Source: Bacteroidales bacterium
Lineage (GTDB): Bacteria; Bacteroidota; Bacteroidia; Bacteroidales; UBA3663
Direction: 5' to 3'
NCBI GenBank assembly: GCA_045640225.1
Contig: JAZUEP010000136.1
Location: forward strand, 13,771 to 77,770
Length of the DNA stretch: 64,000 bases
Shown: in pieces, positions 1-64,000 of the stretch
Position numbering within the stretch: position 1 is the first letter of the stretch
How the letters are laid out: every line of letters starts with the position of its first letter
Notes under the pieces: model-generated
Database searches by the model: none
Seen by the model: only the letters and a program-made list of their open reading frames with translations
What the model was told of the DNA's origin: nothing
Program-made: the position numbers and the translations under genes

Positions 1-235
1 CGTTAGGGACGTTCATGACGTAGACGTCGGTGAGTTGTGTGACGAAGCCTGCCTGGCGCAACAGGCGGTCGGCCTTCGAGGTATTGTCGGTAAGAAGACG
101 TAAGGTACCATGCTCGGGGGCATCCTCGATGCTGTACGAGAGGATGTTGATATGGTTGTCGGCAAGGGTCTGGAAGACCTGCCAACTGGCGCCTGCACGG
201 TTGGGAATTTCGGCGCTGACCTGCTTGATGATCAT
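1..235 (-). CDS. ACT domain-containing protein (partial; C-terminal part runs off the window)
   Basis: Absent from the ORF track because it has no in-window stop. My translation from the ATG at 235 is MIIKQVSAEIPNRAGASWQVFQTLADNHINILSYSIEDAPEHGTLRLLTDNTSKADRLLRQAGF..., which looks like a small ligand-binding ACT fold. A TATCTTTG box lies 42 nt upstream. Confidence 0.6.
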   Translation of the reverse strand, partial: MIIKQVSAEIPNRAGASWQVFQTLADNHINILSYSIEDAPEHGTLRLLTDNTSKADRLLRQAGFVTQLTDVYVMNVPN

Positions 236-277
236 ATTAAACGTACGTTTAAGAAAGAATAGATATTGAAAACGGGG

Positions 278-285
278 CAAAGATA
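278..285 (-). promoter_or_regulatory. Bacteroidota -7 promoter box (TATCTTTG) for the ACT-domain gene
   Basis: Plus strand reads CAAAGATA. The reverse complement TATCTTTG matches the TAnnTTTG consensus, 42 nt upstream of the ATG at 235. Confidence 0.45.
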
Positions 286-359
286 ATGTGTTTTTCGGTA
301 CAATGCAAAAAAAATGGCGTTTTTTTGCGGTTTTTGGTACAACTTTGCGGAAAAATCAG

Positions 360-367
360 TATCTTTG
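360..367 (+). promoter_or_regulatory. Bacteroidota -7 promoter box (TATCTTTG)
   Basis: TATCTTTG followed by CAGCC, 106 nt upstream of the ATG at 474. Confidence 0.45.
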
Positions 368-473
368 CAGCCTAAATAGCCTTGTTTCGCGAAGCGAGAT
401 GAAGGGGTTTCGGCCCTGACATCGGAAAGGAGCGGTACGAGGAATGTAGCACAACTTATCAGATTAGAGCACG

Positions 474-1115
474 ATGAAAAAGACCCTACTGACACTATCG
501 ATGACCCTGGGCGTACTGACCGCGGCCCAGGCACAGCAGCCGGAGTTTGCAAAGCTGCCTGCAACGGACGAGGCAAAGACCTGGTTCGAAGCGGGGAAAT
601 GGGCGCAAGGCTTCGGGGTAAAACCCTTCGAGCACATCGACGTGCAGACCTTCTACGAGCAGTATCAGAAGGCACCACAGATGTGGGACTCGATATTCAG
701 CTGGCTGGCATCGGTCGACCCGATACAGATGGAGACGAGCAACAAGGCGATGGCGTGGAGCCATGCGTACGTGAAGGTGCTGGACCAGGCCCTGCGCACA
801 CCCGAGAACTGCCAGTGGGAACAGCATCGGAAGACGATAGACCTGCAGTGGGACGTGACGGGCTCGGAACGCTACCACATGACGCATTCGCCTGAGTGCC
901 TGGAGGCGCGCAACGAATATAATGAGAAGAAGGACGTGCAGAACTTCGGCTGGAACAAGAAGGCGGTGCCTACGGCCGAGGAGTGTCTGGTGATGGATTC
1001 GGATCCGGGGCACTTCTACCTGTTCTTCCCGAACGACATCCATCAGGCCACCGGCATCGGCCAGCAGCCTTGTACACCGAGGAAGGTGGTGGTGAAGATA
1101 GAATGGATGGAGTGA
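474..1115 (+). CDS. Secreted YhcH/YjgK/YiaL (DUF386, EbgC-like) family protein
   Basis: N-terminal signal peptide MKKTLLTLSMTLGVLTAAQAQ. The family-like core is HRKTIDLQWDVTGSERY ... GHFYLFFPNDIHQ. Confidence 0.65.
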   Translation: MKKTLLTLSMTLGVLTAAQAQQPEFAKLPATDEAKTWFEAGKWAQGFGVKPFEHIDVQTFYEQYQKAPQMWDSIFSWLASVDPIQMETSNKAMAWSHAYVKVLDQALRTPENCQWEQHRKTIDLQWDVTGSERYHMTHSPECLEARNEYNEKKDVQNFGWNKKAVPTAEECLVMDSDPGHFYLFFPNDIHQATGIGQQPCTPRKVVVKIEWME

Positions 1116-1245
1116 GGAAGGCCGCGGGAACGGAGGCAGAAACAAGGAACTGAAAGAAGGCCCGCTAGAAAACTCTAAGGACCGGAGGCAGAGACTGGCC
1201 GAAAGTCAAGATGTAATACAAGAAAACTGAGAACAAGGGACGAGG

Positions 1246-3576
1246 ATGTATAGCCTGGAAGCATTCAACAGACGCGATGTGAACGATCAGGAGAGCCTGA
1301 GCGAGGCGCTGGCGTGGGCATCGTATAAATACTATATAGATAACGATCCACCGATGTCGGACTATGAGTTCGACATGGAGTTCAAGCAACTGCAGGCGCT
1401 GGAGAAGGCATCGGGCATCGTGTTGCCCAACAGCCCTACCCAACGCGTGGGATCGGACCTGCAGGGCGGCTTCGAGAAGCATCGGCACGTGATACCGATG
1501 CAGTCGATCGAGAACGTGTATACGGACGAGGAGCTGCAACAATGGCTGGTATCGACACGGCAGAAGCTGCAGACCGCCTTCCCGGGCGAGGAAATCACCT
1601 TCACCTACGAGCCGAAGTACGACGGTCTGTCGATCTCGCTGGTATATACGAACGGCGAGCTGACGGACGCGGTGACGCGCGGCAACCAGGTGGAAGGCGA
1701 ATCGGTAATTGCCAATGTCAGAACCATCCGGAACGTACCATTGAGGGCCCAGTGGAAGGAAGGAAAGGAGGAAAGCGAGGCGACAGCGAAGGCCGAAGGA
1801 AAGGCAACGGCCGAAAACGTGGCTAAGGCTAAGGCCGAAGGCTTCAGCGACTCGCTGTTCAGCGATGAGGACTTTGAAGATCGGTCGGTGTTTCCGGCCG
1901 ATTCCAAGGCGACAAGCGAAGATAAGGCCGCGGACGAGATCGAAAGCGAACCGAAGTCGGTACGAAAAGAACTGCCGCCATACTTCGAAGTGAGAGGCGA
2001 GGTACTGATGCCACAGGGAGCGTTCGAGCGACTGAATGCAGAGAAGGCTGAGAACGGCGAGAAACCCTTTGCGAACAAGCGAAATGCGGCAAGCGGCTCG
2101 CTGAAGCAGTTGGATCCGAAGGTGACGGCCCGACGCGGACTGGTGGTGAATGCCTATGCGGCCTACTCGACGGACGAGGCTTTCCAGCGCGAGGTGCTTT
2201 CGTCGCAGGCGGTGACCCTCGAGCTGCTGGGCGAGCTGGGCTTCGACTACTACCATACGCCTGGACAACAGGCCTTCAGCAACCTGGAGGAACTGACAGC
2301 GGCCATCAACGCCTTCGACAAGGTGCGTAAGAGCGGGGAGTTGCCATACGACTGCGATGGCGTGGTGGTGAAGGTGAACGAGCGCAGGCACCAGGAGTAC
2401 CTGGGCCTGAACACGACCTTCCCGAACTGGTGCAAGGCGAGAAAGTTCCCACAGGAGGCACAGTCGACCCTGGTGCGCGGCATTACCTATCAGGTAGGCA
2501 TGACGGGACACATCACGCCCGTGGCCGAGCTGGAGCCGACGACGATATCGGGATCGGTAGTTTCGCGCGCTACGTTGAACAACGAATCGTACATGCGACA
2601 GCTGGGCATTCGCGTCGGGGCGTACGTGTTCGTACAGAAGGCTGGCGAGGTGATCCCGCAGGTGATTGGCCTGGATAACGAACGCATGCAGGCCGAAGGC
2701 ATTGCACCCACGGACAGCCAGACGGACGAGAGCCTCTTCCCTACCCTCTGCCCCTGCTGCCAGACGAGGCTGGAGAAGAAGGGCGAGTACTGGATCTGCC
2801 CGAACCACCACTGTCGCGAGCAGGCGATACAACGACTGGAATACTGGTGCGGCAAGGACTGCGCCAACATCAAAGGCCTGGGTCCGAACGTGCTGGCCGA
2901 CCTGTACGACAAGCTTCACGTCGAGACAGTGGACGACCTGTACCGCGTGTTCGTGACCGAGGCTCGGACCTGGGAGCCAGACATCTTCACACCCGACTAT
3001 GGCATCTACCTGCAGCAAACCCTGGGCGAAGGTTACGCCGAGAAGTCGGTAAGCCTGATGCTGACGGGCATTGAGCAGAGCATCGCACAACTGACCCTGG
3101 ACCGCATCATCGGAGGCCTGGGCATCGATGGTGTAGGCAAGATCACGGGACGACAGCTGGCCGAGCACTTCGGCACGTGGGAGCAGTTCCGTGCAGCCAC
3201 GATGAGCGACCTGCTGGCCGTGGACCAGATAGGCGAAGTGATGGCTCGCAACATCCTGGAGGCCGACCTGAGCGGTTATACCTGCATAGACGATGCGGAA
3301 CTGGGCTTTGCGCGGCAATACCAGACAGCCGAACGATTAGGATCGGCCTTGGAGGGGTTGACCATCATCTTCACCGGAACGAGCTATCGCTTCAAGCGCG
3401 ACGAGATCAAGGCCTTCTTCACGGGACACGGAGCAAAGTACGTGGGCTCGGTGAGCGGAAAGGTGAGCTTCGTGGTGACAGGTGACGCACCCGGCCAGAA
3501 CAAGCTGGACAAGGCACGCCAGCTGGGAGTGGAAGTGATAGGCGAACGCGAGTTCTATGAGCGGTTCGGGCTGTAG
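1246..3576 (+). CDS. ligA: NAD-dependent DNA ligase LigA carrying an internal low-complexity insertion
   Basis: Adenylation motif EPKYDGLSISL, then VTRGNQVEGE, FEVRGEVLM and the Zn-finger cysteines CPCC...CPNHHC, with a C-terminal BRCT-like TIIFTGT...GAKYVGSVSGKVSFVVTGDAPGQNKLDKARQLGVEVI. At 776 aa it is about 100 aa longer than typical LigA. Confidence 0.95.
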   Translation: MYSLEAFNRRDVNDQESLSEALAWASYKYYIDNDPPMSDYEFDMEFKQLQALEKASGIVLPNSPTQRVGSDLQGGFEKHRHVIPMQSIENVYTDEELQQWLVSTRQKLQTAFPGEEITFTYEPKYDGLSISLVYTNGELTDAVTRGNQVEGESVIANVRTIRNVPLRAQWKEGKEESEATAKAEGKATAENVAKAKAEGFSDSLFSDEDFEDRSVFPADSKATSEDKAADEIESEPKSVRKELPPYFEVRGEVLMPQGAFERLNAEKAENGEKPFANKRNAASGSLKQLDPKVTARRGLVVNAYAAYSTDEAFQREVLSSQAVTLELLGELGFDYYHTPGQQAFSNLEELTAAINAFDKVRKSGELPYDCDGVVVKVNERRHQEYLGLNTTFPNWCKARKFPQEAQSTLVRGITYQVGMTGHITPVAELEPTTISGSVVSRATLNNESYMRQLGIRVGAYVFVQKAGEVIPQVIGLDNERMQAEGIAPTDSQTDESLFPTLCPCCQTRLEKKGEYWICPNHHCREQAIQRLEYWCGKDCANIKGLGPNVLADLYDKLHVETVDDLYRVFVTEARTWEPDIFTPDYGIYLQQTLGEGYAEKSVSLMLTGIEQSIAQLTLDRIIGGLGIDGVGKITGRQLAEHFGTWEQFRAATMSDLLAVDQIGEVMARNILEADLSGYTCIDDAELGFARQYQTAERLGSALEGLTIIFTGTSYRFKRDEIKAFFTGHGAKYVGSVSGKVSFVVTGDAPGQNKLDKARQLGVEVIGEREFYERFGL

Positions 3577-3737
3577 GTAAGGCCGAGGATGGCCGAAGGG
3601 AACCCGGGAAAGCCGCGAGAACGGGGGGACAAAGACGACACGAAAAAGAAGAAAAAGAGAGGCCCGCTGAAAAGCAGAACGAAAGCTGAAGGGGCTGAAC
3701 TGTATATCAATCCTTATTATCAATTTATTAAATTCAG

Positions 3738-6700
3738 ATGAAACGAAAAGTATCAATCTCGATGATGGCGCTGTGTGGAGTGGCTGCGATTGCCACGGCA
3801 TACAATAGCCCACGAATCGAGGCAATGTTGCAGAACGGCCTGTCGACCGACAACGCTGCACGCAATGCCGGCAAGAAGACGATGACCGTCGTCAACCAGT
3901 CGGCACGTCCAGGAACTCGCCTCGTGCAGCCCATGGGACACAACAACACACATCGTATCGCTGCCGCACCCAACATGGCCGACAGCCTGGTGTTCTACGG
4001 TCTGAAGTACAACGACCAGGGCTACAACGACATCGCTGGCGGTCCGTACAATGTGATCGGATGGCGCGGTGCCAAGGACCAGAAGAAGTGGGACGTGTCG
4101 CCCGAGATTCAGACAGGCGCTGCTGCCTGTTATGCAAAGGGTAAGTTCTATACCTTCGAAGCCAACGACAAGGAAGAGCTTCACATGTATACCTACGATG
4201 CCGAAACATGGAAGCTGGAATCGGACGACATCGTGGCCACCTCAGGCGTCCTGCGCCAGGTAGCTGCCTATAACCCTACGAACGGCAAGGCCTACGTCAT
4301 GGCATGGGGTGACCTGGACTGGGACACATGGGTAACGATGCGCCCAATCTTCGAGGTTGACCTCGAGGCCAAGAGCGCACACGAGATTGGCGGCCGCCTG
4401 GAGCAGCTGTTCATCCAGACAATGTTCTTCGACAACGAGGGCCAGTGCTATGGCATCCCTTACAACGAGAACGAGCTGTACAAGATCAGCCTGGAGGACG
4501 CCTCGTACGAGAAGGTCTGCGACCTGGACCTGCCCTTCCCTAAGACGGCACATTCGATGTCGGCCGTAACGGATCCGGTCACGAACCTGACCTACTGGGC
4601 CGTACCAAGCAACGAGACGAGCGAGAACTTCGGTCACTCGTACCTCTATACCATCGACCGCCAGACCGGCCACTGCGAGCTGGTAGGCCAGCTGCCTAAC
4701 AACGAGCACGTGCTGGGCCTCTACCTGAAGTATGCCGAGCCAGCATCGCCAGCCGCTGCCAGCAACTTCGGCTTTGCCGACGGACAGCTGACCTTCACGG
4801 TGCCGACCACCACCTACTGCTCGGGCGAGGAACTGAGCGACGAGTTGAAGGCCTGCATCGTAATTGACGGTGGCGAAGAGGAACAGTATACCGTCGAGCC
4901 AGGCCAGACGGCCAGCATCGCCATGGAACTGAGCGAGGGCTTCCATCAGTTCAACGTACGCATCAGCAATGCCGCCGGACACGGTGCAGAGCGCGTATTC
5001 GACGCCTTCGTGGGCAATGACGCTCCATCGGCCTCGACCGACGTACAGCTCGAGATCGTGGACGGTGTAGCCACCCTGACCTGGAAGGCCGCAACGACCT
5101 CGGTGAACGGTGGCCCATACGACGACGCATCGGTACACTACACCATCACCCGCTACCCTGAGGACATGGTAGTAGCCGAGGGCCTGCAGGAGACCACCTA
5201 TACCGAAGCCGTGAGCGATGCGCGTGCACACTATCAGTACAAGGTAACCGCCTTTGCAGGCGAGACCGAGGGCGAATCAGCCCTGTCGAACGAGGTAGCC
5301 TATGGCTCGGTATGGTACGCACCTTATACCGAGGAATTCAAGTATGATTCTGACTTTGCCACCTTCAAGATCCACGACGGACGCGGCGATGATCACAACA
5401 CGCCTGACCAGAGCACCTGGTGGTGGCTGGAGTCGCAGCAGAAGGCATACCTGTCGGGTTGCGGCTCATGGAATCCTGACTTGGGCGAGTTTGGCGGCTA
5501 CGGCATGGACGACTGGCTGATTTCGCCAGCCATCGCACTGAAGGCCGGTCAGGACTATCGCGTACGTTACGACTTCGAGGCCATCAGCGTGCCTGAGCAC
5601 CTGGAGCTGTACCTGAGCAAGGGCACTGACGTGGACGGCGAGTTGACCCTGCTGAACGAGGCCACCATCAGCTGGGAGGACGAATCGACCTGGAAGCGTT
5701 GCGAGATCTTCAGCGTCGAGGAAGACGGTCTGTATCACCTGATGTGGCGCGACAATACCCCGGTAGCCAGCTATAGCCTGATGCTGGACAACATTCGCTT
5801 CGACGTCTATGCCAACTATGAGGCACCTGCCGCAGTAGCCGAACTGACCGCAACCGCTGCAGAAGGCACCGCCCTGGAGAATACCCTGACCTTCACCGCT
5901 CCGACCCAGACCTACAAGGGCGAGACCCTGAGCAACATTGAGCGCATCGACATCTACCGCAACGGCAGCCGCAAGGCCACTTATACCTTCGAGTCACCAG
6001 CACCGGGCGCACAGCTCGCATGGACTGACACCGAGTGCGGCAACGGTATGAACGAGTACCGCGTCGTGGCCTACAATGCAGCAGGCCAGGGCCAGGAAGC
6101 CGTGATCAGCAACTGGGTAGGCCTCGACATCCCTGCACAGGTAGTGCTGACCAGCTACTACATGAACGACCAGAACCAGGCCGTCGTAAGCTGGGAGGCT
6201 GTAGGCAACCGCGGCATCCACGGTGGCTTTGTCGATCCGACGGACGTCACCTATTCGCTGTGCTGCTACGAGGAGTGGAACTGGGATGATCACTGGCCAG
6301 CCGTCAAGCAAGGCCTGACCGAGACCACCGCTACCGACGACGTAACCCAGATGTGGTGGCAGGACATGAAGAAGTACCTGGTACGCGCCACGAATGCTGC
6401 CGGCACCAACGACGGCACCCAGTTCGCCATCGCTCTGGGCGACGCTTATCAGACGCCATTCTGCGAGTCGTTCGCATGGGGCTTTGCTGGCAATTCGCCA
6501 TGGACCCTGTTCGCCGATTCGTACTACTATGCCTGGAACATCACCGACGGCTCGGGCATGGCCGTAAAGCCATACGATGACGACAACGGCATGTTGAGTT
6601 GGCAATACATCCAGGACGAAAGTAATACCCAGCGCATGCAGGGTCCACGCGTATCGATCGTAGATCTGGAGCAGCCAGAGCTGTCGTTCATGATGTGGCA

Positions 6701-8282
6701 TGGCTTCGAGGCCGACCCTGAGGACGTAGTGCTGCATGTACTGGCCAACGTGAACGACGAGGGCTTCGAAGAGCTGGGCATCGTGGACTACAACAACGGT
6801 GCCGAGGGCTGGGCACGCGCCTCGTTCCTGCTGCCTGCTGGCATCGTAGCCCCTGAAGGCCATGCCGCCAGCAACGTACAGATAGCCTTCGTGGCCGAGG
6901 CCCTGTTGCCAACAGCATCGGTATTCATCGACCAGATCAAGATAGGTGAAGGCGTACCATGCGACCTTGCAGCCATCGGCATCAGCGGTGCTAAGCGCAT
7001 CGAGGCAGGAGAGACCGCCAAGCTGCAGATTGCTGTGGCCAACTACGGCACATCGGTAGCCGAGGGCTATCAGGTAGTACTGCACGCCACGGTAGACGGC
7101 GAGGCCATGGCCGACGTCATCCTGACCGACAATGGCAACGCCCTGAACCCAGGCCAGAGCACGACCTATACGACCGAAGTGGCTCCTGCACGCTCGTTGG
7201 CAGGCAAGACCGTGGTATACACGGCCGAGGTAATCACAGAAGGCGACGCAAATGCCGAGAACAACCTGACATCGGCTCTGAAGATGCTGATCCACGGTTC
7301 GACACTGCCTGTAGCCGAGGACCTCAAGGCCGAAGCCGCGAACGAGGGCGGCATCGTACTGACCTGGCAGGCACCATCGCGCAACGAGATTACCGATCCG
7401 GTGAACGATGACTTCGAGGATTACGAGTCGTTCATCATCGACGAAATCGGCGACTGGCTGACCTACGATGGTGACGGCAACATTCCTGTCTACTTCAGCG
7501 GTCCGGAGATTCCTCACTGCTTCGACCTGAAGGCTTGGCAGGTATGGAGTCCGGAAGAGGCCGGCTTCAGCACCGAGAAGTTCGACGTGCTGGTGGCACA
7601 TTCAGGCAACAAGTACCTGACCTCGTGGACCGGTTCGGACGGTGCAACCACCACTCTGCCAACCGAAGACTGGCTGATTTCGGCCGACGTACAGGGCGGC
7701 ACGGACGTAAACTTCTATGTGCGCGTTCCGAATGCTGGCTCGGATCCTCAGGGTATCCGCATGATGTACTCGACCACCGACCAGGAGCCAGAGTCGTTCG
7801 TCGAATTTGACAGCGATGAGATTGTTGGCACGACCGAGTGGGTATACCTGTCGTACACCCTGCCAGCCGATGCACGCTACTTTGCCGTCGTGGCCTACAA
7901 CAATGGTGGTATGTGCACGGTGATCGCACTGGACGATATCGAGTTCACCCCACTCTATGGCGCAACGACCAAGCTCACACTGAAGGGTTACAACGTATAC
8001 CGCAATGACGAGCTGATCGCCAGCGAGGTAGAGGAGACCACCTTCGTCGACACCACCGCCGAGGCCGAACTGAACAGCTACAACGTAACGGCAGTATGGG
8101 CCGAGGGCGAGTCGAACTACAGCAACACGGCCGAGGCCAACGCCATCGTCGGACTTGACCGCATCGAGAAGGCCGAGGCCGAGCGCCAGACCTACAACAT
8201 GGCCGGACAGCGCGTCAACGCTACCGAACGCGGTGCCTACATCACCCGCCAGGGCAATGAGGTACGCAAGCTGATCAAGTAA
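3738..8282 (+). CDS. Very large T9SS-secreted surface protein (choice-of-anchor-J-like, FN3-like and CARDB-like modules)
   Basis: 1514 aa with a signal peptide. DDWLISPAIAL and EDWLISADV are typical of choice-of-anchor J modules. There are repeated Ig/FN3-like segments and a CARDB-like DLAAIGISGAKRIEAGETAKLQIAVANYG. The tail ...YNMAGQRVNATERGAYITRQGNEVRKLIK resembles a T9SS C-terminal sorting domain. Confidence 0.8.
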   Translation: MKRKVSISMMALCGVAAIATAYNSPRIEAMLQNGLSTDNAARNAGKKTMTVVNQSARPGTRLVQPMGHNNTHRIAAAPNMADSLVFYGLKYNDQGYNDIAGGPYNVIGWRGAKDQKKWDVSPEIQTGAAACYAKGKFYTFEANDKEELHMYTYDAETWKLESDDIVATSGVLRQVAAYNPTNGKAYVMAWGDLDWDTWVTMRPIFEVDLEAKSAHEIGGRLEQLFIQTMFFDNEGQCYGIPYNENELYKISLEDASYEKVCDLDLPFPKTAHSMSAVTDPVTNLTYWAVPSNETSENFGHSYLYTIDRQTGHCELVGQLPNNEHVLGLYLKYAEPASPAAASNFGFADGQLTFTVPTTTYCSGEELSDELKACIVIDGGEEEQYTVEPGQTASIAMELSEGFHQFNVRISNAAGHGAERVFDAFVGNDAPSASTDVQLEIVDGVATLTWKAATTSVNGGPYDDASVHYTITRYPEDMVVAEGLQETTYTEAVSDARAHYQYKVTAFAGETEGESALSNEVAYGSVWYAPYTEEFKYDSDFATFKIHDGRGDDHNTPDQSTWWWLESQQKAYLSGCGSWNPDLGEFGGYGMDDWLISPAIALKAGQDYRVRYDFEAISVPEHLELYLSKGTDVDGELTLLNEATISWEDESTWKRCEIFSVEEDGLYHLMWRDNTPVASYSLMLDNIRFDVYANYEAPAAVAELTATAAEGTALENTLTFTAPTQTYKGETLSNIERIDIYRNGSRKATYTFESPAPGAQLAWTDTECGNGMNEYRVVAYNAAGQGQEAVISNWVGLDIPAQVVLTSYYMNDQNQAVVSWEAVGNRGIHGGFVDPTDVTYSLCCYEEWNWDDHWPAVKQGLTETTATDDVTQMWWQDMKKYLVRATNAAGTNDGTQFAIALGDAYQTPFCESFAWGFAGNSPWTLFADSYYYAWNITDGSGMAVKPYDDDNGMLSWQYIQDESNTQRMQGPRVSIVDLEQPELSFMMWHGFEADPEDVVLHVLANVNDEGFEELGIVDYNNGAEGWARASFLLPAGIVAPEGHAASNVQIAFVAEALLPTASVFIDQIKIGEGVPCDLAAIGISGAKRIEAGETAKLQIAVANYGTSVAEGYQVVLHATVDGEAMADVILTDNGNALNPGQSTTYTTEVAPARSLAGKTVVYTAEVITEGDANAENNLTSALKMLIHGSTLPVAEDLKAEAANEGGIVLTWQAPSRNEITDPVNDDFEDYESFIIDEIGDWLTYDGDGNIPVYFSGPEIPHCFDLKAWQVWSPEEAGFSTEKFDVLVAHSGNKYLTSWTGSDGATTTLPTEDWLISADVQGGTDVNFYVRVPNAGSDPQGIRMMYSTTDQEPESFVEFDSDEIVGTTEWVYLSYTLPADARYFAVVAYNNGGMCTVIALDDIEFTPLYGATTKLTLKGYNVYRNDELIASEVEETTFVDTTAEAELNSYNVTAVWAEGESNYSNTAEANAIVGLDRIEKAEAERQTYNMAGQRVNATERGAYITRQGNEVRKLIK

Positions 8283-8302
8283 CACCATCGCACATAAAAA
8301 CG

Positions 8303-8355
8303 GAAGGGGCCGTGCCTGCAAAGCGCCCTGCCGTGCCATCGGGCACAGCCCCTTC
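8303..8355 (+). terminator. Putative stem-loop terminator after the 1514-aa gene
   Basis: GAAGGGGCCGTGCC (8303-8316) pairs with GGCACAGCCCCTTC (8342-8355) with 1 mismatch. It is followed by a pyrimidine-rich TCTCCTTTCTT, which is not a clean U-run. Confidence 0.35.
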
Positions 8356-8381
8356 TCTCCTTTCTTACGTCTTCGAACGAG

Positions 8382-10100
8382 ATGAAACACTTTCTAATTC
8401 TGGTCCTCGCGACCATCCTCCTCGGTACGGCCAATGCCCAGGTGGAACTATCGTACTGTACACACGACATCGAACAAGGATTCGGGTCGGAGGGCACGAT
8501 CTACACGCCCTACGTGCAGTTTCCGGCACAGACGGTAAAGCCCTATGAAGGAGCGACCGTCACCCGTATACTCATCGGACTGAAATCGGACGTCACGAAT
8601 GTGACTATCTACATAAAGAACTCACCTCTGGACAATCGTCCCCTGTACTCACAGCAGGTAGGCCAACTAGCTGCCGGATGGAACGAGGTGACACTGGACG
8701 AACCCTACACCCTACCTGCCGACCAGGATCTGGCCATCGGCTACCGGGCTCGCCTGACGAAGAATGGCGGCATAGGCTACAGCACGGAACACAATTCGCT
8801 GGCCGACCAGATCTACATCAACCAGTCGGCCCAATGGACCACCTGTGGCGGTTCGATCTGCCTCCGTGCGGTGCTCGAAGGCGACTGCCTACCTACCACC
8901 GAAATGGTACTTGACCGCATCGCCGACCGTAGTGTTGATCCGCTCGACGACAATATCAGTCTACTGGGCATTGTACACAACATGGGCACAGCCGAGGTCA
9001 CAAGCTACACCCTTGCCTGTCGCATCGACGACACGGACTTCGAGCCGCAGACTTTCAGCTGCCAACTGCCCACCAATGCGGCCGACACCTTCCTGCTTAC
9101 TCTACCCAACGGTCTCGCCATGGGTCAGCATACAGCCACTGTCAGCCTCCTCGAAGTGAATGGTAAGACTGACGCTTACGAGCCGAACAATCACACTACA
9201 TTCAGCCTTAACGTGCCTGATCGCCGCTTCTCGCGTCGCGTCGTATGCGAAGAGTACACAGGCCTCTGGTGCGGTTGGTGCCCACGTGGCCTTGTCGGCC
9301 TCGAGCTGATGAAGGAACTGAAAGGCGACCGTTTCATAGCCATCAGCATCCATGGCGGCATGGGCGATCAGCTTGAGATTCCAGCCGATAGTTCGTACTC
9401 ATACTATGACTTCTGGGCAACGATCCCCGGAGCACCGTCCAGCAAACTTGACCGTCGTTTGTCTGGCGACCCGTTCTACGACATCGAGCGCCTTTACGCG
9501 ATGGAGACTGCCACCGACTGTCACATTGCGGTAGAATCCAAGGTCTGCTGGACGGCCGATTCTATGCAACTCGACGTCTGCACACAGCTCATTGCCGATG
9601 CCGACTTCGACGTATCGCCCTACAATGTAGCCTACGTCGTGCTCGAGGATTCAATCACAGGTTATTGGCAGACCAACTACTACAGTGGTGAGGACTATCC
9701 CTTCTATGGTTGGGAGCAGAAGGACCGTTATACGAATGACGTTGTCTTTGACGATGTGGCACGCGGCATCTTCGGCTCCGTCCAGGGGACGCCTTACACT
9801 TCGGATCCTATCATGGCGTTGCAACCTGTCGAGCATGTGGCCAACATCGCCTTACCAGCCGAGGTCAGCAATCGTCGCCAAGTACATGTAGCCACACTCA
9901 TCATCGACTCACGTACCGGCTACATTGCCAATGGACACAATACATGGCCTGAGGGTAACGGATCGGATGTCATAAATCACGTTCGTCCCGTCGTCCCCGC
10001 TCATGCTATTCCTACCTTCAACCTCATGGGCCAACGCGTCGCCTCGGGGCACCAAGGCTTTGAGGTCAGCAACGGCCGCATACACAGCATACATTATTAA
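8382..10100 (+). CDS. Omp28-related / thioredoxin-like CxxC surface protein, probable T9SS cargo
   Basis: Signal peptide MKHFLILVLATILLGTANA. EEYTGLWCGWCPRG is a thioredoxin-type CxxC in the context seen in Omp28-related proteins. The tail ...FNLMGQRVASGHQGFEVSNGRIHSIHY is CTD-like. Confidence 0.55.
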   Translation: MKHFLILVLATILLGTANAQVELSYCTHDIEQGFGSEGTIYTPYVQFPAQTVKPYEGATVTRILIGLKSDVTNVTIYIKNSPLDNRPLYSQQVGQLAAGWNEVTLDEPYTLPADQDLAIGYRARLTKNGGIGYSTEHNSLADQIYINQSAQWTTCGGSICLRAVLEGDCLPTTEMVLDRIADRSVDPLDDNISLLGIVHNMGTAEVTSYTLACRIDDTDFEPQTFSCQLPTNAADTFLLTLPNGLAMGQHTATVSLLEVNGKTDAYEPNNHTTFSLNVPDRRFSRRVVCEEYTGLWCGWCPRGLVGLELMKELKGDRFIAISIHGGMGDQLEIPADSSYSYYDFWATIPGAPSSKLDRRLSGDPFYDIERLYAMETATDCHIAVESKVCWTADSMQLDVCTQLIADADFDVSPYNVAYVVLEDSITGYWQTNYYSGEDYPFYGWEQKDRYTNDVVFDDVARGIFGSVQGTPYTSDPIMALQPVEHVANIALPAEVSNRRQVHVATLIIDSRTGYIANGHNTWPEGNGSDVINHVRPVVPAHAIPTFNLMGQRVASGHQGFEVSNGRIHSIHY

Positions 10101-10115
10101 TATAATATACAACTG

Positions 10116-12575
10116 ATGAAATCTTATTTACTCACAATTGTCATGGCTCTCTTTGCCATGAGCGTAGTAATAGCCCGCCCGGCCTACCCCGGTCTGCTCT
10201 ATGCTACACTCGAAGATGGTACTCACGTTGCATACCACATGGTTGGCGACGAGTTCTCACATGCCTACCTCACCCTCGATGGACGTTACATCGAACGTGT
10301 GGCTGACCTTCAAGCTGTGGCTAACGCCGCTACATTGTCCGAAGATACAGAGCTTTGGCGCTATGTCGAGGCTCCCCTCTCGTCGGCTGAGAATTCGCCA
10401 CTAAAGGACTCACAAGCTCGTGCCAACCGACGTCCGGCTTCGGACAACCCGTACACCGACTTTCCTACTATTGGCGAGGTTCGTGGACTTGTACTGATGG
10501 TCGAATACACCGATGTTGAGTTCCAGCCCGAACACACACAAGAACTCTTCCAACGCCAGCTCAACGAGGAAGGCTACAGCGACTACCGCGCTACAGGTTC
10601 GGCACGTGATTATTTCATTGCCCAGTCCATGGGCCAGTTCCGTCCCCAGTTCGACGTTGTAGGTCCTTGTAAACTACCTCACACCATGGCCTATTATGGA
10701 GGCAACTCTATGGGAGGAGACAAGCGACCGGGCGAAATGGTTACCGATGCCTGCCGCTATGCCCATGACTCGCTCGGCATCGATTTCAGTCAGTATGACT
10801 ATGATCAGAATGGCGACGTCGATTTCGTCTTCGTTCTCTACGCTGGTTATGGCGAGAATTACGGAGCATCGCCCAACACCATCTGGCCACACATGTCAAC
10901 ACTGCGTGACCAACGGATCTATTTCGACCTAGATGGTGTCAACGTCAATCTCTACGCTTGCAGTTGTGAACTCAATGGTCGCAGAGGCACTGAGCTAGAC
11001 GGCATCGGTGCTGTATGCCATGAGTTCGGCCACGTTCTCGGCCTACCCGATGTATACAACACCCGTAATCAAGGACAAGTACAACTCGGACAGTGGGACG
11101 TCATGGATTCCGGCTCGTACAACAACGATTCGCGTACACCTCCTTCTTATACTGCATTCGAGCGCGTACAGCTCGGTTGGATGGAGCTCATCGAGCTCAC
11201 CGATCCTGTCGACTCGGTATTTGTCCCCGAAATCACGCAGAGTAACATCGCCTACCGTATCTCGACCAACGATCCAGACGAGTTCTTTACCCTCGAGAAC
11301 CATCAACAGGTAGGTTGGGATGCACCTCAAGGCGGACGTGGTCTGATGATCATTCATGTCGACTACGACCGCTCGCTCTGGGATGCTGATGCTATCAATG
11401 CTTCTAATCATCCTCACTATGACCTCATTGAAGCCGATGGTACTGCAGGCCGTACGTATGAGACTGATCTCTATCCAACACCATCGAACAATCGCTTCAC
11501 TGACTACTCGACGCCTGCTTCTAGTACTTGGCGTGGCAAGCCCCTCGAAAGTGGGGTAACACACATTACCCAACATGATAACGGAACCATCAGCTTCCGA
11601 TTCAAGAACGACCGTCTGAATTGTCCACAAGTATTGCCCGCCACCGATTTGACTACGACCTCGTTCCGTGTCAACTGGACCTCAGTCGAAGGTGCTATCG
11701 GCTATCGCATCCACATGTATGAGGAGCTGGCAGATTCGCTCAACGATCTTATCTTGGCCGAAAACTTCTCTCTGGCTACCTCGGGAGAATATCCCAAGGC
11801 TTCGGGTGAAAACATTGCTCCTAATATCGACAAATACGTTCACACCACTGGATGGTCCGGACAAGATATTTACCAATGTGGCGGCATGATCCGTCTGGGT
11901 GGCTACGGCTACTCAGGCAAGATTTCGACACCACTATTCGAGACATCAAAGTCCGACTCTATCTCCGTTTCGCTTTTCTGCTGCGCCTATACGGGCAAGA
12001 GTGTCAATTACACCATCGAGTTGCTCGATGCCGAGAGCAACATTCTGCAAGCCGATACACTCAAGGCCGATCGCAACATGCAGACTCCCATTGTCCACTA
12101 TGGACAGCTGCCATCACAGTATCACATTCGCATCGTATCCCAAAAGGAGCGTCTCTTCATCGATGACCTACGTATAGTACATGGCCAACGAGACAGCCTC
12201 AGCATCTGGACTGCAGGCCCTCAGCAGTGGGATATTGAGTGTGAAGGTGAAGCTATCGATGCAGACTTCGAGTTTGCTTCAACTGACGATACTGACGCCA
12301 CGGTTATCCTCTCCCATCAGATTTCTGATCTCGAGCCTGGCCTCACTTATCACTACAACATCACAGCCCTCGATCCTGAACCATTTTGCCAATCTCTCCC
12401 AACCGAGACTGTCGATGTTACACTTCCACTTACCGATGGCATCCATTCCATCCAAGCCGATAGCGTTACCGATGGAATCGTCCACGACCTTCAGGGCCGC
12501 ATAGTTGGAACTGCTCACCAAGATCTTCCTTCCGGCCTCTACCTTATCAATGGTCAGAAGATACTGATACGCTAA
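10116..12575 (+). CDS. M6 (immune inhibitor A-like) family metalloprotease, T9SS cargo
   Basis: Zinc motif CHEFGHVLGLPDVY. A signal peptide is present. The C-terminal ...VHDLQGRIVGTAHQDLPSGLYLINGQKILIR is a classic T9SS sorting-domain ending. Confidence 0.8.
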   Translation: MKSYLLTIVMALFAMSVVIARPAYPGLLYATLEDGTHVAYHMVGDEFSHAYLTLDGRYIERVADLQAVANAATLSEDTELWRYVEAPLSSAENSPLKDSQARANRRPASDNPYTDFPTIGEVRGLVLMVEYTDVEFQPEHTQELFQRQLNEEGYSDYRATGSARDYFIAQSMGQFRPQFDVVGPCKLPHTMAYYGGNSMGGDKRPGEMVTDACRYAHDSLGIDFSQYDYDQNGDVDFVFVLYAGYGENYGASPNTIWPHMSTLRDQRIYFDLDGVNVNLYACSCELNGRRGTELDGIGAVCHEFGHVLGLPDVYNTRNQGQVQLGQWDVMDSGSYNNDSRTPPSYTAFERVQLGWMELIELTDPVDSVFVPEITQSNIAYRISTNDPDEFFTLENHQQVGWDAPQGGRGLMIIHVDYDRSLWDADAINASNHPHYDLIEADGTAGRTYETDLYPTPSNNRFTDYSTPASSTWRGKPLESGVTHITQHDNGTISFRFKNDRLNCPQVLPATDLTTTSFRVNWTSVEGAIGYRIHMYEELADSLNDLILAENFSLATSGEYPKASGENIAPNIDKYVHTTGWSGQDIYQCGGMIRLGGYGYSGKISTPLFETSKSDSISVSLFCCAYTGKSVNYTIELLDAESNILQADTLKADRNMQTPIVHYGQLPSQYHIRIVSQKERLFIDDLRIVHGQRDSLSIWTAGPQQWDIECEGEAIDADFEFASTDDTDATVILSHQISDLEPGLTYHYNITALDPEPFCQSLPTETVDVTLPLTDGIHSIQADSVTDGIVHDLQGRIVGTAHQDLPSGLYLINGQKILIR

Positions 12576-12603
12576 TCAAAAAACGCTCTACCATACAACA
12601 TCT

Positions 12604-12737
12604 GAGGCTGTGTCAAAAGACCCAGCAAATGATAAATATTAAAGATTATTTACCCCCGCTACAGCATTGTGTAACGGGGGTATCCTTATTATTTATCCTT
12701 TAATATTTAGTATCTCGTGGCTTTTGACACGGCCACA
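12604..12737. repeat. About 130-bp nested imperfect palindrome between convergent genes (probable bidirectional terminator / REP-like hairpin)
   Basis: Outer arms are GGCTGTGTCAAAAG (12607-12620) and CTTTTGACACGGCC (12721-12734). Middle arms are ATAAATATTAAAG and CTTTAATATTTAG. The inner 8-bp stem is TACCCCCG / CGGGGGTA (12651-12658 / 12675-12682). Confidence 0.5.
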
Positions 12738-12786
12738 TTATACATTAATAAGACTCTGCGATTAAGAATCCTACGCTTTTATTACA

Positions 12787-13797
12787 TTAATAGACCCAAG
12801 GCAAGAGACAGAGGCGAGCTTGAGACGTCATCTGGAGCTTTCCTTCGCCATTGGTGGTGAGTGGACGTTCGCCAAATAGGTAAAGGAAACCGCCCGTGAA
12901 GGTAACGCCCAGCGAGTCGGTCTGCAAGCCATCCTTGAGAGCGTAACTCCGAACCAAACCGCCAGACTGATGATACTGCTGTTTGGTGTGAATACCATCC
13001 TTGGCGGCCTGTACGGTGATCTGACAGCCTGGATGAACGCGGACGTATTCGTCGCTGGCAATGCCATGCTGGTGACGACCTACGACGCGAAGCTGTCCCT
13101 TGCCGCTGAAGATCAGCTGACCTTCGGAAAAGAGGCATCCCTTCTCGTCCTCGACCTGGGCTGCAGCATCAAGGGCATCCGACGCATAGGACTCGGCATC
13201 GGCCAGGACGTTAGACGAACCGTCGGCCAGCGTGACGAAACAACGCTTCTTATGCTGGATGCTGATGGCTGGACCATCGCCACAAGTGAGGTCAAGGCCA
13301 TCGAGCAGGAGCTGGAACTTCTTGTTGCTATAGACCTTGATCTGGCCATCCGACGACTGGCCCTTCAGGCAATAGGTGACCTTGCCACGCGCATCGTCAG
13401 CACCGGCTTCGCTCTCGAGGTTTCGCACGATGACGCGCGAACCATTGACCTCGATTTCGACGCCCTTCTCGGCCTGAGGATTGTCGACAGTGACCGTCGA
13501 ACCATTCCAGGTCAGCGTGACGGTACGCGAAGGCTTGAAGTCCTGATTCTCGAGGAAGTTGTCGAAATCTGGATCTTCCGGATCGACAGGAACCACCTCG
13601 ACAGGCTCGAAAAAGCTGGACGAAGGCAAGGTATTCTCCCACAACTGGAGCACCTCGTCGTACGAGATAGGCTCGGACGGCTCAGGTTCCGGAACGTCCT
13701 CTGGAAGTATGAACTGGTAAGTATCTGCACACGAGGCCCACAGCATCATAGGCAGCAGCAGGCCGAGGGTACGCGATACATTGCGGAACTTTATCAT
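12787..13797 (-). CDS. Lipoprotein of the Cthe_2159-like carbohydrate-binding (beta-helix) family
   Basis: Lipobox LWASC. The repetitive pattern is TVTLTWNGSTVTV..., LLLDGLDLTCGDGPAISIQ..., CLFSEGQLIFSGKGQLRVVG..HGIASDEYVRVHPGCQITVQAAKDGIHT, as in Cthe_2159-family proteins. Confidence 0.65.
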   Translation of the reverse strand: MIKFRNVSRTLGLLLPMMLWASCADTYQFILPEDVPEPEPSEPISYDEVLQLWENTLPSSSFFEPVEVVPVDPEDPDFDNFLENQDFKPSRTVTLTWNGSTVTVDNPQAEKGVEIEVNGSRVIVRNLESEAGADDARGKVTYCLKGQSSDGQIKVYSNKKFQLLLDGLDLTCGDGPAISIQHKKRCFVTLADGSSNVLADAESYASDALDAAAQVEDEKGCLFSEGQLIFSGKGQLRVVGRHQHGIASDEYVRVHPGCQITVQAAKDGIHTKQQYHQSGGLVRSYALKDGLQTDSLGVTFTGGFLYLFGERPLTTNGEGKLQMTSQARLCLLPWVY

Positions 13798-13805
13798 GGG
13801 CGGAA

Positions 13806-14612
13806 TCAGAACTGGAAGTTATAACCAAGGGTGAACAGATGGCCGTTAGCCTCGTCGTTGTCGGCACGATCCTTATAGCGCCAGGTCAGCGACAGCGACG
13901 AACGCTTGTTGAAGCTGTAATCGACACCAACCGAGTAGCGAAGCTGATCGACAGCAAAACCATCGGCCAGATTGTTGAGCAGCTCGACGCTGGCTGTAGG
14001 CGTGAAGCGACAATGACGGATATTATACGTCAGCTGCATACGTGAGCGCAGGATATGGTCCTGATCGCCAGCCTCGACCTCGTCAGTGAGACGCTGACCC
14101 GTAGGACGGCCGATGCCGAACTGTGGATCGGTAGAGTACTTCGGCACGTACTGCAGAGGCGAATGGGTAATCTGATAGCGCTCGCGCAACGACAGCTTGA
14201 AGCGGCCCATCTCGTGCTGGAACGTAACGCCAGCATACCAGCGATGACGTGGAGCCCAGTGGCCGCTTACGACGTTACCCTTCGACGTGACGCGACTCAG
14301 GTGGTAACGATCCATCAGGACGTAGCCCAGATCGGTCTTCATCCATGACGTAACCTTGTAGTCGAGGCCCAGGTCGAAGGACCAACGCTCGAGGGCAGAG
14401 AATTGCGACTGCGAGCGAACCTCGGCTTCGGCCTGCAGCTTCAGGCCCTTGACCAGCTTGTGCTCGGCACTGACCGAAAGGCCATAGCCGAAGTCGTCGT
14501 CGGCCTGTGCCAACAACGTACCGCACGAAACCATGGCCAGCAAGCAGGCGGCAAGGCAGCGAAGCAGGGTCATGTTGCCCCACGAGCAAATATGCGATAG
14601 GATACCGTGCAT
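13806..14612 (-). CDS. Putative outer-membrane beta-barrel protein (DUF2490-like)
   Basis: Signal peptide MTLLRCLAACLLAMVSCGTLLAQ. Alternating amphipathic strands end in the terminal ...LFTLGYNFQF (C-terminal Phe). The ATG overlaps the upstream stop as TGATG. Confidence 0.5.
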   Translation of the reverse strand: MHGILSHICSWGNMTLLRCLAACLLAMVSCGTLLAQADDDFGYGLSVSAEHKLVKGLKLQAEAEVRSQSQFSALERWSFDLGLDYKVTSWMKTDLGYVLMDRYHLSRVTSKGNVVSGHWAPRHRWYAGVTFQHEMGRFKLSLRERYQITHSPLQYVPKYSTDPQFGIGRPTGQRLTDEVEAGDQDHILRSRMQLTYNIRHCRFTPTASVELLNNLADGFAVDQLRYSVGVDYSFNKRSSLSLTWRYKDRADNDEANGHLFTLGYNFQF

Positions 14613-15277
14613 CAGAACTGAGGAATCTTTGACATTTCGTCGACAGTGTTCTCCTCGTTGCCGTCGGCTGGTTCGTAATATACCTTCAGCAGGGCCATAT
14701 CCTTCAGGAAGTTGACCGTACCTACGTCGACCTTGACGACCTTGACTCCCAGACGAGCCTCGAGATCCTTGATCATCTCGTCGCGACGGGCAGGCAGGAT
14801 AAGGTCGATGCGGTCGTACTTGACGTACTTGCAGGCCAGATGTTTCAGTTTACGGGTAAGTTCGGCCAGGGCGATAGCAATGACGAAGATGGCATTGATC
14901 ATAATCATGCCTACCCAACCTACAGCATCACCGGCCAGGGCATTGACCACCGAGATGGCAATGATGGCGAAGAGGTAGGTCATCTCGCGAACGGGCATCG
15001 ACTCGGTACGATAGCGGATGATCGAGAAGATGGCGAACAAGCCGAGAGCAAAGCCCGTCTTGAGCTTGACGGTACCCAGCAGCGCGACGATCATGAAGGT
15101 CGAGAGTGAGATGATGGCGAAGGTAAAGTAGTAGTCAGCACGCTTCGACTTACGATAGTAGAGGAAGTGGATGATGCCGATAACGACCACCACATTGATG
15201 AGCAGACGGAGAAGGAAGTCCTCCATGCCGATAGGGTTCAGCAGTTCGGCTCCTGCATCGATAATTTCTTGATCCAT
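14612..15277 (-). CDS. DUF4956 domain-containing membrane protein
   Basis: FLLRLLINVVVVIGIIHFLYYRKSKRADYYFTFAIISLSTFMIVALL ... GLFAIFSIIRYRTESMPVREMTYLF is typical of DUF4956. It overlaps the upstream VTC ORF by 40 nt; an alternative ATG at 15226 removes the overlap. Confidence 0.7.
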   Translation of the reverse strand: MDQEIIDAGAELLNPIGMEDFLLRLLINVVVVIGIIHFLYYRKSKRADYYFTFAIISLSTFMIVALLGTVKLKTGFALGLFAIFSIIRYRTESMPVREMTYLFAIIAISVVNALAGDAVGWVGMIMINAIFVIAIALAELTRKLKHLACKYVKYDRIDLILPARRDEMIKDLEARLGVKVVKVDVGTVNFLKDMALLKVYYEPADGNEENTVDEMSKIPQF

Positions 15278-16062
15278 TGTATTTTTTCTTTGAAGTTATT
15301 ATTTCGGAGTGTAGGATTGGTGAGCGTCTGTCCAATACAATACTTGCTGAAGCCACCGGGATGGACGTGCATGCGGATCAGCAGGTCGTGCATGGGCGAA
15401 GGATTGTGACCATCGCGTTTCAGCTCGATGATGGCCAGATGTGCCAGCGAGGCATCGGCCAGGGTCTCGAGATTGTGAAATCGAAGGTTGAGGTCGATCG
15501 TCAGGCGCTCGGTCATGGCGTGATTGACCAGTGTGATACGGTCGAAGAAGTTCTCGAGCTGAGGCTGTAACGTATCCGGACGCAACGGATCGGGTTCGAC
15601 CTGGCCATCGACATGCGTGAAACGAGGCCCCTGTCCCAACTTGGCAAGAATAGGCGGCACCAGGGCATTGGCCTCGACAGGATCGTTAGGCACCTCCATT
15701 TGGCGACGTTTCTTGGCCGTACGTCCGTGGTTGTTCTTGTGCTTGATCTCGAGGAAAGCTTCGCCCGTATCCATGTAGGTTCGCATACGGACCTTCTGAC
15801 GCGGACGATGTCCCACCTCATGGCGGGTATACATCTGGTGATCGGGAGTATCGAGGTAGATGGTATGATAGCCTGCCATGCGCTCGCCATCCTTATTGGT
15901 CTGGACGAAATAGTCGGCACTGGCAGCCTCGAGCAGTTCAGCAAGCTTTGAGAGCCGCACGACGTACTTGGTATCGGTGCGGTTCATCAGCTTGACACCG
16001 GACATCTGATCGAGTCCGATGGGCTGGAAGGCAGTCAGTATTTGACGAATAGCGTTGTACAT
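15238..16062 (-). CDS. VTC (polyphosphate polymerase) domain-containing protein
   Basis: LMNRTDTKYVV, RQKVRMRTYMDTGEAFLEIKHKNNHGRTAKKR and the AIIELK..DG pattern match bacterial VTC/CYTH-like tunnel-fold proteins. Confidence 0.75.
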   Translation of the reverse strand: MYNAIRQILTAFQPIGLDQMSGVKLMNRTDTKYVVRLSKLAELLEAASADYFVQTNKDGERMAGYHTIYLDTPDHQMYTRHEVGHRPRQKVRMRTYMDTGEAFLEIKHKNNHGRTAKKRRQMEVPNDPVEANALVPPILAKLGQGPRFTHVDGQVEPDPLRPDTLQPQLENFFDRITLVNHAMTERLTIDLNLRFHNLETLADASLAHLAIIELKRDGHNPSPMHDLLIRMHVHPGGFSKYCIGQTLTNPTLRNNNFKEKIQWIKKLSMQEPNC

Positions 16063-16094
16063 CGTAGGGATGAGGTTTTAGTTATAAACGGGCG

Positions 16095-16102
16095 CAAAGA
16101 TA
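16095..16102 (-). promoter_or_regulatory. -7 promoter box (TATCTTTG) for the VTC operon
   Basis: Plus strand reads CAAAGATA, 32 nt upstream of the ATG at 16062. Confidence 0.45.
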
Positions 16103-16168
16103 GTCAAAATTTTCCGATAAATCAAAAATGGCACCTAAAATCGGTATTTTTTGCGCTATATTAACATC

Positions 16169-17137
16169 TTATTCGCCCGAAATGGCACAGACGTATGCTA
16201 AGATAGCCTCCGAATCGTCGGGATGGAACCATCGGATGGTCGTGTCGCGCTGGAACCAGGTCATCTGTTTCTTGCTGTAGATGCGCGAATTGTGGCAGAT
16301 GCGTTCGCGTGCCTGATCGAGCGACCAGATGCCGGCATAGTGCAGCAACATCTCCTTCAGTCCGACGGTATTGAGCGAGGCTGGCAACAGGTTCGGAATA
16401 GGCTGTGCCTGGGTCGGTCCGGGATTGCGGATGACACCGGCAAACTGTGAGTCTACGTCGGTCTGGAACCGCTCGTATACGGCACGCGTCTCGGCTTCGA
16501 GACCATCGGCAAACATCTGGTCGACACGCTGGTCGATACGGCGATAGAGTTCATCCCTATCGCGACGCAACCCGATGCGGACAATCCGGAACGGACGTTG
16601 ACGGACCTGGCCCGTGCGGAACTCGCTGAACGGACGTCCGGTAGTGAGACACATCTCGAGGCCATGAATCACGCGTTGCGGATTGCGACGGTCCACGGTG
16701 GCAGCATAGGCCGGATCGAGCTGCTCGAGTTGAGCCAACAAGGGTGCAAGACCTTCTGCCTCGAACTGGGAACGCAAATGTAGCCGGATGGCAGGATCAG
16801 CCTGAGGCATATCGTCGATGCCGCGGCAGACAGCATCGATATACATCATGCTGCCACCCGACAGCAGGCAGTCCGTCTGGCGTCCGTCGAGCAAGGCCAG
16901 CACCTCGGCCTCATAACGGGCAGCGCTATACGAATCGGTGAGCCCGAGGGTACCGACAAAGTGATGCGGCACCAAGGCCATCTGTGCACCCGTAGGTGCA
17001 GCCGTACAGATAGGGATGTCGCGATAGAGCTGACGCGAATCGGCATTGAGGATAGGCGTCTGGAGGCGTTGTGCCAGCTCGAGCGACAACTGTGTTTTGC
17101 CCACGGCCGTGGGACCCAGAAGGACAAAAAGCGTCAT
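16169..17137 (-). CDS. miaA: tRNA dimethylallyltransferase
   Basis: P-loop LLGPTAVGKTQLSLELA, then ILNADSRQLYRDIPI.TAAP. The length of 322 aa fits. Confidence 0.93.
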   Translation of the reverse strand: MTLFVLLGPTAVGKTQLSLELAQRLQTPILNADSRQLYRDIPICTAAPTGAQMALVPHHFVGTLGLTDSYSAARYEAEVLALLDGRQTDCLLSGGSMMYIDAVCRGIDDMPQADPAIRLHLRSQFEAEGLAPLLAQLEQLDPAYAATVDRRNPQRVIHGLEMCLTTGRPFSEFRTGQVRQRPFRIVRIGLRRDRDELYRRIDQRVDQMFADGLEAETRAVYERFQTDVDSQFAGVIRNPGPTQAQPIPNLLPASLNTVGLKEMLLHYAGIWSLDQARERICHNSRIYSKKQMTWFQRDTTIRWFHPDDSEAILAYVCAISGE

Positions 17138-17206
17138 TTATGGAGAGTTTTTAGGCAATTCGGATAGTTTTTGGGCCGAAAGGTTGGATATTTGACAGAA
17201 AAGCAG

Positions 17207-17214
17207 TAACTTTG
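17207..17214 (+). promoter_or_regulatory. -7 promoter box (TAACTTTG)
   Basis: TAACTTTG followed by CAGCC, 79 nt upstream of the ATG at 17294. Confidence 0.4.
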
Positions 17215-17293
17215 CAGCCGTTTCTGCAAGCAGCGTCTCTACTCACAAAACAACTGACAGCAGCTATAAAGGCAGAGACAAGCAACAAACAAG

Positions 17294-18700
17294 ATGAATG
17301 ACTTCCTGACACTACTGAACAGCTACCTATGGGGATGGCCGATGATTGTCCTGCTGGTAGGTACGCATCTTTACCTGACGATACGTCTGCGCTTCCCTCA
17401 GCGCCACATGGCCAAAGCCATCCGCCTCTCGGTCGAGAAGGACAAGGGATCGGAAGGCGACGTCTCACAGTTCTCGGCACTGGCTACTGGCCTGGCTGCC
17501 ACCATCGGTACAGGCAATATCATCGGTGTAGCCACAGCCGTCACGATGGGCGGTCCGGGTGCAATCCTGTGGTGCTGGATTACCGGTGTGCTGGGCATCG
17601 CCACCAAATATGCCGAGGGTCTGCTCTCGATCAAGTATCGCGTCCGCACGGCCAACGGCAAGATGTTAGGCGGTCCGATGTACGCCATCGAGCGTGGTAT
17701 GGGCTGCCGCTGGTTGGCCATCCTGTTTGCCGTCTTTGCATTTCTGGCCTCGTTCGGCATAGGCTGCACGGTACAGAGCAACGCCATCGCTACCATGGCA
17801 CAGGAGAGCTTCGGATGGGATGCTCAATGGGTTGGCGGCATACTGGCCGTACTACTGGGAGCCGTGATTCTGTTCGGTGTCAAAGGCATTGCTCGCGTCT
17901 GTGAGGTGCTGGTACCGTTCATGGCCATCTTCTACGTGCTGGGCTGTCTGGCTCTGCTGGTAGTGAATGGCCAGTATCTGGGCGAGGCCATCAGCGTCAT
18001 CGTTCGCAGTGCTTTCAGTGCACAGGCGGCTGCGGGTGGATTCGTCGGCTCGACCCTGATGGTGGCCATGCGCTTCGGTATTGCGCGTGGTCTGTTCAGC
18101 AACGAAGCCGGTCTCGGATCCGCTCCTATCGTTGCCGCCGCAGCCAAGACACGCAATCCGGTACGTCAGGCATTGGTTTCAAGTACCTCGGTCTTCTGGG
18201 ATACGGTCGTAATCTGTGCCTTGACAGGCCTTGTTCTGGTTACAACCATTCTGGCAGACAATGGCGTGGATTCGTCAGCCTCAGCAGCCTTGACCAAGCG
18301 TGCCTTCGAACAGCTGCCACTCGTCGTAGGCGGACTGAATCTAGGCGCCATCGTATTGAGCATCGCCATCTTTACCTTTGCCTTCAGCACCATCCTAGGA
18401 TGGAGCTATTATGGCGAGAAGGCTCTCGAATACCTTTGTGGCCGCTACGGACGTGTGGGGCGTTACGTCTTCCGCGTACTGATTACGATAGGTACCTACT
18501 ATGGTGCAACGAATGCGCTGGATGTGGTCTGGAACTTCGGCGATGCTGCCAATGCACTGATGGTCATCCCGAACCTCATCTGCCTGATAGCCCTGAGCGG
18601 AGTACTGGTACGCGAAACGCGACACTACCTCTGGGAAGATCGCTTGGACGAAGAGGATACCTCACCCACTCCCATGGCCGACGACCAGGCCTCGATGTAA
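17294..18700 (+). CDS. Alanine/glycine:cation symporter (AGCS family)
   Basis: SQFSALATGLAATIGTGNIIGVATAVTMGGPGAILWCWITG and FSNEAGLGSAPIVAAAAKT are AGCS signatures. The protein is polytopic. Confidence 0.9.
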   Translation: MNDFLTLLNSYLWGWPMIVLLVGTHLYLTIRLRFPQRHMAKAIRLSVEKDKGSEGDVSQFSALATGLAATIGTGNIIGVATAVTMGGPGAILWCWITGVLGIATKYAEGLLSIKYRVRTANGKMLGGPMYAIERGMGCRWLAILFAVFAFLASFGIGCTVQSNAIATMAQESFGWDAQWVGGILAVLLGAVILFGVKGIARVCEVLVPFMAIFYVLGCLALLVVNGQYLGEAISVIVRSAFSAQAAAGGFVGSTLMVAMRFGIARGLFSNEAGLGSAPIVAAAAKTRNPVRQALVSSTSVFWDTVVICALTGLVLVTTILADNGVDSSASAALTKRAFEQLPLVVGGLNLGAIVLSIAIFTFAFSTILGWSYYGEKALEYLCGRYGRVGRYVFRVLITIGTYYGATNALDVVWNFGDAANALMVIPNLICLIALSGVLVRETRHYLWEDRLDEEDTSPTPMADDQASM

Positions 18701-19836
18701 AGGCTGGCCACTCGGTCTGCATCGTGATGACGACAGACGAAACTGAGCGCTGCCTGCCGGAGTTGTTCGATGGCCTCAGCATCGGTCAGCAGACGTTCTA
18801 GCAAGGCGTAATTGTCGTCATCCGCAAAAGGACGCAAATTGATGATACCGCTCGCTTCCACATCATTGAGGAAGCGGGCGTATTCTGTCTCATAGCCACT
18901 GATTACGACCTTGCCCTGGCTGAGACTTTCGAGGGCACCCATGGCAGGCGTATAGCTGTACAATTGGTCGACCACGACATCGGCTTCGGCCACCAGACGA
19001 CGATATTCGGCAAAAGGCACGGATACAATCTTGTGCAGACGGACGCGATCGGGATAGGCTTTGGCCAGTCGATCGAACAAAGGTTCAAGCTGGTCAGTAC
19101 CCTTCATCTGTGCTCGTGTACGTTGTGCTGCAAATAGGATAGACACAGGCCTATCGGTCGATGGCCGATCACTGTGCCCTGCAATATCTCCCTGTTGATC
19201 ATTCGCTGAACCCGCCTCCGGATTGTCCTGAGGCTTAACAGCAAGCGTCAGTACCGGCAGCGGAACATAGTAAAGGCGCGAACGGAACGAAGGTTCGTCG
19301 TACACTTTCCAGTACTCGTACAGACAAGCCACCAGACAGCCGGCATTGGCCATGACGTGACGTGTCAGAGCCGCCTTGTCCGCAGCATTCCAGTTGGCCA
19401 GCCGACGACGGTTGTTGTCGTGCTCGATCGGACGGCCATAGGCCTGGAAGTCGGTATAGTCGAAAAGCTGTGGATCCTGCATACGATTGACCACATAATA
19501 GTCGTCACCGAAACAGCCCACCGATACCAACCGATTGTGACGACGCAAGTAATCGAAGACCCAGCGGTTCCAACGTGCCTTCACATCCAGAAAGACCGGA
19601 TTGATAATCTGCACGACATCGTATCCACGCATACGGGGCAACAGTGTAGCGAGACGCGACAGATACAGCAACGAACCCAAGGGACCGGAATGCTGTCGAC
19701 GAAGGTCAACGTCGCGAGGATAATCCTTCCAGCCATCGCCATCGCTGACGAGCAACACGTCATGCCCTGCGCGCCGCAAGGCCTCGCAGAGTGTGTGATG
19801 AAGGTTGCTGTATTCGCCTATCAGGAGTATCTTCAT
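18625..19836 (-). CDS. GT4/GT1-like glycosyltransferase
   Basis: MKILLIGEYSNLHHTLCEALRRAGHDVLLVSDG is an N-terminal Rossmann beginning. The C-terminal half has a GT-B-like ...YSYTPAMGALESLSQGKVVISG. It starts 11 nt after the CotH stop. Confidence 0.55.
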   Translation of the reverse strand: MKILLIGEYSNLHHTLCEALRRAGHDVLLVSDGDGWKDYPRDVDLRRQHSGPLGSLLYLSRLATLLPRMRGYDVVQIINPVFLDVKARWNRWVFDYLRRHNRLVSVGCFGDDYYVVNRMQDPQLFDYTDFQAYGRPIEHDNNRRRLANWNAADKAALTRHVMANAGCLVACLYEYWKVYDEPSFRSRLYYVPLPVLTLAVKPQDNPEAGSANDQQGDIAGHSDRPSTDRPVSILFAAQRTRAQMKGTDQLEPLFDRLAKAYPDRVRLHKIVSVPFAEYRRLVAEADVVVDQLYSYTPAMGALESLSQGKVVISGYETEYARFLNDVEASGIINLRPFADDDNYALLERLLTDAEAIEQLRQAALSFVCRHHDADRVASLYIEAWSSAMGVGEVSSSSKRSSQR

Positions 19837-19847
19837 ACGAGTTTGTT

Positions 19848-21347
19848 TCAGAGGACAATATGTTTCGAACGACCATGTAAATGAAGCGATGCCTGACGTC
19901 GACGTTCATCTGTGACTGGACGGCCGAAGAGGTCGTAACACGAAGGCGCCTCACTGACCGTGGGCACGACAATGGCCGAGGGAGGTTCGTAGCCATAGTA
20001 GGTATCGAGGAAGGCCAGACGATCGCGAATCCACTGGCAGATGTACGACTGTTCGTCGTCGATGTCGCGTAGCCTGCAGTTCGACGACGACCATCGGTCG
20101 ACCTCACGCTGCCAGGCTCCGGTCGAGCGAAATAGGTCGAAATAATGAGTGAAACGATGCGTCAGCTGTTCTTCGGTCCACCATGTGTTGCGCAATTCGG
20201 CATATCGCACGGCCAACGTATCTTCGTAATGACGATACCACTTGGTGAAACGTGTATGGAAGTTCGATTTGTTCTCAAGCTCCTTCCCTGCCGAAACGCG
20301 ATTGCCTATGTAATCGCGTCCCCACGAGGTATCGAGGTCCCAGGGCGTTACCGACACACGCTGATCGGCCGATGACTGATCGTAGAACCAATAGAAGACG
20401 TTCTTGCCCACGTTGTCGTTAGCATAGAGCAGGTCAATAAAGAGGACATAGTCGATGAAAACAGGGATATCGAAGTACTTGCCAACGCCCTGATTGAACG
20501 TCGTAGAAGTCTTGGCTGCCATGAAGTAGATATTCGAGCGCAATGGCTCCCACGTCCAGGGTTCGCCTTCGGTGGCATCAGGATATTCACCTTGCATGCC
20601 GTCGTATTTAGAACGGGTATTGTCAGGCTCATTGGTCTGATAGAGCAGATAAGGTGTGCGTGTAGAATTGCCATTGACCGCCTTGTAGAGCAAGCCTCGA
20701 TGATAGGCATCGACGTGTACGGGTAACGAATCGGCATCGAGGGCATCGTGTTCCTTCTTATACTTGCGCAACTGTAGTTGCTTGCGGTCCACACGCTCCA
20801 TCAGGCAGAACAGGCCGTAATAGGCCTCGTTGACATACACCTCGACATACTGGCCACGATAGCCATTGATAGCCTTTGGCTCGGCTTCGTGGTGATAGGT
20901 CGGACGCGAAGAATCGAGCCACAGATCCATCGACACACGATTGCGCACCTTACCGAAGTCCGAAGCCATGGCATCGAGTATCCAATAGTTGTCCTTGCGC
21001 ATTCCAGCCAGACGGACATCGACCGACGAGCCTTCCGCATCGACAAACTTCAAGGCGAAGTTAGGCTTTTCGTAGATCAGCGAGGTTGCGCCACGCTGTC
21101 GCACCTTGCAGTCATAGGTGCGCGTACTGTCGGCCTCGTAGAGCGTGAAGGTGGCAGGGATGAACGTCTTCGAGCCAAATCGATCCACATCGTACGTAAG
21201 TGCTACGACAGGCAGCTGGTCGACGTAGGTCAGATCGGGGATGAACTCCTCCGCACCATCATTATCCTGCGGATGAGCCAGGACGTCGAACGACGTCAGG
21301 CAGACGAGGAAGAACACATGCAGGAAGGCCAAAACAGAGAGTTTCAT
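19848..21347 (-). CDS. Secreted CotH family (atypical kinase fold) protein
   Basis: A signal peptide is present. NYWILDAMASDFGKVRNRVSMDLW, NDNVGKNVFYWFYD and VTPWDLDTSWG resemble CotH motifs. Confidence 0.8.
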   Translation of the reverse strand: MKLSVLAFLHVFFLVCLTSFDVLAHPQDNDGAEEFIPDLTYVDQLPVVALTYDVDRFGSKTFIPATFTLYEADSTRTYDCKVRQRGATSLIYEKPNFALKFVDAEGSSVDVRLAGMRKDNYWILDAMASDFGKVRNRVSMDLWLDSSRPTYHHEAEPKAINGYRGQYVEVYVNEAYYGLFCLMERVDRKQLQLRKYKKEHDALDADSLPVHVDAYHRGLLYKAVNGNSTRTPYLLYQTNEPDNTRSKYDGMQGEYPDATEGEPWTWEPLRSNIYFMAAKTSTTFNQGVGKYFDIPVFIDYVLFIDLLYANDNVGKNVFYWFYDQSSADQRVSVTPWDLDTSWGRDYIGNRVSAGKELENKSNFHTRFTKWYRHYEDTLAVRYAELRNTWWTEEQLTHRFTHYFDLFRSTGAWQREVDRWSSSNCRLRDIDDEQSYICQWIRDRLAFLDTYYGYEPPSAIVVPTVSEAPSCYDLFGRPVTDERRRQASLHLHGRSKHIVL

Positions 21348-21371
21348 CAGCGAAGATACTTATTTTTGCTG

Positions 21372-21379
21372 CAAAGATA
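21372..21379 (-). promoter_or_regulatory. -7 promoter box (TATCTTTG) for CotH plus the GT4-like gene
   Basis: Plus strand reads CAAAGATA, 24 nt upstream of the ATG at 21347. Confidence 0.45.
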
Positions 21380-21421
21380 AGCATTTTTGGAGAAAAATGA
21401 CCAACGGAACGTTTTTTTTTG

Positions 21422-21429
21422 TATTTTTG
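21422..21429 (+). promoter_or_regulatory. -7 promoter box (TATTTTTG) for the GT2 gene
   Basis: TATTTTTG followed by CACC, 20 nt upstream of the ATG at 21450. It lies inside the longer 21387 ORF, which argues for the 21450 start. Confidence 0.35.
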
Positions 21430-21449
21430 CACCAAATTTTCTGCATTCC

Positions 21450-22475
21450 ATGCTTCTGAGTATTATAATTCCTGCCTATAACGTCGAAAAGTACATCGCC
21501 GCCTGCCTCGATTCGTGTCTCGGACAAGGCTTGCCGGATGGCGAGATGGAGATCATCGTGGTGGACGATGGTTCGACCGACGCTACGCCTTCGATCCTTG
21601 CTGACTATGCCACATGCCATGACTGCATACGGCTGATGCAACAGGCCAATCAGGGACAGAGCGTGGCCCGTAACAAAGCCATCGAAGCGGCTCGCGGACA
21701 ATACATCTACATGGTAGACAGCGACGACCGCATGATGGTGGACTCTGTCAGCGGACGGACGACATTGCCGATCGAGGCCATGCGCAGTGGACGTTACGAT
21801 ATCATCGGCGTGCAGGTATGGTATCAGCCAGAAAATGGAGAACGTCGGACCTGGAGTCACCAGATGGAACGCTGGCCATTCGACCAGGAATATGGGACGG
21901 GAGCCGACTTTCTGGCCACACACAACATTGAGGGACTGGTCTATGGTTACGTCTTCAGCAAACGACTGTTCGACCAACATCCTGAACTGCGCTTCACGCC
22001 TGGCATCTACCATCAGGACGAAGAACTGATCTTCAAGATCTTCACCCTGGCCGGACGGACAGTTTACAAGCGCGGATACACCTATCTCTACTATGAACAC
22101 ACGGGCAGCAGCATCAACACGCGTACCGAACAACGTCGTCGCAAGCTGATGGACGACTACCTGACCATACTACACAACCTCACGGCCTGGCGGGACCGCT
22201 ATGGTTCGGATGATCATCGCTCGCGGCAGCTAAACGATGTGATGCATTACAAGCTGTCGTATCTGGCCATGGACAACTTGCGCAAACTGATACACGACGG
22301 ATACGACACGGATTACATCCTGTACTTCATCGGCGAGTTGCAACGCCTGGGACTCTACCCTCTGCCGTGGCTGAAGGAGGTAAAATATGTGGGCATGAAG
22401 TTGCTGACCTGCAGACCACGTCTCGTGGCATGGTGGGCACGGAATCGGAAGTTGAACCAAATGATCGGATTCTGA
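21450..22475 (+). CDS. Family 2 glycosyltransferase
   Basis: MLLSIIIPAYNVEKYIAACLDSCLGQ...EIIVVDDGSTD...YMVDSDD. The track ORF starts at 21387, but the family-typical N-terminus and the promoter box favour 21450. Confidence 0.85.
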   Translation: MLLSIIIPAYNVEKYIAACLDSCLGQGLPDGEMEIIVVDDGSTDATPSILADYATCHDCIRLMQQANQGQSVARNKAIEAARGQYIYMVDSDDRMMVDSVSGRTTLPIEAMRSGRYDIIGVQVWYQPENGERRTWSHQMERWPFDQEYGTGADFLATHNIEGLVYGYVFSKRLFDQHPELRFTPGIYHQDEELIFKIFTLAGRTVYKRGYTYLYYEHTGSSINTRTEQRRRKLMDDYLTILHNLTAWRDRYGSDDHRSRQLNDVMHYKLSYLAMDNLRKLIHDGYDTDYILYFIGELQRLGLYPLPWLKEVKYVGMKLLTCRPRLVAWWARNRKLNQMIGF

Positions 22476-22478
22476 GCC

Positions 22479-23492
22479 ATGGCAAAACAGCGACTTACCT
22501 GGATCGACCTGGCCAAGGTGATATCCATCTGCCTGGTTACCTCGTACCACACTCCTCCCCCACTGACTGGCTATACGGCACAGCTCATCCAGCTGCTGCG
22601 AATGCCGGCATTCTTTCTGATCGCAGGCTTTCTGTTCGACGATCAGCGTTTCACGAGCCTGAAAGCACTATTCGTGCATCGCGCTCGCCAGCTACTGATT
22701 CCCTATGTCGCCTTCGAGGCATTGCTGATCGCCCTCACTTGTCACGATACGAACTCGTTACGCGAAGCCTCGCTCAACGCCCTGTTGGGACACCCTTCGG
22801 TGTGCTATCCGCTATGGTTCCTGGTGTGTCTGTTCGGTATGCAGATGGTACACTACATTGGCATCAAGCTCTGTCATCGACTGTGTCCTAAGGCCGGGTA
22901 TACCCAGGGCAGAAGCCTCGGATTGCTGGCCGTATACATCGTTGTCTGTACAGTGCTTTCTCCTCTTGAACTGACACATCATTTTCAGATCAATGCCATT
23001 GTCATCAACCTGCCCTTCTATGCAGCAGCCAACTGCTGCAAGTCGTTGATACGCGACATTGACTGGCAGAAATATCGAACGACAGCAGTCTGCCTATTAG
23101 GCGGACTGCTGCTGGTAGCACTGAAATATCGATGGGGAGAAGTCGGTGAAGGATGGCTCCATGGTGCCGTCTATTACTTGATGCATCTGGCGGCCGGATT
23201 GCTCTTGCTACCGCCCTATATTGCCACCTGTAAGGCTATCGGAAAGGCCATCGGTCCACAGCCTCTCGTAGAGTATCTGGGCAGTAATACAGTCGTAATA
23301 CTGGCTCTCCACACCTATTATATTATTATTGTAGAACATCTGATAGGCCAAACAAGCCTGACAGAAGGTGGATTGTGGCTGAATCCGTTGCTTACCATTG
23401 CGGTAGTATTGGGTCATCTTCCTATCATCTGGATCATCAACCGTTGGCTGCCATGGCTGCTCGGTAGAGGGCGTCGAACTGACGTGCGATGA
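22479..23492 (+). CDS. Acyltransferase family 3 (membrane O-acyltransferase)
   Basis: LTWIDLAKVISICLVTSYHT, with about 10 hydrophobic segments. Confidence 0.75.
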   Translation: MAKQRLTWIDLAKVISICLVTSYHTPPPLTGYTAQLIQLLRMPAFFLIAGFLFDDQRFTSLKALFVHRARQLLIPYVAFEALLIALTCHDTNSLREASLNALLGHPSVCYPLWFLVCLFGMQMVHYIGIKLCHRLCPKAGYTQGRSLGLLAVYIVVCTVLSPLELTHHFQINAIVINLPFYAAANCCKSLIRDIDWQKYRTTAVCLLGGLLLVALKYRWGEVGEGWLHGAVYYLMHLAAGLLLLPPYIATCKAIGKAIGPQPLVEYLGSNTVVILALHTYYIIIVEHLIGQTSLTEGGLWLNPLLTIAVVLGHLPIIWIINRWLPWLLGRGRRTDVR

Positions 23493-24699
23493 CTTCCGGA
23501 CTATGATGCGCTACGACGTATTCCCGACGCCGGCTGGACAATGTCTGGTCGGCGCGTTGTTGTGGCGTCATTGATGCTCGTACGGACAGGAAGCCATCCA
23601 ACACCTCGACCAGGCCATCGATGTCGCCAGGCTTCACACAGATGCCGCGATTGGACGCCAGCATGGTAGGGATCGAGCCTACTGCCGTTGCAATCACCGG
23701 AAGACCGCATGCCAGGGCTTCGAGCACGGATACAGGCTGATTCTCGTAATTACTGAACATCAGCAAGGCGTCGCTATGCTGCAGCTCGTCGGCCAACAAG
23801 GCGCCACTCTTGGCCTCGACAAAGATCACACATCCTGGCATCAATCCCAGTTCTGCGGCCAAGGCCATCAGTTGTGGCTTGTCGTTCCCCTCGCCTACCA
23901 GACGCAGTTCAAAGTCCGAGCGCTTTTCTCTGAGCCTTGCCAGGGCTTGCAGCATGCCGGAGATGTTCTTCGAGTCGTCGCGCATCCAGCTGACGTGAAC
24001 AAAGCGTGTGCGGCAGCTCTGTGATGCCTTTTTCGAGTTCTGCGAGTCGATGTTATCATTCTGAGCGGCTTGCTGTCCGGCAGGAAGACAGAACACATCG
24101 GTATCGACCACATTGCTGACACGCGTATAATGACGACTGTCCAGTTTCCATTGCTTCATTCCCTTTTCGAGGTTGAGACTGACCGGACAGACATACGAGG
24201 CATCGCGAACGAAAAGACGTCCCAGACGCAATTGTATCGAACTGTCAGGATATGAATCCGGACGCATGTAACGGCTCCAATGTTCGGTGATGAGGTAAGG
24301 TATGCCATACACCTTCCGGAGTAGCCATGGCAGGCCTGCAGCACGGGTCAGGACGTTGACGTGACAAACCTCCGGGCGCTTTCCATCCCAGTAATGACGC
24401 TTCAGATATCGATAGCCTTTCAGATAACCGGCCATCAGCCATGCCAGACGCACAAGACCTGTCAGCAATGGGATTTCGCTCCACGTCTTAGGCACGTACA
24501 CAAGCACCTCGACCAGATGTTCCGATTCGCGACGCGCACAGACTTCAATACTATGATCAGTCTTGACCTCATCGGTCTGAACCATCAGCACACCCACGTC
24601 GTTCAGTCGCGCAACGGCACGGGCATGTTTCTGGATGAACACGCCGTCGCCCGCTACCTTGCGGTTGGGATACCATGCTGTGGTGAACAATACTCGCAT
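23437..24699 (-). CDS. GT4 family glycosyltransferase
   Basis: MRVLFTTAWYPNRKVAGDGVFIQKHARAV. The C-terminal half has FSNYENQPVSVLEALACGLPVIATAVG (E-x7-E type motif). Confidence 0.85.
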   Translation of the reverse strand: MRVLFTTAWYPNRKVAGDGVFIQKHARAVARLNDVGVLMVQTDEVKTDHSIEVCARRESEHLVEVLVYVPKTWSEIPLLTGLVRLAWLMAGYLKGYRYLKRHYWDGKRPEVCHVNVLTRAAGLPWLLRKVYGIPYLITEHWSRYMRPDSYPDSSIQLRLGRLFVRDASYVCPVSLNLEKGMKQWKLDSRHYTRVSNVVDTDVFCLPAGQQAAQNDNIDSQNSKKASQSCRTRFVHVSWMRDDSKNISGMLQALARLREKRSDFELRLVGEGNDKPQLMALAAELGLMPGCVIFVEAKSGALLADELQHSDALLMFSNYENQPVSVLEALACGLPVIATAVGSIPTMLASNRGICVKPGDIDGLVEVLDGFLSVRASMTPQQRADQTLSSRRREYVVAHHSPEVIARQFDALYRAAMAANG

Positions 24700-24762
24700 T
24701 ATGCTGTTGGGTTGAAGAAAGGATCAGAGGTTCAAAGATTGGACTTGCAGGTCTGTCGTTGA

Positions 24763-26022
24763 TTACAGTCTCATGTTGTAGGCTTTGTGACAAAAGATCC
24801 AGACAAAGGCCAGATCGATCAGGTTGCTGGCCAATAGGCCGATACCGACGCCTGTCAGGCCTCCTAAATGGAATCCCCATAGTACGCCAATGGCCAAGAG
24901 CGTCCACGAGACGGTTTCAAGCAACAGGAAGTGCCACGAATGTCCTAGTGCAACAGGCAGGTAACCCATAGGCATATAGATGGCCTTGACGATGATCGAC
25001 AGGGCAGCGATACGCACCATGGGAACTACCGGAAGGAACTCGTCGCTGAACAACAGCGGGACAAGCCACGGAACCAGCACCACGAACAACGCGATGACAG
25101 GCACGACGATCATCAGCAGCACACGCACCTGTTTACGGATCAGTCGATTGCGAGCACGCACGTCGTACGCCAGTTTGGAAAGACGAGGAAAGAAGTCGTT
25201 GGCAATGGCCGTAAAGATCATACCTGTATAGGTGACAGCCAACTGATATCCGGCTTTGTACAGGCCTACGGTCGACAGTGAAGCAACGGCTTCGAGACAA
25301 GTCTGATTGAGCAGGTCGACGCCTTGTGCCAGCACACCCGAAATCAAGAAGGCGGCACCGAGCACGAACATCGGACGCACCTTATTCCATAAGTCCGCAT
25401 TGAGTTCGCCGAGATCAGGACGGACGTTGCACACACGATAACCTAACCAGCAGGTATAGACGGCCGAGAGCGTCATCGTAGACGAAACTCCCCAGATGAC
25501 ACCCCGCACACCCATCGTCACGTAGAAAGGCACGGTCAGTACAACCGATAGCAAGGCAGTAACAGCCAGACTATAGGTCAGCGCCCTGCGCGCCTCGAGG
25601 CTCTTGAGGACAGCCATCTCGATACTCTGCAGCACCATGGCCGCTACAGGTATTGCAACCCATCGCGCCTCGGCCGAATAGCACGAAGCCACGGCCAACG
25701 TCACTGGAATGGAGACGGTAGCCAACAGGCATCCGACAAGACGCAGACGAGCCACCAGACGACGTTGTTCCTGACCTTCAGCCTGGCAAAGTGTAGGCAC
25801 ACTGCTATTGGCCAGGCCAAAGCCCATCAATGTGGACAGAAGGTTGGTCAGCGTACCATACAGAGCAGCCAGACCTACACCGGTTGCTCCGATATAAAGG
25901 GCAGCAAACTTCACACGAATCACGGCCGCCAGTACCGAGAACGACTGTGCGCCACCAAAGACGGCAATCGCCTTGGCCAGCGTACGGCTGCTGGGTGTCG
26001 AAGTATTTCTGCTCTCTTCCAT
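24763..26022 (-). CDS. Oligosaccharide flippase (Wzx/MOP-type polysaccharide biosynthesis protein)
   Basis: 419 aa and polytopic. The beginning LAKAIAVFGGAQSFSVLAAVIRVKFAALYIGATGVGL resembles WzxE-like O-antigen translocases. Confidence 0.75.
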   Translation of the reverse strand: MEESRNTSTPSSRTLAKAIAVFGGAQSFSVLAAVIRVKFAALYIGATGVGLAALYGTLTNLLSTLMGFGLANSSVPTLCQAEGQEQRRLVARLRLVGCLLATVSIPVTLAVASCYSAEARWVAIPVAAMVLQSIEMAVLKSLEARRALTYSLAVTALLSVVLTVPFYVTMGVRGVIWGVSSTMTLSAVYTCWLGYRVCNVRPDLGELNADLWNKVRPMFVLGAAFLISGVLAQGVDLLNQTCLEAVASLSTVGLYKAGYQLAVTYTGMIFTAIANDFFPRLSKLAYDVRARNRLIRKQVRVLLMIVVPVIALFVVLVPWLVPLLFSDEFLPVVPMVRIAALSIIVKAIYMPMGYLPVALGHSWHFLLLETVSWTLLAIGVLWGFHLGGLTGVGIGLLASNLIDLAFVWIFCHKAYNMRL

Positions 26023-26049
26023 TTTGCAAAGGGGAAAAACGATGGCCGA

Positions 26050-26703
26050 TCAGCCAACGTGGCAATCGGGTGTCACATCCGTAGCATGAACCTCGGCAGG
26101 AACGCCGGTCAGCATTACATGTCCTTCAGGGTGTGTGGCGACATAATTGCGGGTGCAGACAGCGCCACTGCCCACTACGCTGTGAGGTGGTATCTGTGTG
26201 CCGCGAAGCAGCTGGGTGCGGAATCCCAGGTAGCAACCGTCGCCTACGACGATAGGCTTGGTCATGGGCTGTACTTCGCCACGATGACTTACCGGATGTC
26301 CGGCCGTATCACAGATGTATATCTCGCCGGCCAATACATTGTGTCCCAAGGTGACCTGGCTGGCACACTCAATCTGGCTATCACGGGCGATGTAGACGTC
26401 GCGGCCGGTCGAAAACGTGGCACCACGATGAATATACAGACAACTATCCACACCGATGCGCACCGGTCCGGCCACCTGCCACGTCCCATGCAGAGTCAGC
26501 TGCGCCTTTCCAGCAGCAGCCTTGTACGTCTCGTGACGACTGCCCAGGCGTACGATGCCACGATGCACCTCGGACGGCAGCACGATACGAGCCTCACGCC
26601 CAAGGTCAAGACGCAAACGTCCATCCACCACGATGGGCAGATGCCATGCCTGACGCCAAGGCAACAGGCCGAAGTTCAGTTTGAGGGTAGCCAGTAGGTT
26701 CAT
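26050..26703 (-). CDS. Left-handed beta-helix (hexapeptide-repeat) acyl/acetyltransferase
   Basis: Hexapeptide-like turns: VTLGHNVLAGEIYICD, VVGDGCYLGFRTQLLRGTQIPPHSVVGSGAV. Confidence 0.65.
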   Translation of the reverse strand: MNLLATLKLNFGLLPWRQAWHLPIVVDGRLRLDLGREARIVLPSEVHRGIVRLGSRHETYKAAAGKAQLTLHGTWQVAGPVRIGVDSCLYIHRGATFSTGRDVYIARDSQIECASQVTLGHNVLAGEIYICDTAGHPVSHRGEVQPMTKPIVVGDGCYLGFRTQLLRGTQIPPHSVVGSGAVCTRNYVATHPEGHVMLTGVPAEVHATDVTPDCHVG

Positions 26704-26760
26704 GGGCTTGCTGGGTTGTTATTGGACGAAACGTTTTTCTTCGAAAGCGATACAGATTTC

Positions 26761-27852
26761 CTATAGGGCGAAACTGTTGACGGCTTCGATGACCATCTCT
26801 ACTTCGGCATCGGTCATTGTCTGGTTACAAGGCAACGAAAGCTCCTGTGCGGCAATGCGTTCGCTGATGGGGAAATGCAAGTGCTGCCACTCGCTGTAGG
26901 CCTGTTGCTGATGTGGAGCAATCGGGTAATGGATCTGCGTCTGTACGCCCTTGGCTGTCAGATGCTGCTGAAGGGCATCACGATCGCTGCAAAGTACCGG
27001 ATAGATGTGGTAGACGTGATGAATCGTATGAGCAACCGGCAACTTCACCAACGGATTCTGAATCTTCGAAGCATAACATTCGGCAATCTCACGACGTCGC
27101 TGGTTCGTGGCATCAAGGTCGCGCAACTTGATGCGAAGCACAGCCGCCTGTAGTTCGTCCATGCGCGAATTACAACCCTTATAACGATTCACGTACTTGC
27201 GTTCCGATCCGTAGAACGCCAGCTGACGAATCACCTCGACAAGGCGCTTGTCGTCCGACGTCACAGCACCGGCATCGCCCAGGGCACCGAGATTCTTACC
27301 GGGATAGAAGCTCCATGCGCACGTACCTTCCACCGGTATGCCATGGCACTGAGCCGCATCCTGCAACACCTGAAGGCCATAACGAAGCGCTACGGCATTG
27401 AGGGCCGACATGTCGCATTGCTGGCCATAAAGGTGCACGGGCAAGAGAGCCTTGATCGGATGATCGGCATCGGACCGGCGAATGGCCTCCTCGACATTGC
27501 GCGCATCCAGCAGGAAGGTATCAGGATCTGGTTCGACAGGAACCGGCACCAAGCCATTGTCGCTCACTGCCAGAATCGAGGCAATATACGTGTTGGCCGG
27601 TACTATCACGCCATCGCCAGGATGCAGCAGACCCATCTCGATCCAGGCACGAAGCACGAGGCGAAGCGCATCCAGGCCATTGGCACAAGCCACGCAATTG
27701 CGGGCATTGTTATAGGTGGCCCATTCCTGTTCGAAGGCTGTCACCTGACGGCCGAACAGATACCACCCCGAATCGACCACATCGAGCAGTGCCTGCTTGA
27801 TATCGGCCTCATAAGGGGCATTCAGACGATGAAGATCAAGGTAGGGAAGCAT
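26761..27852 (-). CDS. DegT/DnrJ/EryC1/StrS family sugar aminotransferase (FdtB/QdtB/WecE-like)
   Basis: MLPYLDLHRLNAPYEADIKQALLDVVDSGWYLFG, FYPGKNLGALGDAGAVTSDD (the PLP-lysine region) and NSRMDELQAAVL. Confidence 0.9.
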   Translation of the reverse strand: MLPYLDLHRLNAPYEADIKQALLDVVDSGWYLFGRQVTAFEQEWATYNNARNCVACANGLDALRLVLRAWIEMGLLHPGDGVIVPANTYIASILAVSDNGLVPVPVEPDPDTFLLDARNVEEAIRRSDADHPIKALLPVHLYGQQCDMSALNAVALRYGLQVLQDAAQCHGIPVEGTCAWSFYPGKNLGALGDAGAVTSDDKRLVEVIRQLAFYGSERKYVNRYKGCNSRMDELQAAVLRIKLRDLDATNQRRREIAECYASKIQNPLVKLPVAHTIHHVYHIYPVLCSDRDALQQHLTAKGVQTQIHYPIAPHQQQAYSEWQHLHFPISERIAAQELSLPCNQTMTDAEVEMVIEAVNSFAL

Positions 27853-27859
27853 CCTTTAA

Positions 27860-27901
27860 AATTACGAATTACAAATTACGAATTACGAATTACGAATTAC
27901 G
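27860..27901. repeat. Six tandem heptamers (AATTACG)n in an intergenic spacer
   Basis: AATTACG AATTACA AATTACG AATTACG AATTACG AATTACG, lying between the stop at 27923 and the start at 27852. Confidence 0.9.
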
Positions 27902-27922
27902 GGGTATTGTGCACCGAATGAA

Positions 27923-28885
27923 TCAAGCTTTCACCGGAACGCGATAGGTTCGGTATGCAATGCCACGGCCACCGAAGCCCTCTTTCTGGGCAATGAGCGA
28001 CTCGTTGAGGACGCGGCCGCCCTGCTCGTTGCTGGTGCCAAAATCGAAATAATTATAGCCCGCAAGACGATACTGCTCGATCAGCTGTGTATAGAGCAGG
28101 TCGAGGGCTCCATCGGCCTTACCCTGATGCGTGGCATGGCCATACTGCACGTGTACGGTCATCCGGTTGGTCAGGAACAGAACAGCACCTGCCTGGGGCG
28201 TACCATCCGAAGCCACACAGAGGTAACACTTGATGCGATCCCGGAAGCGGCCTTGCAGCAACTGCATCTCGGCCAACGAATGCACAGGCGATGCATCGTA
28301 ACGCTCCTGCAGGTTGTCGACCATGATAGGCCAGAACACCTCGAGCGGAGCATCTTCCACCAGACGATAGCCCAGTTCCTGAGCACGCGTCATACCGCGG
28401 CGGCGACGACGTTCGTAGGGAGGTTGCTGGGGCGTACCGTTCAGCGGAACGCTACAAGCCATATTGCAGACGACCAGCTGTGCATCGTGGCGCCACAGGG
28501 CGTATTCGTCCTCTTCGGCCGGACACTGGTGATAGATGGTCGGCATCGACTTGTAATACCATGCCTCGAAGCCCCGCTCCTGCAGGTAGGCAATCGTGAC
28601 ATCGAACAGCTGCAGCACCTGCTCGGCCGTAACCTTGGCCGTCATCACCAGACCTCCATACGTCAGGCCCTGATGGCTATAGAGCTGATGATTGCGCTCG
28701 TTGGCCGGCAAGGCAGCAAGCAGACGGCCCTTGTCGTCGTAGTACATCAGCGAATGGTCGTCGAAGCGGTCGCTATGATAGTCCATGTAGCCTCGCTCGA
28801 AGAGGAATGTCCCGCTCTTCGATTCGCGCACCAATGCGTCCCATTGCGCAGCCTTTGCGGCCGTATATCGTTCGATGGTAATCAT
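27923..28885 (-). CDS. FemAB-like GNAT superfamily acyltransferase
   Basis: MITIERYTAAKAAQWDALV... The roughly 320-aa two-lobed organisation resembles GNAT/FemAB-type enzymes in glycan loci. The track ORF starts at a GTG at 28906 that overlaps the fdtA-like stop; the ATG at 28885 is preferred. Confidence 0.55.
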   Translation of the reverse strand: MITIERYTAAKAAQWDALVRESKSGTFLFERGYMDYHSDRFDDHSLMYYDDKGRLLAALPANERNHQLYSHQGLTYGGLVMTAKVTAEQVLQLFDVTIAYLQERGFEAWYYKSMPTIYHQCPAEEDEYALWRHDAQLVVCNMACSVPLNGTPQQPPYERRRRRGMTRAQELGYRLVEDAPLEVFWPIMVDNLQERYDASPVHSLAEMQLLQGRFRDRIKCYLCVASDGTPQAGAVLFLTNRMTVHVQYGHATHQGKADGALDLLYTQLIEQYRLAGYNYFDFGTSNEQGGRVLNESLIAQKEGFGGRGIAYRTYRVPVKA

Positions 28886-28902
28886 GTTGTCTGTCCGAAA
28901 TA

Positions 28903-29331
28903 TCACTCCTTGCCTACGATGCCACGCTCGTGCAGGTAGGTATTGTAGTCGCGGATGTAATCGGCCTCGCTATAGTCGTGGCTGGCCAGCACCAGGCAGA
29001 GTGCACCGGACGAGAACTCCTGCTCGTGTGCCCAGATGCCGGGTGGTACCAACAGGCCCTGATACGGACGATTCAGCACCACGATACGTTCGTCGCGGCC
29101 ATCGCTCAGATAAACCTCGAGCGCACCCGACGCAGCAATAATCATCTGCCAGCATTCGCGGTGGGCATGGGCTCCACGATCCTTGCCTGCAGGCACGTCG
29201 TAGATGTAGAACACGCGCCTGATCGGGAACGGCACCTGCACGTTCTCGTAAATATAGGTCAGGCTGCCACGAGGATCCTCTTCCTTTGGCAGCTCCAATA
29301 GCTTGCAGTCCGATATGGTTGGCGTATTCAT
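28903..29331 (-). CDS. Sugar 3,4-ketoisomerase (FdtA/QdtA, WxcM-like cupin)
   Basis: DPRGSLTYIYENVQVPFPIRRVFYIYDVPAGKDRGAHAHRECWQMIIAASGALEV is the cupin signature of dTDP-4-keto-6-deoxyhexose 3,4-isomerases. Confidence 0.8.
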   Translation of the reverse strand: MNTPTISDCKLLELPKEEDPRGSLTYIYENVQVPFPIRRVFYIYDVPAGKDRGAHAHRECWQMIIAASGALEVYLSDGRDERIVVLNRPYQGLLVPPGIWAHEQEFSSGALCLVLASHDYSEADYIRDYNTYLHERGIVGKE

Positions 29332-29340
29332 CGTTCTTTC

Positions 29341-29366
29341 AACTCTAAACTCTTAACTCTAAACTT
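29341..29366. repeat. Tandem AACTCTAAACT(C) copies, the reverse complement of the GAGTTTAGAG motif
   Basis: AACTCTAAACTCTTAACTCTAAACT, lying between the stop at 29377 and the start at 29331. Confidence 0.8.
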
Positions 29367-29376
29367 CACTCACAGC

Positions 29377-31023
29377 CTATCGCTTCAGCCATCGCTCAGG
29401 GTTCTGGGCGGTAGACTTGTGGTAGATCCAGAAGCGAATCTCGGCACGATTGCCGTCTGGCTCGGTCTTCAGCGTTCCTAACTGCTGGCGAGTCGAAACC
29501 TTCTGGCCGGCCTTTACCGTGACATTGCGTAGGTTCATGTACACCGAACGGTAGTCGCCATGCTGTACGATGACGGTCCATTCCTCGGACGATGAGAAGC
29601 AGCTCTGTACCACACCGTCGTAAACCGCACAGGCATGCGTTCCGGCCTTGGTGCTCAGCACGATGCTCGAATTGCCGTTACCTGACTGATTGAAATGATC
29701 GACAAAGGCAAAGCTGGCATCCACCGGATAAGGCAGACGGCCCTTGTTGCTGGCAAAGCTACCCGACAGGCGACGATAGCTGTCGTCCACGCTCACCTTG
29801 GCGTTGCTGTGGCTGGTAGACCGGCTTGAAGAGCCTTCGCTGGCATCCTGACCCTTGCTGTCGGTCTTGCCTGTAGCGGGCTTCTTGCCGTCGCTCTTAC
29901 CATTGTTCTTCTCCTTGCGACGGGCTTCTTCCTCGGCCCTACGCTGTGCTTCCTCGGCCTTTCGCACCTCTTCTTCGATCATGCGCTGTATGGTCTTCTC
30001 GACCTCGGCCATACGCTGGCGATCACGATCGAGCTCACCCTGCAGCTCCTTGTTGCGCTTCTGCAGCTGAGCCAGCTGGTTCTGCTGTTCCTGCTGACGA
30101 TGAGCCAGGGCTTTCTGCTCGCGATCCATGTCAGACAACTTCTGCTCGCGATCCTGACGGGTCTGCTCGACGGCAGCACGGGCCTTATCCAGCTCGGTTC
30201 GCTGCTGGTCGAGGTTGGCTGCCTGCTCCTTGCGCCAGTCGCCATACGAACGGAGGTACTTCAGGCGACGAAGGCCTTCGAACAGGTCCTTGGCCGATAT
30301 GACGAACAGTAATTCGTTGTAGCCGCTGCGCCACTTATACATATGGCGCATGGCCGAGGCATATTTATCCTTCGTGGCGCTGTGTTCCTTCTCCAGCCTG
30401 CGGATCTCGCCCTTCAGGCTGTCCTCTTCGGCAACGAAGGCGTCAATCTCCTGTTGCTGGCTGTTGATCAGGGCCTGACGCTTACGGATCTCGTCCTCGC
30501 GAATGCGGAGGTCGCGGCTCTGACTACGCACGCTCTGGTTGTTGCTGTTGATCAAGGCTTCGGTGTCCTTGATCTGTCGCTGCAGGTCGCGCTGCTGCTT
30601 CTCGTAGGCCTGACGCGACATGGGCTTCTGCTGTTTCTTGCTGCTGTTGCCCGATGTCTTCTTGCTACTTTGTGTGGTCGACTTGTTGCTCGAGGTCGAC
30701 GATTGTTTCTTCTGCGTCGTGGTCGACTTCTTCTGTGTCGAGGCTGGTTTCTTGGTGTTCGACTGCGGTGTAGACTTCTTCTGAGTCGTGGCCGGCTTCT
30801 TCTGGTTGGCAGCCGGCTTCTTTTGCGTCGATTGCTGTGCCGGCTTCTTTTGCGTCGAGGCAGGCTTCTTGGCCGGTGCGGTCGACGTAGTTTTCTTCTT
30901 CGTTCCCTGCGTCTGGCTGGTCGGTGTCGAGGCCTTCTTCTGTGCCAGGGCCGCATCGGTCGGCGCTGCCATCAGCAGTGCCATCAGCAGTATTCCTATC
31001 AGGTGTCGCAATAGACCTCGCAT
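29377..31023 (-). CDS. M23 peptidase-domain, EnvC-like murein hydrolase activator with a long K/T/S/Q-rich linker
   Basis: Order of elements: signal peptide, about 105 aa of QKKP/STQKK repeats, a coiled coil (QRDLQRQIKDTEALI..., ELQGELDRDRQRMAEVEK), then a C-terminal LytM/M23-like VIVQHGDYRSVYMNL....GQKV...Q.LG. Confidence 0.8.
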   Translation of the reverse strand: MRGLLRHLIGILLMALLMAAPTDAALAQKKASTPTSQTQGTKKKTTSTAPAKKPASTQKKPAQQSTQKKPAANQKKPATTQKKSTPQSNTKKPASTQKKSTTTQKKQSSTSSNKSTTQSSKKTSGNSSKKQQKPMSRQAYEKQQRDLQRQIKDTEALINSNNQSVRSQSRDLRIREDEIRKRQALINSQQQEIDAFVAEEDSLKGEIRRLEKEHSATKDKYASAMRHMYKWRSGYNELLFVISAKDLFEGLRRLKYLRSYGDWRKEQAANLDQQRTELDKARAAVEQTRQDREQKLSDMDREQKALAHRQQEQQNQLAQLQKRNKELQGELDRDRQRMAEVEKTIQRMIEEEVRKAEEAQRRAEEEARRKEKNNGKSDGKKPATGKTDSKGQDASEGSSSRSTSHSNAKVSVDDSYRRLSGSFASNKGRLPYPVDASFAFVDHFNQSGNGNSSIVLSTKAGTHACAVYDGVVQSCFSSSEEWTVIVQHGDYRSVYMNLRNVTVKAGQKVSTRQQLGTLKTEPDGNRAEIRFWIYHKSTAQNPERWLKR

Positions 31024-31065
31024 CGTCGTTATCTGTAATTAGTAATTCTGGTCACCGCCAGTTCA

Positions 31066-31121
31066 GTAATTCGTAACTCGTAATTCGTAATTAAGAATTC
31101 GTGATTATGAATTCTTAATTC
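31066..31121. repeat. Eight degenerate heptamers (GTAATTC-like), the opposite orientation of the AATTACG family
   Basis: GTAATTC GTAACTC GTAATTC GTAATTA AGAATTC GTGATTA TGAATTC TTAATTC. The last unit overlaps the stop codon at 31120-31122. Confidence 0.75.
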
Positions 31122-31971
31122 ACTTCATGATTGCCTTCACCGTCTCCACCATCTCGTCTACGCTCACCTTGCGGTACGATGATGTAGGTTCGAAGTCGCG
31201 CCACGAGCTCTCGCCCATCTCAGGATTGCTGAGCGACAGGGTTGCCTTGATGCTCTTGCCGGCACCAGTCGTGGCCGTGACGGTCTCGAGCGTAGGAATC
31301 CACTGTCCAGCCTCAACCTCGCGATATTCATCGTACTCCAGCAACACTGAACGGCTGCCGATGGTCAGTTGCGTGCTGGCCAGTCGACCCGATGCGTTGA
31401 TGTCGTAGCGCAGGCTGTAGTCCTTGCCCGTGTATACACCGATGGTGTTGCCCTTCGTTCCGTCAGGCTTTGTAGGCGTGCTCCAAAGCAAGCGGCTGTA
31501 ATCGCGGCTGGTAGCACGACCGTGACCAGGAATGTAGATGCGACCCAGCACGATGCACTCCAGCGCCTCCATCTCGTGGCCTTTCAGTTCGTCGATACGA
31601 TACAGATCGCTGAGGCGTTCGGTGCAATACATCTTGTCGTACTTGTCGACCACCAATACCTGCTCCTGCGTAGCTTCGACACGCGCAATCTCGAATCCTA
31701 ACAATGGGGCATTGACCTGCATGCACAGGCGACGGCCAGACTCGAGGCAGAGCTTGCCATTCAGGCTCGTACTGCCCAGCGTGTACTTGCTCTTCGACTG
31801 CAGGGCATCATAGGTGAAGTCGCCATTGCGCACTACCGTTTCGTAACGTGCCTGTTCAGGATTAGGACCGTCGAGGGTCGATACCAGGTTACGACGACTG
31901 CGGCAGGAAGTCAGTGCAGCCACGGCACACAGCGTCAGGATCAGGGTCTTGATTGTATTTCTTGTCTTCAT
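31120..31971 (-). CDS. DUF4292 (LolB-like) lipoprotein
   Basis: Lipobox ALTSC. LNGKLCLESGRRLCMQVNAPLLGFEIARVEATQEQVLVVDKYDKMY resembles DUF4292. The conserved Bacteroidota order TPR - DUF4292 - M23 peptidase is present. Confidence 0.6.
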   Translation of the reverse strand: MKTRNTIKTLILTLCAVAALTSCRSRRNLVSTLDGPNPEQARYETVVRNGDFTYDALQSKSKYTLGSTSLNGKLCLESGRRLCMQVNAPLLGFEIARVEATQEQVLVVDKYDKMYCTERLSDLYRIDELKGHEMEALECIVLGRIYIPGHGRATSRDYSRLLWSTPTKPDGTKGNTIGVYTGKDYSLRYDINASGRLASTQLTIGSRSVLLEYDEYREVEAGQWIPTLETVTATTGAGKSIKATLSLSNPEMGESSWRDFEPTSSYRKVSVDEMVETVKAIMK

Positions 31972-31980
31972 TGTTCGTAA

Positions 31981-33906
31981 TTATTTCAATAGCAGCTCGG
32001 CGCTGTCAATCTTCTTCTGTATCATTTCGGGATCGTCGCAATCGGTGCAGTTCAATGCCTTGCGCCACTGTTCGGCGGCTCCCTTCAGGTCATTGTTCTT
32101 CACCAGCATGTCGCCAAAGTGATCGTAGAGCGTGCAATTGTCCGTATCGCCTTCAGGCAGGCAGTCGACGGCATGCTGCTGATAGAAGGTCGCCAGCATC
32201 GACTGTCCCTCGAGGTGCAGAATCCAGGCGTAGGTATCGAGGTAGGTAGGATTGTCGGGATACTTCTGTATCACCTTCAGGGCCATCTGTTCGGCCTTCG
32301 ACAGGTCCTTCTGTGCCTCGCTCAGGTAATAGGCATAGTTGTTCAGGGCCGCATAGTTCGTAGGATTATACTTCACGGCCTTCTCGTAGCATTCCCAGGT
32401 CTGGTCGAGCGAATCCAGCTGATAATAAATGTCGCCCATGTTGCCCCACAGCTGGCTCACCTTGTTGGCATCGGGTGGCGTCATGTTCTCGATGGCCCGT
32501 CGGTACTGGTCGATGGCTTCGGTCTTCTGCTCCATGTTCAGGTAGGCCCAAGCGGCTACCAGATAGGCTGTCTGGCATGTAGGATGTGCCTCGTGCACCT
32601 CGTCGGTCAGGACGACGATATCGGGCTTCGACATCCAAGCCGTGGCGTAAACCAGCATCTGTTCCCAATAGTCCTGCGACGTTGGCTTCAGGTCAACGGC
32701 AAAGCGCATGCATTCCGTTGCCAGGCTGTCCTGTCCCATGGCGTGACGCCATTGTGCCTGCAGCTCGTACACGCCATCCGCAGCCGGATGCATCGTAGCC
32801 ACTTCGGTGAAGAGCGAGTCGACATTGCGGAACAAGGCCATCGTATCGAGGCTGGTGTAGATGGATCCCTTCTCGACCTGCTCGCGATATTGCGACAGCT
32901 TGCGGTACGAACCCTTCAGATACTCCATCATCACGTCTACCTTCGTCTCCACGTCGAGGTTGGCATTAGTCAGGGCCGAAGCCACCAGCGTATCGGCAGC
33001 CAGCTGATCGCCTATCATGCTGTAGTAGTTGGCCTGTGCTACCCAGACGTAGGCGTTGTCCGGATCGATGGCCGCAGCCTCGTCGTAGGTCTGCTTGGCC
33101 TGCGGAATCTGTCCGTTCTGCATCTGCAGGTTACCCAGCTGGATGCGATGCTGCATGTTATAGGGATAGCGAGCAATGAGCTTACGATACTCGTCCAGGC
33201 CCTCCTCGGCACGACCATTGTCCTGCAGGATGCCGAACTTATATTGCGTCAGCTGCGGGCTGATGCCTTCAAGCTCCTCCAGGCGGTTCAGCATCTTCAG
33301 GCACAGGTCGATGCTGTCCAGTCGCAGGTAGATCTCGCTCATGTTGTACAGCGGTTCGCTCTTCTCAGGATACTGACGGACCAGACGTTCGTAGCAGACA
33401 CGTGCATCGTCGATACGCTTCAGCACCAGAAAGAGGTTGCCGGCTGCCTCGGTGTACCAGTAGTTCACCGAATCGATGGCCACGGCACGCTCGATGGACA
33501 GAATCGTCTGCAGCGCGTTGTTCTGACGACGATACTGATTGCTCAGCCAATAATGGGCGGCGGCCAGGCCAGGGACCTGACGCGTCGAAGGCACGCGCTG
33601 TCCCTTGCCGAGGGGCTTGGGAGCTTCGGATGGGAAATGCAGGTTGATGACGTACCCCAGGGGTGACATCAGCGAGTCGTAGAAGGATGTGGCCTCGGTC
33701 ATCACCGCGATGGCCGAATCGGCCAGGCCACGCTGGTTGAGGGTAATGGCACGGAAATAGAGCGAATCGAACACCTGCTGCTGATCAAGCGTCAGGATCG
33801 ACGTCTCGTCCGCGGTCGCTGCCTTGCGTCGGCGTGCCATCAACGCGGATGGCAACATCAGGGTCACGACGACCAACAGGATTATATATTGGCACGAATG
33901 GCGCAT
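31981..33906 (-). CDS. Tetratricopeptide repeat protein
   Basis: 641 aa with a signal/anchor segment. There are many 34-aa TPR-like units (W..LG..Y....D.A...YEKA...NP.N). Confidence 0.8.
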   Translation of the reverse strand: MRHSCQYIILLVVVTLMLPSALMARRRKAATADETSILTLDQQQVFDSLYFRAITLNQRGLADSAIAVMTEATSFYDSLMSPLGYVINLHFPSEAPKPLGKGQRVPSTRQVPGLAAAHYWLSNQYRRQNNALQTILSIERAVAIDSVNYWYTEAAGNLFLVLKRIDDARVCYERLVRQYPEKSEPLYNMSEIYLRLDSIDLCLKMLNRLEELEGISPQLTQYKFGILQDNGRAEEGLDEYRKLIARYPYNMQHRIQLGNLQMQNGQIPQAKQTYDEAAAIDPDNAYVWVAQANYYSMIGDQLAADTLVASALTNANLDVETKVDVMMEYLKGSYRKLSQYREQVEKGSIYTSLDTMALFRNVDSLFTEVATMHPAADGVYELQAQWRHAMGQDSLATECMRFAVDLKPTSQDYWEQMLVYATAWMSKPDIVVLTDEVHEAHPTCQTAYLVAAWAYLNMEQKTEAIDQYRRAIENMTPPDANKVSQLWGNMGDIYYQLDSLDQTWECYEKAVKYNPTNYAALNNYAYYLSEAQKDLSKAEQMALKVIQKYPDNPTYLDTYAWILHLEGQSMLATFYQQHAVDCLPEGDTDNCTLYDHFGDMLVKNNDLKGAAEQWRKALNCTDCDDPEMIQKKIDSAELLLK

Positions 33907-33985
33907 CTTGTTCGAGAAGGATGATTATCGACGATTAAACAGGATGGAGAAAATTCCAACGCATTATTTAATTAAATAACGGGCG

Positions 33986-33993
33986 CAAATATA
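33986..33993 (-). promoter_or_regulatory. -7 promoter box (TATATTTG) for the TPR operon
   Basis: Plus strand reads CAAATATA, 79 nt upstream of the ATG at 33906. Confidence 0.4.
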
Positions 33994-34176
33994 ATAATAA
34001 AAATCGAATTAAGCAAATCACGCCCCATTTTTTTACATTATTTTACCTAATCCCTTCCCTCTCGGCCATCAAACCATGGTTCCTCGTTTTGTTATTATGT
34101 GTTTAGCAGGGATGGAGGCCCTTCGTCATCGTGTTCTTCCTTGCCGTGTTTTTCACAAAATGCTTCCTCGTTTTGT

Positions 34177-34445
34177 GGAAGAGCATTCCGGAAGAAAATT
34201 GCACTTCCCCGTTTCGCGGAAGAGCATTTCGGAAGAAAATTGCGCTTCCCCGTTTCGCGGAAGAGCATTCCGGAAGAAAAATGCGCTTCCCCGTCGCGAG
34301 GAAGAGCATTCCGGAAAAAAAATGCGCTTCCCCGCCGCGAGGAAGAGCATTCCGGAAGAAAAATGCAGCTCGCCCGTTGCGAGGAAGAGCATTCCGGAAG
34401 AAAAATGCGCTTCCCCGTCGCGAGGAAACGCATTTTACGAAAAGA
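34177..34445. repeat. Tandem array of a 41-bp hairpin-forming unit: 6 full copies plus degenerate flanking copies
   Basis: Units start at 34177, 34218, 34259, 34300, 34341, 34383 and 34424 (spacing 41,41,41,41,42,41). The consensus is GGAAGAGCATTCCGGAAGAAAAATGCGCTTCCCCGTCGCGA. There are no unique spacers. Confidence 0.95.
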
Positions 34446-34470
34446 TCGGATCGAGCCGCAATGTGGGCGA

Positions 34471-35304
34471 TCAGAGCAGTGGCTTGAGGCACTCGGCCAT
34501 TTCGGCAGCGACCTTGGCAGCCTCCTGACCGGCAACGGCCGCAAAATTCTCGCTATGGTCGGCATAGATGATGGCACGGCTGCTGTTGACGATGAGGCCA
34601 CACTGGCTGTTCATACCATACTTCACCACTTCCTGCAGCGAACCACCCTGAGCGCCGATGCCCGGCACGAGGAGGAACGAATCAGGTGCGATGCGACGGA
34701 TATCCTCGAACATCTGGCCCTGGGTAGCGCCAACTACGAACATGATCTGATCCTCAGTGCCCCAAGTCTTCACGGTGCCCAGCACCTTCTCGAACAAACG
34801 CGTCTCGGTGCCGTCGATGGTGCAGAGCTGGAAATCGTGGCTACCCTTATTGCTGGTCAGTGCCAGACAGATAACCCACTTTCCGTCGTAGCCAAGGAAT
34901 GGCTTGACCGAGTCCTCGCCCATGTAAGGAGCCACGGTAACGGCATCGAGGTCCATGTGCTCGAAGAACGAGCGGGCATAGAGCATCGAAGTGTTGCCGA
35001 TATCGCCACGCTTAGCATCAGCGATGATGAACTGATTCGGGTAGTTTGTGCGGATGTAGTTGACGGTCTTCTCGAAGGCAATCCATCCCTCCACACCGAA
35101 GCACTCGTAGAAAGCCAGGTTGGGCTTGTAAGCGATGCAATAAGGCTCGGTGGCATCGATGATAGCCTTGTTGAACTCGAAGATAGCGTCCTGAGCAGGC
35201 AGCGACTGCAGGTGCTCCGGAATCTTCTTGATGTCGGTATCGAGACCTACGCACAGGAAGGTCTTCTTGAGCTTGATTTGCTCGAAAAGTTGTTCGCGAT
35301 TCAT
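34471..35304 (-). CDS. pyrF: Orotidine 5'-phosphate decarboxylase (long, type 2 form)
   Basis: [32 protein letters not shown] and [11 protein letters not shown]. Confidence 0.9.
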
Positions 35305-35333
35305 AATTCTTATTATTTAATGGTTTTGTTAGT

Positions 35334-36485
35334 CTATTTATAGATGTACCACGGACGCATCTGCACCTTGTAATCGAGGTGCCAGTAGCCATCGAGATAG
35401 GGTTGCCACTCCTTGACCGAGGGCGAGATGCCAATCTGCAAGGCATAGAGGCGAGTGCCTTCGTCCTGAAGCTGACGCAACTCGCGCAACAGCGGAGCTT
35501 CGACCAGCGGGAACTTGAAGTCGGAAATGAGCAGCAGGTCGGCACTGCCGTAACGTGGATTGCTGGCAATGAGGCGGAAGGCCGAACGGAGCATCTCAGA
35601 GCCGTCGGTCGAACCGCCACACTCCTGCCGCATATAATCGAGCAGCGAAGTGCGTTGCTGACGCACGTCGAAGGTCTTGGCCGAAGTGGCGAAGGTGATG
35701 AGCAACAGGTCGCGATCCTGCGACAAAGCCACCTGCAGCAACTTGACGACAAGGCTGTGCGCAATGCGTTCGGGCGGACCTTGCATCGACCCGCTCGTAT
35801 CCATGCAGACGATCATCGGGCCCTTCTGACGGGCACGAGCCACCTGCACCTTCTGTGCCTTCTTCATCAGGTTGGACTTGTACTGGAAAGTCTGCAAACG
35901 TCGAGTAGCGAAACGATAGGCAAAGAGGCCGGAAAGCTGTTCGTCGGCCATGGTAGCCAGCTCGATGGGAAGCAGGGCCGTGAGGTCGTTACCGACCGAA
36001 ATACCCTCGATGTCGCTGGGTGCGGAATGTTCCATGCGGTAGAGGCTGCCGCTGCCGACCGGCACGCGCTCAGGGCCTTCGTTGTCGGCAATACGTCCTA
36101 CGCGACGCGCCACGTCGAGCAGAATCGGATACTGTTGCTGCAGACGGACGATGGGACGAATACGCTCGAAGGTAACGGTGTTCCAGATGGTTCCCATCAG
36201 GGCCCAGCACTGTGCGAACTCGTCGAGCGTACAGTCGTGCGACGACAGATAGGCGGGAATGACGTCGAGATACTTGTCGAGCAATTGCTGCTGCACGGGA
36301 CGGTGTTCGCGCAGATAGTCATCGCGTACTTGCGAAAGCTCGTAAGGATCTTCAACACCACGTATGTGCATAAACCTCAGACGCGCCTCGAGAGCATCGG
36401 AAAAGGCACGTTCCAGGTCGTCACAAAGCAGTTGCTCGAGCGGAGACAACACCTTGGGCGGATAATGCAGATACTTGACTTCCAT
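35334..36485 (-). CDS. VWA domain protein (ViaA-like partner of the upstream AAA+ ATPase)
   Basis: MIDAS motif in MIVCMDTSGSMQG, followed by LLLITFATSA and LLLISDF. Confidence 0.75.
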   Translation of the reverse strand: MEVKYLHYPPKVLSPLEQLLCDDLERAFSDALEARLRFMHIRGVEDPYELSQVRDDYLREHRPVQQQLLDKYLDVIPAYLSSHDCTLDEFAQCWALMGTIWNTVTFERIRPIVRLQQQYPILLDVARRVGRIADNEGPERVPVGSGSLYRMEHSAPSDIEGISVGNDLTALLPIELATMADEQLSGLFAYRFATRRLQTFQYKSNLMKKAQKVQVARARQKGPMIVCMDTSGSMQGPPERIAHSLVVKLLQVALSQDRDLLLITFATSAKTFDVRQQRTSLLDYMRQECGGSTDGSEMLRSAFRLIASNPRYGSADLLLISDFKFPLVEAPLLRELRQLQDEGTRLYALQIGISPSVKEWQPYLDGYWHLDYKVQMRPWYIYK

Positions 36486-36526
36486 CGCAATAGCTGGCTC
36501 TTGGTCTTCTAACCCTTATTCGTGTA

Positions 36527-38119
36527 TCACTCGTCGTAGAGCAGCTTACGGACGTCGGCACGAAGCTGGGCTACCTGACGCTTGAAACCATCCATGCGCT
36601 GGGCGATGATCTGTTGTACCTGTGGGCTCGAGAAGACGTGCGTACGGATCTGGGCGGACAACATGGTAGCCTCCTGGAAGAGCTGGTCGACAGCCGATTC
36701 GCAATCCTCCAGATTGGCGCAAGCATTGGGGATAGGTGGCTCCATGCCTGAAGGCTGCTGCAGTGCTACACCACGCGAAGCACGACGCAACGGATAACGG
36801 GTGCCATTGATATAGAGGTTCATCGAGTCGCGATAGAGGTTGATGCGCTGCAGGCTTGCCTCATGCTCGCCGATGTTGTCCGGATTGGTATAGGCACGGA
36901 TCAGCTGTCGACGTGGCTGTTGCGGATCGCGATACATCACGCCACGGATAGCCGGTTCGTCGGCACTACGCGTTGGCAGGTGCTTGAAGTCAGGCACATA
37001 GATAAAGGTAGGCGCCACGCCCTGGGCCTCGGCCAGCTGGTAATAGATACCGTCGAAGATGATGAGGTCGTCGTCGCGATGATCGCCTCGCAGACGAGCC
37101 TGCTCGAGCACTTCGCGCACGGCACGGCCTCGCAACGCCTGGCTGACCTGTCGCTGCAACACGTCCATACGCTGAAGGAAGGGGCTGAAGATGGATTCGG
37201 CCACGATCTTGCCTACCGACTGTAGTTCGTCCGGTTCGTTCCAGAGGCAATGGATAGCCAGCTGGAGGTCAGGCAACGAGACTTCGCCACGGTCGTGAAC
37301 GAAGGCCGAAGCACGAAACAGGTGGACGATCTTCTTCCAGCGACGGTCGCTGACATAGATGTCGCGATGCACGTCCTGCCCCTCGATGACTACATCGTGC
37401 AAGGCCTGGCGGATGTCAGTGATGGCCAGCAACACGGGACGAGGCACGGCAACCTCGTCGATCTGTTGTTGCCATTGCTGATATTCCTCGTCGTTGATGG
37501 TCAGGCCCTCGGCCTTCGGGGTAACGGTCATGGAAGGTTGAGTATGGGTATGCTGCTGCACCATACGATAGAAATTCTCCTCCTCGGCAATAGGCTGCGA
37601 CACGAGGCGAATCAGGAAACGGTCCCACAATGCTTCCAGACCCTCGCCCTGGACAGGCAGCTCGTTCGACGCTCCTATCAGCAGCTTCAAAGGCAAGCGA
37701 AGCTGTTGATTTCCGTTCAGATAGGTCTTCTCGTTGATGACGGTCAGCAATGTATTCTGTATGGCTGGTCCCGCCTTCCAGATCTCGTCGAGGAACACCA
37801 CATCGGCCGACGGCAGGTAGCCATCGACACAACGCTGATATTCGTCGTGTTCCTTCAGACGCTGGATGCTGACAGGGCCAAAAATCTCGTCAGGCGTGGA
37901 GAAACGCGACATCAGATATTCGAACGAACGGGCGTGAGCAAAAGCCTCCTTCAGGCGTCGTGCCACCATACTCTTGGCTACACCTGGAGGGCCTAACAGG
38001 ATCACGCTCTCGCCAGCCAGGGCAGCGAGCAGCGACAGCGCCAGTTCGGCGTCCTTCTCGTAGACGCCCTCGCCTATCTGACGCAAAAGAGATTGGATTC
38101 GGGTTTTCATAGCAGACAT
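36527..38119 (-). CDS. MoxR-class AAA+ ATPase (RavA-like)
   Basis: Walker A LLGPPGVAKS, Walker B VVFLDEIWKAG and sensor LIGASNELP. A C-terminal extension of about 300 aa is present. There is an alternative ATG at 38110. Confidence 0.8.
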   Translation of the reverse strand: MSAMKTRIQSLLRQIGEGVYEKDAELALSLLAALAGESVILLGPPGVAKSMVARRLKEAFAHARSFEYLMSRFSTPDEIFGPVSIQRLKEHDEYQRCVDGYLPSADVVFLDEIWKAGPAIQNTLLTVINEKTYLNGNQQLRLPLKLLIGASNELPVQGEGLEALWDRFLIRLVSQPIAEEENFYRMVQQHTHTQPSMTVTPKAEGLTINDEEYQQWQQQIDEVAVPRPVLLAITDIRQALHDVVIEGQDVHRDIYVSDRRWKKIVHLFRASAFVHDRGEVSLPDLQLAIHCLWNEPDELQSVGKIVAESIFSPFLQRMDVLQRQVSQALRGRAVREVLEQARLRGDHRDDDLIIFDGIYYQLAEAQGVAPTFIYVPDFKHLPTRSADEPAIRGVMYRDPQQPRRQLIRAYTNPDNIGEHEASLQRINLYRDSMNLYINGTRYPLRRASRGVALQQPSGMEPPIPNACANLEDCESAVDQLFQEATMLSAQIRTHVFSSPQVQQIIAQRMDGFKRQVAQLRADVRKLLYDE

Positions 38120-38120
38120 A

Positions 38121-38169
38121 CAAAAAAACGAATGACCGTCGCGGAGGAGAAACCTCGTCGACAGTCATT
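38121..38169 (-). terminator. Intrinsic terminator of rpmH
   Basis: The minus-strand RNA is AAUGACUGUCGACGAGG-UUUCU-CCUCCGCGACGGUCAUU, pairing 15 of 17 positions including one G-U, followed by CGUUUUUUU. Confidence 0.7.
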
Positions 38170-38253
38170 GTTTATCCTCGAAAGGGATTTTGGTGAATCG
38201 TTAGCCAGACGAATTAACGCATGTAACCTAATAAAAAAGATTACACCGCGTTT

Positions 38254-38403
38254 TTAACGCATGGTGTCACCTACGGTCAGGTTCTTACGACCCTTAGCAC
38301 GACGAGCGGCGAGGACGCGACGACCGTTCTTGGTGGCCATACGAGCGCGGAAACCATGCTTGTGGAGACGGCGATGGTTGTGTGGCTGGAATGTCATCTT
38401 CAT
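38254..38403 (-). CDS. rpmH: 50S ribosomal protein L34
   Basis: Below the ORF-track size cut-off. My translation is [49 protein letters not shown] (49 aa), a close match to the L34 pattern MK.TFQP.....K..HGFR.RM.T..GR.VL..RR.KGRK.L. Confidence 0.9.
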
Positions 38404-38476
38404 AATTGTACTCTTTATATATTATATTTATAGATTTGTGACGCTCTATAGTGGCTTGATTGCCAATTAGCGGGTG

Positions 38477-38484
38477 CAAAAGTA
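38477..38484 (-). promoter_or_regulatory. -7 promoter box (TACTTTTG) for rpmH
   Basis: Plus strand reads CAAAAGTA, 73 nt upstream of the ATG at 38403. Confidence 0.4.
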
Positions 38485-38558
38485 GCAAAAATTATCGAAT
38501 TGGCCAAATATTTTTATGATTTTCTTCAAATATTTTTGTTTTTCTCGTAGAATTTCGC

Positions 38559-38566
38559 TATCTTTG
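38559..38566 (+). promoter_or_regulatory. -7 promoter box (TATCTTTG) for efp
   Basis: TATCTTTG followed by CAGCC, 48 nt upstream of the ATG at 38615. A TTTG lies about 20 nt upstream and fits the -33 element. Confidence 0.5.
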
Positions 38567-38614
38567 CAGCCGCAAGATGGCAAAATCACAAGTTTATATA
38601 TAAAAATTTGAATT

Positions 38615-39181
38615 ATGGCAATCAAGTCACAGGACATCAAGAACGGCACCGCCATCCGTATGGACGGCAAGCTGCAGGTAGTAGTAGAATTCCTCCACGT
38701 TAAGCCAGGTAAGGGCAACACCTTCATGCGTACCAAGCTGAAGGACGTGGTAACCGGTTATGTAGTCGAGAAGCGTTTCAACATCGGTGAGGTTCTCGAG
38801 GATGTACGCGTAGAGCGTCGCCCTTATCAGTTCCTCTACATGGACGGCGAGGATGCTGTCTTCATGGAGCAGGAGACCTTCGAGCAGGTTACCATCGACA
38901 AGGATATGGTTGTAGGTGGCAAGTTCATGAAGGAAGGTGACGTTGTAGAAGTTGTTCGCGACTCGACCGACGAGACCATTCTGACCGCCGAAATGCCTGT
39001 CAAGACCGTCCTCGAGATTACCGAGATGGAGCCAGGCGAGAAGGGCAACACCGCTACCAACACCCTGACCAAGGCTACTGTTGAGACCGGCAACATCGTA
39101 ATGGTGCCTCTCTTCTGCAAGCAGGGCGACAAGATCGTGGTTGATACCCGCGACGGCAGCTACGTTGAGCGTGCTAAGTAA
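38615..39181 (+). CDS. efp: Elongation factor P
   Basis: MAIKSQDIKNGTAIRMDGKLQVVVEFLHVKPGKGNTFMRTKLKDVVTG; 188 aa. Confidence 0.95.
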   Translation: MAIKSQDIKNGTAIRMDGKLQVVVEFLHVKPGKGNTFMRTKLKDVVTGYVVEKRFNIGEVLEDVRVERRPYQFLYMDGEDAVFMEQETFEQVTIDKDMVVGGKFMKEGDVVEVVRDSTDETILTAEMPVKTVLEITEMEPGEKGNTATNTLTKATVETGNIVMVPLFCKQGDKIVVDTRDGSYVERAK

Positions 39182-39223
39182 ATAATTGTCAGATTGTAAA
39201 TCTTCAAATCGTCAGATTGCAAG

Positions 39224-39934
39224 ATGGTAATCACCGAATGGGCCCTTGAGGACCGTCCGCGTGAAAAGATGATGGCCAATGGTGAAGAGTCTTTAACAGA
39301 CACTGAACTGTTGGCCATCCTTATTAACAGCGGAAGCCAAGGCAGATCGGCCGTCGATGTGGCACGCGAAGTGCTGCAGGAATGCCACGGAGATCTGGAC
39401 ATGCTGCACCTGCGGCTTAATCCTAACTACACTCCCGATGCCAAGGACGGGCGCAAGTTGCTGAAGGGTATCGGACCGGCTAAATCGTGCACCATCCGTG
39501 CGGCACTCGAACTGGGCCGACGCATGGGACGACAGCAGGACATCAAGCGTACCCAAAACCTCCCCGTCGAAAGCAGCGAACGCATTGCGGCACAATTCAG
39601 CGAACAGCTATCGCACATCGACCACGAAGAGCTATGGGGCCTGTATATGGCCAAGAACGGCAACATCCTGGCACGCGTCCAGATTGGTGTAGGCGGTGCC
39701 GATGCTGCAGCGGCCGACGTGAAGAAGATTGTACAGCCAGCTATTCTGCACATGGCCACGAACGTGGCTTTGTGTCACAACCATCCACATAGCGCACCAC
39801 GGCCCAGTCGCGCCGACATCGAACTGACACATACGGCACAAAAAGCCCTGGCGATGTTCGGTGTGAGGCTTCTGGATCACGTGATCATCGCTGACGGAAG
39901 CTTCTACTCGATGAACGATCATGGAGACCTATGA
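39224..39934 (+). CDS. radC: RadC-family JAB/MPN domain protein
   Basis: LEDRPREKMMANGEESLTDTELLAILINSGSQGRSAVDVAREVL, with the C-terminal JAMM motif ALCHNHPHSAPRPSRADIELT. Confidence 0.85.
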   Translation: MVITEWALEDRPREKMMANGEESLTDTELLAILINSGSQGRSAVDVAREVLQECHGDLDMLHLRLNPNYTPDAKDGRKLLKGIGPAKSCTIRAALELGRRMGRQQDIKRTQNLPVESSERIAAQFSEQLSHIDHEELWGLYMAKNGNILARVQIGVGGADAAAADVKKIVQPAILHMATNVALCHNHPHSAPRPSRADIELTHTAQKALAMFGVRLLDHVIIADGSFYSMNDHGDL

Positions 39935-39964
39935 TCTTCGAGTTCAGAGTTTAGAACAGAGAGA

Positions 39965-40810
39965 TTAGAGAGAGTTGTTTAGAGCGGAGAGCACAACGAC
40001 ACGGATGCCACGGCAATGACGAGCCGAACGGGCATAGGCAGCAAGCGAAACATCGCTGATACATACACGACCGAGGGACGAGCTGGCATGGAGCAGATGC
40101 GGCTCGCCCTTTGTCGTATCAGGCCACCAGACAAAGCCTACATGCTGCACGTCGAGGCCCGGACGATCGGTGACGAAGGCTATGATATCGCCATGATGGA
40201 GCGAGGAATAGGCCTCAGGAATAGCCGCAATCGGAATGTAGTTAAGAGCGAGCGAGGAAAGGCTGTCCTCGACCTGACGAACAGCACGAAGCAATGCATC
40301 ACTGCGCTGCAGCTGGGGATAGTATTGCGGATGGGAAGTCATGAAGCCAAAGCTGGCATCCAGCGGCTCGGCACCCGGACATGAGGCCGTGACTTCGGAC
40401 AACAGTCCCTGACGCGTGGCATCGACGATCCACTCGGTAAAGTAGTGCTTACGGGTGGCATAATTGCCTCGTTGCCCGCCTCGATAGCGCAGGCGCGACA
40501 ACAGGTGGCAATAGGCGCTGTCCGTGGCCGATGGCACGACAGAACGGCTCAACATTGAGGCAGCCACATATTCGACAAACGTGGTGCAATCTACTGCATC
40601 GGTACGAAGTACCAAAGGCTCGACAAAGGTATCAGGATTGGCCGGAAGCGGATCAGGCTCGAGTGTCGAGGCCACATAGGGCACTGCTGCTTCCAGATAG
40701 GGTGCGACAACGGTATCGAAGTCGACAGCCGCCGTGGTGTGACAACCTTGTGCCAGCGTAGCGAAAGCGGTCGAGACCAACAGGACGAGGAAGGAGAGGC
40801 AACGTGTCAT
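39965..40810 (-). CDS. DUF1460 (N-acetylmuramoyl-L-alanine amidase-like) domain protein
   Basis: A signal peptide is present. AVDCTTFVEYVAASML and HVGFVWW...LLHASS resemble DUF1460-family proteins. Confidence 0.5.
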   Translation of the reverse strand: MTRCLSFLVLLVSTAFATLAQGCHTTAAVDFDTVVAPYLEAAVPYVASTLEPDPLPANPDTFVEPLVLRTDAVDCTTFVEYVAASMLSRSVVPSATDSAYCHLLSRLRYRGGQRGNYATRKHYFTEWIVDATRQGLLSEVTASCPGAEPLDASFGFMTSHPQYYPQLQRSDALLRAVRQVEDSLSSLALNYIPIAAIPEAYSSLHHGDIIAFVTDRPGLDVQHVGFVWWPDTTKGEPHLLHASSSLGRVCISDVSLAAYARSARHCRGIRVVVLSALNNSL

Positions 40811-40865
40811 TGCGTGAGATTACAAAAGAGATTTAATAAAAAGCCAGAGTCCGACAGGGCCGACA

Positions 40866-42746
40866 TCAGCGCACAAGGATCTTCTGACCATTGACGATGT
40901 TCAGGCCTGGACGCAGCTCATGACGACGACGGCCCATGAGATCGAATACCGGAGTATCGCCATCGGGCGACAGCAGAGCATCTGCATCTGCCTCTACCCT
41001 ATCGATACCCAGTTGCTCAGGATCGAAGTTCAGTTTACGATCCATCCACGACAGACGACGCACGATGTAATCGCGCACATTACGAACCTCGGCCTCGTAC
41101 GAACCCCAGATCTTTGGATTCTGATGGACGTAGGAATTCATGATAGGCCAACGCTGGAAGTTAAGCTGTTGCGAAGCTTCGAGCTGTGCGGCATGATAAT
41201 CGACGACAGCAAGGAGCGAATCTTCGGAAAAGACGCGTGACATGCGCAGTTCGGCCCATAATTCTTCGAGCTGCCGGAGCGCTGCATCGTCGTGCTTGAT
41301 GATACGATTGACAAACGAACGCATCTGACCGGCATACGAGCCACGCGAGGCGTAAATGAAGTCAGACTTCTGGCAGATGGGATAGGTACGGTTATCGTTC
41401 TCGTAGGCCAGGTCGAAGTCCCATACCGGACCGAAGTAAAAACGATCGTCCATACGAGGCTTGGTCATATAGGTACTCCAGTAAGTATCGGTATTACCCG
41501 AGAACTCACCCACCAGGAAGTGGCGTAGGAAACTATCGAGGTCGAGGTGGCTGCGATAACCGTCATCGACATCGGTGAAATTCGAGGCAAAGAGCGAGGT
41601 CTCGAGGTCGTTGAAGGCCTGACGAATGTAATTCTTTTGTACCGAAAGTATAGAATCGCTATCAGGCGACTTGATCGTGACAGGATTGCTTCGCGACGAA
41701 TAGAAGTAGCAGGGCTCGCCATTGGCATAGGCATCGACCTCGACAAAGTAACCGCCCGTGAGGTCATCGCCCGATGTACAGCGCGGATCCATCTCGTCGA
41801 TCTCCACACGTCCCTTATGGACCTCGACCTGATCGCAAAGCTGGTAACACCCTTTATATTCACCATTGAGAATGACATCGACCGCCTCGCAGAATGGCGT
41901 ATAAGGCAGACCTACACGGCGACTGAGGTCGAAGGCCAGAATGTTGCGCATCAAAGTCTTGTCGCCATAATTATTGATAAGCGTCCATTTCTTGGCCTTG
42001 GCTGGCGAGCCGAGGACGTGATGCTTCTGGTCGAACTTGATGCGATAGGGTTTCTTGGGGAAATCCTTCGAGGCATTGCCACGCAGACGGATGGTACAGG
42101 TATCGGCCAGGATCTTGGCACCTTGACGCGAGATGATGCTGACATAAGCTGACAGCTCGGTGGTCTTGTCGCGCGGAACCTCCTCGTCGGCCACATGAAT
42201 CGTGACAACAGGAAGATTCGTTGGCTGATAGAAAAGCGAATCAGTACCAGCATCCGGTAGGCCATAAAAGGCCAGTTCGGCAATATTGCAACGCGAATCG
42301 TTCGGACCTACATAACGCACGTAACGGAAGCCACGCGAGACCTCGACATCAGTATAGAACATCTCACCAGGCTTTCCTTTTGCCGTAACCAGGTAGAGGG
42401 GAACGGCATCGAGAAAATCTTCGCGATTAGCGCCTTCGAAGACGCCAAGTTCGGTGCGCTTTGGACCATTGTCAACGTTACGAGCGGCCCAGGCAAGACC
42501 GGTAACAACGCAAGGTTCGCCGAAGTCAAGGCCTACCCATCCGTATGAGCGCTGATAGGAAGCAAAGAAGGTATTGGTATCGTCGTCGAAGACTTCAGCC
42601 GGACGATTGGCCGTAGTAGACGAACGGTTGGTGGAATAGTCGTACGAGAGCTCGCTGCCGATGGGTGTACCGGTGAGGCGGGGCGACGTCTGTGCCTGCA
42701 GGCATGGGACGAGGACCAGAGCGAGGAGAAACAACAGCTGACGCAT
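40866..42746 (-). CDS. CotH family protein with an N-terminal discoidin (F5/8 type C) domain and a T9SS C-terminal domain
   Basis: The discoidin-like part is PAEVFDDDTNTFFASYQRSYGWVGLDFGEPCVVTGLAW. The CotH core is GNTDTYWSTYMTK...FYFGPVWDFDLAYEN. The tail is ...VFDLMGRRRHELRPGLNIVNGQKILVR. Confidence 0.8.
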   Translation of the reverse strand: MRQLLFLLALVLVPCLQAQTSPRLTGTPIGSELSYDYSTNRSSTTANRPAEVFDDDTNTFFASYQRSYGWVGLDFGEPCVVTGLAWAARNVDNGPKRTELGVFEGANREDFLDAVPLYLVTAKGKPGEMFYTDVEVSRGFRYVRYVGPNDSRCNIAELAFYGLPDAGTDSLFYQPTNLPVVTIHVADEEVPRDKTTELSAYVSIISRQGAKILADTCTIRLRGNASKDFPKKPYRIKFDQKHHVLGSPAKAKKWTLINNYGDKTLMRNILAFDLSRRVGLPYTPFCEAVDVILNGEYKGCYQLCDQVEVHKGRVEIDEMDPRCTSGDDLTGGYFVEVDAYANGEPCYFYSSRSNPVTIKSPDSDSILSVQKNYIRQAFNDLETSLFASNFTDVDDGYRSHLDLDSFLRHFLVGEFSGNTDTYWSTYMTKPRMDDRFYFGPVWDFDLAYENDNRTYPICQKSDFIYASRGSYAGQMRSFVNRIIKHDDAALRQLEELWAELRMSRVFSEDSLLAVVDYHAAQLEASQQLNFQRWPIMNSYVHQNPKIWGSYEAEVRNVRDYIVRRLSWMDRKLNFDPEQLGIDRVEADADALLSPDGDTPVFDLMGRRRHELRPGLNIVNGQKILVR

Positions 42747-42781
42747 TGCTTAGGAGAATTACGAATGACTAATTACGATTA

Positions 42782-44104
42782 TCAGCAATCGAGCTGGAAG
42801 GCTGGGCCTTGGTTGGTAGCCACGATGTTCTGTCCGAGGTTGACCGACTGACACACATTGACCAACGAGGGATTGTACGAACGCTGGAGACGAACGTAAT
42901 TCTCGGTAAAGCCATGCATCGGTGCATAAGAACCATCGCGCTGTAGTGGCGGCTGTTCCCAGAGGACATCATGAGTCGAAGAGGCCTGCGAAGCGTAGAA
43001 TGTCTGGAGTTTCTGCTCAGAGAGTTCGACGAGACGAGCCGTACGTTCATGGCGTTCAGGCATAGGAATAACAGGCTTGATATCGAGTGCCTTGGTACCG
43101 GTACGCTCGCTATAAGTAAAGGGATGGAGCTGCGAGACAGGCAGCGACTGCAGGAAGTCGTAGCTCTGCTGGAAAAGTTCGGCTGTCTCGCCACGCATGC
43201 CAGCCATAACATCGACGCCGATGAAAGCCTGTGGCAGACAGCTACGGATAAGCTCGATCTTGTGAGCAAAGAGTGCCGTGTCGTAACGTCGGCGCATAAG
43301 GCGCAAGACCTCGTCCGAACCGGCCTGAAGCGGGATGTGGAAATGGGGAGCGAAACGCTGACTATCGTTGGCTATCCAATGGATCATCTCGTCAGTGATC
43401 AGGTTAGGCTCGATACTGCCGATGCGATAGCGAGCCACGCCATCGACCTGATCGAGTGCGCGACAGAGGTCGAAGAACGACTGACCTGTAGAACGGCCGA
43501 AGTCGCCAATGTTCACACCTGTGAGCACAATCTCGCGACCACCTTTCTCGACCACCTCGTGTGCCATGCGGACAAGATCCTCGATCGAAGCATTACGGCT
43601 TCTCCCGCGCGCGAGCGGGATAGTACAATAGGTGCAGAAGTAATCGCACCCATCCTGTACCTTGAGGAAGTGGCGCGTACGATCGTCGGCCGAGCAACCA
43701 CCGTGGAAGGTGTGGATATCGCGATACTCGGTACGGTAGATGAGCGTCTCGGTACGCTTCTGAAGATCGCCCAGCAATGAAAGAATATTGTCGCCCTTGA
43801 ACTCGGTTCCGACGATGACGTCGATGCCCTCTACCCTATCGGCCAGCTGCTGTGGCTCAATCTGGGCATAACAACCGGTAACGATGACGTAAGCCGATGG
43901 ATTGTCGGCCACCAGACGATGGATCTGCTGGCGACTCTTGGCCGTGGCCTGCTCGGTTACGGCACAGGTATTGACAACCACAAGATCAGCCTTCTCGCCA
44001 CGCGCAGCCTTCTGGAAACCCAGCTGCGAAAGACGATAGGCCAACGTAGAAGTCTCGGCAAAATTGAGACGACAACCGAGGGTATAATAGGCGACGGTCT
44101 TCAT
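42782..44104 (-). CDS. mtaB: tRNA threonylcarbamoyladenosine methylthiotransferase MtaB (radical SAM)
   Basis: MKTVAYYTLGCRLNFAETSTL (UPF0004 domain). The radical-SAM cluster motif is CDYFCTYCTIPLARG. Confidence 0.85.
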   Translation of the reverse strand: MKTVAYYTLGCRLNFAETSTLAYRLSQLGFQKAARGEKADLVVVNTCAVTEQATAKSRQQIHRLVADNPSAYVIVTGCYAQIEPQQLADRVEGIDVIVGTEFKGDNILSLLGDLQKRTETLIYRTEYRDIHTFHGGCSADDRTRHFLKVQDGCDYFCTYCTIPLARGRSRNASIEDLVRMAHEVVEKGGREIVLTGVNIGDFGRSTGQSFFDLCRALDQVDGVARYRIGSIEPNLITDEMIHWIANDSQRFAPHFHIPLQAGSDEVLRLMRRRYDTALFAHKIELIRSCLPQAFIGVDVMAGMRGETAELFQQSYDFLQSLPVSQLHPFTYSERTGTKALDIKPVIPMPERHERTARLVELSEQKLQTFYASQASSTHDVLWEQPPLQRDGSYAPMHGFTENYVRLQRSYNPSLVNVCQSVNLGQNIVATNQGPAFQLDC

Positions 44105-44122
44105 ATTAATAATATAGAATAA

Positions 44123-44662
44123 TTAGAGGCAGAGGGCGCGAATCAGATGCTGAAACTCGCGATGCTCGAACTGCTCGGTGAATACCTCGCGACCCAGCTG
44201 CTGACGAAGCTCCTCGATCGTCCAGAACTTACCCTCGTCCACCTCATCGTGGTCAGGTGTAAGCTTGCCGTTATGCACAATATGGAAGGCCGTAACCAGC
44301 TCGCGCTCGCAGCTCGACTGCCAGATGTACTGATACATGAATCGTGGTTCGACGCGTAGGCGCAGGCCCAACTCTTCACGAGCTTCGCGCTTGACGGCCT
44401 CCTCGAGAGTCTCGCCGAAATCGACATGTCCGCCTACAGCCGTATCCCAGAGGCCAGGAGCAATATCCTTGGTCATAGAACGCTTCTGGAGGTAAAGACG
44501 ACCCATAAGGTCGGTGATGTGAAGATGTACAACGGGATGAAGAGCCATCGAGCCACCATGGCAATAGGCACGAGTAGCCTTGCCAACGACCTGACCCTCC
44601 TCGTTGATGATGGGAAACATCTCAGGCTTCTCTTTCTTGTCGGGGTATTGTAGTTCGATCAT
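44123..44662 (-). CDS. NUDIX hydrolase
   Basis: Nudix box GGHVDFGETLEEAVKREAREELGL. The start is set at the ATG at 44662 (MIELQYPDKK...) because the longer track ORF would run through the TATCTTTG box and into the WYL gene. Confidence 0.8.
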   Translation of the reverse strand: MIELQYPDKKEKPEMFPIINEEGQVVGKATRAYCHGGSMALHPVVHLHITDLMGRLYLQKRSMTKDIAPGLWDTAVGGHVDFGETLEEAVKREAREELGLRLRVEPRFMYQYIWQSSCERELVTAFHIVHNGKLTPDHDEVDEGKFWTIEELRQQLGREVFTEQFEHREFQHLIRALCL

Positions 44663-44697
44663 AGTAATGAGTGAGGAATGTAGTAACTTTCGGGGCG

Positions 44698-44705
44698 CAA
44701 AGATA
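44698..44705 (-). promoter_or_regulatory. -7 promoter box (TATCTTTG) for the NUDIX gene
   Basis: Plus strand reads CAAAGATA, 35 nt upstream of the ATG at 44662. Confidence 0.45.
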
Positions 44706-44732
44706 GCAATTTTGGCAGATAATTCCAAATTT

Positions 44733-45653
44733 TCAGTCCATTTTTTTCGGATTATCATCGTATAGAAGCGCCATCTGTTGCACATTGTCACGCATCTGCT
44801 CGCGAAGAGAATGAGGTTCGAGGACTTCGACACCCGGGCCATAACTGAGCAGATGGTTAACTAGATCGGGAGTGGTTGCCATCAAGAACTCAAAGATGCA
44901 GCCATCATCCAAAAACTGTACCACTCGCTGAGAATGATGAATAGGCAAAGTCCGAAGATAATTGGACCAGAATTTATTTGCACGAATACGAATGAAGTTC
45001 GGCGCCTGATCTCCTCCCGTATGCACACCGAAATAAAAGGAGAAGTAATCCGAAGCATGAAAATCAGCTGGCGGCTCGAAGTCAATGTTGTTCAGGATAC
45101 GAAGCTGACGAATACGATCAAGTGCAAAGACTTGGAGATGTGGACGATGATCCTTTCGACCAAGAAGATACCAACGTTGTTGTGACAGTTTGACGCAATA
45201 AGGTTCGATGAAACTCGTGATAGGCTCTGAATCGGCAAATTTGCGGTAATCCATCTCGAGTGCCTTGCCTCTTTTCATTGCCTGGACTATAGTAGAAAGA
45301 TGATATTGGCCAGAAGGGATTCCCTCGAATAGAATACGACTGCGCAAATGACGTCCCTCAACAACTATCTGGTTAATCGTGTAGGATGAAATTACCCATT
45401 CGGCAGCCAGTAGATTCTCGTTTGCCGCAATGTAGTATCTATAATGATCATGCAGATCACACTCGATGGCAACTCCCAACATATCAAAGGCAGAACTGAT
45501 AGCTCGGTGCAACTTGAGGCGAGACAACTCACTTCCACCACTGAGCTCCTCGTTTTCCCGCCAAAGCTGATCAAGTTCCCGCAATGTGAGTCTTCGGTAG
45601 TTTAACAGCACATTTACAAGCCAAATACAGACACGAGAGCGAATATTTTCCAT
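44733..45653 (-). CDS. WYL domain-containing transcriptional regulator (wHTH-WYL-WCX architecture)
   Basis: N-terminal HTH-like RRLTLRELDQLW, then the WYL core YCVKLSQQRWYLLGRKDHRPHLQVFALDRI. Third codon positions are clearly A/T-rich compared with all neighbouring genes. Confidence 0.7.
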   Translation of the reverse strand: MENIRSRVCIWLVNVLLNYRRLTLRELDQLWRENEELSGGSELSRLKLHRAISSAFDMLGVAIECDLHDHYRYYIAANENLLAAEWVISSYTINQIVVEGRHLRSRILFEGIPSGQYHLSTIVQAMKRGKALEMDYRKFADSEPITSFIEPYCVKLSQQRWYLLGRKDHRPHLQVFALDRIRQLRILNNIDFEPPADFHASDYFSFYFGVHTGGDQAPNFIRIRANKFWSNYLRTLPIHHSQRVVQFLDDGCIFEFLMATTPDLVNHLLSYGPGVEVLEPHSLREQMRDNVQQMALLYDDNPKKMD

Positions 45654-45724
45654 AAAATAGAAAAAAATGCGTTTTTTTTATCATTTTTTTTCAACCTGTA
45701 TCAATAAACGATACATGTTCCTCT

Positions 45725-45732
45725 TATCTTTG
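45725..45732 (+). promoter_or_regulatory. -7 promoter box (TATCTTTG) in front of the small membrane ORF
   Basis: TATCTTTG followed by CACC, 77 nt upstream of the ATG at 45810, with an A-rich leader in between. Confidence 0.45.
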
Positions 45733-45809
45733 CACCGTCAAAACGACAAAAACGTTCAGACAAACTAAAAAGAACAATTAATAACAACCAAATAAAAAGA
45801 CAAACAATT

Positions 45810-46094
45810 ATGAAGAAGCTTGCAATTGTCCTCGTGATCGCATCAATGGTAGTAATGGATCTTATGCTTTCAGGCATGAATGTAGTAGCCGGGATTCTGC
45901 TGATAGCCGGTGCCGGAATGGTCTGCGCGTTTCTGGATTATTGTGGAAACGAATCTCACAGCAAGACCAGCATTACACATGCTGCACGACAGAACCGCCG
46001 CGGACAACTCACTTCAGGACACGAATCTTCATGCGCACGTCAGTCCTGGGACGGTTGGCAACATTGCTCTCAAGAGCTGCAATACGCGAAATAA
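45810..46094 (+). CDS. Small hypothetical membrane protein (two predicted TM segments)
   Basis: MKKLAIVLVIASMVVMDLMLSGMNVVAGILLIAGAGMVCAFL, followed by a polar tail. It has its own promoter box. The last 86 nt overlap the 3' end of the convergent PPIase gene. Confidence 0.4.
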   Translation: MKKLAIVLVIASMVVMDLMLSGMNVVAGILLIAGAGMVCAFLDYCGNESHSKTSITHAARQNRRGQLTSGHESSCARQSWDGWQHCSQELQYAK

Positions 46095-46842
46095 CATCGA
46101 GGCCATCAACGACCTCTCCATAACAGGTATACTGGCCATAGATGTGATAAGCGCCACCGATGGTAGTGTAAGCTTCACGCTCAAGGGGTGTGAAGTATCG
46201 TGTACCAGGCTGCAGACGCGCGATGCTGTCGATATCGTGATTGATGGCACGTGCCAAGCGGTTATAGGCTGCCACGTCAGTCGTTTTGTAGAAAGCCAGC
46301 GAATCCTTGACGGACTGCGTCATGACCTTGCGTTGTGCCACCTTGCGCGCATCGGCATTATGGGTCTTTTCCCACTGGTTGAGTGTAGCCTCGCTCATCT
46401 GGTAACCTTCGACAATGAAGAACATCGACATGTCGGAATTGACCACGCCCTCGCGATGCGGAGCCATCAGGGCACCTTTCTTGGGCACATGATGCGGACG
46501 TATCTCGGCAGGAATCTCCTCGCTGGTATCACCCCATCCGATAGACTGGCCGGGCAAGGCGGTCTTCGAGTCGGGAGCACCACCCTGAATCATGAACGTA
46601 GGGATGACACGGCCGAAGAGTGATCCATCGTAATACCCTGAACGCACCTTCTGCAGAAAGTTGGCCACAGTGCGCGGACAATCGTCGTAGAGCATCACTC
46701 GCATGTTGCCCATATTGGTCTCGATGAGGACTTCGTGAGTCTGGGCCGAAAGGTTAGAACCATTGCGTGCACCTTTACTCGAATGGAAGAAAGGAGAGAA
46801 TAGCAACGCCAACAAGAAAAGAGCCTTAAAGAGATATTTCAT
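46009..46842 (-). CDS. Cyclophilin-type peptidyl-prolyl cis-trans isomerase (secreted)
   Basis: A signal peptide is present. VLIETNMGNMRVMLYDDCPRTVANFLQKVRSGYYDGSLFGRVIPTFMIQGG ... FFIV. Confidence 0.85.
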   Translation of the reverse strand: MKYLFKALFLLALLFSPFFHSSKGARNGSNLSAQTHEVLIETNMGNMRVMLYDDCPRTVANFLQKVRSGYYDGSLFGRVIPTFMIQGGAPDSKTALPGQSIGWGDTSEEIPAEIRPHHVPKKGALMAPHREGVVNSDMSMFFIVEGYQMSEATLNQWEKTHNADARKVAQRKVMTQSVKDSLAFYKTTDVAAYNRLARAINHDIDSIARLQPGTRYFTPLEREAYTTIGGAYHIYGQYTCYGEVVDGLDVISRIAALESNVANRPRTDVRMKIRVLK

Positions 46843-46932
46843 CGAAATAACAAATTGTAGTTTTGTATAAAAATGATTATAGAAGCCGTGTCAAATAGTC
46901 ACAGCTCCTATAATATACTTTCTGAGCGTAAA

Positions 46933-47178
46933 TTACTCGTCCGCTTCTGCCTCGGGATTTGCGTTTTCGGCAAGTACCTTCTTAGCGTCTTCCAAGTCCA
47001 GCTCGTTGACGAGAATCGGTATCTCGCACGCACTGTTGGCAATGCCCAGACCACCAATCCTGACATCGGCAAACGATGCACCTTGTATCAGACAAGGTAT
47101 ACCTGCCGACTCGAGAGCGCCTTTGATTACTTCGGCCTCAAACGAGTTCCAACACGAGGTAAGTCTGACAAGTGCCAT
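46933..47178 (-). CDS. DUF2007 (putative signal-transducing) domain protein
   Basis: MALVRLTSCWNSFEAEVIKGALESAGIPCLIQG. The track start at 47187 is a TTG; the ATG at 47178 is preferred. Confidence 0.55.
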   Translation of the reverse strand: MALVRLTSCWNSFEAEVIKGALESAGIPCLIQGASFADVRIGGLGIANSACEIPILVNELDLEDAKKVLAENANPEAEADE

Positions 47179-47183
47179 GGTTA

Positions 47184-48824
<1,641 letters not shown>

Positions 48825-48936
48825 TCAGCTTTCGCCTACGATTGTCAACTTGGCCATGCCATTTCGCTGTCGAAGTGGCGATAGCATCCGTCTAACCATC
48901 GACGCCACCGGAGCAGCGGATGAGTAGCAGAACAGA

Positions 48937-49920
48937 TCAAAAACGGACACCCACGAAACCACGACACAGCCAATCGACGACATTGGCCGAGAAGCCATCA
49001 CTACAAGGCATGATAGAATAGCTGGCAGCGGATTGCACACCCATCACGTAGCGTCCCTGATTGTAGGTAAAGTGTAGATGAGCAATGGCATCGCCTGAGA
49101 GTTGTTGCCTAAGCGATGTACCCTGTGCTCCGAAACGATAAAGGCGGTTACGATGCCAGATGGTCAGCATCGGAGCAATCAAGCCATGCAGCAGGCAATG
49201 CTGATGGGCGAATACATAATTATAGGCATACCCGGCTCCCAGATTGAGGTGCGATAATGAAATGCGACGGAAAGCATCCGGGATATCCTCGTTCTGACGA
49301 TTACGATAGCTGCCATGCCAATAGTTGAACATAGCCAGCCACGAACCGCTGGAACGCAATTGTATCGTGGTGTGGATCGTGGCGGCAGGCAACGAGAACC
49401 GTTCCTGGTTGAATACCCAATAGGCATTGAACTGTGAGGTACGCAACCGTCCCATCAAGCCTTCGATATCGACAAGCATCGGTCCGGACACAGGCTGTAG
49501 CGTGCCATGCATCGAATAGGCATTGTGGCAACGATACTCCAATCCGTAACGGCTCGAATGGAAAGTACAGTTGAACTCGGTATCGCCATACCGCGAGAAG
49601 TCGCGCGAATAATCCAACCCCCAGCCTCGATACGACACGCCAACGGACATCAAGACTGAAGGTACGGTCAATAATCGCCCCTGCAATTCAGGTGCAGCCG
49701 CAGAATGTGGCATACGGACGCGGGCACCATTACCTGCAAGATGAGTATCAACATAGGCCAGAAATCCTGGTTCAGCAAGCCTGACGTATGTCCGGTCGCA
49801 ACCTTTGATATCGGCGCTATCGACCCATTGGATAACCGAGCGTACCCATCGAGGCAGCTCGGCCCTGAGTTCAAGCGTGGCCGATACGAGGACGAGGAGG
49901 ACGAAGGACAGACGTCTCAT
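48937..49920 (-). CDS. Putative outer-membrane beta-barrel protein (possibly DUF4421-like)
   Basis: Signal peptide MRRLSFVLLVLVSATLELRA. Beta-strand-rich sequence ends in ...GFVGVRF (terminal Phe). The track start at 49929 is a TTG; the ATG at 49920 is preferred. Confidence 0.45.
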   Translation of the reverse strand: MRRLSFVLLVLVSATLELRAELPRWVRSVIQWVDSADIKGCDRTYVRLAEPGFLAYVDTHLAGNGARVRMPHSAAAPELQGRLLTVPSVLMSVGVSYRGWGLDYSRDFSRYGDTEFNCTFHSSRYGLEYRCHNAYSMHGTLQPVSGPMLVDIEGLMGRLRTSQFNAYWVFNQERFSLPAATIHTTIQLRSSGSWLAMFNYWHGSYRNRQNEDIPDAFRRISLSHLNLGAGYAYNYVFAHQHCLLHGLIAPMLTIWHRNRLYRFGAQGTSLRQQLSGDAIAHLHFTYNQGRYVMGVQSAASYSIMPCSDGFSANVVDWLCRGFVGVRF

Positions 49921-49946
49921 AGACAGCAAGCAGAACGGGAACGAGA

Positions 49947-52568
49947 TTAGCGGCTCTTCAGGTCTTCAAGGATCTGTCGCAATTCGCCATCGCTTGATAC
50001 CAGCACGGCACGGGCCTTCGAACCACTGTAGGGACCGACGATGCCTCCAGCCTCGAGCTGATCCATGATGCGGCCGGCGCGGTTGTAGCCGATACCGAAC
50101 TTGCGCTGGATCATCGATGTTGAACCCTGGCCGGTAGCGACTACCAGTTCGGCACACTCGTCGAACAGCGGATCGAGCTGATGTAGGTCGACGGATTCAG
50201 TGCTTCCGCCCTCGCCGCCTTCGCCTTCAGACAGCTTTGGTTCTGGCAGTATAAGTGCCGAAGGATAGCCCTGCTGCTCGGCAATGAAACGATTGATGCG
50301 GTCGACCTCTGGAGTATCAACAAAGGCACACTGCACGCGGGTCGGCACATTACCGGTCGAGAAGAGCAGGTCGCCACGGCCGATAAGGCTCTGGGCTCCC
50401 GTGGTATCGAGGATGATACCAGAATCGGTACCCGAAGCTACGCGGAATGCGATACGGGCCGGGAAGTTGGCCTTGATGATACCAGTGACGATCTTGGCCG
50501 AAGGACGTTGCGTGGCGATAATCATGTGGATACCTACGGCTCGAGCCTTCTGGGCGATGCGGGCAATAGGCAACTCGACTTCCTTGCCGGCAGTCATAAT
50601 TAGGTCGCCATACTCGTCGATGATGGCCACGATATAAGGCAGGAAACGATGGTTCGTGCCGTCGCGGCTGCCGATAGGTGCCGTGATATGCTTCTTGGGA
50701 TTGAGACGACGGTGGATGAACTTGTCGTTATACTCCTTGATATTGCGCACGCCAGCATCCTCAACCAAAGCGTAGCGATCCTCCATCTCGGCACAGAGCG
50801 ACTTGAGGATGTCAACCGTCTTGGTCACATCGGGGATGATCGGGTTCTCCTGATCAGGCAACTTGGCCAGATAATGATTTTCGATTCGTTTGTAGATCGA
50901 GAACTCGACCATCTTAGGGTCGACCAGCACGATCTTGAGCTGCGAAGGATGCTTCTTGTAGAGTAGCGAGGTGATGATGGCATTGAGGCCGACCGATTTG
51001 CCCTGGCCTGTAGCACCGGCCACCAGCAAGTGTGGAGCCTTGGCGAGGTCGAAGGTGAACACTTCGTTCGTAATAGTCTTGCCGAGGGCAACAGGCAGTT
51101 CCATTTTCGACTCCTGGAAGGTCTTCGAAGCAATACACTCACGCATCGAGACGGTTTGTGGATCGTTGTTGGGCACCTCGATACCAATGGCTGCCTTGCC
51201 AGGGATTGGGGCGATGATACGCACACCTGCCTTCGATGCGATCGACATGGCGATCTCGTCCGACAAGTTCTTCACACGGCTGATCTTCGTACCGTTGACC
51301 AGCACGATCTCATACAGGGTAATGGTTGGGCCGATGGTAGCCTCTATGCTCTGTATCTCTACGCCATAGTCGTACAGGGTCTGGCGAATCTTCTCCTTGT
51401 TGGCATTTTGTTCGTCGATGTCGACAGGCGAGCTGTTGCTCGGAGCCTTCAGCAGGTCGAAACCTGGGAACTTGTAGGTGCTCAGATCTGCGGTCGGATC
51501 GTAATCGGTCTTGGGCAGGTCGCTCGTATCGGCAGTGACAGGCTTGTTGACAACCTCGGTCTCGCCCGTCTTGATGGTAAAGGTTGGATCGGCAGCAACC
51601 TCGCGAGTCTCCTTCCCTGCCGTTGGCTGCTCGGTTGCAGGCTTGATGATGGTCACCACGGACTGCACCTCTGGCTGGACTTCAACGACTTCAGGCTGCA
51701 CTGTCACGATGGGCTGCACAGTGGTTGCGGACTCTTCGATGTTGGCTGTCTGTTCAGTATAGAGCGTAGCAGACGTCTCACCGACTTCAGTATTCTCGGC
51801 CTCTGCCTCAGCAGCAGCCTGAGCCTCGGCCAGTGCCAGGGCTTGCAGACGCTTCTCTTCGCGACGCTGCTTCCAGGTATCGACCTTGGCCTGCAGCCAA
51901 GGAATCAGTCCAAAGAGGGTTCGTGTCTTGTCGATGGTGCTCTCGTACATGAAAGTAGCCATGATCAGGCCTGATGCCACCAGGAAGACGATCGTGCCAG
52001 GCACGTGCAGGTTGGCCAGCAGCAGTTGCGACAGGTCGTTGCCATGCTTACCGCCCAGATAGATGTATTCGGACAGCAGATGCGTATCGAACAGGTCGTC
52101 GATGATGTAGCTGGCCGCACTGAACACCAGCGACAGCCAGATGACGCACAGGGTTGTGCGCACAAAGGACTTGAGGAATGGAGGACGATGTCCGGTGATG
52201 ATCAGGCCATAGCCGAAACGCAACAACAGCACTACGAACAGCAACACAGGCAGACCCAGCCAACGGTTGATGCAATATTCGGACGTAAAGGCACCGAACG
52301 TACCTAGCCAGTTGCTGACGCCATTGCCCGGCATCAGGATATTATACCAGTGCAGATGTTCGATGACGGCCTGGTCTTCCTTGCCCGTCACGACAAACGA
52401 CAGGAACCCGGCTCCCAGCATGGCCGACAACATCAGGATAATCAGTCCGACGATGAACTTGGCCTGTTCACTACGACAGAACAGCACGAAGCGCGAGGGC
52501 TTTTTCGGGCCCTTGGGTTTATTGTTTTTCTCCTTCGAAGCAGATGAGGTTTTCTTCTCTTTACTCAT
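49947..52568 (-). CDS. ftsK: DNA translocase FtsK/SpoIIIE
   Basis: N-terminal TM segments, then Walker A LLVAGATGQGKSVGLNAII, YIVAIIDEYGDL and HMIIATQRPS, with a C-terminal gamma wHTH (STSMIQRKFGIGYNRAGRIMDQLE). The start is taken at the ATG at 52568 (MSKEKK...). Confidence 0.9.
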   Translation of the reverse strand: MSKEKKTSSASKEKNNKPKGPKKPSRFVLFCRSEQAKFIVGLIILMLSAMLGAGFLSFVVTGKEDQAVIEHLHWYNILMPGNGVSNWLGTFGAFTSEYCINRWLGLPVLLFVVLLLRFGYGLIITGHRPPFLKSFVRTTLCVIWLSLVFSAASYIIDDLFDTHLLSEYIYLGGKHGNDLSQLLLANLHVPGTIVFLVASGLIMATFMYESTIDKTRTLFGLIPWLQAKVDTWKQRREEKRLQALALAEAQAAAEAEAENTEVGETSATLYTEQTANIEESATTVQPIVTVQPEVVEVQPEVQSVVTIIKPATEQPTAGKETREVAADPTFTIKTGETEVVNKPVTADTSDLPKTDYDPTADLSTYKFPGFDLLKAPSNSSPVDIDEQNANKEKIRQTLYDYGVEIQSIEATIGPTITLYEIVLVNGTKISRVKNLSDEIAMSIASKAGVRIIAPIPGKAAIGIEVPNNDPQTVSMRECIASKTFQESKMELPVALGKTITNEVFTFDLAKAPHLLVAGATGQGKSVGLNAIITSLLYKKHPSQLKIVLVDPKMVEFSIYKRIENHYLAKLPDQENPIIPDVTKTVDILKSLCAEMEDRYALVEDAGVRNIKEYNDKFIHRRLNPKKHITAPIGSRDGTNHRFLPYIVAIIDEYGDLIMTAGKEVELPIARIAQKARAVGIHMIIATQRPSAKIVTGIIKANFPARIAFRVASGTDSGIILDTTGAQSLIGRGDLLFSTGNVPTRVQCAFVDTPEVDRINRFIAEQQGYPSALILPEPKLSEGEGGEGGSTESVDLHQLDPLFDECAELVVATGQGSTSMIQRKFGIGYNRAGRIMDQLEAGGIVGPYSGSKARAVLVSSDGELRQILEDLKSR

Positions 52569-52597
52569 TGTATGTGATGATATTTTTAGGCAATATA

Positions 52598-54163
52598 TTA
52601 TTTTTTCCAGAACATAGGCGTGAAGATCACGATGACCGTGAAGATCTCCAGACGTCCTACCAGCATCATGAAGCTCAGATACCACATGGCCTGAGGCGGC
52701 AGTGACGACCAGGTAAAGGACGGGCCGATCGTACCCAGTGCAGGACCGGTGTTACCAAGGGCAGAAACAGCGCCACCGATGGCCGTATCGAACGACAGTC
52801 CCATGGTCTGCAGGATGAAGACCGATGTGACCATCAGGATCAGGTAGATCGACAACATGGCCAGGATCTTGAATACCACATCGCTCGACAACGCATGGCC
52901 GTCCAGACGCACTGTACTGTATGAACGTGGCATCAAGGCATGCAGGAACTGGTTGCGTGCATTCTTGATCAGTACCAGGATACGCACCATCTTCAGACCG
53001 CCGGCCGTACTCGACGAACATCCTCCGGTGGCCATCAACAGCAAAGTAGGCAGCCAAAAGATCGAACCCCAGGCCACATAATCGAAGTGTTCGGACTGGA
53101 AACCGGCACTCGAGATGATGGTCAGCGTATGGAACAGGGCCGTTCGCAACGAGTTCTCGAGGCTTCCATCGCCCAGCAGTGCCTGGTCGGCCACGGGGAT
53201 GAGGTCATAGTTTCGTGTCAGGGCATCGAGTCCCATGAAGAGCAGTGTAAAGCCCACGACAAAGGCAGAGAACCATCGCAATTCCTCGTTGCGCAACGTC
53301 AGGCGGAACTGACCGCGCGCCATGAAGTAGAAGAGGTTGAAGTTGATCGACGTGATGAACAGGAAGACGATGCATACATACTCGATGAAGGGCGAGTGAA
53401 AGTATCCAATCGAATCCTGATGCGTGCTGAATCCGCCTGAAGCCAGCGTTGAGAACGAATGGCACACGGCATCGAATACCGACATACCTCCTACCCAATA
53501 GAGCACGGCACAGACTGCCGTCAGCAGTACGTACAGGCCCCAGAGGCGTCGGGCCGTCTCGTCGATGCGTGGCCTCAGCTTATCGACCGACAGGCCATTG
53601 GTCTCGGCACTGAACACCTGTGTCGCACCCGTACCGATCAGTGGCAGCAGCGCCAGGCTGAAGACCACGATACCCAGGCCTCCCAGCCACTGCATCGTAT
53701 GGCGCCAGAACAGCACACCATGTGGCTGCATCTCGAGGTTGTCAATCGTCGTACAGCCCGTGGTCGTGAATCCCGACATGGCCTCCAGAAAGGCTTTCGA
53801 CAACGTCGGACACGCCCCGGTCATCAGCAGTGGCAGCATACCCAGCAGCGAGAAGACCACCCACGCCATCGCCACTACAAGGAAGCCCTCGCGGGTAGTG
53901 ATCTGTCGCGAATGCCTTCGGCTGGTTCCCCAGCAGGTGGCACCTAGCGAGAAGGTCAGCAAAGCCACGATCATGAAGGCCTGCCAGTCATCATCGCCCT
54001 GCGTGTGGTGGTAGTACAACGCTACCATACTCGTAAGGATCATGAAGACAGACTCCATGATCAGCAACACACCGAATATGTAGCGGATGAGCCGCCAGTT
54101 GATACGCACGGGAGAGCGATTGATGATTGATGAATAACGCGATTGATTAACGATCTCTGACAA
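52598..54163 (-). CDS. trkH: TrkH family potassium uptake protein
   Basis: Polytopic. AMSGFTTTGCT, STLASGGFST, ISSAGFQS and VSALGNTGPALG are the four selectivity-filter-like loops. The start is a TTG at 54163, or possibly a GTG at 54109; there is no nearby ATG. Confidence 0.85.
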   Translation of the reverse strand: MSEIVNQSRYSSIINRSPVRINWRLIRYIFGVLLIMESVFMILTSMVALYYHHTQGDDDWQAFMIVALLTFSLGATCWGTSRRHSRQITTREGFLVVAMAWVVFSLLGMLPLLMTGACPTLSKAFLEAMSGFTTTGCTTIDNLEMQPHGVLFWRHTMQWLGGLGIVVFSLALLPLIGTGATQVFSAETNGLSVDKLRPRIDETARRLWGLYVLLTAVCAVLYWVGGMSVFDAVCHSFSTLASGGFSTHQDSIGYFHSPFIEYVCIVFLFITSINFNLFYFMARGQFRLTLRNEELRWFSAFVVGFTLLFMGLDALTRNYDLIPVADQALLGDGSLENSLRTALFHTLTIISSAGFQSEHFDYVAWGSIFWLPTLLLMATGGCSSSTAGGLKMVRILVLIKNARNQFLHALMPRSYSTVRLDGHALSSDVVFKILAMLSIYLILMVTSVFILQTMGLSFDTAIGGAVSALGNTGPALGTIGPSFTWSSLPPQAMWYLSFMMLVGRLEIFTVIVIFTPMFWKK

Positions 54164-54182
54164 GCGAACGGTAGCTACCCGA

Positions 54183-55520
54183 TCAGCTTACGAAAAGGCG
54201 TTCGACGGCACTGATACGTTCGTCGCGACAGATGACGATCACGTGGTCGCCCGGTTCGATCTGTGTCTTTCCGGTGACGATCATACCTACGCCATTACGC
54301 ACCAGGCCACCCAGAGTGATGCCCTTGGGAAGACCAAGGCGGAATACCGGTGCCTGTGTAATCTTCGAGCCGGGTTGAGCCACGACGTCGGCCACCTCGG
54401 CATCCACCAGGCTGTAGCACTTGGCATTGGTCTTGTCCGCATCGAGCAGCATCTGGTAGATGGCCGATGCAGTCAGCAGCTTCTTGTTCACGGTCGAGCC
54501 GATGTTCAGGTTCTGTGCCATAGTGATCTGTTCGATATCCGACACCTCGACCACCGTCTTGCCTACACCCAGTTTCTTGGCCGTCAGGCAAGCCAGGATG
54601 TTCGAGTCAGGGTTGTCGCTCAGGGCCACGAAGGCATCGTTGTCCGATACGCCCAGCTCGGTAAGGGTTTCGACGTTGCCCGATGCACCACGCACCACCT
54701 CGGCCTTGCCGATCTTGTCCATCACGTAGTCGGCTTTCTGCCGATCGTTCTCGATGAAGACGATCTTCAGGTTCTTGGGCAGGTAGTAACACGTCTGCAC
54801 GCCCAGGCGATTGCCGCCCATGATGATGACGCGTTGCAGCTTGCGATCCTTCTTGCCGCAGGTGAAGCGCACGACGTCGGACTTCTGGGGCAAGGTAATG
54901 AAGTAGATCAGGTCTTCGGCCATGATCACGTCCTCGCCGGAAGGGATGATGGTGTCGTCGCCTCGCATGATGGCCGCTACGTGAAAGCTGTCGTGATGCT
55001 TCTGGCCGATCTGCATCAGTGACTGACCTACAATCGGGGCGCCCTCGCGCACCTTGATGCCCAGCAGCAGCAGGCTACCGTCGCAAAGGTCGAAGCTATG
55101 GCGGGCCCAGGGACGGCGGATGGCGGCAGCGATGGCCTCGCCTCCCAGCATCTCAGGATAGACCAGCCGGCTGATGCCGATGCGCTTGTAGAATTCGGCG
55201 CTCTCAGGTTTCTGCATCTCGAACGAGTCGATACGGGCCAACGTCTTACGGGCACCGAGGTTGGCGGCCAGGATGCAGGCATGGATGTTGACACTCTCGA
55301 TGGGAGTTACGGCTATGAACAGGTCGCAACGCGGCACGCCGGCATCCTTCAGTGCATGGATGCTGGTGGGCGAACCGGTCATCGTCATCAGGTTCATGTA
55401 GGTCAGCTGGGCGATACGCGCCGGATCGGCATCCATCAGCACCACGTCCATCTTATCCTTGGCCAGCAGCTTGGCCAGATGAGTACCCACAGCGTGGGCT
55501 CCTGCTATGATTATCTTCAA
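54183..55520 (-). CDS. trkA: Trk system potassium uptake protein TrkA
   Basis: MKIIIAGAHAVGTHLAKLL, with a second Rossmann RVIIMGGNRLG. There are two RCK-N/RCK-C halves. The initiation codon is TTG. Confidence 0.9.
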   Translation of the reverse strand: MKIIIAGAHAVGTHLAKLLAKDKMDVVLMDADPARIAQLTYMNLMTMTGSPTSIHALKDAGVPRCDLFIAVTPIESVNIHACILAANLGARKTLARIDSFEMQKPESAEFYKRIGISRLVYPEMLGGEAIAAAIRRPWARHSFDLCDGSLLLLGIKVREGAPIVGQSLMQIGQKHHDSFHVAAIMRGDDTIIPSGEDVIMAEDLIYFITLPQKSDVVRFTCGKKDRKLQRVIIMGGNRLGVQTCYYLPKNLKIVFIENDRQKADYVMDKIGKAEVVRGASGNVETLTELGVSDNDAFVALSDNPDSNILACLTAKKLGVGKTVVEVSDIEQITMAQNLNIGSTVNKKLLTASAIYQMLLDADKTNAKCYSLVDAEVADVVAQPGSKITQAPVFRLGLPKGITLGGLVRNGVGMIVTGKTQIEPGDHVIVICRDERISAVERLFVS

Positions 55521-55558
55521 TTCGTTCGATGCTTAGTTAATGATTCTACTTGCAAGTC

Positions 55559-57442
55559 TCATGCCTTCGTGATGGCCTGGGCGATGGCCTTGGCGTCGAT
55601 GCCGCACAGGGCATACAGCTCGCTGACCGAACCATGCTCGATAAACGCGTCGGGCACACCCAGGCAACGCACGTCGCCCTTGTAGCCTTGACGGCTGGCT
55701 TCCTCAAGGATGGTGCTGCCGAAGCCACCGGCCAGATTACCGTCCTCGACGGTAACGATTCGCTTATACTTTTTAAATATACGCGCGAGTAGCTCGGTGT
55801 CGAGTGGCTTGCACCATACCATGTCGTAGTGGCTGGCGGTAGTACCTGCTGGCAGCAAGGTCAGTGCCTTCTGCACCTCTGTTCCGATAGGTCCGAGGCT
55901 CAGGACAGCCGTCTGTGCCGAATCGCCGCCATCGCTCACCTGATAGCCACGGCCTACTGGTACGGCCTCGAGCGGACAACGCCAGTCAACTTGCGAGCCG
56001 CAACCACGCGGATAGCGTATCATCACTGGGCCGTCGATGGCTGTAGCAGCGGTATACATCAGGCGACGCAACCAGTGCTCGTCGATAGGAGAACATACGG
56101 CCATGCCCGGTACCGAGCGGAAGAAGGGCACGTCCAGCACGCCATGATGCGTAGGACCGTCAGCACCTACCAGACCGGCACGATCCAGGCAGAACACCAC
56201 ATGCAGGTGCTGCAGGGCCACGTCGTTGACCACCTGGTCGAGGGCGCGTTGCATGAACGACGAATAGATGTTGCAGAATGGCAACAGACCCTCCTTGGCC
56301 AGGCCGCCGCTGAAGGTCACTGCATGTTCCTCGGCAATGCCTACGTCGAACGTCCGCTCAGGGAAGCGTTCCATCAGGTAGGTCATTGAGCATCCGGTAG
56401 GCATGGCGGGCGTTACGCCTACGATGCGCTTGTCCTGCTCGGCCATCTCGACCAACGTCTTGCCGAATACGTCCTGGAACTTCGGTGGCTTGCCTTCCGA
56501 GTTCTCCTTGATGCGCTCGCCCGTTTCGGGGTTGAACTTGCCGGGCGCATGCCACAGGGTTGCCTGCTCCTCGGCGGGTTTGAAGCCCTTTCCCTTGATG
56601 GTGCAAACGTGCAGCATCTTGGGTCCTTGCAGGTCCTTGATCTTGCGCAGGGTCTTCACCAGGCTCACCACGTTGTGTCCGTCGACAGGGCCGAAGTATC
56701 GGATGTCGAGGCCCTCGAAGATGTTCTGTCTACGCGAGAAGAGCGACTTTACGCTGTTTGTGAAGCGTATCATCGCGCGACGGAAACGGTCGCTCACCAG
56801 GCCGTGACGCTTCAGGGCATTGTACGCCTTGTAGCGCAGGAGGTTGTAACGTTGCGAGGTGGTGATCGTGGTCAGGTAGTGGTACAGGGCGCCTACGTTC
56901 TGGTCGATGGCCATCTGGTTATCGTTCAGCAATATCAGCAGGTCGTTCGGGTTCGACGAGGCATTGTTCAGACCCTCGAAGGCCATACCGCCACTGATCG
57001 AGGCATCGCCTATCACGGCTACCACCTTGCGGCTGCGGCCCATCATCTTGTCGGCCACGGCCATGCCCAGGGCGGCCGAGATACTGTTCGAGGCATGTCC
57101 GGTCGAGAAGGTATCGTACTCGCTCTCCTTCGGTGTAGGGAATCCGCCCAGGCCGCCCTTCTGCCTGAGGCTGTCGAAGCGGTCGCGTCGGCCGGTCAGG
57201 ATCTTGTGGGCATAGGCCTGATGACCTACGTCCCATACCAGACGGTCCTCGGGCGTATTGTATACGTAGTGTAGAGCTACGATGATCTCGATGGCACCGA
57301 GGCTCGATGCGAAGTGGCCCGGATGCGCGCTCACCTTTTCGATGATGAAGCGACGCAAGGCCTCGCATACCTCAGGCAGCTGTTCGACGCGCAGCTTCCT
57401 CAGGTCCGATGGGTAACCTATCTCTTCTAATATATCTTTCAT
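55559..57442 (-). CDS. dxs: 1-deoxy-D-xylulose-5-phosphate synthase
   Basis: [45 protein letters not shown] and the ThDP motif [17 protein letters not shown]; 627 aa. Confidence 0.95.
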
Positions 57443-57511
57443 TGAGTTTTAGAGTTTTTCTGTTCGGGCAGTTCGGTGTCTGTCCTGTCTGTCACGGGCG
57501 ATGGCCGGCAA

Positions 57512-58129
57512 TCAGCAGTCGGCACCCAGTCTGTCCAGCACCACGATGGCCTCTGGTCCCATGTTGAACAGCAAGTCCACGATGCTCATGTCATTCATAA
57601 AGGGGCGTCCTCCCTGCAGGGCTCCTATCTGGTAGTAGGGTTGCTCGGCCAGCTTGCGTGCCACGCGCTCGGCCCAGAGGGCGGCATTCCGTTCGGCCTC
57701 GGGTCCCATCCATTCACTGCTGTATCGCACGTTGGGTTCGAAGCCTATCTCGCTACAGATGTGGCGACGCAGGGCCTCGTTCATGCCCAGCAGGGTACCG
57801 TCGTGACCTTCGAGCAGCACTTGACGTAGGTCGTCGATGTAGTATTCGTAGAAGGGCGACATACCGTAGTACGTGGCTAGGGCATACAGGTGCTGACGAG
57901 GCCAGTCGTTGTGGTCGCTCAGTCGCATCTGCCCGATGGGAGCATGCGTACGGTTACCCTTCTCGACGTAGGCGGTCAGCATCAGCTCGCCTTGTCCCGT
58001 GGCGATGGTCGTGCGGTTGCGAAGCGTCTGCTTGATGTAGTGCTCGTGGGCCTCGATCACCACCTCATCGGCATGATACAGGGCCGCATAGTACGAGATG
58101 GGAGCCAGATAGGCTGTAGGCAGGGTCAT
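57512..58129 (-). CDS. WbqC family protein
   Basis: YLAPISYYAALYHADEVVIEAHEHYIKQTLRNRTTI resembles the WbqC-like family. Confidence 0.7.
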   Translation of the reverse strand: MTLPTAYLAPISYYAALYHADEVVIEAHEHYIKQTLRNRTTIATGQGELMLTAYVEKGNRTHAPIGQMRLSDHNDWPRQHLYALATYYGMSPFYEYYIDDLRQVLLEGHDGTLLGMNEALRRHICSEIGFEPNVRYSSEWMGPEAERNAALWAERVARKLAEQPYYQIGALQGGRPFMNDMSIVDLLFNMGPEAIVVLDRLGADC

Positions 58130-58159
58130 CTGAATCGTTTAGAGTGGAGAGTTGAGAGT

Positions 58160-59632
58160 TTAGAGTCCCTTCACACGCTTGAACCAACGGTCGCCACGCC
58201 ATTCGCCGGACTCCTGGTCGATCGAGAACCATACGAACAGCGGTGTGCCTACGATGTGATCCTCGGGCACGAAGCCCCAGAAGCGCGAGTCGAGCGAATT
58301 GTCGCGGTTGTCGCCCATCATCCAGTAGTAGTCGTAGCCAAAGGTAAACTCCTTCACCTCGGTGCCGTTCAGGGCATAGCGATCCTTGTCCAGGCGTACC
58401 AGTTCATTGCCCTGGCCGTCGCCGGTCTTCTGGTTAGGCTCGTAGGTGCGGATGCAGCGGCCATACAGCTTCACGTTGGCATCGGTCAGTTCGATGCGGC
58501 TGCCGCGCTTGGGTATCCACAGCGGGCCGAAGTTGGCCGACGTCCAGTCCGACAGTTCGTCCTGCGGATATACCTGACCGGCCTCTTCCCATTCGAGGGG
58601 CATCTCGTGTACCCACTCGACCTTTCCCGACTTCTCGAGCTCCTGCTTCATCTGCTGGGTCATGTTCACCTGGTACAGCGGCAGGTAGCGTCCGGTCACC
58701 GAGTCAGGCTCGATGCCCAGGTATTCGTACATGGCGGGATTCTGTACCGTATAGACGTCAGGGCTCAGCGTCGAGCCGTTGCCCTTGGGGTAGATTCCAA
58801 GCTTCTTCCAGGCCTTGTCGCTAATGGGCTGCTTGGCCAGCACCATGTGGAAGTGCTGCAGGTACTGTGGGTTGTCGAGAGCCTTGCCGTCAATCATCAC
58901 CTGACGGTCGATAATCTGCAGTGTCTCGCCGGGCAGGCCGATGCAGCGTTTCACATAGTTCTCGCGACGGTCCACAGGGCGGTACATCACCTTGCCGAAG
59001 GTCTTCTCATCCTTCCATACGCGCTCACGGCCATATTGGCGGCACAGGGCGTAGTAATCCGGATTCTCGCACTTCTGGCAGATGGTGTCACCATTCGGGT
59101 AGTTGAAGACCACGATGTCGTTGCGCTCAATCTTGCCGAGGCCTGGCATGCGACGGTAGTTCACCTGTGGCTTCTCGATGTACGACTTGCCCAGGTTTGT
59201 CTGTCCGACGGTAATCGTATGCTGGAACAAGGGCAGCGACAACGGGGTCATCGGCACACGCGGTCCATAGTGGTATTTCGACACCAGCAGGTAGTCGCCG
59301 GCCAGCATCGTCTTCTCGAGCGAGGTGGTCGGGATCTGGAAGTTCTGGAAGAAGAAGTTCTGAAGTACCCATACGGCCAGGATGGCAAACACGATGGCGT
59401 CGACCCACGACATCACGCCGCGCAGGAAGGAGTTCTTGATCGACTTCCACCAGTCCCAGTTGATGTAGTGCCACCAGTAGAGGTCCACAAAATAGGGTAT
59501 CAGCAGGAATGGGACGAACGATCCCATCCAGAGGGCAAACAGCAGCACGGCCGTGAGCCACAGGGCCAGCCTGATCTTGTCGCCCTTTGTCATCTTGCGG
59601 CTCAGGCCGCGTTCTTTCTTATCTTGTTCCAT
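58160..59632 (-). CDS. lepB: Signal peptidase I (S26 family)
   Basis: Catalytic Ser region IPTTSLEKTMLAGDYLLVSK and box E MMGDNRDNSLDSRFWGFVPEDHIVG. Confidence 0.9.
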   Translation of the reverse strand: MEQDKKERGLSRKMTKGDKIRLALWLTAVLLFALWMGSFVPFLLIPYFVDLYWWHYINWDWWKSIKNSFLRGVMSWVDAIVFAILAVWVLQNFFFQNFQIPTTSLEKTMLAGDYLLVSKYHYGPRVPMTPLSLPLFQHTITVGQTNLGKSYIEKPQVNYRRMPGLGKIERNDIVVFNYPNGDTICQKCENPDYYALCRQYGRERVWKDEKTFGKVMYRPVDRRENYVKRCIGLPGETLQIIDRQVMIDGKALDNPQYLQHFHMVLAKQPISDKAWKKLGIYPKGNGSTLSPDVYTVQNPAMYEYLGIEPDSVTGRYLPLYQVNMTQQMKQELEKSGKVEWVHEMPLEWEEAGQVYPQDELSDWTSANFGPLWIPKRGSRIELTDANVKLYGRCIRTYEPNQKTGDGQGNELVRLDKDRYALNGTEVKEFTFGYDYYWMMGDNRDNSLDSRFWGFVPEDHIVGTPLFVWFSIDQESGEWRGDRWFKRVKGL

Positions 59633-59651
59633 AGTTGTTGCTTGTCGGGGT

Positions 59652-60443
59652 TCAGAACTTCATCAGGTCCGTCATCGTATACACGCCCTTGCGCTCCTCG
59701 GTGGTCAGCCACTCGGCTGCCACTACGGCGCCCAGGGCGAAGCCACGGCGCGACTTGGCCGAGTGTGTCATCGTGATCGTATCCACGTCGCTGTCGTACA
59801 CCACGGTGTGGATGCCGGGCACCTCGCCACGACGCAGAGCCACTACCTCCAGCTCGTCCGCGTCGTGCTGGGCAAAGGTGGTCCCTGCCTCGGCATTCCT
59901 GCGGACGTCCACGCTCTGGTCCTCGTGCTGCCAGATGGCGGCCGTCTCCTTCCAGGTGCGCTTGCGGTCCAGGTTATCGGTGATGGCGTTGGCAATGGTG
60001 ATGGCCGTTCCGCTGGGCGAGTCCAGCTTGTGTATATGGTGCGTCTCCTCGAGGGTCACGTCGTACTGTGGGTAGGCATTCATCAGACGGGCTACATACT
60101 TCTGCATGGCTACAAAGACGTTGACGCCTATCGAGAAGTTCGAGGCCCAGAACAACAGGCCGTCCTTAGCCTTGACGTCGGCCTCGACCTGTGGCAGCTG
60201 GTCGTACCATCCGGTCGAACCTACCACTACCGGCACCTTGGCGTCGAGGCAGCGGGCCACGTTGCCCAGGCAGGTCTTGGGCGTGGTGAATTCGATGGCC
60301 ACATCGGCCGTACGGAAGGCTTCGCTCGCGAAGTCCTCCTGGTTGTTGATGTCGATGGCGCATACCACCTCGTGTCCGCGACTCAGGGCTATCTCTTCGA
60401 TGATATGGCCCATCTTGCCATATCCGATCAATGCTATTTTCAT
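59652..60443 (-). CDS. dapB: 4-hydroxy-tetrahydrodipicolinate reductase
   Basis: MKIALIGYGKMGHIIEE and EETHHIHKLDSPSGTA. The start is taken at the ATG at 60443, because the longer track ORF runs through the promoter box. Confidence 0.9.
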   Translation of the reverse strand: MKIALIGYGKMGHIIEEIALSRGHEVVCAIDINNQEDFASEAFRTADVAIEFTTPKTCLGNVARCLDAKVPVVVGSTGWYDQLPQVEADVKAKDGLLFWASNFSIGVNVFVAMQKYVARLMNAYPQYDVTLEETHHIHKLDSPSGTAITIANAITDNLDRKRTWKETAAIWQHEDQSVDVRRNAEAGTTFAQHDADELEVVALRRGEVPGIHTVVYDSDVDTITMTHSAKSRRGFALGAVVAAEWLTTEERKGVYTMTDLMKF

Positions 60444-60523
60444 ATCTTGTTGCTTGTCTTTAATCCGTATTTTTCTACACACTTGTACACACATACGTGC
60501 GCGTAGCACACGACAATGCGGCG

Positions 60524-60531
60524 CAAAGATA
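60524..60531 (-). promoter_or_regulatory. -7 promoter box (TATCTTTG) for the dapB-lepB... operon
   Basis: Plus strand reads CAAAGATA, 80 nt upstream of the ATG at 60443. Confidence 0.45.
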
Positions 60532-60659
60532 CATATTTTTTCGGACATAACGCGCGAAATTGGGCAAAAAAATGTCATCTCACCCCTAAAATTCTTGCAA
60601 AAGTCACCTCTATTCTCGTTTTTTTGCACTGAGTATTTGCTTTTCTACACCGAAATCCG

Positions 60660-60667
60660 TATCTTTG
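60660..60667 (+). promoter_or_regulatory. -7 promoter box (TATCTTTG)
   Basis: TATCTTTG followed by CGGCC, 113 nt upstream of the ATG at 60781. Confidence 0.45.
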
Positions 60668-60690
60668 CGGCCTAATTTGTGCAAAAAAAC

Positions 60691-60749
60691 CGACACATCG
60701 AAGATCGAAACATCGAGACCTCGACACATCGAATAATCGAAACATCGAA
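60691..60749 (+). repeat. Direct duplication of about 27 bp inside the 5' leader
   Basis: CGACACATCGAAGATCGAAACATCGA (60691-60716) and CGACACATCGAATAATCGAAACATCGAA (60722-60749). Confidence 0.85.
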
Positions 60750-60780
60750 AAAAAATTATAAATTCTAAAAAATCCCAACA

Positions 60781-61608
60781 ATGAAAGCTTCTATCTTCGC
60801 CCTCGCCGCCTTAGGCTTGGCAGCCTGCACTTCGCAGCCACGCAACGACGCTTCAGACGCCGCTTCGCACAGCCTCGTTCTCTACTATTCGCAGTTCGGT
60901 GCCACCCGTACCGTAGCCCTCGAGCTCCAGTCGCAGGTCGGTGCCGACATCGCTCAGGTCGAGGCCACGCCTGCCTACGATGGCGACTTCCAGCAGACCA
61001 TTGCCCGTTGCCAGCAGGAGGCTGCCGAGGGCACCCTGCCCGAACTCAAGCCGCTCGACGTCGACCTGGCTCGCTACGACACCATCTACCTGGGCTATCC
61101 TATCTGGTTCGGCACCTATGCCACGCCTATCGCAGCCCTTGTCAAGCAGGAGGCCTTCGAGGGCAAGACCGTCATTCCGTTCTGCACCTTTGGTAGCGGT
61201 GGTCTGCAGGCCAGCTCGCGCCAGCTTGCCGAGGCTCTGCCTCAGGCCAACGTCCTCGAGGGCTATGGCGTCCGCACCGTCCGCGTCGAGGCTGCTCCTG
61301 CCGAGCTCAACCGCTTCCTGATCGAGCGTGGCTACAAGGCCGGCGAGATCGAGGCCCTGCCTGCCTTCATGGAGGCTCATCCCGTTACAGCCGACGAGGC
61401 TGCAATCTTCGACCAAGCCTGCAGCAGTTACCAGTACCCGATGGGCACCCCTGTCAGCGTAGCCGTCCGTGCTACCGAGGCCGCTACTGACTATCTGTTC
61501 ACCGCTGCCAGCCAGGGTCCTGACGGCCAGGAACAGACCTCCGAGGTCTATGTCACCGTAGCCAACGCTGAGGGCGCTGTGGCCGAGTTCACCCAGGTAG
61601 TACGCTAA
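60781..61608 (+). CDS. Flavodoxin-like lipoprotein with an extra C-terminal domain
   Basis: Lipobox LAACT. SLVLYYSQFGATRTVA, YDTIYLGYPIWFGTYATPI and KTVIPFCTFGSGG give a flavodoxin-fold pattern, followed by about 100 further residues. Confidence 0.65.
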   Translation: MKASIFALAALGLAACTSQPRNDASDAASHSLVLYYSQFGATRTVALELQSQVGADIAQVEATPAYDGDFQQTIARCQQEAAEGTLPELKPLDVDLARYDTIYLGYPIWFGTYATPIAALVKQEAFEGKTVIPFCTFGSGGLQASSRQLAEALPQANVLEGYGVRTVRVEAAPAELNRFLIERGYKAGEIEALPAFMEAHPVTADEAAIFDQACSSYQYPMGTPVSVAVRATEAATDYLFTAASQGPDGQEQTSEVYVTVANAEGAVAEFTQVVR

Positions 61609-61637
61609 ACCCGACACAATCCGCTGTCTCTCAGATT

Positions 61638-62489
61638 ATGAACAGTATCCTCATCGTACTGCCCATCCTTACCATCCTGATGTTCGACCTCGGCCTGACG
61701 CTCGAGGGCAAGGACTTCCTGCTCGTGGTGCGTCGCTACAAGGCCGTCGTCGCCGGTATGGTGGGTCAGTTGCTGATCCTTCCGCTCCTGGCCTGGTGCA
61801 TTGCCCAGGCCATGGGCCTCTCGCCCGTTTTCACCATCGGCCTGGTGCTGATAGCCTGCTGTCCGGGCGGCAGTTCGTCCAACATCTTCTCAATGCTGGC
61901 CAAGGGCGACGTGGCTCTTTCCGTGTCGCTCACTGCCATCAGCAGCCTTGTCACGCTCATTACCGTGCCCCTCATCCTGCAGTGGACCACGGCCTCGGTC
62001 GGCGAGTCGATAGGCGTCACGTTGCCCGTAGGTAACTTGCTGATGCAGAACCTCGTCACCATGCTGCTGCCTATTCTGCTCGGCATCTACATCCGTCGCA
62101 AGTGGCTCAAGGTGGCACAACGCATCGACAGCGTCCTCTCGCGCCTGGCCTTCCCTGCCCTGATGCTGCTGGCCGGTATCTTCTTCCTGCAGCACCACGA
62201 CACCATCGGTGCCAACTTTGCCACCCTCGGATCGGCCGTCACCATCCTGCTGCTGGGTGCTGCTCTCGTTGCCGCAGGCCTGTGCTACGTCTTCAGGCTC
62301 CACACCCAGGAACGACGCACCATCGTCATCGAGGTAGGCATGCAGAACGCCGCTCAGGCCATTGCCATTGCCTCCAGCCCCTTCGTCTTCAACGACGGAC
62401 GTTTCGCCATCCCTGCCATCCTCTATGCGCTCATGATGAACGTCATCCTGCTCATCTACGTAGGTCGCATCCGTTATTCCAAGAAGTAG
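61638..62489 (+). CDS. Bile acid:sodium symporter (BASS) family transporter
   Basis: MFDLGLTLEGKDF, LIACCPGGSSSNIFS and EVGMQNAAQAIAIA. Confidence 0.85.
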   Translation: MNSILIVLPILTILMFDLGLTLEGKDFLLVVRRYKAVVAGMVGQLLILPLLAWCIAQAMGLSPVFTIGLVLIACCPGGSSSNIFSMLAKGDVALSVSLTAISSLVTLITVPLILQWTTASVGESIGVTLPVGNLLMQNLVTMLLPILLGIYIRRKWLKVAQRIDSVLSRLAFPALMLLAGIFFLQHHDTIGANFATLGSAVTILLLGAALVAAGLCYVFRLHTQERRTIVIEVGMQNAAQAIAIASSPFVFNDGRFAIPAILYALMMNVILLIYVGRIRYSKK

Positions 62490-62505
62490 GATTTCTCTAT
62501 ATCCC

Positions 62506-64000
62506 ATGTATCGTACCCCTTCTCTCCTACTCGCCTCGCTCCTCGCGCTCTCGGCTTTTGCCCAGACCGATGTCCATGGCGACCTCCAGCTCTCGACCGG
62601 TGCCGGTCAGGCTTCGCCCGTCGTGGGGTCGGCCCGCCTCGACATCCGCAACCAGCGCTTCCAGCTCAGCCCTCGCATAGCCTATAGCCGCATCACGGCC
62701 GACAGCACCGCCTTCACCACCGACAACGATTACCGCCTCACCCCTTCAGGCCACGTCCTTGCCAACCACATTGCCTCCGAGGATCAGGGCCATCGCTTCA
62801 CGGCCGGTGTCAGCGGTCGCTACCTCGTGTCGCCTGCCACAAAGATCACCCTTGCCATCGACTTCGACCGCCTTTCGACCGAGAACCTCGGTACTCAGAC
62901 GTTCGACCTACAGGCCGAGTCGCGTTCCGTGCTCCATGCCGACATGCTGGGCACCAACCGTCGCCAGACCTTCGCGGCCAATGCCGCCCTGCGCCACACC
63001 CTTCGTGCCAATGGCGACCAGCTGTCGTTCAGCTACGCCCATCAGAACGAAGGCCGGTACACCGAGTCTACCCTGACCGCCACAGGCGGCAATTACAACC
63101 CCGAGGAGGTCTCGTCGAGCTACTACCTCGAGGTCGAAGCCCGCACCCTGATGCACACCCTGCAGGCCGACTATCGCCACCTGCTGCCCGGCACCAACCA
63201 CAGCCTGCTGTTCGGTGCCCGTTATGACCAGCGCGACGTCTCGGTGCAGGACAATCAGACCGACTTTGGCATGGGAAGCTATGCCGAGTTCGACCATCAG
63301 CTGCGCCTCCTGGCTGCCTTTGCCGAGTATCACCTCACCCTGCCCCAGCAGCTCGACCTTACAGCCCGCCTCGAATACCAGCATTCGCAGCTCGACTACA
63401 GCCGTTCGGACCGCCTGCACAATGCCGACCTCAGCACCCGCTATGAGTCGAACACTCGCTATGTCAACGACCTCGTGCCCATGCTGCGGGCCCGCTATAC
63501 GCTCTCGCCTTCGCACGACCTGACGTTGCTCTACGCCATGCGGATCCTGCGTCCCGATGCCATGTTGCTTTTCCCCGACACGCGTTTCGAGCCCTACGCC
63601 CAGACTTATGGTAATCCGGAGCTCGTGGCCACGCATGCCAACAACCTGCAGCTCACTCACGGCTACCACCGCCAGGGTCTACGCCTCAACACCACCCTGC
63701 AGCACATCTTTGCCGACGACGGCTTCAACGCCATCTGGATCGTCCGCGACGACCACCGCTTCTACACCTGGGGCAACGAAGGAATCCGTCGCGCCTGGGG
63801 TCTGACCCCCGACCTGGAATGGCAGCTCGCGCCCGCCACGACGCTCAACGCCCGTGCCACCGTACTCTGGGACAAGCGCATCGCCGAAGCTATCCACATG
63901 GCCAAGGAGCACTGGGGCATCACCGCTCATCTGGCTCTCAGCCAGCAACTGCCGCAGGGCTTCCGCCTCATGGCCTTTGGCGACTACTCCGAGGGCAACA
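62506..64000 (+). CDS. Outer-membrane beta-barrel family protein (partial; continues past the window end)
   Basis: Absent from the ORF track because it has no in-window stop. My frame-1 translation is MYRTPSLLLASLLALSAFAQTDVHGDLQLS...YGNPELVATHANNLQLTHGY..., with a signal peptide and a TonB-dependent-receptor-like barrel motif (NPEL....NN.). Confidence 0.6.
   Translation, partial: MYRTPSLLLASLLALSAFAQTDVHGDLQLSTGAGQASPVVGSARLDIRNQRFQLSPRIAYSRITADSTAFTTDNDYRLTPSGHVLANHIASEDQGHRFTAGVSGRYLVSPATKITLAIDFDRLSTENLGTQTFDLQAESRSVLHADMLGTNRRQTFAANAALRHTLRANGDQLSFSYAHQNEGRYTESTLTATGGNYNPEEVSSSYYLEVEARTLMHTLQADYRHLLPGTNHSLLFGARYDQRDVSVQDNQTDFGMGSYAEFDHQLRLLAAFAEYHLTLPQQLDLTARLEYQHSQLDYSRSDRLHNADLSTRYESNTRYVNDLVPMLRARYTLSPSHDLTLLYAMRILRPDAMLLFPDTRFEPYAQTYGNPELVATHANNLQLTHGYHRQGLRLNTTLQHIFADDGFNAIWIVRDDHRFYTWGNEGIRRAWGLTPDLEWQLAPATTLNARATVLWDKRIAEAIHMAKEHWGITAHLALSQQLPQGFRLMAFGDYSEGN

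Follow-up and report, generated by a model that had tools for sequence, protein, structure and literature searches.

A four-gene Bacteroidales operon as a possible bacterial counterpart, in split form, of the eukaryotic VTC polyphosphate synthase-translocase

Introduction

In yeast, the VTC complex couples synthesis of polyphosphate (polyP) to its translocation through a basic transmembrane channel (PMC9911596). A 64,000-nucleotide stretch of a Bacteroidales genome, referred to here as the window, contains four closely packed minus-strand genes (12787-16062) that encode a VTC/TTM protein, a DUF4956 protein, a DUF2490 barrel and a Cthe_2159-like lipoprotein. Could such an operon make a phosphate polymer and pass it across both membranes of the envelope, as an initial annotation of this DNA had suggested?

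Results

All four genes lie on the minus strand where the initial annotation had placed them: the soluble, basic VTC-domain triphosphate-tunnel protein (15238-16062, 274 aa), the DUF4956 inner-membrane protein (14612-15277, 221 aa), the DUF2490 outer-membrane beta-barrel protein (13806-14612, 268 aa) and the Cthe_2159-like beta-helix lipoprotein (12787-13797, 336 aa). Pfam profile searches recovered each of the families it had assigned, far above the gathering cut-offs. The junctions it described, a 40-nt VTC/DUF4956 overlap, a 1-nt TGATG overlap between DUF4956 and the barrel, and an 8-nt gap between barrel and lipoprotein, are correct for the longest open reading frames only. Starting DUF4956 at Met17 (15229) leaves an 8-nt gap to VTC instead of an overlap, and starting the barrel at Met14 (14573) leaves a 38-nt gap and gives a canonical signal peptide, MTLLRCLAACLLAMVSCGTLLAQA. 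The genes are packed in an operon-like manner whichever start codons apply, and VTC/DUF4956 overlaps of 8-32 nt, as called, are seen repeatedly in unrelated lineages.

Within the 106-nt gap after miaA (stop at 16169), we found TATCTTTG on the minus strand (16095-16102), 33 nt 5' of the VTC start codon, as expected from the claim of one promoter-like box ahead of the four genes. We take TAnnTTTG to be the Bacteroidetes-type -7 promoter consensus and read TATCTTTG as a match to it; this match is the sole one from miaA to the operon end, with none inside the operon. The window holds 24 matches versus 14.4 ± 3.9 expected, a mild enrichment, so the motif alone is weak evidence and the promoter is putative. 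Downstream of the lipoprotein gene, a terminator-like hairpin (12682-12651, minus strand; 13-bp stem with 7 G-C pairs) lies ~105 nt past the last stop. Its T-tail, AATAATCTTT, is weak, and terminator-like sites in the region are not enriched over shuffled-sequence expectation.

The first protein matches Pfam VTC (PF09359) at 1.7e-32 over profile positions 1-231 of 235. Its AF2 model (pLDDT 94) has the tunnel fold, with yeast Vtc4 structures as the best Foldseek matches (3g3r, 3g3q and 8i6v; E ~1e-12, TM 0.6), ahead of YgiF and other TTMs. Eight residues, K32, R92, R94, K107, R175, E213, S239 and K240, align with Vtc4 K200, R264, R266, K281, R361, E426, S457 and K458, and they are invariant in 51 homologues and kept across the nine bacterial lineages aligned. 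In Vtc4, R264A/R266A/E426N defines the complex used as catalytically impaired (PMC9911596), and Lys-458 is reported to be catalytic for polymerisation and dispensable for tripolyphosphatase activity (PMC4641920). The analogy originally drawn with the eukaryotic VTC catalytic domain is thus borne out by the structural matches and the conserved catalytic residues. A Bacteroidales-only VTC profile searched against the PDB did not reach Vtc4 by sequence, and hhalign aligned the two proteins at a low probability of 20%, supported by the motif matches; the link to Vtc4 rests on Pfam, the fold, this alignment and those motifs.

Further features of the tunnel bear on its chemistry. The family is strongly basic (median pI 9.55) and, like Vtc4, carries basic residues (Arg28 and Lys215) where hydrolytic TTMs have acidic-patch glutamates (comparison with PMC4641920). 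The D30 position, Thr198 in Vtc4 and an acidic-patch glutamate in hydrolytic TTMs (PMC4641920), is an invariant Asp or Glu in the bacterial clade, and the chemistry may therefore differ from that of Vtc4. AtTTM3 resembles Vtc4 yet is a tripolyphosphatase, and TTMs with near-identical tunnels differ widely in activity (PMC4641920).

The DUF4956 protein matches its Pfam family (PF16316) over the full length at 1.1e-51. The AF2 model shows five helices (15-44, 48-65, 70-90, 96-114 and 116-140), which contain few basic residues, and a C-terminal beta-alpha-beta-beta ACT-like domain (148-202); the solved structures searched gave no significant match. The family shares the invariant motif GFALGLFAIFxIIRYRTExMPVREMTYLF. 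DUF4956 has been described as an MgtC-type transmembrane domain plus an ACT domain (PMC12345266), but hhalign found no relationship with MgtC. One gene call joins DUF4956 to CotH by a hydrophobic, lipobox-like linker, so that CotH lies outside the cell and the ACT-like domain within it. We propose that DUF4956 partners the polymerase in the membrane or serves as its translocation channel; a pore is something that we purely infer. The protein shows no homology to the channel domain of Vtc1 type and lacks a relative of solved structure.

Two predicted envelope proteins complete the operon. The third gene product matches DUF2490 (PF10677) at 6.4e-30 and, weakly, OMP_b-brl and Porin_4. It has a signal peptide and ends in GYNFQF, with a terminal F in 61 of 74 homologues, and from these sequence features we predict an outer-membrane barrel. 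The family is basic (median pI 8.9), and gene position and charge together suggest an anion-selective conduit. The lipoprotein matches Cthe_2159 (PF14262) at 1.9e-37, over profile positions 11-169 of 262 only, and the crystal structure of Cthe_2159 (4PEU) at 1.5e-13 over residues 141-296; Pfam names the family carbohydrate-binding domain-containing protein. Its signal peptide ends LWAS-C (Cys23). Acidic residues directly follow the Cys in 26 of the 29 homologues with a detectable lipobox (e.g. C-V-K-D-D-T-D), and the window protein, with C-A-D-T-Y, has a weak surface-export signal. With a median pI of 4.67 this family is strongly acidic, which makes it improbable that a polyanion is bound by simple electrostatics.

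Of 80 Bacteroidales loci, whose flanks vary, 74 keep the order VTC>DUF4956>DUF2490, so the neighbourhood check proposed with the initial annotation revealed strong synteny. In B. thetaiotaomicron the locus lies around BT3498-BT3499. One or two Cthe_2159 copies follow the barrel in 55 of the 80, and Pst, SusC and SusD genes are attached to the module in none of the Bacteroidales loci. VTC adjoins DUF4956 in every locus where both are visible, across all lineages sampled (Bacteroidales, Deinococcus, alpha- and gamma-proteobacteria, an actinomycete and several metagenomic clades). Diderms of other lineages have, in place of DUF2490, either Porin_O_P, which directly follows DUF4956 in loci L085, L091/L092 and L093 (2.4e-47), or a YaiO barrel, found upstream of the module in L090. 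Cthe_2159 also occurs outside Bacteroidales, as a 735-aa protein ahead of VTC in L091. The same component types thus recur in distant lineages, in other orders and with non-orthologous barrels, which lends support to the idea of an envelope-spanning system. Nearby genes at other loci include PiT, a phytase-like esterase, an acid phosphatase and phnDCE, and a MacB/FtsX-type permease follows the VTC/DUF4956 pair in L097. The channels OprP and OprO are specific for phosphate and pyrophosphate, and are known for uptake and induced by Pi starvation (PMC9769906), so the DUF2490 barrel could equally serve import.

Both CotH genes reported in the window (19848-21347 and 40866-42746) were confirmed (4.9e-41 and 1.2e-47). 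Each is a transcription unit of its own, at 3.8 kb and 24.8 kb from the operon, and one is at a polysaccharide locus. That CotH often neighbours these domains holds in other phyla, both among our loci and in published ones (PMC7112168), but not in Bacteroidota, where CotH lies within 10 kb of the module in 0 of 83 loci. CotH, 'polyP polymerase', DUF4956 and DUF4832 accessory genes have been described beside Gram-positive pel operons (Whitfield et al. 2020, PMC7112168). In the S. intermedius counterpart, SIR_1591-1594, deleting the DUF4956 or CotH homologue lowers Pel-dependent aggregation, whereas deleting VTC gives no aggregation phenotype (PMC12345266). The CotH/VTC/DUF4956 arrangement was reported not to be found outside pel loci (PMC12345266); we rule out such confinement, having seen the arrangement elsewhere. 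The open-access literature that we searched contained no biochemical characterisation of any bacterial member. This agrees with the statement in the initial annotation that no bacterial version has a demonstrated function, but the module has not gone wholly unnoticed, given the pel-adjacent sets and the S. intermedius mutants (PMC7112168, PMC12345266).

Discussion

We propose, at a probability of roughly 0.45, that the operon is the bacterial equivalent of the eukaryotic polyP synthase-translocase VTC, split over separate genes and extended to a two-membrane envelope. Judging from its fold and residues, the soluble, Vtc4-type VTC protein would extend a polyP chain with gamma-phosphates taken from ATP. 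It would dock on the cytoplasmic face of a DUF4956 oligomer, probably at the invariant Arg-rich RYRTExMPVREM loop, and the nascent polyanion would be pulled from the cytoplasm through DUF4956, whose ACT-like domain would stay cytoplasmic and serve oligomerisation or ligand sensing. PolyP would be driven out by the membrane potential, the outside being positive like the vacuole lumen for yeast VTC. The basic DUF2490 barrel may then pass the polymer, or PPi/Pi products, across the outer membrane, a role equal to that apparently played by the phosphate-selective Porin_O_P in operons of other diderms. In the weakest step, the acidic lipoprotein would possibly bind the polymer via bridging divalent cations, or process it by trimming, at the cell surface. 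Exported polyP could be a surface polyanion or a cation store, or could supply phosphoryl groups to secreted enzymes such as CotH. We only infer the direction of transport, the product and the role of the lipoprotein.

This proposal is supported by the full-length Pfam match, Vtc4-like model, catalytic residues and basic charge of the VTC protein, by its constant adjacency to DUF4956, by the Porin_O_P, PiT and phosphatase neighbours and the recurrent Cthe_2159 and CotH, and by the drop in aggregation of the S. intermedius DUF4956 or CotH deletions (PMC12345266). Against it stand a DUF4956 unlike the Vtc1 channel, the acidic D30, the very acidic lipoprotein, the failure of the sequence profile to reach Vtc4, the import-type OprP/OprO and the lack of an aggregation phenotype in the S. 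intermedius VTC deletion.

Some of the same evidence would fit an inward flow, which we consider unlikely, in which Pi, PPi or polyP in the gut lumen enters the periplasm via the surface lipoprotein and the barrel, without any export, and the VTC enzyme, which DUF4956 holds at the membrane and controls, builds a cytoplasmic or membrane-attached polyP store from imported phosphate. Bacteroidetes uptake systems usually consist of a surface lipoprotein and an outer-membrane barrel, a layout that the operon matches. The ACT-like domain suggests ligand-controlled regulation, the neighbouring PiT, phytase-like, acid phosphatase and phnDCE genes serve acquisition, and the Porin_O_P relatives in the barrel's place are starvation-induced uptake channels (PMC9769906). 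Import leaves unexplained, however, the constant, often overlapping pairing of the polymerase with a five-helix membrane protein and the recurrence of secreted CotH kinases and exopolysaccharide loci with that pair (PMC7112168). The lack of Pst, SusC and SusD in the Bacteroidales module also speaks against it, and driving a polyanion into the cell against the membrane potential would presumably take energy from a source encoded outside the operon.

Less probable again is that the tunnel enzyme is no polymerase and acts on a triphosphate (tripolyphosphate, an NTP or a nucleotide signal), either cleaving it or using it as donor in a transfer reaction, and forms with DUF4956 a membrane-associated regulatory unit that tunes the envelope or exopolysaccharide, while barrel and lipoprotein handle polysaccharide. 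The precedent of AtTTM3 (PMC4641920), the acidic-patch position kept by D30, the carbohydrate-binding name of Cthe_2159, the attachment of the pair to Gram-positive pel loci (PMC7112168), the altered Pel levels of DUF4956/CotH mutants (PMC12345266), and the reported MgtC-ACT architecture (PMC12345266) would all suit this role. Yet all Vtc4 catalytic residues tested are conserved, including the polymerisation lysine that tripolyphosphatase activity can spare (PMC4641920), two positions of the acidic patch carry basic residues like those of Vtc4, hhalign did not recover the MgtC relationship, and the phosphate-selective porin, PiT and phosphatase genes that recur nearby suggest phosphate, not sugar. 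That the four genes are adjacent by chance or shared ancestry, without joint function, is very improbable: only one promoter-like motif and one weak hairpin bracket them, but chance fits poorly with the order kept among varied flanks, with Cthe_2159 next in 55 loci, or with the recurrence of the component types in distant lineages.

How would a split synthase-translocase compare with known systems? The vacuolar complex of yeast (Vtc4/Vtc3 or Vtc2/Vtc1) shares the Pfam catalytic family, the closest structural match and the eight residues, and likewise pairs a cytoplasmic tunnel enzyme with a multi-helix membrane component, with a far-side polarity probably of the same sign. The bacterial operon differs in lacking an SPX domain and a covalent Vtc1-type three-helix transmembrane domain, in its separately encoded, unrelated five-helix partner with an ACT-like tail, in Asp for Thr198 and in having a second membrane to cross. 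The Gram-positive pel accessory set shares the VTC and DUF4956 core, linkage to secreted envelope proteins and the lack of a biochemical function, but our operon has the barrel and the Cthe_2159 lipoprotein as partners and no pel operon, DUF4832 or adjacent CotH. The unusually basic DUF2490 protein occupies the gene position of Porin_O_P (OprP/OprO) after DUF4956 in several non-Bacteroidales operons, although it has no Porin_O_P Pfam match and is much shorter than the porins of those operons (268 aa versus 342-390 aa). Cthe_2159 of Clostridium thermocellum (4PEU) is a beta-helix protein resembling polysaccharide lyases. It matches the window protein over ~155 residues; the latter, however, accounts for only ~60% of the domain profile, is lipid-anchored with a Pro/Glu-rich, acidic linker, and belongs to a phosphate-type operon, not to a plant-cell-wall setting.

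PPK1 and PPK2 make polyP from a nucleoside triphosphate and would share this product with the VTC protein if our proposal is right, but they have a fold and mechanism unrelated to those of VTC and their product stays cytoplasmic; we know of no pairing of either with dedicated envelope components. The annotated open reading frames of the window include no ppk gene. If true, the proposed pathway would be a third bacterial route to polyP, one in which the polymer is passed across the cell envelope, carried by an operon conserved in gut and rumen Bacteroidales.

A compact four-gene operon in the window

The initial annotation had described a block of four minus-strand genes, and ORF calling together with Pfam searches bore this out, placing them at 12787-16062. 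The first gene (15238-16062, minus strand) encodes a VTC-domain protein in a 274-aa ORF (Pfam VTC, 1.7e-32), followed on the same strand by genes for a membrane protein (14612-15277, 221-aa ORF; Pfam DUF4956, 1.1e-51), a barrel (13806-14612, 268-aa ORF; Pfam DUF2490, 6.4e-30) and a lipoprotein (12787-13797, 336-aa ORF; Pfam Cthe_2159, 1.9e-37). In the search of the window proteins all four assignments lay well beyond the curated cut-offs, and each family named earlier from the sequence was thus recovered. None of the four proteins, nor either of the two CotH-family proteins encoded in the window, matched a PADLOC defence-system model.

The genes are closely packed. Taking the longest ORFs, the first two genes overlap by 40 nt, the second and third meet in a TGATG overlap, and 8 nt separate the last pair, exactly as first annotated; starts at alternative in-frame ATGs (15229 and 14573) would instead leave 8 and 38 nt between the genes at the first two junctions, and the packing is tight both ways. 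The promoter-like box reported ahead of the block is present at 16095-16102 as TATCTTTG, 33 nt ahead of the first ATG and within the 106-nt spacer that follows miaA. It matches the Bacteroidetes-type consensus TAnnTTTG, and a motif scan of the window found no further copy within the four-gene block; across the window the motif is mildly enriched (24 occurrences, with 14.4 +/- 3.9 expected). A 13-bp hairpin lies 3' of the last operon gene, and such sites are not enriched over shuffled sequence. As judged from this layout, the four genes are likely carried on one transcript.

The VTC protein shares its fold and catalytic residues with Vtc4

The VTC protein matches the Pfam VTC profile (PF09359) over profile positions 1-231 of 235, scoring 113.3 bits where the cut-off is 23, and has more than 7,000 relatives in sequence searches. 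Sequence profiles built from Bacteroidales VTC proteins only did not reach Vtc4, a subunit of the yeast VTC polyphosphate (polyP) synthase-translocase, when compared with PDB sequences. We therefore relied on structure prediction with Foldseek and on direct alignment with Vtc4. Foldseek with the AF2 model of the protein (pLDDT 94) placed VTC-complex structures, comprising Vtc4 and Vtc3 chains, at ranks 1-12 (E 9e-13 to 4e-10, TM about 0.6); the top Vtc4 matches (E about 1e-12) include crystal structures and the cryo-EM complex. Ranked after these were E. coli YgiF, Vtc2 and other triphosphate-tunnel enzymes.

For the alignment, we used as the Vtc4 tunnel-domain reference a sequence identical to 3g3q_A, treating the N-terminal half with hhalign and hmmsearch and the C-terminal half with local alignment and motifs. 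The hhalign probability was only 20%, so the residue map leans on motifs and fold. By this map, K32, R92, R94, K107, R175, E213, S239 and K240 of the window protein correspond to K200, R264, R266, K281, R361, E426, S457 and K458 of Vtc4, respectively. All eight are invariant among 51 VTC homologues, and the equivalent residues are conserved across the nine bacterial lineages aligned, among them Deinococcus, Aminobacter, Nitratireductor, Nonomuraea and a metagenomic clade. Three of the positions are those changed in R264A/R266A/E426N, the catalytically impaired form of Vtc4 used in the VTC cryo-EM structure (PMC9911596), and Lys-458 has been termed catalytic for polymerisation while being dispensable in a tripolyphosphatase (PMC4641920).

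In hydrolytic tunnel enzymes, an acidic patch (ExExK and similar) occupies positions that are basic in Vtc4 (PMC4641920). At two of the three such positions placed here, R28 and K215, the window protein is basic like Vtc4. The third, D30, is Asp or Glu in every bacterial member aligned and so acidic where Vtc4 has Thr198; on the alignment, this is a real difference between the bacterial VTC family and Vtc4. The family as a whole is strongly basic (median pI 9.55). Whereas the eukaryotic VTC complex includes an SPX sensor and a Vtc1-type transmembrane channel domain, Pfam found neither in the window proteins, and detected no domain besides VTC in the 274-aa protein and none besides DUF4956 in its partner.

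DUF4956 is a conserved membrane partner

The DUF4956 protein covers its entire Pfam profile (PF16316, positions 1-169 of 169) at 175 bits, and belongs to a family of 1,971 representative clusters at 50% identity (E<=1e-3). Its predicted structure (mean pLDDT 78) has five helices followed by a C-terminal beta-alpha-beta-beta domain; compared with the PDB, the model found no significant solved relative, with weak matches to ACT domains only. Among 42 homologues, the stretch GFALGLFAIFxIIRYRTExMPVREMTYLF is invariant. The positive-inside rule would put both the Arg-rich loop and the ACT-like domain on the cytoplasmic side.

Membership of the MgtC/SapB family was suggested earlier for the Streptococcus intermedius DUF4956 homologue (PMC12345266). 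The likeness to MgtC that we see lies in architecture alone, in the five helices and ACT-like domain: the window protein has no Pfam MgtC match at E<=0.01, and hhalign of the 42-sequence profile with an unverified Salmonella MgtC sequence gave a probability of 0.1%.

Wherever both genes are visible, VTC and DUF4956 are adjacent, and called overlaps of 8-32 nt are common. Two gene calls, P0242 and P0331, appear to fuse DUF4956 with DUF2490, and we rejected these as Rosetta-stone evidence on the basis of the P0242 sequence: the barrel's own signal peptide lies inside P0242, which is therefore a read-through of adjacent genes. A call joining DUF4956 to CotH, P0310, may be a read-through of the same kind and was used solely as evidence of adjacency and topology.

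Envelope components of the operon

The barrel protein matches DUF2490 (PF10677) with 104.7 bits, and a barrel shape is predicted from its sequence. Both features singled out in the initial annotation, a signal peptide and a C-terminal GYNFQF, can be read in it, and 61 of 74 DUF2490 homologues likewise end in F. As a family, DUF2490 is basic, with a median pI of 8.9. A Pfam search of the window barrel gave no match to Porin_O_P (PF07396).

The lipoprotein matches Cthe_2159 (PF14262) at 129 bits with partial coverage, and the Cthe_2159 crystal structure 4PEU at 1.5e-13. Partners of this family are very acidic, with a median pI of 4.67 and a net charge of about -17. The window protein has a lipobox-like LWAS-C-ADTYQF with a single Asp after the Cys; tails resembling C-x-[KN]-D-D-[TS]-D occur in 26 of the 29 Cthe_2159 homologues with a detected lipobox. 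An acidic run of this kind after the Cys corresponds to the consensus of the Bacteroidetes surface-export signal.

The gene order is conserved in Bacteroidales

We scanned GTDB, at one genome per species, with the VTC alignment as query, and examined the loci of the best 80 of 587 confirmed relatives by ORF calling and phmmer. These 80 are all Bacteroidales-type VTC sequences (45-56% identity), although a few records carry other taxon labels. The synteny anticipated for related genomes was found: VTC, DUF4956 and DUF2490 follow one another in 74 of these best 80 loci, and of the six exceptions, at least three run into a contig end. Cthe_2159 occurs in one or two copies in 55 of the 80, nearly always directly 3' of the barrel. 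The same gene order recurs in three further loci with unrelated flanks. No flanking genes recur apart from lineage-specific housekeeping genes (rsgA, frr, pyrH) and a LytS/LytTR two-component pair, the latter near the module in a minority of loci (about 8-9 of 83 in Bacteroidota). In the human-gut species B. thetaiotaomicron, the DUF4956/DUF2490 pair is BT3498-BT3499 (PMC10434189).

Two variations accompany the module. A small secreted protein of 120-158 aa is encoded between DUF2490 and Cthe_2159 in 27 of 52 loci (for example at 12455-12952 of locus L010, and in locus L059); it ends in a sorting tail for type IX secretion (Por_Secre_tail, 2.8e-6) and is present in many Bacteroidaceae/Prevotellaceae-type versions of the operon. 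This fifth component is absent from the window. In some lineages, two-component genes, either a LytS kinase with a LytTR regulator or a HAMP kinase with an OmpR-type regulator, lie 3' of the module (L081, 13659-15563; L091, 5146-7460), and are candidate regulators of the operon.

Partners of the module in other lineages

The most informative evidence is the gene context in other lineages. Deinococcus taeanensis has CotH, VTC and DUF4956 in that order, and Deinococcus sp. QL22 has VTC and DUF4956 with an acid phosphatase gene and phnDCE alongside. DUF4956 and VTC are followed by PiT and a phytase-like gene in Nitratireductor, and by a phytase-like gene in Aminobacter. Among further loci, L091 and L092 read Cthe_2159, VTC, DUF4956, Porin_O_P, histidine kinase and response regulator; L093 reads VTC, DUF4956, Porin_O_P and CotH; L094 reads VTC, DUF4956 and DUF2490; and L090 has a YaiO barrel, VTC, DUF4956 joined to CotH, and three more CotH genes. 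On a plasmid of Pseudoalteromonas sp. CuT4-3 (L085), DUF4956 is followed directly by Porin_O_P (2.4e-47) and VTC is a remnant. It is thus the positional counterparts of the window barrel in L085, L091/92 and L093, and not the window barrel itself, that match Porin_O_P.

The core of the module is thus VTC plus DUF4956. To this, diderms add a predicted outer-membrane barrel drawn from at least three unrelated families, one of them the phosphate/pyrophosphate-selective porins of Porin_O_P type (PMC9769906). The extracytoplasmic partners vary and include Cthe_2159, CotH and phytase-like proteins, as well as DUF4832 from the literature.

Two loci show other features. The VTC gene of the Pseudoalteromonas plasmid is reduced to its C-terminal ~100 codons, overlapping a lamin-tail-domain lipoprotein fragment (7225-7921); its DUF4956 and Porin_O_P genes are intact, and the module looks decayed or rearranged. 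On the metagenomic contig L097, VTC and DUF4956 are followed by a MacB/FtsX-type permease (1720-2697), which may be another export-type partner.

CotH genes neighbour the module in other phyla

Both CotH-family genes noted in the window, CotH1 (19848-21347) and CotH2 (40866-42746), proved genuine, and both products have signal peptides. The nearer, CotH1, is 3.8 kb from the module, beyond miaA, a symporter gene and a GT4-like gene. It has its own TATCTTTG box at 21372-21379, runs in the same direction as the GT4-like gene and borders on a Wzx-type polysaccharide locus. CotH2 is 24.8 kb distant, amid unrelated genes. None of 83 Bacteroidota loci has a CotH gene within 10 kb of the module, and neither phmmer nor three jackhmmer rounds detected it near the module in Bacteroidales. 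CotH-module adjacency is therefore a trait of other phyla: the idea that CotH often neighbours these domains holds for Deinococcus taeanensis, L090 and L093, but not for these Bacteroidota loci.

The polysaccharide locus (within 18625-28906, a region that also holds CotH1) encodes GT2, acyltransferase-3, GT1, a Wzx-type flippase, a hexapeptide transferase, a DegT aminotransferase and a GNAT protein, and the kinase-fold CotH1 may act on its glycan. CotH1 and CotH2 share a short C-terminal tail, [FY][DN]L.G[RQ]...G.K.[IL], with a 572-aa protein (8382-10100) and an M6 peptidase (10116-12575). By eye, the tail of these four secreted proteins resembles a type IX secretion sorting domain in truncated form; no type IX secretion C-terminal domain was matched in any of them by Pfam even at E<=5. 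Upstream of the 572-aa protein and the peptidase, a 1514-aa ORF (3738-8282), whose sole Pfam trace is a sub-threshold RGI_lyase fragment, may encode a large secreted protein.

Elsewhere in the window, a bpMoxR-type AAA+ ATPase gene (6.2e-51) adjoins one for a VWA-domain protein (35334-38119), resembling part of a MoxR-vWA ternary system and unrelated to the operon. At 44123-45653, the genes for a WYL/WCX-domain regulator and a NUDIX hydrolase share about 110 nt and form a small regulator-enzyme pair.

Discussion

The catalytic kind of this system is already known from eukaryotes, and part of its gene set from Gram-positives. To our knowledge, neither the Bacteroidales four-gene version, nor the replacement of its barrel by phosphate-selective porins, nor the cross-lineage link to Cthe_2159 has been described before. 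The open-access literature we searched contained no biochemical characterisation of a bacterial VTC/DUF4956 module, in agreement with the earlier statement that no function has been demonstrated. The accessory genes that Whitfield et al. describe for pel operons of Gram-positives comprise cotH, a 'poly-phosphate polymerase', DUF4956 and DUF4832 (PMC7112168), and VTC-domain and CotH genes are present in NELoc-2 of C. perfringens (PMC2879425). S. intermedius mutants that lack the DUF4956 or CotH homologue aggregate half as much in artificial sputum medium and have changed Pel levels, and deleting VTC does not reduce aggregation (PMC12345266). The VTC result argues against a simple linear pathway, or implies redundancy.

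Tentatively, at a probability of about 0.45, we read the operon as a split bacterial analogue of the VTC synthase-translocase, with export. This reading builds on the family memberships, fold, conserved catalytic residues and synteny, and on the recurring phosphate-type and envelope partners. The tunnel enzyme, at the membrane, would make a product that is presumably polyP. The outside-positive potential would then draw polyP out through a DUF4956 oligomer acting as a putative channel in that direction; the barrel, if anion-selective, would carry it across the outer membrane; and the beta-helix lipoprotein may handle it at the surface.

The phosphate-type partners, which include PiT and phnDCE, might instead speak of phosphate captured inward and stored, a reading that we consider unlikely. 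Slightly less probable again is that the VTC protein is a non-polymerase regulatory enzyme: the departure from Vtc4 at D30 stands here beside the eight invariant Vtc4-equivalent residues. That the four genes are unrelated neighbours, with an order that recurs between unrelated flanks, we regard as very improbable. Together, these four readings do not take up the whole of the probability.

The export reading has a more speculative extension, which we consider unlikely. VTC/DUF4956 would be a third, VTC-type bacterial polyP route, its product destined for export rather than cytoplasmic storage, and the exported polyP would be the energy-rich phosphoryl donor for secreted CotH-family kinases. CotH, and perhaps other surface enzymes, could then phosphorylate glycans or proteins where ATP is absent.

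PPK1 and PPK2 are the enzymes to which bacterial polyP synthesis is ascribed, and VTC is regarded as a eukaryotic enzyme. A conserved bacterial module with the catalytic machinery of Vtc4 and envelope wiring would change this PPK-only picture. If the export reading is true, the operon would give bacteria a further origin of polyP, and perhaps a pool of it in the periplasm or at the surface. Such an extracytoplasmic pool would bear on cation and phosphate buffering in the gut, on biofilm matrices, given the Pel link in streptococci, and on the supply of phosphoryl donor to secreted kinase-fold proteins such as CotH.

Follow-up and report, generated by a model that had tools for sequence, protein, structure and literature searches.

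A 41-bp tandem array of terminator-like hairpins downstream of pyrF: a possible locus of an interspersed minisatellite in uncultured Bacteroidales

MIRUs (mycobacterial interspersed repetitive units) are minisatellites of Mycobacterium tuberculosis (PMC3635867). BrickBuilt from Porphyromonas gingivalis is a minisatellite within a MITE. It is composed of a 23-nt unit, has a conserved leader and tail with terminal inverted repeats and displays promoter activity in both directions (PMC4596501). REPs are 20-40 bp long, usually present in >100 copies per genome, carry a GTAG/CGTC tag, form inverted pairs and are connected to RAYT transposases (PMC2817692, PMC3733652). In BIMEs, the orientation of the units alternates (PMC2817692), and head-to-tail REP dimers are negligible (PMC3733652). 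For REPs, roles in transcription termination and in stabilising mRNA have been suggested (PMC2817692, PMC3733652). The array described here is of a known kind, as interspersed intergenic minisatellites and palindromic repeats have been found before; the 41-bp family to which it belongs is previously undescribed. In Rfam, the best match was a eukaryotic miRNA model with 28.9 bits against a cut-off of 97, otherwise only sub-threshold miRNA-like noise was obtained, and a literature search found no relevant account of a 41-bp Bacteroidales repeat. This agrees with the sequence-only reading, an earlier inspection of the same DNA performed without database searches, which had not recognised a known repeat family.

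The array is located between pyrF and a gene for a TPR-repeat protein in the window, i.e. the entire stretch of 64,000 nt that was analysed. The main features of the locus are:

34471..35304, minus strand: pyrF (orotidine-5'-phosphate decarboxylase), upstream of the array; ORF whose homologues contain PF00215 and are named OMP decarboxylase
34162..34434, minus strand: 41-bp tandem array, detected by TRF, in-register printing, repeat family D1 and profile HMM matches
34069..34176, minus strand: decayed array tail (repeat family D18)
33986..34017, minus strand: predicted promoter of the TPR operon, -33 element TTTG at 34014-34017, -7 element TATATTTG at 33986-33993
31981..33906, minus strand: TPR-repeat protein gene; ORF that heads a cluster also comprising genes for DUF4292 and peptidase M23

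The two predicted promoter elements, TTTG and TATATTTG, are 20 nt apart. Apart from the minus-strand element at 33986-33993, no TAnnTTTG (Bacteroidetes-type -7) box is present on either strand of the region 33900-34500, in agreement with the promoter previously assigned to the TPR operon at this position. The promoter is kept in a sister species (W 430-490 vs. L028 436-495, 77% identical). As this promoter lies downstream of the array, the array is outside the TPR mRNA. Since the TPR operon has its own promoter, and this is the only such box in the region, the array is transcribed, if at all, as 3' UTR of pyrF. Inside the array, no Bacteroidetes-type promoter motif was found on either strand.

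TRF defines 34162-34434 as the strongest single-period array in the window (period 41, 6.6 copies, 89% matches, 0% indels, score 390). In-register printing revealed six full units in this assembly, with plus-strand starts at 34177, 34218, 34259, 34300, 34341 and 34383. The unit starting at 34341 comprises 42 bp, all other start-to-start steps are 41 bp. At both ends, the array terminates in partial units, and one partial copy begins at 34424. Location, unit starts and this partial copy had already been given correctly in the sequence-only reading. Pairwise identity of the six units amounts to 83-100% with a mean of 89%. A 32-mer from the unit yielded five and a 20-mer six matches with ≤3 mismatches in the 64-kb window, compared to none in shuffles; neither this core matching nor a unit profile HMM detected further unit copies in the window. 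On the side of the TPR gene, the array fades out. Two relic units at 34153-34176 and 34069-34092, spaced by 84 bp, are 83% alike and read ACAAAACGAGGAAG and ACAAAACGAGGAAC on the sense strand, and another relic, ACGGCAAGGAAG, is found in between. Hence, the earlier proposal of decayed copies extending back to about 34076 is supported in part, namely by the match between these two relics. All six reading frames are open through the array, as stated before and evident from both the ORF listing and the sequence; the same property is observed in 2.8% of shuffled units.

Two other identities were rejected. The array is no CRISPR array, which had been concluded before, because the units directly adjoin each other, with start spacings of 41, 41, 41, 41 and 42 bp and no spacers. 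It is no coding repeat either: the period cannot be divided by 3, one of the units comprises 42 bp, and the homologues are only arrays, none of them with a Pfam domain.

Each unit contains a pair of inverted arms of 11 nt, which read GGAAGCGCATT and AATGCTCTTCC on the sense strand and alternate with two linkers, a T-rich one of 10 nt and another of 9 nt; either adjacent pair of arms can fold. Pairing within the unit gives the hairpin that had been described in the sequence-only reading, in which an 11-bp stem containing a single mismatch encloses a loop of 10 nt; as RNA, it has a calculated stability of -12.7 kcal/mol. Pairing of the end of one unit with the start of the next yields more stable junction hairpins on the minus strand, which comprise 11-14 mostly GC pairs and a 3-nt loop (-16.3 to -19.7 kcal/mol) and are followed by AUUUUUCUU. 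It is this composition of two inverted arms with a T-rich and a 9-nt linker that makes the junction read as a GC-rich hairpin plus U-tract. From pyrF towards the TPR gene, the following modules can be distinguished:

34404..34434, minus strand: first junction hairpin, AAUGCGUUUCCUCG-CGA-CGGGGAAGCGCAUU, -19.7 kcal/mol, with an A-tract upstream and UUUCUUCC after it; RNAfold per module, with the same 16-bp stem in the whole-region MFE
34369..34383, minus strand: weaker junction hairpin of the 42-bp variant unit, CUCGCAACGGGCGAG and then CUGCAUUUUU, -9.1 kcal/mol; terminator scan and folding
34286..34345, minus strand: two internal junction hairpins (34327-34345 and 34286-34304), CUUCCUCG-CGN-CGGGGAAG followed by CGCAUUUUUU or CGCAUUUUUC, -16.3 kcal/mol each; terminator scan and RNA folding
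34177..34258, minus strand: the two units nearest to the TPR gene, a second subtype with the junction loop GCGAAACGG, the tail AAUUUUCUU and weaker hairpins of -13.7 and -13.8 kcal/mol; unit comparison and folding

The first junction hairpin starts 36 nt downstream of the pyrF stop codon and is the best candidate for the intrinsic terminator of pyrF. Between the pyrF stop codon and the TPR promoter, no terminator candidates were found outside the array. In a consensus terminator scan, three junctions were flagged on the minus strand of the array and none on the plus strand, and no hairpin on the plus strand of the array is followed by a T-run. The two internal junction hairpins are the two top-ranked terminator-like matches in the 20 kb scanned, in a scan that is itself unspecific (18 matches per 20 kb vs. 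15.4 +/- 3.6 in shuffles). The strand that looks like a terminator, i.e. the minus strand, is sense for both neighbouring genes, and it also folds better, with a z-score of -8.9 for the sense compared to -5.7 for the antisense strand of the array region. Thus, the array presents what characterises an intrinsic terminator: a GC-rich hairpin followed by a U-tract, 3' of a gene and on its sense strand. The string of RNA stem-loops in the 3' UTR of pyrF, one of two earlier suggestions for the array, is therefore favoured, with the modification that the stabler, terminator-like hairpin is formed at the junction and not by the intra-unit stem. That the arms of the junction hairpin are also claimed by the competing intra-unit hairpin counts against terminator function.

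In our opinion, we are dealing with one locus of an interspersed minisatellite that is restricted to a lineage of uncultured Bacteroidales, low in copy number and made up of terminator-like hairpins. It probably ends pyrF transcription and is shaped by slippage and homogenisation; we assign a probability of about one half to this reading. RNA polymerase leaving pyrF would reach the first module about 36 nt past the stop codon, with as many as six others behind it. Because it would encounter successive terminator-like modules, pyrF transcripts would be ended ahead of the separate TPR promoter, and their 3' ends would be capped by hairpins. Judged from hairpin shape, the array probably ends pyrF transcription at this locus. 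If termination matters, one hairpin is enough, and the six extra copies need no function. Replication slippage, or unequal recombination among the units, would have created the array and would keep it homogeneous, with single units under little or no sequence constraint; as the mechanism of array growth, we infer slippage.

The closest pyrF relative lacking the array (L012/L013) has one ordinary terminator composed of A-tract, hairpin and U-rich tail at the same position. In another species, pyrF is followed by a different, 42-bp array, which does vary in copy number (3 vs. 5 copies). Tandem repeats of many unit types fill the intergenic spacers of the window and its relatives, for which reason slippage-type amplification looks like a general habit of the lineage.

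The same locus could be compared in three relatives. L027 is a near-identical strain whose TPR gene differs from that of the window in 2.2% of the nucleotides. Its short-read contig ends 30 nt into the array; 2/30 array bases and 2/270 flanking bases differ from the window. L028 and L029 are two strains of a sister species with 89% amino-acid identity of the TPR protein and a four-fold-site divergence of 0.41-0.44 to the window. They share the pyrF-array-TPR synteny and have a 535-bp spacer with 7 motif anchors in a strict 41/42-bp period, at 41, 41, 84, 41 and 41 bp. The anchor number is equal in L028 and L029, and the window has 7, too. The units of the sister species are only about half alike, their hairpins are decayed to 5-7 of 11 pairs, and this orthologous array is not among the repeats detected by TRF. 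Most of these units are devoid of stem and U-tract, which counts against the terminator reading. The folding z-score of the sister-species array is -3.3 for the sense vs. -1.5 for the antisense strand. Compensatory changes were not found in its units. An alignment of 24 units from four arrays revealed no covariation for either hairpin, with 73% paired cells observed vs. 72% after column shuffling in both cases.

L028 and L029 diverge by about 10% over the array and by 15-20% in its central units, compared to 8-13% at four-fold sites, and the substitutions are evenly distributed over the unit columns. Consequently, the sister-species array, which is orthologous to that of the window, evolves at approximately the neutral, i.e. 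synonymous, rate. Only the first unit and the last two are conserved between both strains, with 0-2% divergence in the first and last units. In the sister species, the last unit and an inverted partial copy form a 19-bp hairpin that is identical in both strains and followed by UUUCGUUAUU.

These data bear on the explanation that ranks next, i.e. a neutral or selfish minisatellite without a role, which would be a slippage by-product of its hairpin unit that a non-essential spacer tolerates, so that pyrF termination would be incidental or confined to the first hairpin. This is possible, albeit on the unlikely side. It is favoured by the near-neutral divergence of the sister-species array with no protected columns, the lack of covariation, the decay of the hairpins in L028 and L029, the closest pyrF relative that does without an array and the many unrelated tandem repeats in other spacers of the lineage. 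However, it leaves unexplained why the first and last units have changed so little from L028 to L029, why the anchor number is equal in the sister species and the window and why the 41-nt period has been kept in many diverged arrays (see below), and the strong strand asymmetry of the terminator shape would be unexpected. The equal number of 7 anchors in both species could reflect a constraint on array size, which the terminator minisatellite preferred here does not predict either.

Arrays of the same family exist at other loci. An exact 26-mer scan of species-representative genomes, JGI metagenomes and viral contigs yielded no match. A degenerate 21-mer scan of the same DNA collections found only single chance matches in coding regions of unrelated organisms. 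Such exact-pattern DNA scans of public collections miss the 41-bp family because it is too variable. As the arrays are open in all frames, gene callers convert them into 'proteins', and therefore, the translated array was used as query. This protein search identified P0257, P0258 and P0259. Via P0258, the 2-kb contig L031 was reached, in which about 10 units form a 41-bp array upstream of a peptidase C10 gene. Over 267 bp, this array shares 77% identity with that of the window (blastn, E 2e-56). Blastn aligns only the arrays, and no similarity was found between the flanks in the spacers of the window and L031. The L031 contig ends 145 nt before the array, so that the gene on that side is outside the contig. 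An exhaustive HMMER search with the translated array resulted in 25 matches, about 18 of which look like translated arrays. In 15 of these approximately 18, the strongest self-similarity is found at a lag of 41 aa, which corresponds to 3 x 41 nt. In about 170 kb of related loci, the unit profile HMM detected no array loci besides the orthologue and L031.

Because homologous arrays occur at other loci (L031 and about 18 translated arrays in public data), the 41-bp family appears to be dispersed over loci and genomes, with low copy number and a constant 41-nt period. Of the two options named in the sequence-only reading, a dispersed REP-like family and a unique VNTR, this favours a dispersed family, albeit one of low copy number. 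As in other interspersed minisatellites, direct tandem repeats of a unit between 10 and 100 bp are located in intergenic regions, and the unit family is found at several separate loci. At the same time, the preferred reading does not account for the route by which homologous arrays reached non-orthologous loci, which counts against it, or for the constancy of the period across the family.

The constant period also permits a bolder interpretation. The 41-nt length might be fixed by dedicated machinery, i.e. a head-to-tail Bacteroidales counterpart of REP/RAYT and BIME systems, or a protein might read the 41-bp register and the arrays might act as tunable multi-terminator insulators between operons. 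Both versions are unlikely.

Quite unlikely is mobility of the REP/BIME or MITE kind, i.e. a palindromic element of which a transposase encoded elsewhere in the genome would insert a unit or small array at new intergenic sites, followed by local amplification. Homologous arrays at non-orthologous loci with unrelated flanks would be in line with mobility, and the window array is closer to that of L031 (77%) than to its sister-species orthologue (65-70%). Moreover, a hairpin unit that is extragenic and downstream of a gene resembles REPs (PMC3733652), and BrickBuilt inside a MITE is a precedent in the Bacteroidota (PMC4596501). However, a comparison of two independent loci at the DNA level revealed neither terminal inverted repeats nor a common leader or tail. 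All units are arranged head to tail, whereas BIMEs alternate (PMC2817692) and head-to-tail REP dimers are negligible (PMC3733652). Conservation of the GTAG/CGTC tag is lacking: among the six full units of the window, two have CGTC behind the stem and the others CGTT or CGCC, and no CGTC is present in L031. With one locus in the 64 kb of the window and none in about 170 kb of related loci besides the orthologue and L031, the copy number appears low, whereas REPs usually exceed 100 per genome. Furthermore, no transposase was detected among the 39 ORFs of the window, and no plasmid or phage similarity was found. Two specific identities were rejected on these grounds: a tagged REP/BIME, given the lack of a conserved tag, the head-to-tail units and the low copy number in the DNA covered, and a BrickBuilt-like MITE, as the unit has 41 bp instead of 23 nt and common leaders, tails or inverted ends are lacking.

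It is improbable that the array represents regularly spaced sites for a DNA-binding protein, e.g. a regulator of the TPR operon, a nucleoid protein or an iteron initiator. The sequence-only reading had proposed the palindrome TTCCGGAA as a site for cooperative binding, with all copies on one face of the helix. The distribution of the palindrome was described properly, as TTCCGGAA is present in units 1, 3, 4, 5 and 6 and replaced by TTTCGGAA in unit 2. The motif recognised need not be TTCCGGAA, and several observations are in agreement with such sites. The period is regular and near four helical turns, it is strict in the decayed sister-species array and across the family, and in both known contexts, the array is situated upstream of a promoter in equal orientation to the downstream gene. 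In addition, the most conserved columns in the unit alignment form the block CG[GA]G[GC][AG]AG. However, this block is substituted between L028 and L029 as frequently as the remainder (11 in 91 vs. 20 in 196 sites), so that a conserved protein-binding block was rejected. The palindrome itself is not conserved: the units of L031 carry TTCCGAAG, CGCCAAAG and TGCCGAAC in place of TTCCGGAA, and 2/3 of the P0257 units back-translate to TTGCGGAA. For a helix of 10.5 bp per turn, a 41-bp period drifts by about 34 degrees per unit and about 170 degrees over five units; hence, a common helix face is only an approximation. Together with the near-neutral divergence in the sister species, absence of the palindrome and phase drift disfavour TTCCGGAA as a phased cooperative binding site. 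The distance to the promoter also varies widely: it amounts to about 140 bp in the window, counted from the last full unit, and to about 560 bp in L031. The iteron-like geometry suggested initially was discarded along with an origin: DnaA-box matches are at chance level with none, let alone a cluster, near the array, the cumulative GC skew has no turn at 34 kb, and the AT-rich stretch near the array is the TPR promoter.

A structured non-coding RNA of repeated hairpins released from the pyrF 3' UTR, for instance a sponge for an RNA-binding protein, is highly improbable, since strong folding of the sense strand (z -8.9) and GGA in loops or arms of the repeated hairpins are outweighed by the absence of an Rfam family, of covariation and of an internal Bacteroidetes-type promoter on either strand, and by hairpins that were left to decay in the sister species.

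If the preferred reading, a dispersed minisatellite of terminator-like hairpins, is true, uncultured gut or rumen Bacteroidales own an interspersed hairpin minisatellite that stands beside MIRUs, BrickBuilt and the REPs/BIMEs of Proteobacteria. The arrays break short-read assemblies, as several contigs end inside them, and yield spurious ORF calls that are now 'proteins' in databases. They could serve as strain-typing markers. With its six to seven terminator-shaped modules that separate a housekeeping gene from the promoter behind it, the array provides a simple natural test case for an influence of terminator copy number on read-through in Bacteroidota. A new class of mechanism is not opened by the array.

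Among the known systems, MIRUs share the head-to-tail direct repeats and the 40-100 bp unit class with the 41-bp family. Both are intergenic between co-oriented genes, occupy several separate loci and display strain-level variation. They differ in that neither sequence nor phylum is related, MIRUs are not known to be based on a terminator-like hairpin, and the strain variation observed here concerns sequence (L027), with equal anchors in L028 and L029. The structure of MIRUs, including some with small ORFs coupled to flanking genes, was reportedly described by Supply et al. in 1997 and 2000. BrickBuilt and the 41-bp family both belong to the Bacteroidota and consist of spacer-less tandem repeats that are always intergenic and found at several loci. 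Both adjoin peptidase C10 genes, break assemblies and attract spurious ORF calls. By contrast, the unit here has 41 bp, neither shared flanks nor inverted ends are present, and the array contains no promoter motif. With REPs and BIMEs, the family has in common that extragenic palindromic hairpins, mostly downstream of genes, are clustered with regular spacing, whereas it is arranged head to tail, apparently low in copy number and untagged, and has no transposase among the ORFs of the window. Finally, like intrinsic terminators, the junctions combine a GC-rich stem of 11-14 bp with a short loop and a U-rich tail tens of nt past a stop codon, and they have the same shape as the single pyrF terminator of the nearest array-less relative. 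In contrast to the usual one or two terminators, however, 6-7 near-identical copies follow each other in a 41-bp register, and the 41-bp unit recurs at other loci.

The upstream genes bpMoxR-VWA-pyrF are common to the window and its closest PyrF relatives, L012/L013 (94%), which have no array. The synteny break coincides exactly with the array (4840-4951 in L012/L013 vs. 33906-34471 in the window): 3' of pyrF, where the window has its array and TPR operon, L012/L013 have a plain terminator together with a peptidase M13 gene in convergent orientation. Directly 3' of pyrF, a related species with other synteny (PyrF 93% identical) carries another tandem hairpin repeat, distinct from the 41-bp array. 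Its ~42-bp unit, ACAATAGTCCGCGAGCGTACGCTGGCGGACTAAAAT..., forms a perfect stem of 8 bp. Copy number varies: two samples have 4.8 copies, a third has 2.8. No fewer than six short-read contigs (L004-L010 contig ends) stop within this repeat. Because the related species has a different repeat at this place, hairpin minisatellites 3' of pyrF have more than one origin in the clade.

Hairpin elements 3' of pyrF in related and sister species
L001 4966-5167; L002 1595-1712; L003 1473-1674: ~42-bp tandem hairpin repeat of the related species, after pyrF
L028 760-830; L029 2732-2800: 19-bp hairpin of the last array unit and an inverted partial copy, followed by UUUCGUUAUU

In the two sister-species strains L028 and L029, the 19-bp hairpin at the array end is identical, while the adjoining units differ by 15-20%. 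In the sister species, this end hairpin is probably the actual terminator of pyrF. Some 70 nt beyond it, two DnaA-box-like motifs form an inverted pair, ATCCACTATGTGGAT.

Translated non-coding tandem arrays are present as 'proteins' in public protein collections, as seen among the matches P0257-P0281 of an exhaustive HMMER search with the translated 41-bp array. About 18 of them look like translations of 41-bp family arrays. P0269 (383 aa; contig of 682 kb) originates from a more distant repeat with a 41-nt period, and P0276 displays a repeat-plus-variable-spacer pattern resembling a translated CRISPR array.

Repeats also occur within a coding region. The peptidase M23 gene downstream of the TPR operon (ORF 29377-31023) contains 21-bp and 69-bp tandem repeats at 30705-30870. 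Since its orthologues in L027-L030, among them a near-identical strain (L027), have related repeats of 21, 24 and 48 bp, this region of the protein looks, by sequence, like a variable repetitive linker.

A short tandem repeat, of one unit or another, is present in most of the window's longer intergenic spacers, a habit shared by the related loci L001, L012, L029 and L031, the last a 2-kb contig with a homologous 41-bp array.

Tandem repeats in other spacers
Window 60691-60750: octamer CGAAACAT x 7.6, the clearest spacer repeat, ~30 nt 5' of the start codon (ATG at 60781)
Window 38415-38436; 44108-44127; 45760-45805; 48690-48716; 48795-48833: further short repeats
L001 5962-6111: 27 bp x 5.6
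L012 2715-2800: unit of 16 or 24 bp
L029 1462-1539: 32 bp x 2.5
L031 728-780: 11 bp x 4.8

Heptamer tandem arrays occupy short spacers of co-oriented genes, and only a few nt separate the array end from the start codon.

Heptamer arrays
Window 27858-27901: (GTAATTC)6, sense orientation, its end separated by ~6 nt from the ATG at 27852
Window 42757-42777: shorter GTAATTC copy, sense orientation, its end separated by ~10 nt from the ATG at 42746
Window 31030-31121: inverse (AATTACG)n, fills the spacer from the DUF4292 stop at 31120 to the peptidase M23 start at 31023
L031 84-136: related GTAATTC repeats, directly adjoining the 41-bp array

Beggiatoaceae, cyanobacteria and a few Bacteroidetes have been described as carrying TAACTGA heptamer repeats just 5' of start codons (PMC4679880). 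The heptamer arrays listed here resemble those repeats.

Follow-up and report, generated by a model that had tools for sequence, protein, structure and literature searches.

In Caulobacter crescentus, the WYL activator DriD drives expression of DidA, a small membrane protein with a single transmembrane (TM) helix that inhibits division (PMC4211646), and DriD contacts ssDNA through Y168, R176, R178, Y192, R204, R207, Y240, and R288 (PMC9186387). The WYL activator DdaA of Acinetobacter recognizes a CGAC-N7-GTCG-type site and switches on the division inhibitor AciT (PMC13010146). Two further WYL regulators, CapW in CBASS and BrxR in BREX, have multi-gene defence systems in islands as their targets. 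The window, i.e., the whole 64,000-nucleotide stretch of Bacteroidales DNA analysed here, contains a WYL gene divergent from a small gene for a two-helix membrane protein, which we compare with these systems below (Table 1).

Table 1 Features of the WYL/small-gene locus, in window coordinates.
Feature	Position	Strand	Basis or remark
WYL gene, wHTH-WYL-WCX transcription factor	44733-45653	-	306 aa; ORF list, Pfam, AlphaFold2, Foldseek
WCX domain	44769-44990	-	residues 222-295; Pfam PF25583, 2.5e-13
WYL domain, non-canonical ligand pocket	45096-45302	-	residues 118-186; Pfam PF13280, 4.5e-15
N-terminal winged helix-turn-helix (wHTH)	45420-45653	-	residues 1-78; AlphaFold2 secondary structure, Foldseek
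wHTH recognition helix (SRLKLHRAISSAFDML)	about residues 44-59	-	AlphaFold2 model
Allelic cassette	44880-45709	.	WYL codons 1-~257, WYL 5' leader, left operator arm, spacer
Candidate operator, dyad AACCTGTATC-AATAAAC-GATACATGTT	45693-45719	.	9/10 arm pairs; centre 45706
-7 promoter box TATCTTTG of the small gene, Bacteroidetes-type	45725-45732	+	no TTTG -33 element upstream
A-rich 5' leader, 77 nt	45733-45809	+	35-nt insertion when aligned with the 78-aa group
Small ORF	45810-46094	+	94 codons
Conserved core of the small protein, residues 1-66	45810-46007	+	selection statistics, family alignments, AlphaFold2
Lineage-specific tail, residues 67-94	46008-46094	+	antisense to the last 28 cyclophilin codons

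The WYL gene product is a wHTH-WYL-WCX factor nearest to DriD and PafBC that lacks most of their ssDNA-contacting arginines. The first-pass annotation had recognized a 306-residue WYL protein with the motif QQRWYLLG; the motif is present at residues 158-165, and Pfam matches both the WYL and the WCX domain. The Pfam search returned no HTH model, and the DNA-binding domain is seen in the AlphaFold2 model (mean pLDDT 73.8), in which residues 1-75 form three helices (2-19, 24-33, and 45-59) and a two-strand wing (63-66 and 72-75). Foldseek placed full-length DriD (8tp8; E 1.8e-12, 326-342 alignment columns) and PafBC first, followed by CapW and BrxR, and the C-domain of DriD matches the WCX part at 2e-11 (hmmsearch; profile search of the PDB). 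DriD, with the same homodimer-type domain arrangement, is the best match in both structure and sequence, although sequence identity reaches only 17-22%. CapW and BrxR (PDB 7tb5, 7tb6, 9c5g, 7qfz, and 7t8k; PMC11662680, PMC9122601) have the three domains in common with it (Foldseek E between about 1e-6 and 1e-4), but their similarity is weaker than that of DriD and PafBC.

The ligand pocket is non-canonical. S147, Q174, and A177 align to arginines in PafB/C and DriD; S147, which is a cysteine in relatives, occupies the position of the canonical arginine of RtveP (RxVxP), and residue 174 is either glutamine or alanine. In the alignments, Q174 and A177 stand at the positions of DriD R204 and R207, P262 at that of R288, and H211 at that of Y240, while equivalents of R176 and R178 were placed through the PafC alignment only. 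Two pocket aromatics are retained, Y162 (DriD Y192) and F176 (DriD W206). Because the three canonical pocket arginines and the counterpart of R288 are replaced, ssDNA sensing of the DriD, PafBC, or CapW kind is doubtful.

The A/T-rich third codon positions of the WYL gene and the scarcity of antisense shadow ORFs had been read as signs of foreign origin. Both observations hold: GC3 of the gene is 0.443 (GC 0.455), the lowest among the 48 ORFs of the window (mean 0.658, sd 0.081), and its other-frame ORFs span 48-83 aa, compared with 237-269 aa in the GC-rich neighbours. Genome-wide, the value is not extreme, with 7.6% of 2574 ORFs at or below it (mean 0.641, sd 0.121). We reject a recent foreign islet, since the WYL/small gene/cyclophilin trio is present in at least 17 other lineages and the GC3 of the WYL gene in relatives equals that of its flanks (0.61 vs 0.62 in L066 and 0.76 vs 0.79 in L070). 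What stands of the proposed foreign origin is a distinct history at a finer scale, in the form of an exchanged cassette and at least one relocation, both described below. No empty NUDIX/cyclophilin site was found, and the NUDIX-radical-SAM block lies elsewhere in relatives; insertion boundaries can therefore not be defined by that comparison.

In the window, the pair is flanked by genes for a NUDIX protein, a radical-SAM methylthiotransferase, a cyclophilin, and IMPDH. At loci L002-L007 and L045-L053, the small and WYL genes point away from each other beside the cyclophilin gene, and the same arrangement recurs in the metagenome contigs L066, L068, L070, L093-L095, and L107-L109. The divergent pairing is real: the two genes are adjacent at every recovered locus encoding the small protein, in two chromosomal contexts. 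The second context is a phosphoglucomutase locus found in two species (G006 and G022), to which the whole pair has been relocated at least once. Across lineages, the WYL protein retains 48-69% identity and the cyclophilin 79-92%, the regulator evolving 2-4 times faster than the adjoining genes. We read the pair as a regulatory module that an uncultured lineage of rumen Bacteroidales inherits with its chromosome.

Upstream of the small gene, the canonical box and the A-rich 77-nt leader described in the first-pass annotation are both found exactly where it placed them. Against an expectation of 14.4 +/- 3.9, the window contains 24 occurrences of TANNTTTG. In each of the 18 promoters compared, orthologous and paralogous, the -7 box shows little or no variation and keeps a constant distance to the dyad; the leader varies from 32 to 87 nt in relatives. 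A sigma-54-like reading of TTGGCA motifs in the paralogous promoters was rejected by eye on their spacing. The two hydrophobic helices ascribed to the small ORF are supported by hydropathy (Kyte-Doolittle means of 2.51 for residues 4-21 and 2.57 for residues 25-42) and by AlphaFold2, which models a helical hairpin (helix 3-21, turn 22-24, helix 25-47). By the positive-inside rule, both ends would be cytoplasmic. The core consists of MKK, helix 1, the turn SGMN, helix 2, D43, and a basic cytoplasmic tail with TSITHAARQ. With dN/dS of 0.03-0.3 and with variable positions among the 66 core codons distributed over 55 third, 27 first, and 19 second positions, the substitution pattern marks the small ORF as a real gene under purifying selection. 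A reading of TSITxAARQ as a mere conserved terminator hairpin was rejected, because the substitutions are synonymous changes at third positions and the hairpin is not retained. The family is an orphan, of which a set of 1.84 billion proteins contains no more than 24 representative clusters, and searches of Pfam, NCBIfam, PADLOC, and PHROGs with the small protein gave no match; it is undescribed and restricted to rumen Bacteroidales.

The tail of the small ORF does run into the convergent cyclophilin gene (46009-46842, minus strand), as had been noted, the two sharing 86 nt (46009-46094). Aligned with the 78-aa form, the gene lacks 38 nt, a deletion that took out the ancestral stop, and all 92-94-aa forms terminate in ...SWDGWQ(H/R)CSQELQ(Y/C)AK. 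When the frames are read against each other, the wobble positions of the cyclophilin gene coincide with second codon positions in the tail, and the cyclophilin gene alone can therefore explain the conservation of the tail. A functional 94-aa overlap is thus not supported, and we regard the extension as a by-product of the deletion. In the 92-94-aa lineage only, the cyclophilin transcript could reach across the 3' end of the small gene.

Between the two genes lies a candidate operator with 10-N7-10 geometry, whose centre precedes the -7 box by 19 nt and occupies the position of the missing -33 element (about -31), and which also lies 53 nt ahead of the WYL start codon. The distance from dyad centre to box is constant at 19 nt across promoters. 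Over 15 promoter regions, the arms pair at 79.3%, compared with 68.5 +/- 1.9 for shuffled controls (0/500) and 25-46% when the arms are slid, and five of the ten arm pairs have been altered on both sides, a pattern of compensatory change. The geometry matches that of DriD, whose half-sites have a 7-nt AT-rich spacer (PMC10853764, PMC13004042): in both systems the site is at a fixed distance from the -10 or -7 element, over the missing -35 or -33 position, and a site also stands ahead of the gene for the regulator itself. Sigma factor and promoter type are not the same, the promoter here being of the Bacteroidetes -33/-7 type. DdaA half-sites likewise have a 7-nt spacer and cover the -35 position of promoters without a -35 element (PMC13010146), but the site is ~160 bp upstream of aciT, and ddaA and aciT are not a divergent pair. 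As with CapW and BrxR, the candidate operator is an inverted repeat overlapping the promoter of a divergent or adjacent target, and autoregulation is likely. A -7 box for the WYL gene itself was sought by eye, with one-mismatch candidates only. Lying across the promoter, the dyad would suit repression just as well as activation.

The exact 6-N7-6 core of the operator occurs twice in the 4.05 Mb genome. The second copy (G000 C115:5248), whose 10+10 palindrome has no mismatch, is likewise separated by 9 nt from its GATATTTG box; it precedes an accessory or mobile-element gene that has a GNAT toxin-like gene as neighbour. The product of this accessory gene, which is sporadic in relatives, gave only sub-threshold coiled-coil matches in Pfam and PHROGs and no match in PADLOC. 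At up to two mismatches, no third site was found in the genome other than a decayed one, and the reversed-genome control yielded zero sites at up to three mismatches. The decayed copy (C89) matches the allele of the near-identical strain described below, and the intact C115 copy matches the allele of this genome. Relatives carry a species-specific version of the arms, identically spaced, ahead of genes for a Strawberry-notch-like helicase and an IetA-like ATPase, and also ahead of a secreted-protein gene. These extra dyads keep the promoter spacing and have no WYL gene adjoining. Within the window's clade, residue 49 of the recognition helix varies with the proximal arm (Q with GCTAC at 4/4 loci, H with G(T/C)ATC at 2/2, and N with GTAAC at 2/2), a co-variation that may reflect linkage and shared ancestry, since the arm is only ~50 nt from the gene.

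Comparison with the near-identical strain represented by L107 shows that the region listed in Table 1 as an allelic cassette has been exchanged by recombination between such strains. Nucleotide identity is 48-82% inside it and 93-100% outside, and dS is saturated within it. The final mismatch falls at 45709; at the opposite edge, dense mismatches begin at 44877-44884. Across the swap, WYL residues 1-257 differ at 37%, and the C-terminal 49 residues (258-306) are identical; the small protein is 95-97% identical beside the two very different regulators. The edge of the swap cuts the operator spacer exactly, an unusually sharp example of a regulator travelling together with its half-site, and suggests selection for regulator diversity.

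On these comparisons, we consider it about an even bet (probability roughly 0.5) that the pair is a ligand-gated local WYL regulator that switches on a small inner-membrane effector, much as DriD does with DidA. The 306-residue protein would bind the dyad at 45693-45719, probably as a dimer, and a ligand on its WYL-WCX part, quite possibly not ssDNA, would switch transcription. DriD-like activation at a promoter without a -33 element is favoured at ~55:45 over CapW/BrxR-like de-repression. The product would be a two-helix hairpin protein of the inner membrane, about 66-78 aa long, with cytoplasmic ends and the basic TSITxAARQ tail, which may dock on a specific membrane-associated partner; a conserved cytoplasmic tail motif fits such a partner better than plain membrane damage. 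Docking could then lead to arrest of growth or division, or to an envelope-stress effect, as with DidA, SidA, or AciT. The regulon would be very small, joined by accessory or mobile genes. The regulator and proximal half-site evolve fast and are exchanged as a cassette, and the effector is held constant.

The likeness to DriD-DidA extends to the output, which there too includes a small inner-membrane protein of ~70 aa; DidA, however, has one TM helix, is not encoded next to driD, and is unrelated in sequence to the small protein. The available text of PMC13010146 gives no sign of AciT being a two-helix membrane protein. The regulon of DriD contains recA, recJ, dnaG, and bapE, and DdaA is described in the same source as a master DNA-damage regulator (recA, uvrA, and ssb), whereas in this genome, in contrast also to the PafBC regulon, no operator was found near recA or other repair genes. 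A role as master DNA-damage regulator is therefore not supported for the WYL protein.

We regard as unlikely the proposal, raised in the first-pass annotation, of a defence or abortive-infection cassette, in which the WYL protein would silence a holin-like toxin until a phage signal arrives and the toxin would depolarise the membrane and kill or arrest the cell. Class II holins have two helices, both ends in the cytoplasm, and a charged C-terminal tail, and the small protein (66-94 aa) shares their size, two TM helices, charged C-terminus, and, in its predicted topology, the inward placement of both ends. It has, however, no endolysin, flanking phage genes, or PHROG match; it is encoded by a chromosomal, vertically inherited gene, its tail motifs suggest a specific partner instead of generic pore formation, and no antitoxin candidate was seen near it in the ORF list. 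That WYL regulators govern defence loci such as BREX and CBASS (PMC9122601, PMC11662680) speaks for the proposal, as do the PADLOC matches of the WYL protein (9e-32), although these are to generic WYL models only, along with the part of a Cas3c model that contains WYL. Fast regulator evolution and allele swapping are patterns common among conflict genes; the effector, by contrast, is not diversifying. The operators ahead of the helicase and IetA-like ATPase genes in relatives, and of the mobile-element gene beside the GNAT toxin-like gene here, also suit a defence role. Against it, the small protein has no PADLOC match, no recognized defence system adjoins the pair, and one orphan mini-protein amid housekeeping genes, inherited vertically over deep divergence, differs from the multi-gene islands controlled by CapW and BrxR.

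It is very doubtful that the two genes are coincidental neighbours, with another factor binding the dyad or a hairpin forming there, the WYL protein regulating, e.g., its downstream genes, and the small protein serving an unrelated housekeeping function. GH43 and GH9 genes do follow the WYL gene head-to-tail in six relatives, more distant members of the small-protein family occupy varied housekeeping contexts, and the dyad can form a hairpin (-17.4 kcal/mol for the whole spacer, z = -1.97). Yet the gene 3' of the WYL gene differs by lineage (NUDIX, GH43 plus GH9, or an OMP barrel) and the small gene never does, and the small-protein family is found solely beside this WYL clade. A hairpin in the WYL 5'-UTR is further disfavoured by the extra dyads without an adjoining WYL gene, and an Rfam search at the locus returned no matching family.

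The least probable of the alternatives is that the small protein is a membrane anchor or anti-regulator whose tail binds the WYL protein, e.g., at its invariant C-terminal 49 residues: strict divergent pairing around a common control region, the constancy of those residues across the swap, and the two conserved tail-motif classes that follow WYL clades (TSITxAARQ with the clade at >=47% identity, KYVSKQVSATF with that at ~40%) would suit it, but a small protein that stays constant beside divergent regulators cannot read their variable sensor and DNA-binding parts, the operator is common to other genes, as expected of an output regulon, and no WYL factor controlled by a membrane-tether partner is known to us.

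A ligand-gated regulator switching on an inner-membrane effector is thus the reading we prefer. Its more far-reaching form, which we hold to be quite unlikely, though ahead of coincidental neighbours, would be a Bacteroidales WYL checkpoint with a non-ssDNA pocket, activation at the sigma region 4 site, and a new family of arrest proteins, its specificity being polymorphic and mobile elements tuned to the host allele. To our knowledge, all WYL regulators studied so far come from Proteobacteria and Actinobacteria and sense ssDNA, and the class increasingly looks like a set of alarm switches that work independently of LexA. The pair described here offers a minimal Bacteroidales case, with a single regulator, a single operator, and a single constant mini-protein target from a new, undescribed family. 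Its different promoter grammar and altered pocket would make it a simple system for exploring WYL ligands beyond ssDNA, and it would also be suited to asking how WYL factors activate or repress at -33/-7 promoters.

The first-pass annotation had described a WYL ORF carrying QQRWYLLG and A/T-rich third codon positions and, divergent from it, a -7 box and an A-rich leader ahead of a 94-codon ORF with two N-terminal hydrophobic helices that runs into the cyclophilin gene; all of these elements are present as described, and the WYL ORF matches both the WYL and WCX domains of Pfam. Its GC3 of 0.443 is the lowest among the 48 ORFs of the window (mean 0.658, sd 0.081) and lies at the 7.6th percentile genome-wide (2574 long ORFs, 4.05-Mb assembly). 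A 239-aa NUDIX call (44123-44842) is over-extended into the WYL 3' end, the protein of relatives having 179 aa. Beyond cyclophilin, a DUF2007 gene (46933-47187) precedes IMPDH in the window, in the near-identical strain L107 and in locus L108; this junction is variable, lacking DUF2007 in locus L070 and several genus relatives, as judged from gene lists or spacing.

Features of the WYL locus and of further loci with the candidate operator (window positions unless a contig or locus is named; G000, the window's own genome; G009 and G012, relatives; C, contig; L, extracted locus)
Feature	Position	Strand	Details
NUDIX gene	44123-44662	-	179 aa, as in relatives
NUDIX -7 box	44698-44705	-	TATCTTTG, inside 70-nt spacer beyond WYL stop
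WYL gene	44733-45653	-	306 aa, contains QQRWYLLG; Pfam WYL 4.5e-15, WCX 2.5e-13
Candidate operator	45693-45719		AACCTGTATC-AATAAAC-GATACATGTT
-7 box of small gene	45725-45732		TATCTTTG
Small gene	45810-46094		94 codons; preceded by 77-nt A-rich leader
Cyclophilin gene	46009-46842		convergent; overlaps last 86 nt of small gene
Second operator copy	G000 C115:5248-5266 (= L084:1434-1452)		AACCTGTATC-CGATTTC-GATACAGGTT, 9 nt, GATATTTG
Decayed copy of C115 element	end of G000 C89, first 700 bases	-	site about 300-335; gene truncated
Helicase/ATPase pair	L081:5424-10466 (G009 C22); also G012 C16		1097-aa helicase (AAA_34 + Helicase_C_4), 548-aa IetA-like AAA ATPase

The small gene is the sole constant partner of the WYL gene. 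Their adjacency recurs in six same-genus genomes, which share the order IMPDH, cyclophilin, small gene, WYL (identities of 92-93%, 79-85%, 50-62% and 56-58%, respectively), and, as a trio with cyclophilin, on nine further metagenome contigs; the related loci come from uncultured Bacteroidales MAGs of rumen and omasum, many on short contigs. Some metagenome contigs repeat the full order of the window (CotH, rSAM, NUDIX, WYL, small gene, cyclophilin), and the farthest small-protein relative followed (44% identical) also lies within the trio. In 15 other genus members, cyclophilin-IMPDH is present with no WYL/small-gene pair in the 1.5 kb flank examined, and in the nine of these for which longer flanks were read, other genes come after cyclophilin. 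Two species have a sister pair with an OMP-barrel gene on one side and phosphoglucomutase on the other. What lies 3' of WYL differs, being NUDIX in the window, GH43 and GH9 in six relatives and the OMP barrel in two; at L028:4999-8375, the GH43 and GH9-like glycoside hydrolase genes follow WYL head-to-tail in place of NUDIX. With the small gene alone staying constant as WYL partner across these loci, the pair is old and for the most part inherited vertically, and its two genes have relocated together at least once.

The small ORF is a genuine gene. Across 66 codons of seven orthologues, 55 third, 27 first and 19 second positions vary, a purifying-type pattern with pairwise dN/dS of 0.03-0.3, and orthologues occur in many lineages. 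Its family is very small: word-indexed profile searching recovered 34 clusters among 5.8 billion proteins, and exhaustive HMM searching recovered 24 matches among 1.84 billion representatives; among the matches of both searches, none is named or has a Pfam domain. The two helices occupy the first 42 residues, and the conserved features are, in order, MKK, helix 1, a D17-L-x-L-S-G-x-N turn, helix 2, D43 and a basic tail whose motif is TSITxAARQ except in the sister clade, where it is KYVSKQVSATF. Since K/R residues lie at both ends, the positive-inside rule would place both termini in the cytoplasm. The 78-aa form ends with a stop codon directly against that of cyclophilin; the window's clade has lost this stop through a 38-nt deletion, and the frame extends to 46094. 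Because cyclophilin wobble positions coincide, on our reading of the frames, with codon position 2 of the overlapping tail, the likeness of tails among lineages can be accounted for without selection on the tail itself.

When 18 promoters are aligned at the -7 box, a dyad emerges whose 7-nt spacer is AT-rich in the window's clade and whose centre lies constantly 19 nt before the box; in other lineages the arms are ACATGTAAC/GTTACATGT, GGTGTATC/G(T/C)AACACC and GGTTGCATC/GACCCAACC. Across 15 sequences, 79.3% of dyad cells pair, compared with 68.5 +/- 1.9 in shuffles (0/500 reach the observed value) and 25-46% in slid registers, and five of the ten pairs are altered on both sides. There is no TTTG -33 element upstream of the small gene's -7 box. 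This arrangement (N7 spacer, fixed promoter distance, missing upstream element) has the geometry reported for DriD, whose site CGxC-N7-GxCG lies over an absent -35 at a constant -10 distance, also before driD (PMC10853764, PMC13004042), and DdaA has a site of the same type (PMC13010146). None of this genome's sites lies near repair genes. Upstream of the WYL start, the paralogues at L009, L011 and L012 share a common TCAAGTTGGCA motif; the sister pair at phosphoglucomutase carries CTGGGCA(G/A)(A/G)AATTTGGCAC at the same -7 box distance.

The low-GC islet had been taken as consistent with foreign origin. L107 is near-identical (NUDIX 99.4%, cyclophilin 98.6%, small protein 96.8%, flanking DNA 93-100%), yet the WYL proteins of L107 and the window share just 68.6% identity. 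The divergent stretch (44880-45709; 48-82% nucleotide identity, synonymous sites saturated) ends on one side exactly where the operator spacer ends and on the other at about WYL codon 257: no difference is left in residues 258-306, whereas residues 1-257 are 63% identical, as distant as other-species orthologues (57-68%). As both alleles have a GC3 of 0.44-0.45 and distant-lineage orthologues match their own flanks, the low-GC signal marks a segment with its own history, at the scale of an allele and not of a gene island. The L107-type recognition helix HRI(R/K)LQR also occurs in three other lineages, each time with the proximal arm AACATGCTAC, and H49 alleles accompany G(T/C)ATC and N49 alleles (the window's clade) GTAAC, a match weakened as binding evidence by proximity and shared descent. 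The L108 protein has a wHTH of L107 type and residues 241-257 like the window allele, a mosaic look that suggests module shuffling among lineages.

The AlphaFold2 model of the WYL protein (mean pLDDT 73.8) comprises a winged helix, helical linker, WYL barrel and WCX, and its best Foldseek match is full-length DriD (E 1.8e-12), with PafBC next and CapW and BrxR after that, in agreement with sequence profiles. In an alignment to PafB/C and DriD (DriD ligand-site residues from PMC9186387), Y162 and F176 are kept, whereas S147 (C in relatives) takes the position of R in RxVxP, and R204, R207 and R288 of DriD correspond to Q174, A177 and P262. Because several canonical basic residues are replaced, the alignment does not support ssDNA sensing. 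At E <= 1e-10, 2243 proteins belong to the wider family, a large group found in varied contexts; genus paralogues (about 40% identical) lie divergent from a short-chain dehydrogenase gene instead of the small gene.

The exact 6-N7-6 operator core occurs twice in the window genome, whereas scanning the reversed genome as a control, with up to 3 mismatches allowed, yields none. The second copy, on C115, forms a perfect 10+10 palindrome and keeps the 9-nt gap of the window locus, here to a GATATTTG box. Two genes follow it, one for a 203-aa coiled-coil protein and one of 140 aa, and the low-GC stretch on its upstream side contains a GNAT toxin-like gene along with two small ORFs of antitoxin-like type. 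Being sporadic in relatives, the coiled-coil gene probably belongs to a mobile element. The decayed copy carries an L107-type operator (23/23 bases), whereas the intact one is of the window genome's own type; with 5.5% estimated contamination of this MAG, it is not certain that C115 and C89 belong to the window's organism. In relatives, their own arm variant precedes, at the same spacing, the gene of a secreted protein, carried by a Rep3 plasmid-like contig, and a Strawberry-notch-like helicase with an IetA-like AAA ATPase, possibly an uncharacterised defence-like pair under WYL control. The latter pair, with its operator variant and -7 box, adjoins Cys/Met metabolism genes.

For the small protein, a division, growth or envelope checkpoint role by analogy with DidA, SidA or AciT is a tentative reading of low probability. 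The toxin or abortive-infection function originally proposed is slightly less likely. The small protein is almost unchanged beside two WYL alleles, so the effector is not co-diversifying with the regulator, and its being a tether or feedback partner of that regulator is improbable; the remaining probability falls to unrelated neighbours or something else. Our main reading, to which we assign a probability of about 0.5, is that the WYL protein would be a ligand-gated local regulator acting at a DriD-like site in the -33 position of the small gene's promoter, with activation slightly favoured over repression, and may thereby control a few accessory genes together with a small effector of the inner membrane.
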